A stretch of DNA of 64,000 nt from contig NC_134031.1 of NCBI RefSeq assembly GCF_964204645.1, forward strand, positions 20,343,910-20,407,909, read 5' to 3'. The translations under genes were made by a program, and so were the position numbers. Numbering within the stretch: the first letter of the stretch is position 1; each line of letters starts with the position of its first letter. Below the pieces are notes generated by a model, which worked only from the letters and a program-made list of their open reading frames with translations, was not told the DNA's origin and ran no database searches. Source of the DNA: Tubulanus polymorphus (Eukaryota > Animalia > Nemertea). Below are positions 1-64,000 of this stretch, piece after piece.

Positions 1-9
1 CAGTTGACA

Positions 10-342
10 TACAGGGTGTCCCATTAAAAACATCACAGACATTTGATTAGTTCTAATTAATAAACAGAGAAATATTATACAATCAATTTGGTCTAGAATG
101 AATCCAATTGATGTTAACTTCATACCATTAAAATTTCATGGTAAATCACTGAATTCAAGAGCCAATGTCCGATTTGTCACTTCTTGGATGTCTGGTTCTG
201 TGGTCTTTATGCATAATTGATTTTCCATTAAAGATTAATGGTATGAAGCAAACATCTGATGGCATCATTCTAGAACAAATTCATCAAATTAGATTACTCT
301 GTTTATTAATTAGAACTAATTAAATCCGAGTAACACTCTGTA
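10..342. mobile_element. Palindromic Tc1/mariner-type MITE
   Basis: TA-CAGGGTGT...ACACTCTG-TA ends. Long internal inverted arms, e.g. atttgattagttctaattaataaacagag (41-69) versus its reverse complement at 297-325. Confidence 0.75.
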
Positions 343-949
343 CACAGACTTTTCAAAAGAATGAAATTTCTCTGAATTGAAATCGCGGTTCAACTCATAT
401 TTGTTACATGGACTTTTATATGTGTTATTTATTAGAGAGACATCATTTTGAAAGCTATCATGAAACCAGCGACACAAAATGTCCGACTTCACGATTCGTT
501 CAAAGATGTTTTAACAAGTAGACACAGACAGCCGATACTTGAAGGATGAGAAATATCATTTCGAAAACTACCAGACATCTGAAACTGGTAATGATAACCA
601 TTCCTAACGCCTAAACGTGATCTTAATTTTGAAAGCGGATGCGTTTAACTGTGAGACACAGAAGAGACACTTAGTGTCGTAGGATGATACAGATCATATA
701 CACACGTATAACATGAGTGAGTTTCAGCTGTAAAAGCATGTAAAACATGAATATATCATGACTGCTGATACAACAACCTCAAATTCAAAACAAAGTAAAC
801 AATTCGGTGAAGGATATCGCTAAGCCACTTTATAGATCGACCGGTGGCCAACGGCACGGTGACCACAATTTCATAAGATTTAAAGATTGAAGCTTTGCTG
901 TGAAGGTTGCCAATTTCGCCCAAAGCCAAATCATTGCGCCCGTAAGAAT

Positions 950-1085
950 GCTGACTGGTTCCGGAAGTGACTTGCTTCACTCGTCACTGCATTGTTTAGT
1001 ATCGAATGAGTGGTTTACGTGTGAACGCTCTCTCTCTCTAACTTGGCACGGGTCAAATTTGACTCAGGTCCAACCCGGTTCAAAT
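950..1085. repeat. Dispersed repeat family (non-autonomous DNA element fragments)
   Basis: ccggaagtgacttgc..gcattgtttagtatcga..gtgaacgc is reverse-complementary to 18305-18385. Related pieces at 3170-3335, 23450-23645 and 52370-52562. Confidence 0.6.
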
Positions 1086-4000
1086 CATCTTTCACTGTGA
1101 TTGCAGCTTAAGAATTCTTCTATTCACGAGTTACGTTGCCTTCAGAAATTGCTCTTTTTCTCGCTCTGCGTTAAAAATGCTGTGCGTTAAAAATGCTGTC
1201 ATTTGCAATCGTCGACAGACTTTTTTTCGTTGTTTCTTGTGACTGTTGTGTTATTTAACCTGACACTGTTGCGAATGAACAACTAAAAGGAAAATAAAAA
1301 CATCATCGAAGCTGCTATTATTCTTGCGCCGAGTGAAGCATAAGTGCCGATAGCTGAGATGCGGGAAAAAAAAGATGTTACCTCCAGTTCAAAAAAGAAA
1401 ACCATTGAAATCTTTTCGAGACACTCAATTTGAAAGATACGATTGTAATGGACAGGTTAAGAAAAGTCTCATATCATTTTGGTGGCTCATTTTTGGAAAT
1501 AATTGCCAATATTCAGGTCTGAGAGTAGAAAAAATTCATTTCAAAAGTTAGGGATATTAGAGGGATCATTGCTGTTACCATTGTTGGATTGAATTTTGAA
1601 AGTTGCCTTTTCAACTTCTCCACTTGGAAGTTCAATTCTTCCATTGTTGCAATAGTCTTTTGAATACAATTCCCGGATTGCCACATTAGCTATGTAAATA
1701 TCCCTGATAATTCCTCAATTGCCGCAGTAGCCTTGTAAATATTACTGTATCATCTCATGATTTTTCTGATACAGATTTATGGATATTGGCCGATCACATG
1801 TTATACGAATGACTATCGAAGCAATCCGATTACGGATGGAGTATGATTGATAATTTGAGGGGAGCGAATGGGGTTAAAGCGATGCCGGCACTGGCGCACG
1901 CTCGTGAAATGGTACGTTCATGTTCTGATTAATTCGCCATCAACGAATAAACATCGAACCCGAAGAGTGTCATTAACGGTAATTCCGGAGAGTCAATGTT
2001 TACATGAAATGAATCACGAATAGTCGCCGCCTGACTAGGCCAAACAACTGAATAATACATGAATTCATTTTTTCCCTTGTGGTATTATTATAATGCAATG
2101 CGGAGTAAAGTTAAGGCCCGCACACATCAAATTCAGCTAGTGTGTGGCTGATTTTTGCCCTTCTCTAAAAATCAAACATGTTTGATAATTTTCAACACAG
2201 GGTAATGTGTGTACATGTGTTTAATACGCATGCGATATTACTCAAAAACTAAACACAGCTGCTATCAATTTCATACTAACAAATATATCAACATTATAGG
2301 ATGCAGGGTTTTAACTTACACCTCAAGACATGAAGACAGAAACATGAAACTGATTTGTGTTTCAATGCTACTGAAACTGCCCCCCCCCCCCCGTTAATCT
2401 TGCGCCTAGAAATTTCGCGATTGCAATCAACATTGAATCCATTGACCTCTTCTCGATTTTTCATTAGAAAACTCTAATGCCACGAGGCTGTTCCGAATTG
2501 ATATCCCATTTAACAAATTGAACCTCCTGATGATGGCTAGGGGCGTAAAAAAAAAGACTTCATTTATTTTTGTCAATCACTTCAAATGAACGCCGATGGC
2601 AACTGCGCGTCAAACACGAGAGCAGTTTTCAATCAGTGTCTGTCGACTTTTAAAAATACTCCACAATCATTCTACCCAGCTGCCTAGGCAAACTGTCCAA
2701 GTTAGCTGATAGTTTACGAACAAATTGAAACCGAATGTATCAGCTGGTCGGAACTTCAGTGCGGAAATAGTCAACCATTGGGTCTGTAGTTCGGGCCCAG
2801 TTCCAAGATGGCCGACGCTGTGAAATACTATACTATGGGTTAGGTTATGAGTTTCGACCACAAGTCGAGGCTAACTATGAAAAGGGCCTACCGGTACCTA
2901 ACAGGAAAATGTCATTCAGGGATCTGTAGACTCGTAACCCAAACAAGAACACGTTATTGTATTCTGCCGCCAATATGGCACCGTCATGTGAAAAACACAC
3001 ATGGCCTCACAACATTCATATCTATACATCTAGTTCTCAATATGCGCCTCTCACACTCTCCTTCGTCCTTGTAAGTACATATAGATTATGCTAACTATAA
3101 TAATGGTGACTCGGTATAAGTGTTTAGACCGGCATAGTTCGCTGGGCTGCAAAATGGTGGGTTAGATATATTGTAGCTGCGATCACACAAGCATTTTTGG
3201 TCCGTACCAAAATTGGCCCAGAACAATCGTTCACACGAGTGCCAAATAAGCCCAGGTCTGTGCGGCCCAGCCCAAAACATTGCACCAGGCCCGAGTCAAA
3301 TTTTAGCACAGGTCAAATAATTGCGTGTGAATTTCATGCAGTATTACGATGCTGGTGGTTGCAGAGGATTGAATTGCTGGCAGACGCCCACCGATACACT
3401 AAACAAAGTTTCTGAGCAAAAAAGTTTTCTGCACTTTGCGCGAAGCGAAACAAAATAATTGATTTCGCTGCTTTAGGCCAATAGATAAATAACCACGGCA
3501 CGTAGTAGTAGAAATATCGACGAGTTCGTAAAAGCTGAATATTGCACGGAAGTTAATTAGTTTCCCAGGTGTCACATTCTCATAGCTCTAACCGGCTAAA
3601 TCACTAGCATCTCGCGCTTCTCTTGCACCCACCAGAACGCCAGAGCCAAGAGCAACCAGTCTTTTGAATAATTCTGACGAAATACTTGAATCCTTCCAAC
3701 CCCTGTCACTTGCTAATGATGATCTCTAAGGTTAATTTGATCATTATTAGAAGTCTATAGAACGCCAATATTGATGATGTAGTACACATTGACTCACACA
3801 CATCGTGCTGAATAATGCATAGTACATTTTTGTTATGGTTTTTATGACAAAAAAAAAAAACAAAATTGAAATTCTATGAAAATGTTGTGATTAGGTTTTA
3901 GGCAAAACGGGCTAATAATGAGCTGTCATCTATTCCCAACAGAACTAGTGACACATATTCAACGAATGTCAACAATCTCGCGATACAATTAATCTCAGAG

Positions 4001-5950
4001 ATGGTACATGTCTGACGAGTGCTATTCACAGATTTACATGCTTGAATTTAAATGCCGAATAACAGCTCTGTAATCATTCAACTTATCTCTCATCCACCTC
4101 CTGACAATGACACAATCTACGCATGAAATTTATAGCGCAGTAAATCATAGTCAAGTCTTATAGGAGGCAGGGCTGTCTGTAGCCGCAGGGGTCTTACCAC
4201 TCATTTCTAATGGATTTCTAATGCGTACCCCAGTATTTCAAATCCATTAACTTACATGTTCAGTACACAAGCATTTGTAGGTTTCATATAAAATCTCCAT
4301 CAATTGAATGATCCAGGTGAACGTTCCCCTCTTTAAAACATGAGAAATTGTACCAGGCCACTGTACACTAATTTTCTGATTTTACTGGTTCAGATTTTAT
4401 TGTGTTCGGCAAAATCAGATCAGAGACAATTCATATTGGAAACCACCAACTTTGCTGCCAAATAATGATTTATCACTTTTAATGAATATATCCGGGATGA
4501 GCAATAATGTTGTACCTGTTCACTTATTGCTGGGGTGTATTTTTCGATGATAGAGGTATCAAATCTCAGTGGAACAGGCATCGGTAATATCAGGTCAAGT
4601 ATTCACCATACAGCTGTGAATATATTTGTCTCAATGGGAAACGACATAGCAGGGGGATGGGGGGAGAGAAAGGGGAGTGAGATATGACAAACAAGCCGAG
4701 CTTCTTAGCAAGATTACGTGACATTAGAATATATATCACAATTCTTTGGCCACTTTGACTTGCAAATACGATAAACAGATTCACCACAGAACAACTACGA
4801 AATGATGAACTCATCATCGATTGTGGATGCTGCAGGCGAAGGGGAGGGGGAGAAAACCGGGCATTCTAATGGACCGTATTCGGACACGTACGCGGAACGA
4901 TGTAGAATACCTCCAGCGTGCTTACGGCACCGCACTGCGCATACCATGTCTCAATCTAGATGCATCAGTATTTGAAGAACGGTGTTTTTTTATGTGAGTT
5001 GTCGATACGTGTGATACGAGATAAACTGACGATTGATGGACAGATTTAAAGCGTAAGAAGCATCCCCCCTCAAAAAATACAGAAAATAACAGAAGTTTAT
5101 TTTGGTGTCATCTTCTATTTTAACATCGGCTGAACATATTTGAAAGCGATTATCAGCATAGATAGAATATTGACATCCACTCCGGTAGGGATAGAAAATA
5201 TTCTATAAGGGATGGCTGATTTTCAGAGGGGTGGTGGTAAAAATGAAAGGGGGTTGCCGCCGGGTGGAGAACACTGAAAACACTTCTGCATCTCGATTGA
5301 TTTTCTATCAGACAAAAGGAAACTTTTACAGCCCCTTACCCCCCCCCCCCGTAATCCTCACCGGTATCGATCACCATCGCCAATTCTAACCTACCAAAAA
5401 TAAAGGTACTTGTGCACATTCAGCTTATCGTGAACGATAGAGAATAATACTTCAGCTGTAGCAGCCGTGATTATTATCGGTATCGGTATAAGTCACTTTA
5501 CACAATGAAAGACATCGTGGTCTGTCTACTTGTTTGTGTGTGAACATCAATAGCAGACGTGTAATTGGATATATATATATGATTTGAACTATGATATTTG
5601 ATTCTTCGCACTCTGAAAAGGGGACCGTAGGGACTGCTGTATTCTGCTTATTCCTGCCATAATTGTGTAAAGGCGAAGGTAGATGAACGAACAATATCTG
5701 TGATCGCTCGACTAAAAATCAGGGCCCGGTTTCATAGACTGAGTATCAAAGTTATCCCTAGGGGTAAATCCTCAATTTGGGTGACGACCACCATAGTTAC
5801 AATGAGAAACCATGGTTATAACTGACAAATTTAAAAATGTTCCCAGGGACTATTTTTCTTCCACATCAGCCCAGGATTCTCGAAAATATCACCAACTCAG
5901 CGACGGCTGATAATTGAATTGAATTGACAAGCAACCAGTCTAGCCCTGTA

Positions 5951-6117
5951 CAGTGTTTTCAATAAGAAATTGACAAGCTAGGTCCCTTCGAAAAACAGGA
6001 GGGTCTCATAATATGTCACAGTCCCTGAAAGAACAGCTGGTTTGAAATAACAGGCGGGTCCTTTACAAAAGACAGACGGGTCTGGGACCTGGGACCTGGC
6101 TCTTATTGAAAACACTG
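5951..6117. mobile_element. MITE with 16-bp perfect TIRs (hAT-like CAG ends)
   Basis: cagtgttttcaataag ... cttattgaaaacactg. Confidence 0.7.
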
Positions 6118-6886
6118 TGTATAATGATGATGTAGTGTACATCCTCAAAAAATAGTTATTAAAATGTATCAAAAATAAGATTAGATATATTTTGTAATGT
6201 CAATATTGATGACGTGGTGCACAGACTCACACAGAACCTCTTAAATAATGCATACTAGGTATCAATATATATAAACATCGATTTTAACAGGGTCTAAAAA
6301 CAGGATGAAAACCAAGCACGATTCTGTATGAATTTATGCTTGAATATGATTTATATGATAATTCAGAGCAGTGAGTTTAATACATCTCACGCGTGTTAAT
6401 GCATAGATTTCAGTTGGCACATCGCGACCACAATGACTATTTCAGATATAACGCGTATTGAAATACGAAATACATCGAATTCGTATCGGACACATAAACT
6501 AAATTCAAACCAAGCGTAATTCGGAGATATGAGACACGCGTGAAGAAGAGGCCGCGAGTCGACAGCTCCAGGCGATTTACAACGCGAAATCAAGCGTCTT
6601 CGAAATTTTCACAACCGACTGCTTCTTCCGAAACTACCGTCATGTAATCCTCATCGGGTAGATAATATTATTATGTTTTTCACGTGAAATCGGCAGATGT
6701 TTTCACTGTCACCGGGAGTTGAGATATCGATATTCTGAGATTTGTGGGAGTTGAGATATCGATATTCTAAGATTTGTTACATCGTGTATTCGTGTACTAT
6801 AGCCCACGAGATTCCAAAACGAGATACAAAAGAACATTCAAATCCTGGTTGTGGCAGAATTCCTTCATGTGAAGACTTTTCACTGG

Positions 6887-7815
6887 CCTCTCCATTCCCA
6901 CTCCCCACTGCATTCCTTCTCCATTCCCACTGCATTCCCACTCCCCACAGCATTCCCTCTCCATTCCCACTCCCCACAGCATTTCCACTCCATTCCCACT
7001 CCCCACAGCATTCCCTCTCCATTCCCACTCCCCACAACATTTCCACTCCATTCCCACTCCCCACAGCATTCCCTCTCCATTCCCACTCCCCACAGCATTC
7101 CCTCTCCATTCCCACTCCCCACAGCATTCCCTCTCCATTCCCACTCCCCACAGCATTCCCTCTCCATTCCCACTCCCCACAACATTTCCACTCCATTCCC
7201 ACTCCCCACAGCATTCCCTCTCCATTCCCACTCCCCACAGCATTCCCTCTCCATTCCCACTCCCCACAGCATTCCCTCTCCATTCCCACTCCCCACAGCA
7301 TTCCCTCTCCATTCCCACTCCCCACAGCATTCCCTCTCCCCACAACATTTCCACTCCATTCCCACTCCCCACAGCATTCCCTCTCCATTCCCACTGCATT
7401 CCCACTCCCCACAGCATTCCCTCTCCATTCCCACTCCCCACAGCATTCCCTCTCCATTCCCACTCCCCACAGCATTCCCTCTCCATTCCCACTCCCCACA
7501 GCATTCCCTCTCCATTCCCACTCCCCACAACATTTCCACTCCATTCCCACTCCCCACAGCATTCCCTCTCCATTCCCACTGCATTCCCACTCCCCACAGC
7601 ATTCCCTCTCCATTCCCACTCCCCACAGCATTTCCACTCCATTCCCACTCCCCACAGCATTCCCTCTCCATTCCCACTCCCCACAGCATTCCCTCTCCAT
7701 TCCCACTCCCCACAACATTTCCACTCCATTCCCACTCCCCACAGCATTCCCTCTCCATCCCCACAGCATTTCCACTCCATTCCCACTCCCCACAGCATTC
7801 CCTCTCCATTCCCAC
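6887..7815. repeat. 29-bp C-rich minisatellite (~32 copies)
   Basis: Unit ccattcccactccccacagcattccctct with recurring variants. It explains the five overlapping repetitive ORFs. Confidence 0.97.
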
Positions 7816-8615
7816 ATTCACACTCCTAAGTGGGCTCAAAAGTTATTACATATCATCAAGGCCTTTTTAAAATTAATTACTTTGAGTTTTACACGAAAAA
7901 ATGGGAGGCCAAAAAATGAAGAATTAATCTAAAAAAAAAAAATCAAAATTGAATTCTAATCAAAAAATTTTTTTTTATAACAAACATTTTTAGATGGAAG
8001 GAAACAGAAAAAGGAAATTTTTAAAATCATTATTCGAATATTTTCCACGTAAAATCTGAGGAAGATATTATAAAGAGTGAAAATGTTGATGCATTTGATT
8101 CAAATTATGGAAGAAATTTTTCTTTTTAAATTTTTCAAATCACCAGAATGAAAATTAAGACAGACATGAATCGAAACAAAATGGAATAATTTGTGATGAA
8201 TATAGGAAGAAGGGCTAACAAAATAAAGGCCTAAATCATCAACAGGTAATTTGCATTCTATCGAAAAAAATTGTAAAACTGTCTCAATATAATGGATGGG
8301 AATCGTACAAGATTATGTTATTTTAAGCCGGTTGTTGCATAAAGGTGTCCATTAACGCGATGTAGCAATGAGTGGTCGCTGCCCGGCTGTTGACAGTGAT
8401 CGATTATATAATTACTTACTCGTTATTAGAGATGGGCCCAGTTTGACGACGGCGTGAGAGTCGTAGCGCGTCGGTGAACATTGTAACTTATCTTTCACAT
8501 CGATGCACGTTAAATAGTGGACGTTTATCATATCATCGCGAAATGACATTTCTGACTTTATTGAACTCATTTTCTACATCGATGCCTTCTATCTAACTTA
8601 TCATTCTGTCATTCC

Positions 8616-8840
8616 TCACCCTCAATACCCCCTCCACCCTCAATACCCCCTCCACCCTCGATACCCCTCCACCCTCGATACCCCTCCACCCTCGATACCC
8701 CCTCCACCCTCGATACCCCTCCACCCTCAATACCCCCTCCACCCTCGATACCCCTCCACCCTCGATACCCCTCCACCCTCGATACCCCCTCCACCCTCAA
8801 TTCCCCTCCACCCTCAATACCCCCTCCACCCTCAATACCC
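8616..8840. repeat. 17-18 bp C-rich minisatellite (~13 copies)
   Basis: Unit ccctc(g/a)atacccc(c)tcca. Confidence 0.95.
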
Positions 8841-11005
8841 GGCATTTTAATCTCACCTCAGTGGAGATACAGGAACATGTGAACCTCAGTTGCACAAAGA
8901 AAAATGTACAAATGAACCCTGAATAGACAAGCGCCAAAAATGGTATAGTCCAGGAGAAATATTCAACAGCTCTTCTACACAACCGCTCTGATGCTGCGTC
9001 TTTCTGCATCTCCACTTTCCGAGTGTTTAATGAACACTAAGCATTTATGGAATGTCATTTTTCATTGTTTTGTGTCGTCAATTCAATGCATGTCTAATCC
9101 TATGTACAAATGTTATATATGATGCAACAAAGTTTAAGTCTCTCTCTCTCTCATGGTCCGGTTCCACACTGTGGATCTATCATTTTTAATTAACTTTGAC
9201 TCTTTTCCATTGCGCTTTTCCAGAAGACAATAAAATAGAAGATCTCCGACATCGCCGAGACAGAAAAATTGGCAGAAACTTCAAAACGTATTAATGGAAA
9301 GAGAAAGTAGATGATTCCTCTTCTTGGTGAACACAATCTACCAAGGTCATCGGTCTTTACTGAGATTTATGTAGTAAACAATGTATTGAATTTCATATTG
9401 CGCTATCACACTTCTATGGCATCGTCGCTGTAAACTTCTGATTAAAAACTGAATTTTTCATCGACACCCGAGAGACATTTAAATGGCTTCATGAAGTCGA
9501 CAGGATGCTTTTAGCTATTATTAATTTCGATTCATAAAAACGGATAAGATTACGAGCGTTTTATTTCCGGGCGCGGCTTTGAATTCAAAGACTTCAGTTC
9601 ACACGAGCTGTTTCCAATAAAACTAGGAGTCTACGGACACCGTGCCAACTATTGCTCGACAATCTGACGATTTCAATATTCAACGCCCCCTGGCGAACAA
9701 ATACAGAAACCAATGACCTGGAAACTCATCGCAATCATAGAACACGTCTTGAGCCGTAACTAATTGATAGCGGTAACAAAATACGCACAGGTACCATTAT
9801 CAATTCTGTAAATAAAATCTCCCCCTGGTAGCTGGAACAAAACACTGAATAATGCTAATTAGACACGAGGAGATGCTGTTCTACAATAGTGCTATGCTCC
9901 AATTGGGCTGAAAAAAATTCTAAGATATTGACGTCTCAGTCAGTAGATATAAACTAAACCGTCCAAAACAGACGTTTCAAATCGAGCACTCACAAAGTAA
10001 TCGCAGAGTATTCAACAATAATCTAGAAAAAACATCGGCTTCTTGCAAATCAAACCGGCAGACTTTATTGACAAACGTGCAATTTATCGCTCTGAGAAGT
10101 TGCAAAAGATTTTTTCTTCGGTACATATAATCAATTGAATTGATCAGTGATGGGAGCTACGCAGTAGAGTATGTCAGAGTTCATTTTGATGATAGATTTA
10201 AAAAGACATGACTCGCTCATAGATGTGTGAATAGCTGCATTGAGGCAATGTTGAAGGTTTGGCTCCAATTTACTCGGGCCAGAAGCTCAAAATATGGTTA
10301 AAGATAACCGTTGGATTGGATTAATACCATAGTCAATTAACAATGAACTTTGTGTAATTGTCACTACGTCAACTATCCACTGGTTAACTGTAAACAACTT
10401 TTGAGCATCTGGCCCCTGGTCAATGAATTGTCATCAAACTGATATAGTCTTCATATTTGTATAATTGGTTATTATCTATCTTTATATCTGTCTCTGGCAT
10501 GTTGTGCTCGTCGCGAAGCGTTTATTGTTTTGAAATGTCCTAGAATTTACCATGGATTGGATTGAAATTCTTAATGTCTAAAACAAAATAATAGCAAGTG
10601 ACTGCAGGTAAAAACAACAACCAGTGATAACGCACTCTGATTTGGTCCATTCTAAGTTGGTCTGTTCCAGGTCTAACGTCGCTTATAACTACAAACTAAT
10701 GAATAAATGATTAGTCAACTCACTGAGAAATTCAATGGCATTTAGGTTCGGTAAAACTACCCTTCACCCCACATGACCAGTCGGGCATTAGAAACTATCG
10801 ACCGCACATCGGTTTCCTGTCATCAGCGTCGATTGTGGCGTTTTCTATCAAACGCTCGGAAGTTTGACGTAATATCGAAAAAGATATTTAAAAAATCGTT
10901 TCCGTCACCGAAATGGACAAATAATTAGACCGTGTTGGCAGCGAATCGCCGCAAGTTGTAACAACAACGAGACCGACCGCTGAGCAAACATATAAAAACA
11001 CATTC

Positions 11006-11048
11006 GATGGCGATGGCGATGGCGGCGGCGGCGGCGGCGGCGGCGGCG
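11006..11048. repeat. (GATGGC)n(GGC)n microsatellite
   Basis: Direct reading. Confidence 0.9.
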
Positions 11049-11542
11049 TCACGCTGCTGAGAGAATGAAAAACATGACGCAATCGCCAGAATTATAGAGA
11101 GAGAATTTTTACTGTAAGTCGAATCACACGCGGGGATTCGAATTAAACGGCATCATGATAATTGCTTATCGTACGACCCCTCCCTCCGTGATCTATAGCG
11201 GTATCAGGCCACACTCAGCTACCGATCTAGAAAATTTAAAAAGGGCGTTGCACTTTAGATAAAAAGAAATTTGTTGTCGCAAAAAGCGGCAAGAAAATGT
11301 AGAAAAATTGATTCTTGTATTCAAAATCATTATTTTCAAAAAACGGTTTACATTTCTTAGTTTTGGTTTTTTTCAACCACGTATAATCAAGAGAGAGGGA
11401 TGTATGAATGTCCAACGCCACTCGAGCAAGGCTAACTACGTAACAGCTCCAGTGCCAACTCTACGGGTATACAAGTTTAGTGGCAATAGGGGGCAGCACT
11501 GATTATCATAATGGCAGTGAACGTGTGTTAATGAACCTGATC

Positions 11543-11915
11543 TCTACCGCAGTAAGAAGCACTGTTTCAGTCGACCGCAGTAAGAAGCACTGTTTCGGTC
11601 GACCGCGGTAAGAAGCACTGCTTCAGTCGACCGCAGTAAGAAGCACTGTTTCAGTCGACCGCGGTAAGAAGCACTGCTTCAGTCGACCGCAGTAAGAAGC
11701 ACTGTTTCAGTGGACCGCGGTAAGAAGCACTGCTTCAGTCTCTACCGCAGTAAGAAGCACTGTTTCAGTCGACCGCGGTAAGAAGCAATGCTTCAGTCTA
11801 CCGCGGTAAGAAGCACTGTTTCAGTCTACCGCGGTAAGAAGCACTGTTTCAGTCTACGGCAGTAAGAAGCACTGCTTCAGTCGACCGGAGTAAGAAGCAA
11901 TGCTTCAGTCGACCG
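11543..11915. repeat. 28-bp minisatellite (~13 copies)
   Basis: Unit gaccgc(a/g)gtaagaagcactg(t/c)ttcagtc. Confidence 0.95.
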
Positions 11916-12341
11916 GATGTGCAGCCATTTTCTCAGTAAAACCCTAACGGTGCATTCAATCTCGATCCCCACTTTCCATAGTACAAATAATTGACCAACT
12001 CGCTCTCAACAGAAAAAAACCTGATAGCAGCTTCGGTCATTGTTCAGTCAAACCACTGAACTCTGAATTTGTGTCGGGAAGTGGCATGCATTATTCAGTG
12101 TCAGTGACACTCGGGCGAACGAGTCAACTCGGCTTTTCCCCGTGGTGCGCGCGACTCAGCGTGACCTAATGAATTTATCATTAACACGAGGAAATCCCGC
12201 TGAGGAATTAATAGCGCTTTACTTCGCACCGCGTCGTCAAACACGCGCCCCGATATTAACATCGCTAATTCTGATCGTTTTTGCCGGACATTTTTTCAGG
12301 CGTCCTTCGCATTAGGGAAATATTCCGTATAACAAAACCCC

Positions 12342-12460
12342 GGCGACAGGTCCTCTCAGGTCGATATATGACCGGACTGTCGTAAGAACATGTTACTGCT
12401 GGCGACAGTTCCTCTCAGGTCGATATACGACCGGAATGTCGTAAGAACACGTTACTGCTG
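12342..12460. repeat. 59-bp tandem duplication
   Basis: ggcgacag(g/t)tcctctcaggtcgatata(t/c)gaccgga(c/a)tgtcgtaagaaca(t/c)gttactgct x2. Confidence 0.9.
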
Positions 12461-12499
12461 ATTTTCTCACGATCTTTACCATTTAAGAACATTTAACGA

Positions 12500-12687
12500 A
12501 GCCCTCTAAAAGCTTAGGTCAGTTTGGACATCAAACACTGAAGTTCAAGATACACCTATACAGCAGTAATGTCAAGTCAGTGCTCGTGTATGTCTCTGAA
12601 TCGCGGGGAACAAGTAAGGATGAAATGAACAGGCTGTCTATCCGTCGTCCACAACAGTGCCTGTGTCGGATCTGCAAGGTGTTTTGG
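12500..12687 (+). mobile_element. RTE-clade LINE relic (post-RT region)
   Basis: Reads LKFKIHLYSSNVKSVLVYVSESRGTSKDEMNRLS...CLCRICKVFW, like the RTE/BovB KIRLYNSNVKSVLLYGSETW...CLRRILxIFW segment. Confidence 0.75.
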
Positions 12688-15600
12688 AATAGAATAGAAT
12701 AGAATGCCAATTTTTGGCCAAGGAGAACAAGAAAGGCCTCAATGATAGGCCTTTCTTGTTTCTGAGCACAAAATGCATGAAAAAAAAAAAGTTCTCTTTT
12801 TGGTTTTGGGTGAATTTAACATCAAACAAAACATAAGTTAGGAGCGTTAATGATGATAATAATAACGACAAGGAATTCAGCTTTCAATCCGTATAAACAG
12901 ACGACACAGAAAATGAAAACAAGTTTAATCAAAAGCTTTGCAGAAAAGAATAAATGTCACCAAAATTTCCAGACGACAGACTCACAGACACAGACACTGA
13001 CAAACTCTTTTTGAGGTAAAATGAACCGTTGAGGAAGTAAATGGCATAACCATCAGAGCCTGTGGACTGATCTCATTTCATAGGATCCATTAAATTCTCG
13101 AACCCTTTAAGCTAAAGTAAACTTGCAAAGCGCTTTTCATCGTACTTCAAATACGACATCAAATATAACACGTATAAACGCTGTCAAGCGCCGCGTGGAA
13201 ATGAGTAACCCGACCGACGGACCGACCAACGGACCAGCGAACGGTATAACCCGTAAATAAGCTGTTTATTTCGTTTAGCGTGAAAATATTTCGCCGGTAA
13301 TGGGATTTTCAGCGGCACTTGTCGAGCGTCTCTCGACGATATCTTCCGCGGCAGCCGCCATCAATACCAGCTGCGTACACGCCCGCAAACAACGACAGAT
13401 ATAAAATTGTTCGTTTATTACACCAAAATATGCAGGCATTTTTTTAAAATATCGAGTCGATCAAATACCGCAGAGGTTTATGTTAAACTGAATTATTCCG
13501 TGCTACATGAGTTCAAGCCCAGTAAGGCAACCTAAATTCATACGAGTCATTCATCAGGGCGAATAGATTTGAAGCTACACTTTTTTTCATAATCAGACAA
13601 AATCTGGTCGATTTTTGAAGTAATGAATGAACTGAGTTTTATTTAAAACTTTCCTCCGTCGTGCTGTGCATCAGAATAATTTGAACAGACTATTTGGGTT
13701 TAATTTGACACTTGTAAATATTTTTTTCTTAGCAGCTTTGTATGTATATACTGTTTTCTGTCACTTGTGTGACTTGGATGTGATAAAAAACCTGGATAAC
13801 TGGAATCCATACTTGCAAGCACATGTTTTAGTGACTAAGACTTAAAGGGTGTCTTTCCTATGATCTAATGGTTAATGTACAATGAGCATTTTTTGTCAGT
13901 CGAAAAGCGTGAACGAACTTCTTCATTCCTGCCCTTCAAAAAACGTTCACACGTGTTTGCATTGCAAGGTCCCTGAAGGCTGGCTGCAGGTTGGTAATTT
14001 CATTTACGGCTTATTGGCCTTCATTTTTATCGGCTTCTTTACTAATGTAATGTAATGTCATGGAAATTGGCAATGAGAAGAACATTTCGAGAATTGTCTG
14101 CGAGACATTTGCTTTTGACAGCGCGATGATCAAATCAGAGCCATATCAAAAATCATCAACATCATCTTCTGCATTCGAACAAGAAAAACCTGCGCGGAAT
14201 ATGAAGTCGTGACGTGACTGGCAACAACTTTCAACTGTTCAACATTTCATGACTGTTTACCCACAAACAGTGATCTCAGGTCGTGCGCGAAGTACAGCGC
14301 AGTGGCACCAATAACACATCTATTGGCAGCGATCACACGAGTGCGCACACGTGCTAACTGACATTCGGTTTCACTTAGTTCACAAATAGTCGACTAACAC
14401 TTGATAAACCGAGTTCTCCCAGGCGGATCCTCACCAGCCACAAGCTGAATCCTCGATTGCCGCAGTAGATCGCGTGGTCCTCGTTCCCAGCAGTAACATC
14501 GCGTGTTTCGAAGTCTTCAAATTCTCATCGATCGCGTCACGGTTGACGAACTAGAATCGCGTGCCGACGATATTTCCTAACGGGGCCGCATCACAGAAAT
14601 TTTCCCCACACCATGAAAGACTAAGAAGCTTATTGCGATAATTAGATTGTATTCGGATATTGTTGCCGGTTACAAAAAAAACAATTCCATCTTAAAAAGT
14701 CCATTCGCCCGTTATTAGTTTTTAACAACACCTGCGATCACCTCCGTCAATTCGTCAGTGGTCAAGGTCGAATCGTCATTGATTGACTGTAATGTATAAA
14801 AACATCCTCTTATACAGATCTATAACGGAAGTTAATGGGGCGACAGAGGTCTTCTGTTTACTAATGACTTACACTCCCAGACTGGTGAGATTTTGTCTGA
14901 GCAGAAGGTCGTTGGTCGTTGGTCGTTCATGACATGTGAAAATAATAGGGCAGTGATAGAGATAAAGGCGAATTTTATCGGTGAATTTATTCACTGAATT
15001 GATTCTCACCGAAGGTCGCGATGCAAATTGTCTAGTCTGGCAATTCGATTTGAACGAATCACAAATGCTGATCCAAATTTTCAATCGGGGATTGCTAATT
15101 TCGCAGTTTTTGTATCATCTTGATCAGAGAAATGAAGTCCAACGCACAAACGAGATAAGGAAAAAATTATATGTCATGTGCATTGTGGTCAAAAGTTGTA
15201 GGAAATAGAACTAGTTCTATTCCTTTGTCACCCTGAGTAAGCCTTTAGACCCATATGTGAAAAACCAACAGCTTAGGCCACTGTGCCACTGTGCCACTCA
15301 GACACTAATGAGATTCATAACAAATCCATTCAGATCAGCTGAAGTTGCATTCTAATCCAAAAATTCGATTTCGGAGGCAAAAGTCTTGAGCCCCTCGAGT
15401 TTCGAATGGTAAAATATGCTGAAACCCCGCGGGTTTTTCGAAGTGGCGTGAAATCAATTCTGCCAAATGGACGTTTAATAATTGCTCGGGGATTTATCCA
15501 CATAGACAAATTTATGGGACACATTTCGATCGCAGGCTCTGCCATAACTGGTCTATCCATCATTCAAATGGTACATAGGAGACGCTTCGAATGGTCTGAA

Positions 15601-16893
15601 CAAATAGCGTTGTGAATAATACGTAATCTCTCAGGGTTTTCTATGTTATGTGGCTTATATTATGTAATGTTAGAATATAACAGTATCTCCGCGCAAGAAA
15701 TAAAAAGGTTTTTTTGTGATTAATTCTCACGATCCTATAGCCAATGATTACTGCCACTGTCGGCGATGAGTTGCCGAGTCGATGGTTGCCGATAATTGGC
15801 GCTTTTATCTATTAAATAGAGTACCGAGAACACTCCAGATGGCGCCAATTACACAGGGGTCATTTGTTTTTAGAAATTTGATTTTTACGCTTCCAAATCT
15901 GAAAATTATCGAACAAGTTGTCATCGAATAGATTCGCTTTCTCACTCAGTGTTTGGTATAAATTTCACTGAAAATTAATTAACTAATGAGAAAAGTTGAT
16001 TCAAATTCAATTGAAACGTAGAAGAAATTGAAGCGCGGTAACCCGGTGCCACAAGCGACACCTGGTGGATTCTTAGCCAGCAGTGTCGCTAGCGATCCTA
16101 GCCGGAATCTTCGCTTGCCACAGTAGCATTGCCAGTACCCCACCGATTCATCGATTTAAGGTAAATCTAAAACTGGGCTCTACGTTGATGGCACGATATT
16201 TCAGTACAATAAGACACATTAGATGTTTAGTATAGAATCTTGAGGACATAAAATCCTTCTTTGTTTTCACCGCAGTAGCACGCACAAGTTTTCCAACAGT
16301 ATGAATGCGCCCCTGGCAGTCGATAATACAGTTCTAAATCAGAGTGCGTTCGGCCTAACAGTTACGCGGCCAATTTGTGTATGAAAAAACAAAAACTGGT
16401 AATAACAAAGGAAATCTACCCTAAGGAATCTCTTTCATCAGATAGTTGACACAAAAACCGAAATAATTCGCTATTTTGTATCAAAGTCGCCCGACAAAAA
16501 ACCTCGCGGAAAAAGGAGAAACCGCACGAATCACAAGCGCTGCAATGGGTGACCGCGGCGTCGAGGGGCAAACGAAGACGACAAGAGAAAAAAACCGAAA
16601 ACCTCATTCCGTACACCGGAGTAATGACGACCGGGATCTTTAATCTGATAGGTTATTAGATCAGCCAATCAGGGCTTATAACTCGTGCTGCGGCGTTTCG
16701 CAATAACGTCACTGACAATATCGCAGCACAGTTACCGAGTCAGTACTAGCTGCATGTGAGTAGAGGCTCACTGTTCATCATCTTTCTCTCATAAACAGCC
16801 GATATTTGCTCCATCGCAAAACTGAGTGAATTCACATCGTTTTGTAGTTTAATCGAACGTAATCGGATTTCAAAATTTCGCGGATAGAAAACG

Positions 16894-17097
16894 AGAAACA
16901 CGTGGAAAACTGAACCGACGTGAAACGTGCGGGAAAATTGAAACATGTGGAAAACTGAAACACGTGGAAAACTGAACAGACGTGGAACAGGTGGAAAACT
17001 GAACCGACATGAAACGCGCGGAAAACTGAAACACGTGGAAAACTGAAACATGTGGAAAACTGAACGGACGTGAAACACGTGGAAAACTGAACGGACG
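16894..17097. repeat. Composite 18/29-bp tandem array
   Basis: Repeated aaacacgtggaaaactga with interspersed accgacgtg segments. Confidence 0.9.
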
Positions 17098-20000
17098 ATA
17101 AGACGAGGATTAAACAGCGTAAGGTAAGAACACACGTATTCAATTACACCCCTTCGACCGTATATTAATGTCGCCAAAAAAAATTGACTATCGCGTCGCT
17201 ACGGTTATGATCGATGGCCGATAATCGATGGACGCCGACGCGTGTTAGCTCTCCGAGAATTGATAAACAAGTCTATCGATGAATTATAGGCTAGTTCTAT
17301 ATAGAGATAAACTTATAGATAGATAGAAAATTGATCGCTGTTCTGTAGCGAAAAATCAAATAATGATTTATAGGGGTTAGTAGTTGGTAATAGCGAGAAA
17401 TGAGGGCATGTTTCTATGAGAGCTGATTAAACCGAGTATTACTTCATAGGGGTAAATGTGTTTGACAGTTGATGAATTGAGATTTGATAGGAAATCTCTA
17501 CGGAGTTTATGGAACGACAGAACGATAACGTATTCTATAATGTCATAAAATCTCTCAATAGACACCGTAGATTCTGTGATAGAAGGATTCTTACGCAGAG
17601 TAGCATGTGAAAGGAATATTTTTTCGGACTTCATCTTTTTCGTTATATTAGTGTTGGATTCTCTAATTATAACCTGCGAACCTGATAGAAGCGACCGGTA
17701 GAGTGTTTGATGGAATTGATATTCCTCAACTGGACAACTTTCAATTGAAACCCGTCTACTAAAAATCAAACTCCCTATGATCAGGAATTAGAGAGGTTTT
17801 GTTTCAATCGGTCACTACTGGTTCTGTAAAACGTTTTACCAACATTTCCTTGAATTCAACGGCTCAAAATTAATGCGAGAACTGTTCTCGCCAATTTAGA
17901 ATGATTTTCTCAACAATCAAAAATGAGAGAATCCACGCATGAAAACCGGTTCATCGCCGATTCCTCCCACGCGTAAGGAATCGTGGAAGGAATCGCGGTG
18001 GCGTCTCTGTTACGTAATTCAGTGTATTTACACACGGCCGAGAAAAACTCGTCAATCGCGCGTCACTGTTAGAACTATTTGTAGAATTGAAATTCTAGTC
18101 AGCGTGTCGCTGCTGAAAGTACGGCTGCTGAAAGAACGCCGTTTAATCTAGCAATTTTTTACGTGCGACAAATTCAGCAGTATTTGTTTGCGCTATTCGA
18201 TATGGACGGAAGTCACGTCGACACATTCTGCAGACGGGTTTGATTTTGAATGATGTCAAATTGGTTGTTGCAGAAAAAATCCTACGCAAAGGAACCGACA
18301 TGCAGAGCGCGTTCACGTGTAAATCACTCACTCGATACTAAACAATGCTTAAACAAAGCGAAGTGAGTCACTTCCGGAACCAGTTGCAATTCAAAGTTAA
18401 CCATTTGACCCATGCTCAAATTTGGCTCAGGTCTGGTTCGACGTTTTTGGTGACAAGATGTAATAACAAAAACTAGATGTAAACTCTTTCACATTGAGAT
18501 TGCAGATTAGTAAATAAAAAGCAGTAAACCTGGAGAGGAATTATAAATAATTCTGGATGTTTTGTCAATGTCTCGATCAGCATTTCATTATCGTTGTTGA
18601 ATATCATAGCTAAATCAGCTGTAAAGGGAATAACGAATTAGGTAATTAAAAATCAATTAACATCCTATTCTAATTATACACTTCATTGAGTCTATTCACT
18701 GCCTCATAATTGATATCTCCATTGACTACGAAATCTATCTTCCGCGGTGAAGGCTCGAGTCGTACACGCTCACTTGTACGAAAACATGAAACCAAAAATA
18801 ATTTTCTGAAATGTCAGCATTTCTATAACGCAAAAACACAAAAAATGTTTCCTGTTGGAAACGAATGTTTCGACTACAACACGCTTTACATACACAGTAC
18901 TAAAGAAACAGAAATGCGTTTCTGGCTTCTTGAAACCAACATGGTAGGTTTCTTTTTGTTGTTCTGGGGTTGTTTCGATTGTATTTTATGATGTCAGAAT
19001 AGTAGCTTCAAAAGAAACATCAACAACACGCGATATACTAGCAGACCTATATATACATTGCACTGCGGTGTAGATGCACTGAAACCCAATATCTGTTTCT
19101 CGTTTCAATGTGCTCTAGGCGTAAATTTTATGCACTTGATACGGCTATCAATTTTACCAGTTCTGACAGAGCGACCATCGATTCACGCCGGGGAAGAGAG
19201 CGAACTTTATCGGACTCAAGCGATAACCAATAGATCAGCTGGGTTCGATACGAGGCGGACGACAGACGGCGTCATCCACCGGCAAACCTTAATTCGATAT
19301 AAATGTAAATAATTTCACCAGTGAATTAATTCACATCTGTTGCTTTCCAATGACGCAGGTGCGCAAGAAATCTTTTTTACCAATTCTGATCACGTTTTGA
19401 AATTCTGATCACGAACGAAGACAAATCTGGCCAGAAATTGCTATTATTGCGAGATGACGCGTTGATGAAGCTGCCCACACACACACTCACAGACAGGTTT
19501 ATAGTCTACCTAAGACTTACCGCATTAAAGCGGTCAGAAATGGAAAAGAGAAAGCCCAAAATATTGTCCTGAGATGTAGCTCAATCTTTAAGTCCAAAGG
19601 TATCGGGAAAGTGCGCAGCGGAAAATAGACCGACCCTCTTCCATAATTTTTGATGGAATTGTACCCTTTTCAGATTTCATTCAGAAACACTTTTGGTTCA
19701 CGTTTCAATGCCATTAATGTATCCAATGAAATCCATTACACTCTACAGCCCTCCCCTCCCCGGTAAGCCGAGGAAATATAATTCATCAAGGGCTGCAGAA
19801 GTCGGTGACCTGAAAAATGCAGGCAATTTTACCTCGAGCGTTTTTAACGTCGAAGACTGATGAGTTTTGACTGCGGAGATTCGACGACGATGTTTTGATA
19901 TCGATCATTCACTCGATGAAATAATAGGATTTGTACGTGTTTAATTAAACACGGCGCACGATGTGTCGAGGTATAATCCTAATCTAACAGTCACCCGGCG

Positions 20001-23000
20001 CTCAAATCAAACTTCCCCCCCCCCCCCCCCCGTAATACAACTTAAAATAAAGCCTTTCAAAGTATGACTGGACAATGACCCAAAAACTACTATTCCCTTA
20101 AAAATGATACCAACTTGCTGATGATTGATTATACAAAGTAAAATCTGTCAGCCAAATGATGATGTCATAGGGTGATAAATGGAGGCAGCTTCAAGCTCGC
20201 CTATGAGCAATAGTAGTGATCACTTGAGCGTGGTGACCGGCGCCAAATTTGGCATGACCAAAAAAACATTGTTCAGACCATGTTGTGCCAAATCTAAGCA
20301 TGGTTCAAGATATTACCAGTTCTATGGTAATGAGTGAGAGATTAACATACTCTCATATTGAGCGCAATTAGTTCATTTTCGATCAACTTCGAACTGAAAT
20401 TGAAAGCTCCAAAATCCAAGTATCATCATATCGTACTAGACTCAAATTTCCACTGATAACTGATTTAATTAAGAGCTAAGAAATGGAAGCCTTGATCGTT
20501 GAGTTACTACGAGCGACACCTGGTGGATTTCCGCAGTAGTGTCGCTATGCAAGCTTATCAACTGTCCATATGATGATATCGTTGGAGAACATTGACTGGT
20601 CAATCGAGCGTGCTGATTGGCTAATGCGCCCGCTCATTTGGTCATTAGACGTGAATAATTACGGGTGAATTTGGATAGAGGTTTACTGTATTCGATGATG
20701 CTGTTTATGAACAGTTGTTTGTCGGTGTAAATATGGCCGATGTTTGAACTGATGTATCTCCTCGCCGGATCATGAACGGAAGTAATTCGAGCTGATATAA
20801 TCTTCCTGATCGCTGATATTTCAGTTTGAACCATCCGGCGACTACTACGACGACGTAAAAGAGCAATTTCATTATTGTGCTTCTATAGCCAAGAAGCCTT
20901 AATCTCTTGAAAATGAAACGCATATTATCAAAAGGGCACTAGAAGGATTGACCGAAACCCAATGCACAGGATGCAAGGAAACAGGTTAACACGGAATCAA
21001 ACATGTTTGGAACATCTTGGAAACATTGTTTCCCAAAGCCATGTTTCTCAGAAACAGTAGAAAGGAACATGTTTCCTGCGAGAAACAGGAGACAGAAACG
21101 AGAAGCATGGTTTTGGGAACGTTTGTTTCTCGTAGTTTTGTGTTTCAATGTTTCTCTGTTTCCACGCGTCGGGATTAAAAGAGAACGATCCGATGAAGTA
21201 TTGTTAAATATGTGTCGCGCTGTATGTAGAGTAGATCGGATGACGGAAATGTCGATGAAAAAATCAGTGAAGAAGATGATGTATATTGCTGCGTCGATGA
21301 AGGGTTCGAAAGAGACCTCATCCAAATTCTATTGGATGATGATTCGTACATGAAATGAAAACGAATCACACTGCGTCGTCTAGGTGACCCCGCGTCCTCT
21401 AGGTAACGAAGACAATTCAGCACCAGATTTAGGGGGAGCACGGTGAAATAATTGTCGACTAAATCCTTTAGTGCATAAGCCGCGGTCATATGAGGGTTTT
21501 TGGCCAGTGGCAAATTCGGCCCGACCAAAAATAAAAACACAATTCTTCTTTCCTTTCTGAAAATCCATAATTCTCACGTAGGATTCAATGTTCCCAAATG
21601 TGATTTGTGAGTAGAATGTGACAGACTTCTAAAATTCTAGGAAGGATAATTTAGCCTAGCTGTTTTTTTCCTCTGTTAGTGCAAACATAAAGATGTAGTT
21701 TCGAATAGCATGAAATATGCATGAAGGCTATACCGGTGCATGGAAAAAAACTACCGCGCTATCATCGAATGACAATAGCCAAGGACGAACACGTCTAACA
21801 AACTCGCCCAACTGATAAATATTATGTCGATTTCCGCGACAGTGAGTTGATGAAAGTGCTTAGCAACTGTCACAGAATGTCTCATCGGTTACAAAAAACT
21901 GCTTTGTATCATGTGACAAAAAAAGTGCACAAAACATCGGTTGTACCGGTTTACGATGTTGCTGCCAATCCTCAGTGCTATCAGTAACAAATTGTATTCT
22001 TTTCATTAACAATTCATTGAAATATGAAAGAATATATCAGTAATTAATCAGTAATCTCGCACAAACCATTAGCATAACCATTACAATATGTGGTTCACAC
22101 TATCCAAAAACATGCCAAGCGTAATACAATACTCAGCACACATGAGTTAAATCACCATTTGATCCAAGAGATAAACAAATGGCTCCACAACTAAGAAAAC
22201 TAACTTGAAAGTTTACCTACCATAAATATTGCTTAAAATTGTCAACAATGAAGATTAGGCAATAAAGATCAATAGATTTAAATAAATAGCCGAAACAACA
22301 CTAGTGGTATCGATGTGACAAAATACCAAATGACAGGAAATATGGAAGCAGATCGCTTACATAAATCAAACAAATCTTGCCAAGTCGTCATCAGAATATC
22401 ATTTTACAATCATCAAGTGTGAATGCCAATAGTAGCAACAAAACCTCATCTCCTCAATATGTGCACTTGTTGGGGCTGAAGTCTCCCATTCCTAATAAAT
22501 CAGTGCCAAATATAATCATGTCAAGGATTGTTCAATGATCTTGTTTGTCGTTGTAAGGGGGGGGGGCATGATAATCGGGACTAAAGGATGAAGTAGAAAT
22601 TAACTAGTTCAGTGCAGAGATTCCCTGGTTTATGAAGCCGTAAATCTGTTATAATAATGTTTTTATCCATCGTATTATCTACAGGTTACTTACGTCATCG
22701 ATATCGGCTTTTCAAAATAACAATTACAATTGAGAGAATCAGAGCTTAATTTTTGGAATTAATCAAATTTAATGACTCTTTTATTTTCTATTTAATGAAT
22801 GACGGATGTGCACTACGTCACCATCGGGACTGTTTGCCTATCAATTCAAATCAACTCAGAATGTACTTCAATTGTTCATTCATTCAAAATAACTTAAAAT
22901 ATTTCACTATTCATATTTCATCGTAAACTATCGATAATATCAAGTGGTATATGTGTTATTTTCCAAAGTTCAATAAACAACTTTCGAGTTAGTTTTCTTG

Positions 23001-24150
23001 TGAATGCAGACTCTAAACTGGAGTTTATAAGATCTATGCAAACAAAAACAAAATGTAAACCCTTGATCAAACAATATGCAGATTAGACATTTCACATTAA
23101 AACAAAGCGCAGAAGAGTTTATACGAGCAATCTGAGATCTGAAAACTTTGTAAGGATAATGGGGTTATATCAAAAATTCATATAGTCTTTATGAATTTTT
23201 GGTAATATATATAATAATGTATAAAAAGTGTCTGGAGAAATATGAGAAATAATGGAATAATGGAATGTGCTTAGCCGACAAATCCCAAAGCTCGGACACC
23301 GCATTACACAGCAGTGAATGTTTTATAACTGTATCCTCAAATAAGACTTAGCTGGGGAGTAACTGGTATAGTGTGGTTTAATTCATTCAGTTCCTTTTAT
23401 AGAATTAATGGAAAATATTCAATAGTTATTAAAACGGTAGATGCATGACCTGACTCGAGTCAGATATTGGCCCGTACCTAGACAGCGCGTTCACAAGTAA
23501 ATCATTCAATGACTCATTATCAAAATTTTATCGTAACGAATCATATGAGGTGAATAAATTAATACGTGGAATAATTTGACCTGTGCTAAAATTTGGGATG
23601 GACCCGGTCTGATGTTTTAGGTTAGGCTTAATTTGGCCCGTGTCAACAAGGCATGGACTTGATTGGCATCAGCTTAGTTTAGTTTATTTTATCATAAATC
23701 TACATTTATCGTGCTTTGTGAATATATGACTTATTACTACGAGAAGGCCAGAACGTAGGATGTATGTATAACTGAGTGAAGATGTCGCTATAGAGCTCTC
23801 AAACCGTTTAATGACTCTCTCCAGGCAGAGCTACCATCAAATGAATATATCTAAATATGAGAAAATAGAAACTATTGATGATACAGTAGCAGCGAACACA
23901 CCGTGAAAATAGCCTCTTAATCACGATTGACCATCGCGTTGGCGCTCACTTAATCAGTGATGAGTACCTTTACACACTAACTATCGACACTATTTCACTG
24001 CTCTATCCACCTGTCCCTGAAAAACAGTTATTAGCGCCTAGTTCTGCTGCTAGGCCCATTCTTTGCACTGCACAACTAGACCCCCATACTAATATCATAC
24101 CCAAGTTTCATCAAGATCAACCACTTATCAACAAAACTAAGTAACTGAAA

Positions 24151-24310
24151 GACAGACACACAGATACATAAACAGATACAGAGACTGATAAACAGATACA
24201 GAGACTGATACACAGATACAGAGACTGATACACAGATACAGAGACTGATACACAGATACAGAGACTGATACACAGATACAGAGACTGATACACAGATACA
24301 GAGACAGATA
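24151..24310. repeat. 20-bp tandem array
   Basis: gatacacagatacagagact x~7, immediately after a ccaagtttcatcaagat motif. Confidence 0.93.
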
Positions 24311-25109
24311 GTATGAGAAAAACTGTCTCACAGGAGCCCAAGAACCAAGTATTATCTAGTGATTTACTCCGACAAAAATTGTTTCACTCAAGAAGTGGGG
24401 TGTGGTTGAGCTGGGAGTGAATTTCTTTGCGAAGTGACTTGAGGCCATATTGTAGATTTTAGATATTTGATAAGTGTCCAAAATTTTGATCGAAATGTAA
24501 AATCTGAAGACTCGAGGGTCTACGTATCAAAACGATAGGATTCCATCGTCAAATTGCACGACTGCAAATATTGCGAGATATCGCAAGTGTTTATTTTGCT
24601 AAAATTGAAACGACTCAAAACGAGATGACAGATGAAAATATCTGATTGTTAACAGAACTAAATAACTAAGCCCTAGGCTCAGTCAGAGATGAAATTCAGT
24701 GACAAAAAACCACCGCGGGACCCGTTGGAAATATCGGATATTCCAAGAGAAAAATAATTTACGACCGAACTGATGATAACTGCAAGCGCGCAATAGACAG
24801 CAGCAGCAGAGGCAGCAGCAGCAGCAGTAACCATCGTTTTTACTAAGAAATTAGAACGTGTTTCGCGATAACGCGTAAAACTTACATCGTCGCTTCCTGC
24901 TGGAAATGGCCGAGATTTTATTGAAAATGTATGCAGCCGGAGGAAGTTATTAGTGAAATGATGAGTCCGTGCCTCACGGTGGTGTACAGCGCAGTCATCT
25001 ATGTGTGTATGCAGTCACGCAGTTTTATTACCATTTTCTCTCAACTTAAGAGACTTGTTCATGAAAATTTAGGGAAAGTGGTGTTGCAGTTCGCTATTGT
25101 GCTTGTTGG

Positions 25110-25722
25110 CAGGGCAGCCAACCTCTGAAGAGTGCTATCAGTAACTAATTGTATTTTTTCAAGTAACTTTTCATTGAAATATGAGTGAAAATGTTGAAAT
25201 AAATCAGTAATCAACAGTAAGACCCTCAGTAACATCTTTCATATTTTTGTCCAAATAAATCAGTTATCAACAGTAAGACCCTCAGTAACATCTTTCATAT
25301 TTTTGTCCAAATAAATCAGTAATCAACAGTAAGACCCTCAGTAACATCTTTCATATTTTTGTCCAAATTAATCAGTAATCAACAGTAAGACCCTCAGTAA
25401 CATCTTTCATATTTTTGTCCAAATTAATCAGTAATCAACAGCAAGACCCTCAGTAACATCTTTCATATTTTTGTCCAAATTAATCAGTAATCAACAGTAA
25501 GACCCTCAGTAACATCTTTCATATTTCTGTTCAAATTAACCAGTAATCAACAGTAAGACCCTCAGTAACATCTTTCATATTTCTGTTCAAATTAATCAGT
25601 AATCAACAGTAAGACCCTCATTAACATCTTTCAGTTTTATACAGCATCAAACAAATCCAATCAGTATTTTTCGTTATCAAATGATAACAAATACTGAAAA
25701 TCAGGAACAGTTGGCAGCACAT
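25110..25722. mobile_element. MITE (CAGGGCAGCCAAC...GTTGGCAGCAC TIRs) carrying an internal 56-bp tandem array
   Basis: TIR-like ends. About 7.7 copies of aatcagtaatcaacagtaagaccctcagtaacatctttcatatttttgtccaaatt at 25201-25633. Related unexpanded fragments at ~21960-22055 and ~56764-56830. Confidence 0.65.
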
Positions 25723-28360
25723 TCATCACGGGACAAATGACGAACGTTGAGAATGTGAGAAAGATGTATATGTTCTCTTATACAATAGAGTCTGTCACCA
25801 GAATACACACAGTCTGTCAATAATGAAAGACAGTCTGTGTCATTCCATGTATGAATGATGAGAGAATGAGATCTACCTGACTCACATCATAATCAGCCAT
25901 CGTCTGATTATAATCGTGTATAAAAAAACCCCCGGTATCGAAACCAGCGATCGAATCATCGCGCAATCATTATTACTTATCGATAAAGATTTCCACGTGC
26001 GTCGATTGCTTATCGGTGTTTCATGAAAAAGTAATTGCCATGAATTTAACTTGTTTAATTCTCGTATTCACGTCGGATAAACGACGGAATTGGTACCCGT
26101 CAAATCTTAATCAGTTCGTCGCCCGCTGCTGGGATGAATTTGGATGAAGATATTTGGTGAAAAATGAAAAGTGATATGAATTTAAATCAGTAACAGTAGA
26201 ATTAAGAGATGGACTGCTTAACGCTGTTTAACCATACACAGTTGATCTTGTTCATTGTTTGAAATTGTTCATTGGTTAAGTGTAATATATTTTGAAATAT
26301 AATTACATAGATTTCTCAAAACTGAAACCACAAAGTTTATACAGCAAGTGGAATGGATCAACAGATGAAACAATTTAGTTTCAGTTTAACCCTTTCACCT
26401 ACACCTAAGTGCGGTGTATAAATCAATGATTGACTCTGCTAGCACACCGCATTGCACAGTACAGCTATACACAGCTATACACAGTCGCTATGAGAAGCCA
26501 ACTCAATAAAGTCGCAGTCTAGTTTATATTACGAATGAGACGATTTGCTGCGCGCGTTTGATTGATTCCTCGCGGTTCGCCGGTTCAAGAATCGCAATAT
26601 CGAAGGTTCATTCGTCATTTGATCGGTAACGTCTACCCTTAATCACCTCCGTTAGGTTACAAACGATACGCAGCATCAGCAGCAGCAGCATCAGCAGCAG
26701 TAGCAGCAACGTTAGTGAGGCTTCTCACAAATAGACTCTTAAAATGTACTAATTTAATTCGAATTCAACTGAAAGAAATTGAACTAGATTACGAAGAATT
26801 ATCAGAGCCTAAGCACAAGATAGGATAGATTGCATTATGCAGTGATTAACGATCATTAATCAGGCAATCAGGTTTTATATGTTTGGTCAGCGTGTAGGAT
26901 TAATTGGAACTGCATCCAATTAGTCACGCACACACAGAGAATGATCAGATATCATTCAACCAGATCGGATTCATCTCTCTACACGTGCGTTTGTATAAAC
27001 CTCCCGAGCTGCAAGCAGTCGTCGCTGCAGTCTGGAGGCGTACGCCATCGAGAGACAAACCTCAGTCGTATCGTGTCCAATTTTCTTTCCAACCGTCGAG
27101 ACAGGTTCATCGATTATGCATCGGTTCAATCAGCAGAAGGAATACAATTCAGTCTATATTCCGGCTTGATTTTTGTCAGCGCTATGGACACGTCTCTTTC
27201 GCGGAGTGGTACAAGCGAGTGGTTAACTACGAATACCTCAGGTCATAACGGTAGTCTCCTCGGGCGAGACTTTACCCTCAATGCCTCCTTCTAATTAGGG
27301 TACTGGCCTGAAAGATGTCTACAGAGCATCGAGTTTAGTGTGACTGAGATGTTTCCCTTTTCCGTAGGTTTTGTTCTTTAACTCTGAAATACTGTGATAA
27401 ATAACAACAGGCTACGATAATAGCAAAATCCCACAATTAACGAATTAGTTTAATCACGGAGCTACAACTGATTCATCGGAATGTTAAAAACTCGGTACTG
27501 ACATCCGAAAAGCGCGATTTGTGGATCGAAGGCTCTCGTTAAATCGACAAACGAAAATCCATCATTTTATGAAATTGCCAACGGAAATCGGAGCATGGCT
27601 TTAACTCTTCAACGCGACGTCGACTCGTAACAAGATTTACTATTTACGTCGTCGTCGTCGACGATCATCTCATCAAATTTGTCATTCGAGTAATCGTTTA
27701 TTTGAATTTATTCGATATTGTCTCGTCGGACCGGCCGTCCGTTTACTAGCGACCGGTTTCATCAACGTCGGTTCAAACACTCAGACTAATTTCGGAAATT
27801 ACAATCGACAATCGTAAAATTACATCACCGCGCTGAAAAACCTCCTCGAGTTCAAAAATGAATTGAAAGTTTTTCTAAGCAGACGATCGCTTCGATAATC
27901 ACCAGCTAGTACGTACAGGCGACAGACTAAACAATAAATTCCACATAGAATTGCCATGGAAATTTAAACGATTTAAAATTCTAAATTGAAACTAGATTCG
28001 AATAACGACAGTGAAATAGGAACGAACAGTGTAGGCAATGCCAGAAGTTTTTCATTGGTCGTGTTTATCTAGTAATACTCATGGGTTAAAATTGCCGGTA
28101 CAGAACTTCCTCTGTCTACCTTAGCTTAAGTAAGCAAGCTACATCGAACATAAAAAGACTAGGTCTGACTGGGTGTACTGAGACTCAAGATTACATGAAA
28201 AGCTGTTATCACACAATTTCTCTTTATAAAATCACATTTTCGAGATATCAGACTTTTGTTTCACACTCCTTCAATTCCAGAGGCCACAGTCATTGGCTAG
28301 ATCAATATCTCAAAATGTATATATCATAGTACGATAACCACACTCAAACATGGTGACCAG

Positions 28361-28486
28361 ATAATAAGAGAAAAACCCACTATTTACAAATTAAAAGAAT
28401 TCTAAAATCGAGAATTTATTTATTGAACCAATCTAAAATATAAGAACACGACGTTTCAATCTCACCCTAGAGATCATCGTCAGGTT
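28361..28486 (-). mobile_element. Penelope-like terminal relic with minimal hammerhead ribozyme motif
   Basis: The minus strand reads CTGACGA-T-GATCTC(TAGGGT)GAGATT-GAAAC-GTC followed by an AT-rich tail. The same family recurs at 58070-58300. Confidence 0.55.
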
Positions 28487-28601
28487 ATAATGCATTGTTT
28501 ATACGATTCATATCATTGATCCAATGAAAAATAGAATTCATTCATTCCTTTCATTTCAGGTCGAAGTGAAAACTGCAACGAAACCGACCATAGGACTGGA
28601 G

Positions 28602-30926
28602 ATGGATAAACGATATCGCTGGGCGCGAGTGAAGATGAAAGACACGATGATAGTCGGCATGTACGTGCTACTGTGTAGTCTAATGACCGTACACCGGACT
28701 GACGCGTTAACCAGTGAAACGTGTCCGTCGATTTGCCACTGCGACATCCAACGATTGTCGATCAACTGTAGCGATAAAGGACTACAACGGATCCGCGTTC
28801 TCATACCGGAAACCACCGAGATTCTCGTACTCGACGGAAACAACATCGACATGATCCCGAACTTCGCGTTCGAGCATCTGTGGAATCTTCGTCGCTTGAG
28901 CATTCAACGCAACAAAATCGTTAAAATCGGCGCCAACGCGTTTCGTAACCTGCGTAATCTCGAACAGCTACATCTCGGCGGTAACCTACTGACCGACGTC
29001 AACAATCTCGAACTACGCGATCTGCGTAATCTACGCCTGCTCGACCTGCACGGTAATCGTCTCAGCCGCGTGCCCGACCGCGCCATGAAATATTTACAGA
29101 AACTCGAAACGTTGAACGTCAGTCGCAACGCTATCACATCGGCGAAACTAAAACCCGGATTCGAACACGCGTACGAACTTCGATCGATCGATTTGAGTTT
29201 TAATAATATCAGCACGTTACGTAAAGCCGACCTCGACGTGACGTTGTGGTGGGGTAAAGCGAAACCGATGCGTCTCGATTTATCGCGTTGTAATCTAGTG
29301 CGTATAACTCCGGGCGTGTTTTCACAGATGTATCACCTACGCTGGCTGTCGCTGTCCGGTAACGAGGACTTACTTTACGAGGATCTGCGCTCGGCGCTCG
29401 CCGATCTTCAACTATCGACGATCTCGTCGTTGTACCTGTCGTCGATCGGTATCCGTAATATCCACAAACTCGTTAAAGGTTTACAGATATCGACGCTGGA
29501 AACGCTCGATTTATCGGCGAACGCAATCGAGTTTATTCGCAAGAACACGTTCCTCGCGTTCCCTCATCTGAAACACCTCGACCTCAGTCGTAACAACGTA
29601 TCGATCGTACCCGGGTTCGTCGGCTTGGCGCGACTCCAACAGCTGTCGTTGGCGCGTAACGCCATCACCGAAATCAACGACGAAATGTTGAACAATTTGT
29701 TCGCGTTGAAATCGGTGGATCTTTCGTCGAACCGGTTGGCGCGTCTGCCGGCGTCAACGTTTACGGCGCACACGGATATCGAAACGCTTCGACTCGACGC
29801 GAACCGCCTCACCGAACTCGCGTTCACGAAAACTCTCGAAAAACTAACGAAATTATCCGTCTCTCGTAATAAACTGTCCAATATCTCGTTCGTGGCGCGT
29901 ACGCCAAATCTGCGCGAAATCGACGCCGCCGATAACGTCGTACGGCGCCTGAACCCCAAATTGTTTCCCGCCACGTCGAAGATCGTACGCGCCAATTTCT
30001 CGGCAAACGCTATCATCGCGATCGAGGACGGCACGTTCGCCGACCACTCGCCGCAAATTCTCGACCTGTCCGACAATCATTTATTAGCCGTCGGAAATTT
30101 CGGTTGGCGCGGATTGAAACGGCTGAGTTTACGACATAACTGGATAAACTCGATCACCGGCGACACGTTCAAACAATCGCGAGACCTGCAGTATTTAGAT
30201 TTGAGTTACAACTGGATTACGTCGTTGAACGGCGCATTGGCGTACACGCCGCGCCTCAAAACGCTACACCTCGGAAAAATGCCGATACGTAAATACCTCG
30301 AATCGGCCGAGCTGACGGATTTCGCTCAGCTCACGCATCTCGAGGAACTATCGCTCGACAATCTCGGGCTGCATTTCGTGAATCGCAAAATCCTCGCGGC
30401 GACCGTGCGTCTGCGACGCCTGGATCTCAGTCACAACGCTATAAAACACCTCGCGAAGGACGTCTTCAACCGCGAGGGGCAACTCGAGTACGTGAACATC
30501 TCGCACAATCATCTCGACTCGGTGAACATCGATATGTTTAACGGTTTACATCGTTTAAACGTACTCGACCTGGCGCACAATCCATTCCACTGTACGTGCG
30601 AGTTACTGAACTTTCTTAAATGGGTTCATCGCAGTAACATCAGCGTCGTCAATGTCAACGACGCGCGTATGTATAAATGTCTGTGGCCCGAGGCGTGGAC
30701 CGATGTGCCGCTGACCGAGTTACATTTCCGTATGGACAATTGTATGGACGCGACTGACCGGACGATCGTTTACGTCGCGCTCGGTTTCCTGCTCGTACTC
30801 GCGATTCTCGCGCTCGTTTTAATGTGCTATTTTATTCGTTGCTGCATGCGACCGCAGCGCACGCGTCGGGACTCGTACTGCGAACTCACTGATGACAATA
30901 ACGACGACGATAACGCGTGGGTTTAG
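28602..30926 (+). CDS. Leucine-rich-repeat type I membrane protein (Toll-like ectodomain, no TIR domain)
   Basis: The 800-codon ORF starts upstream of a 3' splice site (tcatttcag, 28559), so the true start is likely ATG 28602 or 28635. A signal-peptide-like MIVGMYVLLCSLM..TDA is followed by LRRNT (CPSICHC..INCS), >20 LxxLxLxxNxI repeats, LRRCT (NPFHCTCELLNFLKW..C..P..C), a TM helix (IVYVALGFLLVLAILALVLMCYFI) and a ~29 aa tail. Candidate polyA signal near 31912. Confidence 0.92.
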   Translation: MDKRYRWARVKMKDTMIVGMYVLLCSLMTVHRTDALTSETCPSICHCDIQRLSINCSDKGLQRIRVLIPETTEILVLDGNNIDMIPNFAFEHLWNLRRLSIQRNKIVKIGANAFRNLRNLEQLHLGGNLLTDVNNLELRDLRNLRLLDLHGNRLSRVPDRAMKYLQKLETLNVSRNAITSAKLKPGFEHAYELRSIDLSFNNISTLRKADLDVTLWWGKAKPMRLDLSRCNLVRITPGVFSQMYHLRWLSLSGNEDLLYEDLRSALADLQLSTISSLYLSSIGIRNIHKLVKGLQISTLETLDLSANAIEFIRKNTFLAFPHLKHLDLSRNNVSIVPGFVGLARLQQLSLARNAITEINDEMLNNLFALKSVDLSSNRLARLPASTFTAHTDIETLRLDANRLTELAFTKTLEKLTKLSVSRNKLSNISFVARTPNLREIDAADNVVRRLNPKLFPATSKIVRANFSANAIIAIEDGTFADHSPQILDLSDNHLLAVGNFGWRGLKRLSLRHNWINSITGDTFKQSRDLQYLDLSYNWITSLNGALAYTPRLKTLHLGKMPIRKYLESAELTDFAQLTHLEELSLDNLGLHFVNRKILAATVRLRRLDLSHNAIKHLAKDVFNREGQLEYVNISHNHLDSVNIDMFNGLHRLNVLDLAHNPFHCTCELLNFLKWVHRSNISVVNVNDARMYKCLWPEAWTDVPLTELHFRMDNCMDATDRTIVYVALGFLLVLAILALVLMCYFIRCCMRPQRTRRDSYCELTDDNNDDDNAWV

Positions 30927-33774
30927 AAAAAAACGGATTCGACGTTTTTGGGTGCGGATTTTCAGAATGATTTTCAGAATGTTTGCTTTCAATTTTTAAT
31001 GATGAATTTGTAGATAATCTGCCCAGCTAGGTTTTTAACTGCTCCTGTAAAACCTTTGCCTATTGTCTAATTCTTAAATAAACTGATTAAACTGATTAAT
31101 AATTCTTGTTCACCGATGAAGAACTTATGTAAATTGATTTCAGAGTTAAACTCTTTTCGATTTAAATCCTAAGGTTTTCTTTAATCTCTTACAACTATGG
31201 TTCTAGGTCTTGAATATATTTGTGATTCTGTGATGTACAAATAAACTGTGACAGTCAAAGAAATATTCTACGACACTGTTTATACATAATATAATATTAC
31301 AACAGTTTATAGTTATCGTAAGCGATGTATGTAAATATGATGACCCCCTCCCTTCCACGGGTACATGGATGAGATTTTCTATACTATCAAACCACAAAAC
31401 AAAGATTTTCGTGATTGATGGACATTCTTACTAGTGGATACCAAAACCGTGTACACGTGAAACTAACCCCATTGATCATTTCTCGGAGCTGCCCTCTGGA
31501 CGCATATCTGTGTTGAATTTAAATCAGATCATCTAAAATCTGACATTCTTAGCGTGAAATGCTTTTGTAGAAATACGATAATGATGCATAAATGCCAAAA
31601 AGATAAATGAAATTTAAGGATTCCGTATTCTAGACAGCCAGATGCTCATTATTATTGCGAAATGGCCCTATTTCTCAGAAAATCCGCTCATGATCAAGCA
31701 CCTGTCAAAAACTAGTGAAATATCCTCCATGTATCCCCTAGCTTTACTAACTATGAAACAACATTTTGTCATATTATCATCGATCTGAGTTTATACGTAA
31801 AGTTTGTGAAAGTAAAGTTGAAATTTATTCTATGTTGGTGATATGAAAATGTTTATATATGTTTCTGTTGTGTTTACATCATAACAAAATTGTTATTACT
31901 CGAGTCAGATGAAATAAAATAAATTACTATTACATCATTCAGTCGCTTTCAATTAAAAGTTTATTTAATTTTCCCTCAAATCTTTCACTTTAAGATGAAC
32001 AGAGGCACTGTGTATTGTTTGGAGCTCCACAACCCTATGGAAATCAATTTGCCTAAAAATTCTTCTGAATAACAAATTTTAATCAGTTTTCATACAGAGA
32101 AAAAATATAATATTGAATTTCATTGAATCGATTGAAACGGAAATGAATTGGATGTTTTTATTTTCTCTAGTAATTTCCCTCGTGGCCAGGTAGACGCAAT
32201 AATATACATGCTTATCTATCACTCATCGAAACCTGTTCAAATCTCAATGGTCAGGTGATCTAAAAATTCCCTGGTTTCACATTCAAATCCGAAAAATTAA
32301 TCCAGTTTTAATTTCTTACGTTCGTTATAGAATTGAAATAAACTGGGCCTTATCATCGCGATCGCGGTTAGAATTACAGTTCCATAATTATGTCAAATGA
32401 AGAACATGTAAAACCGGATGTTAGCCATGAATAAGAGCAGAATGTTCACATGTATAATTCACGTCTGCTGTTCCTCCTCGTTGTCGGGTCGTCACAAACG
32501 GCTGATCAATCGACGATGACAACCAATTGTTTATTTATTATCGGCGCAAGAAGCGCGGCTACAGACGACTGTCCAACCATGATGTTATATTAAATGATTG
32601 ATTATAGAACCAGTCGTCGTCAGGTACAAAACTCCTCGTCTTCATCCGTCGTCGTAACAATTGATTAAAGGCTTATTAATAGTGAAACGTGTTTTCGTTT
32701 CGCATTCTGCACCCACACGCGAGTGTCGGAGTGTCCTCCGTCGTCGCACCGGCATGCGAGTGAATGTCCTCCGTCGTCGCACCAGTTTTAGTGATTTGAT
32801 CGATCGCTTGCACACAAATTCAGCATCGTAAATTTATTACAACAATTGATCACATGATTTCATTTCATGTCGAGTAAAATGTGAGGCAATTTTTTTAAGA
32901 TCCGATCTACAGTACGCATGATATGTCGGTCTACGTCCTACCTAGTCAGTAACCGGACAATACAGTTTATTCTAGTTACCAGACAACCATCTAGTCAGTA
33001 ACCGTACTGCAGTTCAGTCAGTAAAAGGACTAGGGTTTATGTCAGAAACTGGACTGTGATATAGTCAGTGATAACTGTTTAGTCAGTACCAGATAATAAC
33101 TATACATTCAGTAACCAGACTAAGGTTTAGGTAGTAACCGTACTGTGATATAGCTGGCAACTTCTGCAAGACCCTCAATATTTTGAACACCTTATTTCCC
33201 TAAAAAAGGACACAATGAAGGTGAAAAAAGCTTTTTAATAATTTGTCACTGCCAGAATGCCCTTTTCCAATTGATCTAACCCTCCAAATTTGGTAAGATC
33301 CTCAGATTTTGCCATTGGATTCTGCACTGTGGCTTACGCAGAGTACATCAAATTTGAATGACAAACTAGGACTAAAAATAGTAGATGATTTAGGTAACAT
33401 GGTTACTCATCTGATAATAACTTATGCAAGCTTCACCCAATCTATAGATAACAGGAATGTACTTCAAGAAAGCAGGGCACTTTTTGCTTGAAATGATTCT
33501 CTTGTACGCAGCAGCAGCAGCGAAGCACCAATCCCCGATAAAAGAGATCAAATGATCAATAACCACGTCATTCCTCAATGTAGAACAACTACTAAATACA
33601 CGATGCTTTAATCGTTACAACTTTGATGTAAAATATCAGAAGAGAATCGAACAAAACTTCGACGAAACTTCAAAGCAAATTCATCGCGATACTGAAGTAT
33701 CCGAACCGGAAAACTCCCAAATTTCAATCCTTCCTATCCGTTTTGTAGCCTCGATCGCCCCTATTCTAAATTCC

Positions 33775-33911
33775 TGGGGCCGGTTCCATAGTCACGGCTT
33801 AGACTTAGGACCGGTCTAAGACTATCTTTGTTCTATAGCTTATCTAACAACTTAAGACCAGTCGATTTAAGACCTATTTTGGTCTTAAGTCTCGACTATG
33901 GAACCAGCCCT
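33775..33911. mobile_element. PIF/Harbinger-like MITE (family member)
   Basis: GGGGCCGGTTCCATAGTC...GACTATGGAACCAGCCC TIRs. A related inverted copy lies at 62294-62438; similar GGGCC-ended elements at ~10275-10418, 56728 and 58310-58410. Confidence 0.7.
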
Positions 33912-34213
33912 CGGATCCGCTAATCCAATTCTATTCTGCATTCGAATCATGGACCCGCGCCACAGATCATTGGTTAAACCAGAGAGAAAGCAACCATTAT
34001 TTAAACAGACGAGAGGTCCGCGACGGTCGTTCAATGCTTAATCTAAATGAGGCAGTGTCTAGCTACAGATAACGAAAGCTTAATCTCGTAGATTGCTCGA
34101 CTAATACATACAGACGTTAGTCGTCCCTGAGAAACCATTGAACACTTCATCGACGCTATTATCATCAACGATATATACAGTACATATAATGAAAAGATTT
34201 ATAGTGCGTTTAC

Positions 34214-37200
34214 CTTAAACGATTCTTCTAATTGATTTACGTCCTTCTTCTTGAAATGATCCTGCAAACGACGACGAAAAAAAAAAACAAATGTACTTCT
34301 CGTGTAAATCGATCGTTTTCAGAAGCAGAAAACGAAGGCAATTACTACGATCAGTTTTTCGAAAGCGCGGCGATAAAACGTCTAGTGTCTGGCATTTATA
34401 GTCCAGTCTAGTGTCTGGCATTTATAGTCCATTTGTTAGTAGTTTATTTTCGGAATAAAATACCCTGAGTATGCAACTGAAGCCTCGGACAATCAACAAT
34501 CAGATGAATGCTGATTGAATGTCACATGTCGGAACTACACAGGGGTGGATCCAGGCCAACAGTGATGGTATTTGATGAAATTGTGCTTTCAAGATTATTT
34601 TCAACAGATCTCAGCACCCTTTATGACATTACATGTGCCTTAGAAAAATATTGATCCACTCAGAATTATAGTTTTCATCTATTATGCAAAATGAACTATA
34701 ACTATAACTATAACTATTTCTTCATTAATGAAGTTAATATTAATCAAATGAAGTGTTTTTGCAAAACAGAGCCGTGAATTTTTTAATCCTAACTGTAATT
34801 GTAATTTTTGTAACCAGACTATGATAAGTTACTGGTATCGAGAATCAAAATTCAGTATCACATTCATAAGAAATGAATGAAAAGTTTACTTTATAAAAGT
34901 AAAATTTACCATGCCCTGTTTGATACAAATAGCTTGAGCCGAAGTTCTGTTCTGCGCGAGTATTTTCGTAAATATGTCCACGCCGGAATCCTTTAATACA
35001 TCCGTTATATCGTGTAACTGTAAAATACATACATAAATCTATCATTAAAACACATCGAAAACGAAGCAACGTTACAGTGTATAAAAACAGCACTGACTTC
35101 TATAGATTAGTGTCCGTTTTTGAAGGAGTTTTTTACGGAATCAAGGAATCATAAAGAAGAAATGAAACGAGAACCTACCAACATACATGAGCTGTATCTG
35201 ACATCGGGGGCATCGGTGCCGAATGTGTTCATTACATCAGTATATTTCAGCCTGGGAAACGGAGGTGGCGTCGTTAGGGCCGGTAAGTGTTTCGGCCACG
35301 AATGGACGAGAAGATTTTCGATCAGACAATAGATGTCCTCGCGACCAATAAACGACATCTCTAAATCCAACTGTAATGAAATTGTAGGTAAGCACATTAA
35401 GGCTTTACGATAACTTATCATTATGATCATGAAGTTTAAGAATGACCGTATATTAAGAAGAGTTTGTATTGCAGAGTCAAGTCTGATGGCAGCACCACTG
35501 CTACCCTTTATCTTTCCCTCGCTGGGTTTTGAATCCGATGATTTGGCAAGAATTATCCACAGTAGACACATATCATCCTCTCTCCCAGAGATTTGAACCT
35601 AAAGGCATCGCGCGACTTAGCGTTGTACAAACCCAACCCTAGTTGACCCAACCTCCTCTATAAAGATCCAAAACTGATGGTATCATCAAACTAGTTTCCA
35701 CTACAAGATAAACCACTGCCCTTGTCAACACATCCTTTATTGTAGATTCATACATTCAAACCTGATAAGACTACATGTAGTTTGACCATGTAGTTTGTTG
35801 AGTTGAACTTTTGAGCTTAACAGAATGAGAAAAGGTATCGACTTCTTTTAGCCTAATTGTTCTAGTTGTATAATTGTTTCAGTAAAGTTGATCTTACACG
35901 AAGTCAGTTCAGTTTTGGAGCGAAATGTCGTAACTAACCTGAGTGAATTCCGGTTGGCGGTCGGGTCTATTCGACTCGTCCCGGTAACATCGCGCGATCT
36001 GCATGTAGCGATCTAAACCACCAACCATCAACAACTGCTTAAACTACAGCAATAAATAGAAATACAATGTATTCATTAGATGTGAATGACGAAATTACTA
36101 CGTCCATTGGCAAGAGATATTTCTTAAATCTTCAGATAAGAGCTATTTTTAGATCACAGCCACTATGACCAGATGATGGCTCTGACCGGCGCTGAGTAAG
36201 GAGGGTGGAGTCTAGTCCAGTCAAGCGAGTCGGATTTACATTGTTGTTAATTCATTCATTTTCAGATGATGCGATTGAAATATACCACTGATACATCACA
36301 GACCTGGGACAGACATCTTTATTTGTAGTACACCAAGAAATTGAGAGTAATTTGACATTAAAAAAAGTAGTTTAATTGAAAATGAACTGCATATTATTCA
36401 AATTTTGAGTGTCTTTTGTTTGATGTTTTTGGTAGAAAAGTAGAAACTACCCTTAAATAGTAGTCGGACCCAGGTCTGACATCGTTGTTGATTCATTCAT
36501 TTCCTAAATGATCTAAGTCAAAGAGTGACAGATACCTGCTGTGGGCTTTGAGGTAAACAGTAGAATTTTCCGGCATGCTTCGTGGGAACGACAAATTCTT
36601 GGGCGCCCTAAAAAAAAGCTATCATGGTAAAGACAAGAAATCATTATGAGATAAATCTTGGCACATTACAAATCAAACTCACCCCTGGTGTTTTACGAAA
36701 TAATGTCGGAGTTTCTACATCAACAAATCCTTAAAGCAGAAATAGAGAAATGAATTCAGTGGCTTTTGAAAAAGTGTGCAAAAAGTGAAAACAACAATAG
36801 CAACCAATCTTGATTCCGATCGGTCCAATTTTGATGAAAAATTCCTAAAAGACTAACTAGATTCAGTCAATGGATTGATGGACTAAAGAAATGTGAATGC
36901 AATAATAGCTGAAAGAGGGCTAAAAATTCCAAATAATCCATTTGTGACAAAGAGTTGAAATTATTTGCATCTTTTATCACAGGCTGTATACGTTGTATAC
37001 AAGCACAGAATCTAAAAGGATTAGTTGTGAGTTAACAGATCTCTATTTACCGTTATCATCACAAAGGAACTGGCGCATTTTCATCGTAACTTGCGACCGT
37101 AGTCGAAGATTTCGCTGCATCCATGCTGACCGTAAATCCAGATATCGATACTCCATACGCATTGTCTCTTTAACCTAATTGAAGAAAAATACATATCACT

Positions 37201-38931
37201 TGTAAGGCTGAAAGAAAATACATTTTTTCTCATTTCTGCTGAGGTTAAGAGTCAACCCGGCCGTCCGGCTGGGCAGCTGTAGCCTTTATATACCCTTTGA
37301 GGTGGGGTGTGGGATAGCGGTTAAAGTGTTAGATTCTGGGAATGCAGGTCGTGGGTTCGCACCCCGTCCCCGTAGTGCCCCAGGGCAAGATACACATCCT
37401 CATTGCCTCTCTTCACCCAAGAGTAAATGGGTACCTGGCCTGATAGATGACTCCTGAACACTGAGTAGGGTTGCTTTGATGTTATTTCTTCCCAGGGAGA
37501 GATGACTGGTGGCTCGAGCTATAGTTATAGGCCGGGGGTAACAATACCAATTTAATGGAAAACACATTTATACATTGTATCCCAGTAGAAGGGGCACTAT
37601 AGACCCCCCCCCCCCCCCCGTATATAGTGTCAAGCTTGTATGACATTATTAAGTTCTTTAACTGTTTGTCCACTCTTGGTTCATTTTTCTCTTATCTACC
37701 TTTCGTTGGTCTCGTATTTCAAATGGAGTCACTACGGCTTCGTTGAGTACTTCGATATCCGTCGCGTGGATTTCTATGTCGCCAGTTTTCATGTTCTTTC
37801 AGCGTGGAAAAAAAGTACCAACAGAACGAATATACACTCAATAAATGTGACATCATAAATTTTTTTTTTATATACATAATCTAAGATCTACAGTGGTATC
37901 TTATAATGCATTGGTTATAATTATGTTCCCAGTTGGCAGTTCGAACAATTAGAAATGAACAGCTTTAGATTTGAGTTGAAAATTTCAACTTTCTCAAAAT
38001 GATAGGAATTGAATTCAATCTGTTAAATGTAAAGGGCTAAATCTTACTGTGAAACTAGAGAGAAGGTTTACCTTATTTTCTTGACCAGGCGGCCGACATT
38101 TGACCATACCACTCACTTTCAACACTGATTCGTAATTCAGTCGCGAAATTAATTCTACTAGTTTATCATCCTACAAAATAGAGTAAATGTAATGCACAGG
38201 ACTTTAATGAAGCCATACTTAGACCTACAGTGCTGCCACGGTTGTTAAGTCAGTAACTGGGTTAAATATATCCTTGTTACAACTGCACTGATTTAGGGGT
38301 AGTCTACTGTGCAACTACAAACTAGACAAAAAGTCCTATTCGCTTATTTCTCAAAATGGAAGGAATTTTGAGTATTTTGTTCAAAATTAAGAGTTTCAAG
38401 CACCTTCAACAGCATTTAGGAATTTTTAAGGAAAAGCGGAGTCATAGGGACCCTGTTAATCAAAGAAACAAGGAAATATAATGAACCCTGACCTTTTCTG
38501 TGGGTAGAATAACTTGCGTTGCGCCGTAAGCATCTCGTAAAGTAAAGAACAACCCGTAACGTTGATACTGCAACCATCCGCACAGCGTCACTTGTCGACC
38601 TTCATCTGTTTGGCTTAAATCACCACACGTGTGAGATCTACAGCGCTGATAGCCTGAAAATGAATACTGAAATAATCATTAACTGAACCAACACTCAGCA
38701 CAGCAGTTCAGTCGCCAAGGCAAATACGAAGCCGTAACCGCCGCCTGATACTGCTGATCCAAACACTACTTTATTAGCAATAGCAGATGAATAAACACAA
38801 AAAATCTGTCACTTACCTGTAAATGATGTGTATATGTTTCTATTAATTATGCGATATGAAATATTTATTGTTGCTCTACTTTTCTTCATCACTTCAGTGA
38901 TGATAGTCCTATAAACTCTCGTTAACATCAT
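34214..38931 (-). CDS. DARS2: Mitochondrial aspartyl-tRNA synthetase, 5' part (11 coding exons, ~389 aa; C-terminal exons not found in window)
   Basis: Phase-consistent GT-AG exons: 38931-38817, 38653-38493, 38170-38072, 37795-37700, 37174-37051, 36729-36683, 36607-36536, 36043-35939, 35370-35179, 35017-34910, 34261-34214. They give an Arg-rich N-terminal presequence-like segment, then [32 protein letters not shown] (OB fold), [91 protein letters not shown] (motif 2) and [10 protein letters not shown]. These match bacterial-type/mitochondrial AspRS. Confidence 0.95.
37305..37540 (+). mobile_element. tRNA-derived SINE with CORE-like central domain (in a DARS2 intron)
   Basis: A-box-like GGGATAGCGG and B-box-like GGTTCGCACCC, then GTGCCCCAGGGCAAGATACACATCCTCATTGCCTCTCTTCACCCAAGAGTAAATGGGTACC, which resembles the CORE domain (GGGCAAG..CAC..GCCTC..TAAATGGG). 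Confidence 0.7.
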
Positions 38932-38939
38932 TGATATGA

Positions 38940-39290
38940 TACGCTCCAGTTCACATGTCAAAATACAAAATCAGGGACAGCAGTGAATTGTAGAGGGCTT
39001 GCTGATGTGAAGCTAGCCAATAAAAGGGTAACTCCGAAGATATCTAAATCAGGGCATCCATATCGCGCTGGCCGGTCTGTCTAAAGAACCCAACCACCCC
39101 TTGATGTTTCTCGTTTCGGGCGAATAGAATCCAAGTGAATAAATGAAAGTGAATAGAATCCAGTTCGGGTTTTAGCTGATATCGAAGATTACTTGAAAGT
39201 GGATTCGAGCCCCAAAATGTACAATTGACAACTACATTATTTCAAGCCTGAATTATTGAATTGACAACTACATTATTACAAGCATCCAAA
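38940..39290 (-). promoter_or_regulatory. Putative DARS2 promoter region
   Basis: Directly upstream of the DARS2 ATG. CCAAT at ~39017 and a duplicated aattgacaactacattatt at ~39223 and ~39259 (ACTACA-type promoter motif). Confidence 0.35.
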
Positions 39291-40634
39291 CCATAAGCTT
39301 ACTGGGCAGCACCATTACCCCCCATTTAAACCACTGCTATATCATCATATCATTCAATTTTGCAACAGAGGAGGGGCATAATTGTAATAATAGATAATCA
39401 ATTTTGTTTTTAAATCAATCAAGTTTTTAAATTGAAATTTTACTGCAAAAACCAGAAATGTGAACAAAGTTTTATTAAATTTTAGTCATTACAACATACA
39501 AATTACTTATAGTCATTATACGAATAGCCACTTTGGATAAAATTTGGGACAGCAACAGTGCTGAATGAGTGAATAAACAAACAAGAAATTTACTTTTATT
39601 TTGCATAATATCACATTTGCATTCAATAACATAGAAATTAAAAGAAGAATTTGAGCATTTCAATGCATTCCTCCAACAAATTATTAAAAGTCAATATTAT
39701 TTATTCGAAGACAACTCATGCGGTAGAAAAAACCGATGAAATTAAGCAGGTCCGAGCCCAAGGGCTTCATTCGTTTGAACAAGCTTTTGAAAGATTAAAG
39801 TCTACAAACATTATCACTACATGCAATATGATGAAAAAGTGTTAAAGACGCCAGAAAAGAGATTTTGCAATAAGTATTGCGCAGGCCGAGCAAAGCCCCA
39901 AGGGTTTGAGAATTCATGTGCTGATGTGATTAGTACTATCACGTTGCAATATAGGTTGATGTCATGTTTATATTTCTCAAGAAACTGCTCATCTTTCTTG
40001 GAAAAGACCTTGATTGGAATCGGTATTTCCATAGGAAAGCATCAACCTTTGATTGTTGCTAAAAACCTCATGAAATGATCGTAAGGTTTAAACGTGAATC
40101 ATATTTATTTTCATACAACATAATAGAAAATGCCAGATGACGTGTTTGAGGAATTATAATGTAAGTTCCTCAAACACGTGGACTGTATTTCAAAAACAGT
40201 CCAACTATAGATGTACAAACTATAAACTAAGAGAATTAACCAAACACTGATCATATATCCTCACATAAACCACTGAAAAGCATGAGGGTGAAAAGTTGCT
40301 TTAAACTAAACTGAATGATGAACATGTCGTTTTATTCTCATGACAACAATTATACCTTGCTAAATTGCAGGTATTGTACAGCATGTTCTTTATGAACAAA
40401 CACGTGAACTGTATTTGGTAAAGTTTATAGCTGTTTTTCATTCATGTAAATTGTATCAACCAGATTTTGTTCGTCGAAGCGCTTATAATTCACCGCTTTA
40501 CGAAAACAATCGTTTATCATTAAACAACCAGACTTGAAGCTAATTGTGATCATTAGTATGAAAACTACTCAACCTCCGGATGTGGATTTACACATTTACA
40601 ATAGAAGTTCAAACAGCTATCAACAAAACTAAAA

Positions 40635-42000
40635 CATTCAAAATTGTCTTATCTCGCCAACTCATCCAGTTAGGATTTAACACTATTATGAAGATATCGA
40701 ATCAATCTTCGTTATAGATATGTCATTAATATATTATCTTAGTTAGATTGCTATATTTCTCTTCTAACGTACCAGTACACTTTAAAGATATTGAATTAAT
40801 TAGGCTAAGCTCAAGAATTTCACATGATACAAGTTTCAATTAATCATTATTTTAACTTCTAATTTGAATTTATCACTATTTGAATCCATCATTACATCAG
40901 AGTTTGAGATAAATACACATTCAAGTGGTTACTTAGAAATTGCATGCCTTAGTCATTTCTATATTTGACCTTTTACAGTACACTGTGTACGACGACTGAA
41001 AACCTTTTTTTCGGCAGGACCTCCTTGGTGCGGTGCTTGGTGAAATGATTCTATAATAGTTTGAAGGAGAGATTAGTTAAGGAGAGATATTAGCTAGAGG
41101 AATAAGACCTAAGTTAAGGATTTCCTGTCAGAATAAGGCTCTCAATCTAAAATACACAATGAAATTGTAATATTCAACCATCAAAATTCATGATAGTGTG
41201 TCCGATATGCAGATTTGTTGATCTCAATTGGATCGAAAGTAAATCTGCCTTAAAATGATTTTGGCAAATAGATATATCATGTATTAACTAGTTGATGGAT
41301 GTGATGGATTCACTTAGATACAAATAAATGTGTTGAAATACATATCTGTCAGCTATATCTTATCAGTTTGATTATATCTACATACAATTACCTGAAAATA
41401 ATCTTTAATCTTACATTAGATATTGAATTCACTAGATATTAAGTAATTGGCTAATTGTCCTAATTCGTCCTAGCTATATTCTAATCATTGGTTAAACAAT
41501 AATCATTCAGCTTCATCCAAACATGACTAACAGGAAATGAATCAATTAAAGCTTTGGTTTATCTCACATTCGTCAAGGTGTAGAGACTGAATCACAGTTT
41601 CTAAAATCACATATAGCAACTATACCCTAAGTCTACTTCCCCATATGTAATACCCAGATCTCGATATTGCCCTAGACACTATATCCGCTGAGAAATTCAT
41701 TAATGAAAATGGTTAAACAGCACACAGAATGTGGTGTTAAGTATTACCTCAATCTTTAAAGAAGTATCAATATATTATTTACAAAAATAATCTATTAACC
41801 GACAATCAAGTTTAATTGATAAATAATATATATATAACTAGTTTATAACTGTCTCATCTTAACAAGTAAACTTTGCCTGCATGTATATTTTAGTAGGCCC
41901 TGAAATATCTACCAATAATTTTGTATCCAACTTTATTAGAATCATAGTTAATTTCTAAGCGATTGGTCAATTAGAATATTTTCCTATTTATATTTTCATT
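40635..42000 (+). repeat. ~1.35 kb direct repeat, copy 1
   Basis: Aligns with 44596-45937 with only scattered substitutions and short indels. Confidence 0.95.
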
Positions 42001-42649
42001 AAGATGAAGTTTCTGATTTCAAATATCCACGTATGATCATCATATAGAGCAATGGAAAAAGCTCTTATAAAGTTAAAATTCTAGGTGAAAATCGATATAT
42101 TCAACTAATTGGTCAAGTCCGGTCAAATCCGTCATGTCATACAAATTCCCTAATATGGGCCTTTGAAAATATCAAAGCCATGAGAATAGTACATCCACAG
42201 TTCAGTAAATACTCGCAGAATACTGCCTAATGTTATGGTCCATCGTGAACTCAGGCAATTACTAGCTGCTCTCAAATTTTTTGTACAACTATTTAAGGCA
42301 CACCGGACTGGTCAGATGTCCATAAAAATCTTAAGATACATTTAAATGATTTCCAATCGCAGAAATTGGTTTCAAAACAAATGTTAAAAAAGCACAGCCA
42401 GGTGCACAGAACTATAGGTGCGGCCCGACACTTTTTGGCCCTGCATGATTTTTAAAACATCATCGTAATCCAATAATGAGAAAATTACGCATATTAAGTT
42501 TTTATTACGTCTAAAGTTCAAAGTTCATTTAAGTCTAAAAATTTATACACATTCCACATATTTTCGCACATGCAACTTTTTAAAATCCTTGCTACTTAAA
42601 ATGTTTAGGCTAAGCACATTATTTTCACGCCGAGGAAATATAAAATTAA

Positions 42650-42880
42650 CCACTATTACTAAGATTGATTGATAGAAGACTAAAAGGCCAATTCATCCAA
42701 TCATGGCAGGCTGATATGGAAAACAGGTTTATATGACATTATCACAAAACATTCAAAGCTATGCTTAACTAAGTATAAAAATTATCTGGGTTTAAGATCA
42801 CAATATCATGTTGATATTATATTTCAGTTTAGACATAACTCAACCGACCTAGAGTCAAAACCAGGCGGTGGACGTGATCA
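42650..42880 (+). mobile_element. Degenerate non-LTR retrotransposon (RTEX-like) C-terminal relic
   Basis: IDRRLKGQFIQSWQADMEN...YHKTFK...NYLGLRSQYHVDIIFQFRH...RVKTRRW across stops and frameshifts. Resembles the IKQRLxDQFIQxW...YL..R..I.KFR...IETGRW LINE motif. Confidence 0.5.
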
Positions 42881-43258
42881 TTTAAACAGCGTCAGCAACT
42901 TAACTAATCTTTCTGGGAGCAAAAATCAAAATCATGCAGCGTAAATTTTATGAGACCATGGACGTACCTCCATGATGAGACTGAGCAGGAACTTACAGTC
43001 AGATTACAAAACAGAATGACTCCTAGGTTTACAGATTTGTCTCCACGAAAACAGTTCACCCAATCACTTTAAAGTATAAGGATGTGATTTTATTGAAATA
43101 TTCAAACGTAGAACTCTAATTATCCTAACTTCAATTACATTAAATAATTCATTATAAGTAGACTGTAATCTGGTAAATTTTTTAGACCAGTTTGTACAAG
43201 TGTGAAGTGTAAGTATAAATCATTACTTTACTATACTTTGAAGTCCACTATTGTCTCT

Positions 43259-43720
43259 GTTGCTCCTTAGTGTTTATAAGATTCACTAGCTGCTCCTGAG
43301 TCGGTGTTTATAAGATTCACTAGCTGCTCCTGAGTCGGTGTTTATAAGATTCACTAGCTGCTCCTGAGTCGATGTTTATAAGATTCACTAGCTGCTCCTG
43401 AGTCGGTGTTTATAAGATTCACTAGCTGCTCCTGAGTCGGTGTTTATAAGATTCACTAGCTGCTCCTGAGTCGGTGTTTATAAGATTCACTAGCTGCTCC
43501 TGAGTCGATGTTTATATAATAGGTACGAGCTGCTCCTCGAGTGTTTATACGATTCACTAGCCGCACCTCAAGTGTTTATACGATTCACTAGCCGCTCCTC
43601 AAGTGTTTATAAGATTCACTAGCTGCTCCTAGAGTGTTTATAAGATACACTATTGTAAGATGCGCTATTGTCCATGCTGCTCCTCGAGTGTTTATAAGAT
43701 CCGCTACTGCTGCTCCTGAA
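43259..43720. repeat. 34-bp minisatellite (7 near-perfect copies, then degenerate copies)
   Basis: Unit tgtttataagattcactagctgctcctgagtcgg. Confidence 0.95.
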
Positions 43721-44595
43721 TCATAATGTTTGTAGAAATCCACCATCTCGTTGAAGAAATCCATAGTTGGGTCGTAACTCGCTGCTGGCTCCACAACTTC
43801 GCATCTGGACATCTGCAGTTTTCATCGGCATCAGTAGTCGTCTACTTTTGGTTGTCGTTTACCAATCGAAGACCATTATTTCCAGGATAGAGTTTAGCTG
43901 AAATAAGAAAAAAGAACATCCTTTGAGGCAGACCATACTAACAAGCACTGATTATAATTTACACATTAATTTGAATAATACTGGCTGCCATGTTTTTTGT
44001 AGGGGAAAAAATTCCTCGAAATTGATTGCGGCTTAAGACCACAATAATTAATAGTAGTTCAGCAGCATAAATACATCACTGTTTAAGACTAGTGACAATA
44101 GAATATGAGGCTGGATATAAGATCAGCCGTGTGGACCGTTACATGTAAATTAAACAACATAGAGGTCTGATGTCTATACTAGAATAATTTCAGATCATTT
44201 TAATTCATCTTTATTATAGATATTTAAACAATTGGTAAATTATTGAGCTATGTAGCTATAGTTTTAGCTATAGTTTGTTTTGGCAATTTGACTTCCTATA
44301 TCCTAGTAATAACCCTAGATTTTAATTGTCAGCTAAACAATATTCCTATTATCGAATTAACTTTATTGTCGGTTAATAATGACTTTTGTATGATTTCAGT
44401 AATTCTTAATATTGCTCCCGATACAAGGCTCTGCTTGATTTCCGAGCGGTGTTCTGTCAGGTTCACTCATCCTCTATGAGCGTGGTTCTACGGACTTAGG
44501 AAACTACGATTCCTTGCCCACACCTTGACAAGTCCAGAATTCCGCCAAAACCTGTCTGATTGATTATAGTCCTCGTTCCTTACAATATAAGACAA

Positions 44596-45937
44596 CATTA
44601 AATTATCTCACCAACTCATCCAGTTTGGATTTAAACACTATTATGAAGATATCGAATCAATCTTCGTTATAGATATGTCATTAATATATTATCTTAGTTA
44701 GATTGCTATATTTCTCTTCTAACGTACCAGTACACTTATTTAAAGATATTGAATTAATTAGGCTAAGCTCAAGAATTTCACATGATACAAGTTTCAATTA
44801 ATCATTATTTTAACTTCTAATTTGAATTTATCACTATTTGAATCCATCATTACATCAGAGTTTGAGATTAATACACGTTCAAGTGGTTACTTAGAAATTG
44901 CCTTAGCCACATTTCTATATTTCCCATCTACATTAGACAGTGTATGACGACTGAAAACCTTTTTTTTGGCATGACCTCCTTGGTGCGGTGCTTGGTGAAA
45001 TGATACTATAATAGTTTGAAGGAGAGATTAGTTAAGGAGAGATATTAGCTAGAGGAATAAGACCTAAGTTAAGGATTTCCTGCCAGAATAAGGCTCTCAA
45101 TCTAAAATACACGATGAAATTGTAATATTCACCCATCAAAATTCACGATAGTGTGTCCCATTTGTTGATCTCGATTGGATCGAAAGTAAATCTGCCTTAA
45201 AATGATTTTGGCAAGTATTAACTAGTTGATGGATGTGATGGATTCACTTAGATACAAATAAATGTGTTGAAATACATATCTGTCATCTATATCTTAATTA
45301 TCAGTTCGATAATATCTATATACAATTACATGAAAATAATCTTTAATCTTACGTTAGATATTGAATTCACTAGATAATAAGTTAATGGCTAATTGTCCTA
45401 ATTTGTCCTAGCTATATTCTAATCATTGGTTAAACAATAATCATTCAGCTTCATCCAAACATGACTAACAGGAAATGAATCAATAAAAGCTTTGGTTTAT
45501 CTCGCATTCGTCAAGGTGTAGAGACTGAATCACGGTTTCCAAAATCACATACAGCAACTATACCCTAAGTCTACTTCCCCATATGTAATACCCAAATCTC
45601 GATATTGCCCTAGACACTATATCCGCTGAGAAATTCATTAATGAAAATGGTAAAACAGCACACAAAATGTGGTGTAAAGTATTACCTCAATCTTTTAAAA
45701 AGTATCAATATATTATTTACAAAAATAATCTATTAACCGACGATCAAGTTTAATTGATAAATAACATATCTTTAAATAGTTTATAACTGTCTCATCTTAA
45801 CAAGTAAACTTTGCCTGCATGTATATTTTAGTAGGCCCTGAAATATCTACCAATAATTTTGTATCCAACCTTATTAGAATCATAGTTAATTTCTAAGCGA
45901 TTGGTCAATTAAAATATTTTCCTATTTATATCTTCAT
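44596..45937 (+). repeat. ~1.35 kb direct repeat, copy 2
   Basis: See copy 1. Confidence 0.95.
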
Positions 45938-46759
45938 TGTTGAGGCGCGAAATATCTATACTAGAAAATATTTTGATATTCCTAAGATACTTATTGTACA
46001 TATCTTAAGAAAAATCTGTTGATAAATAACTGGCCTATCTACATTTCAATACTCAGCCAAGAATATTCATATGAGACCTAACGAGTAACATTAGAGCCAT
46101 GATTGTTTTAGATTTCAACTCACTAATAACCATTCAACCTTCAATCGGTTTATAGTAAAATTGAGAAAATTGAGAACTTCACCAGCGTCTCTGTTCTCTC
46201 CAGTGCTATACACATCCTGCCCTTGATGCTAACCCAGTAATGAAAAATCAACTTAGCTTTTTATCAAGACTGCCAAGTTCAGTTTCGAAAGGTCTCTTGG
46301 TGTTTTGTTGACGAGTTTAATTCAAGCTGGACTTCTGGTCGGTAGGATCTAGATGGCTAATGTATCTCATGCTGAGCCTTTCCAGATTCATGTTAAGCTG
46401 AAATGAGAAAAAGAATGACATTCTGTAGTTACACAATTCTTTGATTAATTGTAATTGACATGTGTATCAACTTAACTTTCTTAAGATTGCTGAGCATCCT
46501 TTTTTCATCGTCCTATGGTGTCTCCGTCATCTTCTTAATCATGCCGGGCCTGTTCAGATTAAGTTTACCTGAAAAAGTAAAAAAAGACATTTCTGTAGTC
46601 ACACAATCCTTTGATTAATTGTAATTTACATGTGTATCAACTTAACTTTCTCAAGATTGCCGAGTTCAGTATCGTCATCTTCTGTCCTCTTGAGGCATCG
46701 TCGTCTTCTGGGGGAGTCCTGAAACGAAAAAAAAGAACGGAGATGAAAACCTGATACGG

Positions 46760-46900
46760 AACAAAACTAATGTCCGAAAGCGTCGGCTCTCCTTCGCCGG
46801 TCATGTGCAGAGGATGCCAGAAAAAGAGTCAGCCAGGGATTCGCTGCCCTCTACACGCCCTCACACAGAACGCGAAAAACCAAGACGACAACCGCTTCAA
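46760..46900 (+). mobile_element. RTE-clade LINE ORF 3' relic (left hairpin arm; inverted copy at ~47390-47530)
   Basis: Translates VRKRRLSFAGHVQRMPEK...(frameshift)LYTPSHRTRK/PRRQP. The other arm gives VRKHQLSLAGHVWRM...YTPSYGTRKPGR. This resembles the RTE C-terminal RxRRLxFAGHxxR...GxRxPGRP motif. Confidence 0.7.
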
Positions 46901-47019
46901 AATCACCATCTAACTACAGGATGTCCTAACCGACGTCAGTAACTGACAAACCTATCAGATTGCACAACACTAAAATAGAGCAGTACAACCAGATTGACCG
47001 GGTAGAGATTCAAGATCTC

Positions 47020-47296
47020 AACTAGCACTCAAAAGCGTGACAAGAGACTTCATCCACTGACCGAGGTTGTCACAAGGACACAATGAAACTAGCACTCACA
47101 AGCCGACAAGAGACTTCATCCACTGACCGAGGTTGTCACAAGGACACAATGAAAACTAGCACTCAACTAGAAATCAAAGAGCGTGACAGTAGAATCATCC
47201 CTCAGCCGACTCAGAATACCAGAAACAAAGAGCGTGACAGTAGAATCATCCCTCATCCGGGTGGTCACAAGGACACAATGAATGCTAGTAGCGTGA
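47020..47296. repeat. Nested direct repeats inside the hairpin loop
   Basis: ~67-bp unit actagcactca..gacaagagacttcatccactgaccgaggttgtcacaaggacacaatgaa x2, plus caaagagcgtgacagtagaatcatccctca x2. Confidence 0.85.
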
Positions 47297-48799
47297 CAAT
47301 CCAGTATAACCACTCCATTTTAACCCTGTGTAATCCAACAGATATGCCCGTCATTGACATCACTCAGCACACTCTGCAGTGAGATGTTGAAGTGAAGCAG
47401 TTGTCGTCCTGGTTTTCGTGTTCCGTATGAGGGCGTGTAGAAGGCAGCATTTCCTGACCGACTTTTTTTCTGACATCCTCCACACGTGACCAGCCAAGGA
47501 GAGCTGATGCTTTCGGACATTAGTTTTGTTCCATGGAACATCGAAAATCGACAGAGAAATCGGCCCTGAAAAATATAACGGGTTAATTCCTGAAAAACAG
47601 AACGGGTTAAAGGCTGCAAAATAGAGCGGATTAATAAACACAGAACAGCACAGGACAGCACAAAGACGAACAGTATCACGTAAAACATAAAGACGTCGTT
47701 CCTCATGAAGGAACCAGCTTGTAGAGCGCAGCGTAATCGCGAAGAAGAACGCCAGGAGGAGAATCCACGTCAGCATAGTGTCTGCACGGTGTGAAGAGCC
47801 TGAGGTGAATGACTGGCTTAGTGATTCTACTTACTGTTGACCGGTGGCGTATTTCAATATTGACCAATAGGCAGCCGCGCTGTTTGTCTCTTATTATTGT
47901 GAATGGGGTTTACTGAAGTTTGTGGAAGGTTCCGCGCTGATACACACGCGACGTACCTCTGTAGTACATCCAGCATACAGACCGGGCTCGGCCGGTACCA
48001 TTGAAATATTGTTCTATAGAAATATCTCTGAACATTTGAATTGTCGAAGTTACCGCATGATAAAACACAGACGCGCGACGTCACCGACCTCTGCACACAC
48101 GGCATATGGAATTGAATGGAAGACCTGGAGGGACATGCCAATATTTGCTTTTGCAAATTGCCAGTTGGAAATTTTTTTTATCCGTCCGCTAGCGTCACCG
48201 CAATGTATTAAAAATATATTGACCACACATATCACAATAACGTGATATAGGCATTATCAATAACACATTTTAAAGGAACATTTATCTTAGCCAATAAAGA
48301 ATTATGTGATGGATGTGGGGCCACCGGGCTCGGAGTCGTATTTGAAGTTTGGGGTGAACTGTTGCTTAGATCATCCAATATCCCAAAAATAGTAACTTGG
48401 TTTAGGATTTCGATATCTGCTGTTCTATTGCTAAGGTTAATGCCAATCGTAGAAAGATCTTATATGTTTGGCGGACTACTGAATCGGTTAAATCGGCCGC
48501 TAATGGGTAGATGTTAGATCCTATAACCGACTCGTCGGAGCTACCCATTTCTCGGAGGCGGAGCTACCCATTTCTCACTTCCTCCGAGAAGTAATGCACT
48601 ATTGTGGACACGGAAATAAATAAAATTAATTGAATTTGATAATTACAGAATCTACTTTTAATGGATATTTCGGATAGATATGTGGTGTGTATGTAGTCGT
48701 TGATTGATGAGGTAGGTTAGACGAATCCCTCGAGTAGTTCAAAATCATTTATAACAAGTCAGAGTATCTTGAACCAGGAAGCACTCATACGCGATCCTC

Positions 48800-48920
48800 C
48801 AAACCCTCTAATCAATTCCCCTTGGTCCAAGTGATTGGACTGTGATTCGCTCAAAAACCGAACAGTACAGGAACTTTTTCTTCCCAAAAAAGGCAAAGAC
48901 AGTCAATGACTGGAACAGAA
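48800..48920 (+). mobile_element. CR1/L2-like LINE 3' ORF relic
   Basis: IRSKTEQYRNFFFPK..TVNDWN resembles the terminal xRTxxYxxSFFPRTIxxWN motif. Confidence 0.55.
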
Positions 48921-49672
48921 TGATGTATGCATATCGACCATATCTGTCCCAGCGTGAACCCGCGTTGGAGCGTCGACTAAAGAAGAGATTTAAGAAGAAG
49001 AAGATGACCCTTATTAATTGCCCGCATTGGGAGTCTTCATAATCATAGCCCTTCGCTTCGGGCCCAACCAACTTTTCCCCGGGCAATGAATTTTGTGTTT
49101 TGCCTCCCCTGCACACGGCTTAACAAAACACATTGAAAACGTTTTTTCACGAGCAAAGAATTTTTTGGTGCCGTGTGCGGCCGGCTTTAGGATCAGAGAT
49201 ACAGGTTTACAGTCCATTTTAAAGCTAAGGATAGGGTTAGGATCTATCTGCTCTCTTTTCTCTAACTCTGTTCTTCACACTTTCCTTGAATTTTCTAATT
49301 CGCGCACCTTAGTGCACATGTGCAATATAGATAAGTCAATCAGAAAGCGCCATTATTGGCAAAATAGCGTTAACAGGAATAATATTACCTGGCAAAATAT
49401 TACCTGCCACTCTGAATGTATTTGAGAGTTTCCAGTTTTGTGTTACAACAGTTTTGAGTTACAGTTTTGTGATATTTTGTGACCCTGGAAACTGGATAAA
49501 TTCACCTTAAATAGATAACAGGTTTATACTTGAAAAGAAAACGGAATGAATATACAATAGGTCTGTATTCTTTTTTCAGTTTGATAGATTTGCGAACAGT
49601 CGGTTATTGGAGGCATAATTGAAAAAATCAAAAAATCAATAATACATGGAGCAACAACGGACCTCTTGAACA

Positions 49673-52600
49673 ATGAGCGAAAAGAACACTATTACAAAAA
49701 ATCTTTCATCAGAGAAATCTCAAACAGGCGTCGGCCAATGGAGAAACGATGAAGACATCGGGGGTTTTAGGAGTAAACCCCTGAGCGTTCCCGTGGTGAT
49801 AGCCCCTCGTGATGGCGACGCCATCGACCAAAGCAAATCGGCACCGGACAAAATCTGCGCGCATGCCGATGCGAAGAGTCGTCTCGCGTACGCTCCAGAA
49901 ATTGAAAACAACGCGAAAAATCCTAAAACTAGAGAAAGGTTTGTATTACTTTAGATACTGATTGAAATTGTTAGGATTGTCTCGGGGCTCTTCCCCATAT
50001 CATTTTGAAATATTATACCCAATGCTTGCTGGTATATTTTAAGCACCTTAATGTTAAAAATCAAAGATGATAATGACGAATTGTATATAAATCATAACGT
50101 TTTTCACTGAAAAATTTGATATATTTTCAAGCGATTTTCGTCGCTGATTCTAGTCGATCTGAGTTTAGGTGCATTTTAACAACTAGTTACAGTAGCGGAT
50201 TAAAAATCAACATGGCTGCCTCATGTACGACGATCGAAGAATTTATTCTCTTTTACCAGAATGGCGTATATTGGAATAATGCATAATTTGATATTTCCTC
50301 ATTGATAATTTTGAAACAATTCGATGGAAACAAATTCTTGTCAGATTTTTCCCTTAATTCATTCAGAGTAATTTTCATTTTTGATAATCCACACCCTAAT
50401 TCTGTAAAATATATACAAATATGAATTGAATAGATTGGCATATTGTTGTTGTATTTTTTGGGGAGAAAATGGTGTGTGTAACCTGTATTCTGAGTGACAC
50501 CATCAGTGTATCGGTGTGTTATAAGAAGCGTTGGCAGGTCGATCTGAGACAGCTTTTAGTCCCCAGAAAGTTCTGTCCCCAGTGAAACGATTTTCCCTCA
50601 CTCACCGAAGTGAAATAACAACTAGTGCACTCGATCAAATGAGATACTCGAGTTGAGAAAGAGAATTGAGACAAAATGCTACGGCGATTTATTATTAGTT
50701 AGAAACTGATTTTATGTTATGTTTGATTTCGTGGGCGATGATATATTTTTGGTTTTTATTTACAAAGTAAATTGCGTAATGCGTTTCTGAAATTTTTTCC
50801 CGACATCAGATATATGTAGAGATTTGCTGAATAATTCAGCACTAAGAGTTCACGAACGACGCTGAAAATGTATCTTAATTGGTTATTGTTCCAGACAAAA
50901 GGGGCAAGAATAGTAGTGGGAAATGTTGTGACCATGAAGAACATGCACAGTAAAAACACCATCTTGGTTACTTGTTTTGAGTATTTCGATGCATGATTTT
51001 TGTTTTCCCGACTTCTGAATAAAGTTACAGATGTTACCGATGAAAGTGTGAATAGAAAACAAAATGGAACTAAAGAAATGAGCATCATTCGAAACATTGG
51101 GCTCCGTTGGCTGCTCGTACAACCAACGTCGACGGTGAAATCAACAGTCACAAACTGATAACTGTAAATCAGGGCCACTAGACACACAACAGATAAACAC
51201 AATCTAGAAGCCGTATTCACTGTCCAGAAACGAGGACCCCTAAACGGAAAACAAACCACGCACATTCGCTCGGTAGCTATTAGAACCAACGTCCACGGGC
51301 TGATTGTAAAAGAACACAATGAGAAATACTCGTAGAACATACATTGAAATCGTGTCGATGGTTTGATCAGTACAGACTGATATAACACATCAGACAATAC
51401 ATTCATAAATATGCAGAAATATATGCAGAGAACGATAGAATCACTGATCGCTAGTTGAATGAACATCCGGCTAAATGAATGTCGCCATAGTTTACGTTGT
51501 AACATAATGATTACAATCAGTAAATTACCGATGAATCCGAAAATAAAAATGAGACTAGTGAACGGAAGATAAAACCACAAATAATATGTTCCACGCAACT
51601 CTGTTGAGCTTACTACGAGTTGATCGTATAAGTTTGTAGTAACATACAAAGACGACGAATTTTGAAGAAAAGTCATCGCGCAGCAGCCGTGAGGAGATTT
51701 TCTTCAGCGTCTGAATTCACAATGAAAAACAAATGAGATGTTCGTGTATATTTTTCAGAACATATAAGCAAATCAAAGAGCTGTAAAGTTTAACTGATAA
51801 TGCCTTTTGGCGATATGTATATACATGTAAAATTAAGAATTTAGGGTTTAGGAAAAGTTCACCTCGCTCATATCTTCCGAGATTTAATTTAGTAAAGTCG
51901 GTTTAAAATGCTATTTTTCCCGTTGTCAATTTGCGTTGAATCTTTGATGTGCAGGTTCAGCTCGCTTTGTCAATTTGTACAAATTATCCCTTAATGCACC
52001 CGCATATAATAAATTTGAAAATATGAACACACAAAGGTTTATACATGTAGTAAAAAGAAATGTGATTTTTAAGTTGTGTTTTAGCTATTGGCTGAACTAT
52101 CTGACAGTTCAAGTTTCACTCATTCCAAACCCTGAAAAACATAATCAGTATTTCTGTAGGAAACTCAAATTTTGTCAGCTTAATAGCGAAAGAATCCAGG
52201 TCATTGTCTCTCACCCACTTTCCCTTCGAACACTTGCCCTCCTGGCAAATTCATCTGAATTATGTAATGAAAAGATAAGAGATAAGCATGCTTTATAAGC
52301 CGCAATCACATGGAGAAGATTTGAACCGAATCAGGCCCCCACCCCCCCAATTTAGCCCATGCCTAATTAGAGAGCGCATTCACATTCGATACAATGCTGT
52401 GACAAGAGAGGCAAGTCACTTCCAGAACCAATTGCAATTCACAAATTTGGCTTGGGCCTGGTGCAACATTTTTCGTTGGGCCAACTTGGCCCAGGCAAAA
52501 CAGGCATTGGCCCATTCCGGGCCTAGTTTGGCCCAGGCCAAACTCGTGTGATTTGTAGCTATAAAAAGTTTTTGAACAGAAGTAACATGTTGGAATTATG

Positions 52601-55600
52601 TTATTTCAATAGGTCATCAATATTTTTCTTATAAATCCCATTCTTTTTTTGCAGACGGAGGTCGATGTATGGAGCCAGTCCCGATTATCATTTCGGACCG
52701 AAAGCGAGCATAATGAAACAAAGTCTATCGTTGCTGTAAGTTTACGATACTACGCACAAATACCTTACCAGCGGTGTATCGAAAAATTAATCAACAACAG
52801 CCTAAACCATGCTGTTATTAATTAAATGAAAGCAGTCTGAATAATCAGACAATCTTATTGAACAACTGATTTATTACATGTGAAATAACCTTTGAACAAG
52901 TGGCCCCATTGTTTCTAGTTTCACTTGTTTCGTATGAAGGAAAGGTGCTGCTGATCCTTGATGATAGAAATTTCCATTTTACAATATAAACATCGAAACT
53001 CGTTGCGGATGACTCTTTGCTAGAGATATTTATTGCCCTAATGGTTAAGATGCTTCCCGTACGTCATAATTGTAGGACTATTCAGGACCCCGGAAGTCAA
53101 CGTTTGATTTGGTCGACTCCTCCTGAAAATGTTCTCGTTATAAAGAAAATCATGGACCCATCGATTATTTCTCCATTCAAAAGGATCATAGCCTGGTTCA
53201 TTGAAGTAAGTCACAATAATTTTCCGCCAGAATTTCTCTTGTATTCTGAATATTCTTTATTACGCGTAGATGCTTCTTATTGTAGGAGAAAAATATATCG
53301 GTTTTCATCGAAGCATCCGTACTCGATGAACCTTTGATAAAAGAAGATCGTCAGTTTCAGAATGTTATCAAACACGTTCACACCTACAGAGAAGGTGAGT
53401 TGTTTAGATATTAATTTAGATAATTTTCAATTAAATGAAATTCAACTACCGTATATAGGATAAAATCTAATTCACAACTTGAGCTCAAAAACTCTAGATT
53501 TTCTTTCAGGCGAAGATTGCTTGAACGAGAAAATAGATTTGATTATTTCACTAGGAGGTGATGGAACCTTACTTTATGCCTCGGGACTTTTTCAGGTTTG
53601 CTAGCGACAATTTTTCTCATATTGCGAGGTTAACAAATCTATTTTACCAGTAGAGTTTGAAGTATTGTTGTGTTCGGAGGTTTTCCATTCCATTAGATAA
53701 CACTTCTATATTCTCAAGCTGTTGAGAGCTTTATCAATGATGCAACCCGTGATAATGGTGTAGCCCAAAAATCTTTAATAAGTCACGTGACATGATAATC
53801 AATAATATTGATTTATACAAAATATTATGTCATAGTAACCTGTTCTTATTTGATTTGATTGCAGCAAAGAGTACCTCCTATTATAGCATTCCATTTGGGA
53901 TCTCTAGGATTCCTTACGCCATTCCAGTTTGATAGCTTTGAGGAGTACCTCATTAAAGTATTGGAAGGTAAGAAAAAGAAGAGAGGTGCTGCAACTGAGC
54001 AGATGTTTTTCATCAATTCAGTGGAACAATCACAACTTAAACCTTTCAGACCTAAGCTGTGTCATGAAACTGGGCCTGAGGGGTGCTCAGTGGTTTGATT
54101 GATTAAAGTGATGGAAAGCCTTAGACCTGGTATTGGTCAGTTGCTATCAAGTTGCTATCATCAAGAGATATAGAATTGAACTTGTAGTTATTATACTAGG
54201 GAATATGCTTTGAGGCTTGTATATGATTAGTCTGAAGTGGATGAATGCCCCAGGATGGCCACGCCAAAGTACTCACAGTCCCATTAAAATTCAAATGATT
54301 TGATAAGTTTCAAAACAATTGGAAATGAAACAACTTAACCAACAAGGAACTGGTGTTTACTGGTTTTAAACTCTGTTTATGTGTTTTTATAGGAAATGTC
54401 CCTGTGATGCTACGCAGTAGGCTAAAGTGTGTTTTACACAAACATCCAGGGGATAATTTAGAAAATCTTCAACGAGAATATCCTGCAACGCTGCAGCACA
54501 AAACCAAGGGGTCAAATTTCAATGTCTTAGTAAGTTATATTCTTTTAATATAACTCAAAATAAGTCTTGTTGAATATCATAATATGAAATTCTTTTTTAA
54601 TGCAAACTTTTTTCACGCATACAAATAGACATGTTTACACGTAAGCAAACTCATTATTTTGTTGTTGAGACCTAGAACTTTCAAATATAAATACCGTTTT
54701 ACTATTAGATTTTTCTATTTATTAGTTCTAAAAATGTTTAGATTTTTGTTGTTAACAAATCCATCATCCTATGCATATAATTATTGAATTCCAGATGTAT
54801 CAGTTTATTCTTGTAATTTGAGTTAACTATTTGCGCTGGGGTTTGTAGGGAATCTGACAATTCTGAAAAGTGAAAAGGTCTTGCAATTATGACCATTCAG
54901 GACTACATTGTAGTATCAGTGGCCAGTTTGACTGTTTTTGCTGTAATGGGCTATATGGTCAAGATGTTCAAGTGGCCTTCAGAAAAATCAGAGCTACAAA
55001 CTCCATAAGCATTTTCAACCTGTCCAACAAATCAGCAAAGCCTAAAGCCCTCATAGTGCTAAATATTTGATACTTATCAATCGCCACTTTCAAACAACCT
55101 GGCTCTGCCCCTGTGTATTGTTCTTGAATTCTCAGTAATTCATTGTGTGTTGTGAATTACTTTTATTGTGCCTTATGTGTTTGCTCTGCTCTGCTCGGAC
55201 CTGGTACCAGTTTCTGTCCACACATTTCAAAATTTAGAACGGACCTGGTTCGGTCTTTTAGGTCGGTCCGAGTTAAAACAGTCTAAAATGGCACAGACCA
55301 ATTTGGAACAGACTTCTTCTCAAGTGCGAACGCTTGGTCCGTTCTAAATTGGAACGGATCAAATTTAGAGAGTTTAGAATGTAGTGTGAATGCAGATATT
55401 GTTTCATTTATTAACCTATACCTATTATCTAACTACATCATGTTCTATTGTCTATAATCTCTGTACCAGTTATTAATGCGGAATAAATCAAATATGTACA
55501 TAATCATTTCAGGTGTTGAATGAAATAGTGATTGACAGAGGGCCGTCATCTTATATATCGAATTTAGATTTGTACATCGAAAAACGCCTCGTAACATCCG

Positions 55601-56705
55601 TTCAGGGAGATGGTTAGTATGAATAGTATTATCATAAATACCATCATCAAAGTCCTTTCAAATGCCACCCTTTATGATATCAGTGCTCACTCTAGATTTT
55701 TCTCAGAAAAAATAAGCTATGCCCACGTCTAACAAAAATGGAATGATAATATCATTCCTTATATTCCGATCGTTTTAATGTCATGTTTTTCTCAGTCCTA
55801 AGCTTTCGCTGTACTTTGTATTTGCTCTTCACTCGCCACATATTTTGTAGGTTTGATAATTTCTACGCCTACAGGAAGTACGGCTTACGCGTGCGCTGCC
55901 GGAGCATCTATCATACATCCTAATGTACCGGCTATTATGATCGTTCCAATTTGTCCACATTCCTTGTCATTCCGACCGATAGTCGTCCCTGCCGGTGTTG
56001 AGATTACGGTGAGCTTTTTGTGAATTTCTTGGTTAGAAGATGTATGTACTGGTACATTGCATTTAGTTGTAATCAAGTTGTCATGTTTCAATTTCTTGAG
56101 ATAAAGGCAAAGGATTGTTGAGGATTGTTGATGACATCTAATGTTACATATACATGTGTTTGTTGAACTGTCCTAGGACTGTACTTTCAATACAACTTCG
56201 ATGCTGATTTATCATGAAATTTCATAACTAATAATTTATCAGTAGATGAAATATAGATGGATAATCGATGCATGTTTGTCAATTTCCATTACGAATAGCG
56301 GGTATATTTCAATTCTCAGGTGATGCTGTCTCCACAAGCAAGAAATACAGCTTGGGTATCGTTTGATGGTAAAAGCAGAAAAGAGTTGGATCATGGTGAT
56401 AGGTGAGATAGGTTGTCCGAAGCGGTTTTCATTCATTTCCTAATCTCATCGGCTTTGACGTTTTGTAATTGTTGATTTTACGTCGATCATTTTTCAGCGT
56501 GCGCATTTCGACGTCGATGTACCCGGTGCCGTCGATTTGCAGCAAAAACCAAATCGACGACTGGTTCGAAAGTCTCGGCGAATGCCTTCACTGGAACGTG
56601 AGGAAACATCAACGAAGCCTGCTGCCGTACAATAGCAGCGATGTGTCACTAGTCAACTCTGACGAAGCGTCTTCCACCAGCGATTCCAACGGACAACTGC
56701 CTTAA
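49673..56705 (+). CDS. NADK: NAD kinase (cytosolic type), 11 coding exons, ~486 aa
   Basis: Phase-consistent exons: 49673-49938, 52655-52735, 53076-53205, 53286-53394, 53510-53595, 53865-53967, 54393-54529, 55513-55612, 55851-56008, 56320-56402, 56498-56705. Motifs: [92 protein letters not shown]. Exon 1 is assigned by phase fit and an open frame only, so it is less certain. Confidence 0.95.
50756..51676 (-). CDS. Intronless class A (rhodopsin-like) GPCR, peptide-receptor-like orphan
   Basis: 306 aa ORF with seven hydrophobic segments: TM1 GFIGNLL, TM2 LAISD, TM3 C...ERMCVVCFP (DRY variant), TM5 LVPF, TM6 FMVTTFP, TM7 NYSANLYIY, helix 8 FRNALRNLL. Confidence 0.9.
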   Translation of the reverse strand: MTFLQNSSSLYVTTNLYDQLVVSSTELRGTYYLWFYLPFTSLIFIFGFIGNLLIVIIMLQRKLWRHSFSRMFIQLAISDSIVLCIYFCIFMNVLSDVLYQSVLIKPSTRFQCMFYEYFSLCSFTISPWTLVLIATERMCVVCFPFRGPRFWTVNTASRLCLSVVCLVALIYSYQFVTVDFTVDVGCTSSQRSPMFRMMLISLVPFCFLFTLSSVTSVTLFRSRENKNHASKYSKQVTKMVFLLCMFFMVTTFPTTILAPFVWNNNQLRYIFSVVRELLVLNYSANLYIYLMSGKNFRNALRNLLCK

Positions 56706-58069
56706 AACAACTACACTGATACAACTCAGGGGCTGGTTCCATAGTCGAGAATTTAGTTGTATTCAGAGCTGCCAACTGTTACTGATTTTCAGTATGTGTT
56801 ACTTATTTATGATGAGAAATACTGGAAATTAAGTTTTTGTAGTTAGTTGATTAGTGGTCTGGCTAAAAATTAAACTCAAACAGTTGACTGACTCTGATTA
56901 CTGAAGTTCGCCCAGTGATCACTGTTTAAACAAACTTAGATTACACACCAGACTATGACTACTATTTGAGAGTAGTTTCTGCTTTGCTTAAGAGAAAAAC
57001 TGCTTCGTAAAACACAGAAAGGGAAAGCAGAATATTTTCGGATTAATTTCCGATTGAACTCTGATTTTTTTAATGTCGAATTACTCTTATTTTTTGTTGA
57101 AACTACCGGTACTATGATTACTATAACCATTTTTCTGACATCTCGACTGTGGGACTGGATGCCGTCATAATATGAAGAAGACATTTCAATGGTTGGACTC
57201 TTAAATGAACGCTCATTTTTATGAAGACGTTCTGTACGTATGGTCTGTATTTTTTCATGGATCTGGGAACAAGAAAACATGTATTTCACTTAAAAGGGAA
57301 TATAGTACCATTCTTTTAACCGCTTTATTGATAGACCTTAGCAAAAAATATTGGTTACGGGTACATATGAAACTACATCAAATTAGTTAGTAGATATAAA
57401 TGGGAAAATCTGCAAAAAGGACTTTCCGATGTGGCAGCGCTTACAAAACCTAGATATAATTTCATTGGTTACTGATGAGGAGGTCTAGCAGGTGCAATAA
57501 GCGATTTACACAGCAGTTTCAATATCCCCATTATTATATCTTGCACGGCCTCTATGACCAACAGAAAGTCTCGAGCTTGAATATAACCGGTATCTTTGCT
57601 GCATTCAATATTCAACATTCTGTTAAATATTCCAGCACTAATTATTTACTTTCATAAATGAAAAATCTGAGCGATCTGCACATTTGTGATGAAAGTAAGC
57701 ATGAAAACTCACTGGATTCAGTACTTTCTTAAAAATTGTATATATATAATGGTATATGTATCGCAACGTATGTTCCAGACATGGTCAGAATGAATAAGTA
57801 CTAAATTAGACTCCAGCCAACACAATAAACCACTCCAGTTACTGTATACAGAGAAGTGTTGCACTTCCCTGGTTGAATAGTCTCATTACACTTCCCTGAT
57901 TCTACTAGATATTATTTGGAAATTGCCTGATTCTCGGTATCCGTACCTGTCAACTTGGTATATATAACATTTACAGTCCCTCCACCGCTGGTTTGAGTCG
58001 AGTCTACTAGCGATACTGGTTTGGTAAAATATTCCATATTAGTACAATAACCATGCTAAAACATGGAGA

Positions 58070-58300
58070 ATAGATGATATCGTAAAAGGCCACTGTAATG
58101 TACAAATTTAAACATTTCAAAAACAAGAATTTATTTAATCAATAATTTAAACTGACAAAATGTTTCAAACTCTCACTAGAGATCATCGTCACACCTGATG
58201 ATGGTCTCCAGAAAGTTTAAAGTGTCATGTCATTCTAAATTCATGATTGAATGAATTCTTAGTCTTAAAGATTTGTACATAGTGGGTTTTCATTATATCA
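58070..58300. mobile_element. Inverted pair of Penelope-like terminal relics with decayed hammerhead motifs (in putative NADK 3' UTR)
   Basis: Imperfect palindrome centred near 58190: minus TGACGATGATCTC...GAAAC and plus CTGATGATGGTCTCC. The flanks match 28361-28450. Confidence 0.5.
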
Positions 58301-59101
58301 TTCTATACTAGGGCCTGGTTGCATGAATATGCAAATTCTTGTTAATTTCAGATTTTCACTATATGCACATAACCGTTGAAGCTTAATTCATTTATGAAAC
58401 TGCGGCCTATATTGATTTCAAACGGGGCATTGATGAGCATGTGATTTATTTACGATTCATTCCTGTATATGAATTTTCAACATGTGCTAAAAATGGTATA
58501 ATACTTGTTACGTTTCTTTTTATAATATTGGCAGAATTTCCAGATGTTAAGTTGTTAAAGTTTAAGCACTGCATTGAATATATCGTTTATATTGCTGGCC
58601 AATATTCATCATTAGATAGGAAAATGTTTTTATTTTTGAACTGTTTCTGTAAATCTACCGGTAAATCTGAAACGATAACAAAATATGATTTGTTCTAAGT
58701 CCGGTAATAATTCTCTATTTAAGAATGTTTATGATGAAAATAATTCACTTATGTCAGGTTTGTGATGTATAGAAAACTAGGGCACGGGTGGGGAGAGGAG
58801 GTTCAACATCAGTGATACAAATAATATTGAAGTCTGGTGAATGATTTGACTTAAAACACTAAATTCTGGACTCTACTGATGAATTCGGAGGTATTACATC
58901 GCTAACTTATTCATTTAGAAAACTAAGCTGATATAGGTTACCATTGAAGGGTAAAAGATCCAGGTGGTCTTGTGTTTGTAAATGCTGATTTATTCAATAA
59001 GTCAAAAACAGCGCGATGATGTTCAAAATTAATTTGAAAAGAGAGGGAGTGCTTCATGCAAAGCAATAAGGTAATAAGGTTTGAACAAAAGAATTAAGGT
59101 A

Positions 59102-59282
59102 CAGTGGAACCTCTCATTACAATGAACTTTATGGGACCAGAAGATCTGTTCGTTGTAACCCATAGTTAGGTATATCCAGTATGAAATTATAGTAATGTTC
59201 TTATTTTGGATGATATTCAAGGTTTGTAATAACTTAACCGATTATTCGTGATATCGAAGGTCGTAATAACGAAGTTCCACTG
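59102..59282. mobile_element. Tigger/pogo-like MITE
   Basis: TA-CAGTGGAAC...GTTCCACTG-TA with TA target duplication. Confidence 0.75.
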
Positions 59283-60670
59283 TAGAAAAATCAAATGATC
59301 AAGACTCATTGTTATGGAGAGAGCACTGTTTATTCATATTATATATTTTTCTAATGAAAGATTCGCTTCACGAGGAATTCAATATTGGAGCCAGTTTACA
59401 ATTGGATGCGGCACATTTTTTTTTCAAGATTTTAATCTGATAAATCCCAACGAAGAGCAGCTCATTTAATGTTGAATAGCACTATTATTGTTTTTAAACG
59501 AATCATGAGATTAAAGGATAATAACCGTTATGTATGTGCAATATTCAAATAAAAACCTTGTGTAAATTATCAACTTCTTGTTTGTCAATTTTTACGCCGA
59601 TATAAACATAGATATCGCACTATTCTCAACCAGGAGTCTGTTCAGCTTAACCAGTGGATTATTGAGCTGGTCAACCATTAAAGCTGTGTTGTTATCATGG
59701 GCTTTGATATGATGGTTAACTGGAACCAAATTTTGAGTTACTGGTACTGATCCCTGATGTCTAGTCATGTATCTTAAAAACTCTTGGGTTATTTCATAAA
59801 ACATCTTTTGTGTAACGTAGTGAGCAACGTCCCTCGCCTTTATTACAGCTTTCAAGTTAAACATTACTTGATGGCTTAGTATAATGAGGGCTGGTAAGAC
59901 TGTTTCAAGTAATCCTCCTGAGTCCAAAACACCGAAAAAAGTTGAAAGACAAAGAGAATTGAAGCATCGAAATATTTTTATTCAATCAAAAAAACTTGTT
60001 ATAAATATATATTTAAATCTATTATAAACCTGGCAACTAAGTGAAAACTCAGTTTTGAGCAGTTACATTTATAAAGTATATTGGTACATATACTAAGTTC
60101 ACATCAACAACAAAACTAATTGCATTGCATCGTACTAAGTATCGATTCAGTGTCTTCCAAACAATAAAACATATTTTTCTTCATAAGTTCTATACATATT
60201 ACATAAGTGCTAAGGTGGTACATAGGGGAGTTGATTTTGAAAAATTCATGACTTGAAAAAGGTTTATCTAAAAAGTCGTGCGATTATTAAAATCATTTAA
60301 TTGTTACAACTACTTTTCACTAGTTGAAAGTATAAATCCCACCAGACAGAAATTAAAAAGTTCAATATGATATTATCGACGACAAGTTGCACACATACAT
60401 TTCATGTAAAAGGCAACTAATATTTCATTCAAGATCGATCTTTATTACAGTAAACCCTGCTGAATTCAGGTCATTTGGAATCGATGTAATTATTGGAAAT
60501 ATTTTATATACAGCTGGACTGTAAATGATACCCGGATTAGATCAGATTTCAGATTACTGGTCTAACGATTCGGATTAAGCAGATTTAACAGTATGACATT
60601 GATAACTCATCTTTAAACTTTTGAACACTAACAAAAGATTGTTCCTCCTATTTGAATATACACCTCTCTG

Positions 60671-60772
60671 CAAAGCTCTCACAATTGCCCCATTGACTGG
60701 CAGGTACAAAGCTCTCATAAGTGCCCCATTGACTGGCAAGTACAAAGCTCTCATAAGTGCCCCATTGACTGC
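60671..60772. repeat. 36-bp tandem repeat (~3 copies)
   Basis: caaagctctcataagtgccccattgactggcaagta. Confidence 0.9.
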
Positions 60773-61079
60773 GAAGTTAAACTGGCATGTTAGCATATAA
60801 CATATACATGAAATAGATTTTATGGAAACCATCGTAAAAGGACATTATAGGAATGTCTATAATTAGATTCAAATACACATGCGGGTAGACATGTGAATAA
60901 CTAAGATTATGGACTAGATTCTTCCCTAAATGCCCAAAATAAAGCTGTTTTCAAATTTCAAGTGAATTATTCTACGAAATGCGGTTTTAATGCTCGGATA
61001 TGATACTGAATAATTTTATGTAGATTCATTACACATCTATAGGTTGTGGCAGCCGTCTTATACACAACACTTTCTTCAT

Positions 61080-61226
61080 AGGGGCCATTCATTAAGTATG
61101 TACACATCCATGGGGGAGATGGGTCACTCCCAATGTAAATAATGCCTATGATTGCATAAGGATTTGAAGATTTGCAACATTTTGGGCACATACCATTACG
61201 TTACACATACTATATGAATGGCCTTA
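61080..61226. mobile_element. Harbinger-like MITE
   Basis: ggccattcattaagtatgt ... acatactatatgaatggcc terminal inverted repeats. Confidence 0.6.
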
Positions 61227-62037
61227 ACAGCACCTTATGGTGTTAACTCAAAACAGCCCCGCAAAATCACCTTGTTCGGACAAAATAAAAAGAAATAACG
61301 TTTAAGATACCTAGCATATAAAATTGCCAAGTGTCTACATTAGAAATGCCACACCTCGGATATAACAGACAGAATCAGATGATCCCAAGATATCTGAGGA
61401 TACTGCTGTATACCTATGAGCCTTTATTGACTGAATTACATCGGCCTAAAAAATACACATTATATGATTATTTGTCATGTTTTAAACACTTATTTACATC
61501 AGAGAACTGTAAACCTCATTCAGACCAGACTACTCGATATCTCTTAAATTTAATTAAAAATGAACTCGAAATGATTCTAATTTTGTGAATACATTGTTAA
61601 TTTTGGGAGTATTAGACGCCTGAAAGAGTAGAAACTACTCTCAAATAGTGCTGGAAGTCGGAGTCAGTTCTGCTTATTTCACAGCAATTTCAAGCATCTT
61701 TATGAAGATCAATCTCAGTTTATTCAAATCCACAAGATGACAGTGGTTTTACATAATGTTAACAAGTTAAGGAGATTGTTCGTAGTATCGAATCAGCACT
61801 TGTTCCACTTTAGACCAGAGCCTGAGAATTTCTGAATCGGTGAAAGTGCAAAATTAATTCCTATCCCCTTGAACTTGAACTTGCAAGAAACAAGAAATAT
61901 TGCAAGTAACCAGTTGGTAAATTTTCTGCGATTATGAAAAACATTTTTTATTTTTCATCAGATTCATTCTGCATCTCATCATTGACTGCATCATCATCGC
62001 CGCCGTTCAAATCATCTTCGATGCAAAAACACAATTT

Positions 62038-63897
62038 TCAGCTGCTGATATTTCCGCTAACGTGACGTCGGAAAAGAGCGTCGTCGTAATCGTCGTAAGT
62101 GTATTCTCCTTCCTGTGATTAATACAAATGATATGATATTATTCATTTTCGGTAGAGGAATTTTCAGGGAAGGAATTCGTCAACGCTGAAAGGGTTGTAT
62201 TCGCGTACATGGGGGTTAAAAATCAGCCAAATTGTATGGGGTGAAATTTTTATCTAAATAATGTTTTGACAGTCACCTTTATGGCTAAACTCCAGGGGCC
62301 AGTTGTACAGTTATGGTTTAAGTCAAAAAATTGATCTTAAAAATCTTAAGACTGGTCTAAAGTTGTTAGATTGGCTGTAGAACTAAGATAGCCTTAGACT
62401 AGTCTTAAGTCTAAGCTGTGAATGTGCAACTGGCCCCAGAATCACATATTCAAACCCACAACAGTGGAACTGATTCCCGGATGTAAACATCGAAATATTT
62501 CTAAACTTACCTCTTCAATAATGTTATCATCATCACTAGATCGTTCTTCACCTTCAGACATCGGTCGATGAACATCCGGATAATCATCACCGCCGTGATC
62601 AATCTCCATTTCCGGTTCTGATTGAACCTCTTCATCGCCGTCGTATTCATCTTCTTCTATACAACAACAAACAACACTTTTTAGATTCAGAGAAAAAACC
62701 TTTCAACTACACGACAAAACCCTGCAGCACCCCCACATCTAAAACCCTGCAGCACCCCCACATCTATAACCCTGCAGCACCCCCACATCTAAAACTCTGC
62801 AGCACCCCCACATCTAAAACCCTGCAGCACCCCCACATCTAAAACCCTGCAGCACCCCCACATCTAAAACCCTGCAGCACCCCCACATCTAAAACTCTGC
62901 AGCACCCCCACATCTAAAACCCTGCAGCAACCCCACATCTAAAACCCTGCAGCAACCCCACATCTAAAACCCTGCAGCACCCCCACATCTAAAACTCTGC
63001 AGCACCCCCACATCTAAAACCCTGCAGCACCCCCACATCTAAAACCCTGCAGCACCCCCACATCTAAAACCCTGCAGCACCCCCACATCTAAAACCCTGC
63101 AGCACCCCCACATCTAAAACCCTGCAGCACCCCCACATCTAAAACCCTGCAGCACCCCCACATCTAAAACCCTGCAGCACCCCCACATCTAAAACCCTGC
63201 AGCACCCCCACATCTAAAACCCTGCAGCAACCCCACATCTAAAACCCTGCAGCACCCCCACATCTAAAACCCTGCAGCACCCCCACATCTAAAACCTTGC
63301 AGCACCCCCACATCTAAATAAATCAGTCAGGGACCTCATAGTTATTTTCAGCTAGTTTCTTTTCCAGCCACAGCTAGCATAGAGAATAATGATAGCAATA
63401 CAAAATAGCTTACTAAGTACATAGAACTTTTTAAAAATTTAAAAAAAATTGCTCAGTGTTTATTAATAGTGTTCTTTCAAACAATGTGGTTTAAAAAGAC
63501 GGGCAATGAATGATGGCATGTGCTCTTTAACCAAAAATTGATAAAAAATGTTTTTATAGTAATTTTATGGTATCGATAACAAGTCTTTTGATCTTCAGGA
63601 CTGTGGGGCTTATGCATGCATGTATTGCATTTTGGTTAATAATATCTACATTCATCGTTCAAGTTCTACATGGCAATAATTACCGTTATCAGAAGCAATG
63701 TAGAATTTCGGCCGATCGATTCTTGAGACGAGTTCAGCTAGATCAGTGAATCCAGTATCCGCTGTCATCAGGTGTGTTTTCGGCGACGCTGTTTTCTTGA
63801 TGCTGTCGGCAACTTTCTTCTCCTTGAACAGTTGTTTAATCATGTCGCTCTTGGCCCACGCGGAAAACAGTGTTTTTCCGTGGTTAAAACCAACATC
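62038..63897 (-). CDS. sws: Neuropathy target esterase / swiss cheese (PNPLA6/7 family), last three coding exons; gene continues beyond the right edge
   Basis: Exons 63897-63684, 62656-62511 and 62112-62038 (TGA) are phase-consistent. DVGFNHGKTLFSAW and DTGFTDLAELVSRIDRP match the NTE C-terminal DVGYQYGK..FxxW and SGFTDLAEIVSRIEP motifs, followed by an acidic tail. Candidate minus-strand polyA signal ~59977-59982. Confidence 0.88.
62294..62438. mobile_element. PIF/Harbinger-like MITE (same family as 33775-33911)
   Basis: GGGGCCAGTTGTACA...TGTGCAACTGGCCCC TIRs. Internal sequence is reverse-complementary to the 33.8 kb copy. Confidence 0.7.
62716..63318. repeat. 25-bp minisatellite (~24 copies) in an sws intron
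   Basis: Unit aaaaccctgcagcacccccacatct, highly homogeneous. Confidence 0.97.
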
Positions 63898-64000
63898 CTG
63901 AAAATGATAAAAATTTATTTTGGAATCTTTTGAAATTATCAGGTCAATGATCAATGATTAGTTCAATGATGCTTGCGCGACATCCTGGCAAGCCTTCTTC

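Follow-up and report, generated by a model that had tools for sequence, protein, structure and literature searches.

The fold-back at positions 46756–47534 of the window (the whole 64 000-nucleotide stretch of Tubulanus polymorphus DNA analysed) is best explained as one of about 150 dispersed members of a lineage-specific family. The units of this family would be non-coding, contain introns and have a Pol II-like organization, with a G-U-rich RNA rod of ~780 nt, in the sense of the minus strand, as their conserved core. We assign this reading a probability of roughly 0.55. Established within it are the fold and its copy number, a bias that runs through the family, the conservation of the core and the lack of coding selection.

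We aligned arm 46756–46996 globally with the reverse complement of arm 47297–47534 and obtained 77.3% identity (184 identities), within the 75–80% estimated earlier by a sequence-only reading of this DNA. Of the differences, 31 are transitions that leave a G-U pair on the minus strand and 9 are transitions that do so on the plus strand; the remainder are 14 transversions and 3 gap columns. The 31:9 split was significant in the binomial test that the sequence-only reading had proposed (p=6.8×10−4) and was the same under five scoring schemes; the bias reported there from a manual count (~32:9) thus survives computation. CpG sites, also noted there, were touched by four of the nine plus-type differences. 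The bias was strongest in the inner third of the stem (19:3 for 46912–46996; 12:6 for the outer part). Folding of both strands, likewise proposed, gave −439 kcal/mol for the minus strand (z −28.8) and −319 kcal/mol for the plus strand (z −24.1), and the minus strand was also favoured when folded as single-stranded DNA (−186 vs −158 kcal/mol).

The hairpin had been described as ~240 bp arms around a 300-nt loop. The arms stand, but the loop is not loose: on the minus strand only, the 300-nt centre extends the stem nearly to the tip (z −2.8, vs +1.8 on the plus strand), adding 79 Watson–Crick and 20 G-U pairs. Related units within the centre pair mutually with many G-U pairs, likewise on that strand alone. 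The structure as a whole is therefore a rod of ~780 nt. It has unbroken helices of 30, 26, 21 and 20 bp, and the minus strand forms, within a single molecule, the long imperfect duplex expected of an hpRNA. The hairpin had no Rfam match at gathering score, and inspection by eye did not reveal a hammerhead core.

Each arm retrieved more than 300 candidates in the 268-Mb genome. Among 20 loci retrieved with the left arm, 19 contained the entire fold-back plus flanks and one (L007) was disrupted. A manual tally gave no fewer than 123 separate loci, and we consider about 150 copies a fair estimate; sequencing depth of the DNA run, a crude measure, was 3600–8900 over the hairpin and about 30 on unique flank. 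Because about 150 copies are dispersed through the genome, the fold-back is not the single host locus proposed by the sequence-only reading. Comparison with 3.2-kb loci from 25 other copies, and of the window with other copies, showed colinear homology from about 39520 to 48140 (~8.6 kb). Two family copies are interrupted by unrelated tandem or palindromic arrays (L007:1950–2560 and L013:2216–3226).

The copies are solitary and favour distal chromosome arms, with 52 of 90 lying in the outer quarter of chromosomes (p=4×10−11). On four chromosomes, only 1 of the 51 best-scoring reverse transcriptase (RT) elements lay in those distal regions. The best-scoring RT-domain elements, many with ORFs of more than 1000 codons, crowd the chromosome centres, opposite to the hairpin family. 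Most copies form a young subfamily, 96–99% alike, and subfamily mosaics occur. Mean identity between copies was 95% in the core, 88% in arm 47297–47534 and 86% in arm 46756–46996, so that each arm resembles its counterparts in other copies more closely than its own partner (77%). The hairpin core is conserved far above the rest of the repeated unit, whose features are as follows.

39520–48140, minus strand: whole repeated unit, the reach of colinear homology to other copies; ragged ends
39476 and 39600, minus strand: AATAAA motifs (consensus matches)
40649–42000, no strand assigned: 94% direct duplicate of 44603–45938, internal to this copy, ~1.35 kb
43270–43652, no strand assigned: 34-nt tandem array, part of the repeated unit
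46258–46718, minus strand: three tandem ~170-nt cassettes, exon- plus intron-like, purine-rich
46647–46718, 46477–46568 and 46258–46397, minus strand: exon-like parts of the cassettes
46756–46996, minus strand: 3′ arm, with the RTE-like peptide in antisense (between-copy identity 86% on average)
46997–47296, minus strand: central core, with related units of 51 nt (two) and 66 nt (about two)
47297–47534, minus strand: 5′ arm of the rod, RTE-like peptide in sense, frameshifted (identity 88%)
47360–47776, minus strand: 138-codon ORF with hydrophobic, signal-peptide-like start; most copies retain its ATG and reading frame
47565–47635, minus strand: tandem 24-nt branch-point/polypyrimidine/AG units, putative acceptor region
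47829–48090, minus strand: promoter-like leader, common to closer subfamilies (consensus matches only)
47834, minus strand: donor-like GTAAGT (consensus match)
47864–47868, minus strand: CCAAT box (consensus match)
48077–48084, minus strand: CRE-like motif (consensus match)

Read along the minus strand, the order is CRE/CCAAT, the donor-like site at 47834, the ORF start at 47776, the acceptor-like units, the rod, the cassettes, the 34-nt array and AATAAA. The signals that resemble splice sites, promoter elements and poly(A) sites, all of them consensus matches, share this strand with the rod. An uncontrolled check of one sequencing run presumed to be RNA placed no contig on this DNA. The splice signals already attributed to the minus strand were recovered as acceptor-like matches, whose AG dinucleotides (47566 and 47590) precede the stem by about 30 nt. 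In the small cassette introns the donor-like sequence is non-standard, namely GTTAAG, with GCTAAG in cassette three, and it is kept across subfamilies.

The signal-like first exon and the short charged exons would also suit a multigene family in decay, coding for a small peptide that is secreted or sits in the membrane, in which the hairpin is an intronic or regulatory passenger. The conserved ATG with a purine at −3, the hydrophobic stretch and ORF indels whose lengths, in most copies, are divisible by three speak for it. Those indels, however, sit in triplet repeats, and the ORF shows 14 synonymous changes where chance predicts 14.6. A protein homolog search with the ORF was blank. Without synonymous excess and homologs, ORF 47360–47776 is treated as not coding. 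The cassettes are non-coding as well, because their exons, assessed singly rather than as a joined spliced model, vary from 66 to 98 nt across copies, take all three phases and contain stops. Neither the purifying codon selection nor the frame-keeping exons expected of a secreted-peptide family were found. A signal-peptide gene was rejected because codon selection is lacking, and we regard the peptide family, even in decay, as very improbable. The repeated unit thus reads as non-coding.

The sequence-only reading had derived the arms from an RTE element. The peptide that it quoted is present in the arm, spread over two frames, and resembles what we take to be the C-terminus of RTE-clade LINE ORF2 (R-x-R-R-L-x-F-x-G-H and P-x-H-G-x-R-x-x-G-R). 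The arm resembles ORF2 in these two motifs but is frameshifted and only 240 nt long. Searches for RTE similarity in Pfam, with phmmer (1.8 billion proteins), by a word-based homolog method, in the ESM Atlas and in metagenomes were blank or uninformative with these short, frameshifted queries, and because of the short queries the blanks weigh little. The RTE origin was not confirmed by any of these searches. The RTE-like frame is broken at the same place in both arms, which fits a single inverted duplication of a fragment that was presumably already dead. Two independent LINE insertions were rejected, since every complete copy has both arms at the same spacing and with the same frame break.

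The locus had also been proposed to act against RTE elements, but neither an intact parent LINE nor a live RTE target was found among the best-scored candidates. None of the 150 best protein matches placed the arm in a long ORF; their open frames were shorter than 200 residues (longest 193 aa). A pattern for the intact arm motif had no match in the T. polymorphus genome, in which a control pattern found family copies. The best-scored DNA and protein matches look like family copies only, and among the many intact RT ORFs of the genome none could be tied to the arms. The sole evident complements of any arm-derived small RNAs are thus the family's own transcripts.

The G-U bias is a property of the whole family. 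An excess on the minus strand was found in all 24 complete copies (p from 0.03 to 7×10−5), and all of them fold better on that strand. In gap-free columns the family consensus has 122 Watson–Crick, 26 G-U, 4 A-C and 7 other pairs. The sequence-only reading held that neutral decay gives no such asymmetry. This is too strong, as strand-biased mutation or repair can do so, but the measured effect is too small. On the minus strand of the unpaired flanks, the ratio of C>T plus A>G to G>A plus T>C was 1.33 (p=0.09), and the 26:4 ratio departs from this at p=5×10−4 and from its square (1.77) at p=5×10−3. Rare changes at Watson–Crick sites of the arms gave 23 G-U and 24 A-C. With a flank asymmetry of ~1.3-fold and rare changes at 23:24, present-day strand-biased mutation is insufficient as the sole cause. 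ADAR edits fixed by retrotransposition were also rejected as the source: the usual alternative to a shared G-U state is G-C (24 cases, against 6 for A-U), the copies keep their introns, and A>G changes show no excess.

Transversions per site were fewer in the arms than in the flanks (0.105 and 0.142; p=0.03). Changes on both sides occurred in 22 of 184 pairs, compared with 15.4±1.9 in shuffles, which take no account of relatedness. Common descent of the copies inflates the covariation, and gene conversion could produce it; arm-to-arm conversion, which can create compensatory pairs, is suggested in some copies. The contrast between shared and private changes reached p=0.04 by allele counts (Fisher) and p=1.0 and 0.18 on the arm trees. 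As the copies are non-independent, the bias may stem from a few old events. The earlier claim of selection on pairing is thus favoured by a G-U excess beyond mutation bias and by covariation, whereas the tree contrast is not significant and conversion can mimic the covariation. Taken together, selection on minus-strand pairing is likely, and it would act at the level of RNA.

The same asymmetry could have arisen, with no RNA function, in mobile DNA of a non-autonomous kind, either Helitron-like or carried as cargo by a large transposon, if the rod matters as single-stranded DNA or if G-T mismatches escape repair on the strand exposed by replication or transcription. Non-autonomous Helitron and Pack-type elements are dispersed, keep introns and contain captured fragments and minisatellites. 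The Tubulanus copies share these properties: they are solitary and dispersed at about 150 sites, retain introns and carry a captured fragment and a minisatellite. The 96–99% identity of the young subfamily, private changes that look neutral and the better fold of the minus strand as DNA point the same way. A DNA transposon or Helitron would be expected to have shared termini (terminal inverted repeats or TC...CTRR) and a target-site signature. However, the ends are ragged, and shared termini, terminal repeats and target-site duplications were not seen in the flanks of the 3.2-kb loci. Moreover, the conserved part is the internal 780-nt rod, far more conserved than the rest, and the copies avoid the RT-rich chromosome centres, a distribution opposite to that of the RT elements. 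We therefore consider a mobile element of this kind possible but unlikely.

A true hpRNA family, as in Drosophila, is improbable. Under this explanation Dicer-1 would cut the rod into phased ~21-nt siRNAs that are loaded on a retained siAGO and silence RTE-like elements or genes. The unbroken helices of 30, 26, 21 and 20 bp would suit such a substrate, and six Piwi-domain loci were found in the genome (a lower bound, unclassified). Some nemerteans retain siAGO, and processing by Dicer-1 was left open by the authors of that work (PMC11114477). Fly hpRNAs may be TE-derived and multi-copy, with up to 20 in tandem, and the arms of hp-ODox2 match BS2/Jockey (PMC10317233). Against this, only two RNase III loci were found (a lower bound, unclassified by sequence), consistent with one Dicer plus Drosha, and Nemertea are reported to lack DICER2 (PMC11114477); Drosophila-type processing is therefore doubtful. 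The arms also lacked a long-ORF match among the 150 scored, and the intact motif was absent. Fly hpRNAs are defined by Dcr-2-dependent 21–22-nt siRNAs, and their precursors build up in dcr-2 mutants (PMC10317233). Like hp-CG4068, hp-pncr009, hp-ODox2 and Nmy/Tmy (PMC10317233), the Tubulanus family has a long imperfect inverted repeat in a gene-like non-coding unit. It differs in consisting of about 150 dispersed 8–9-kb units rather than a few dispersed or at most 20 tandem ones, in having a paired core more conserved than the arms and in a host in which Dicer-2 was not found. With two RNase III loci, DICER2 reported absent (PMC11114477) and no target found among the best-scored matches, hpRNA membership of the family is unsupported; its mode of action may be that of a long dsRNA hairpin precursor, yet the family does not qualify as an hpRNA gene.

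We therefore return to the family of non-coding units with an RNA rod as the preferred reading. An already broken LINE-like fragment would have been duplicated once, in inverted orientation, in the ancestor of the family. The arms would then have diverged mostly by changes that keep RNA pairing (G-U), lowering their identity as DNA, with occasional arm-to-arm conversion. The whole unit presumably spread as DNA, with introns retained and with exchange between copies. Its transcript would be a long dsRNA substrate for the remaining machinery (Dicer-1, Drosha, ADAR), and small RNAs, if made, would match the family's own transcripts and not a live LINE.

IRAlu-type ADAR substrates are inverted pairs of retroelements within transcripts that form long dsRNA. 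The Tubulanus family likewise has retroelement-like sequence in both orientations and long dsRNA, but it derives from one ancestral fold-back amplified as a unit, and its G-U pairs alternate mainly with G-C.

The preferred reading can be taken further, tentatively: the 150 copies would be spliced non-coding genes whose product, a G-U-rich rod RNA of ~780 nt, is under selection and is processed or sensed with no need of Dicer-2, and this RNA would be the missing substrate of nemertean siAGO or a new class of structured RNA that is abundant and has a sequence-conserved core. We hold this stronger version to be unlikely. Nemerteans are reported to have lost DICER2, yet some retain siAGO, and the cited work leaves the cargo of that Argonaute undecided (PMC11114477). 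In a genome of this kind, a long hairpin that is present in many copies and constrained in structure lends itself to testing whether Dicer-1 makes endo-siRNAs. Should the family be only a relic of mobile DNA, it would remain a clear example of G-T accumulation on one strand, and a caution that an hpRNA gene cannot be defined by its wobble bias alone.

The window contains several other features. A separate ~250-bp high-copy repeat lies at ~37300–37560 (about 79% identity, genome-wide including chromosome centres). Positions 28524–30926 (plus strand) encode, without introns, a leucine-rich-repeat protein of 800 codons, which has a hydrophobic stretch at its N-terminus and a membrane segment at its C-terminus. 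An intronless rhodopsin-type GPCR is encoded at 50756–51676 (minus strand); it has six T. polymorphus paralogs at 52–72% identity, a species-level expansion. The exon at ~53017–53250 (plus strand) resembles what is presumably the N-terminal part of NAD kinase. Minisatellites with periods of 25–58 nt are located at 6900–7815, 8617–8840, 11546–11915, 25197–25633 and 62716–63318.
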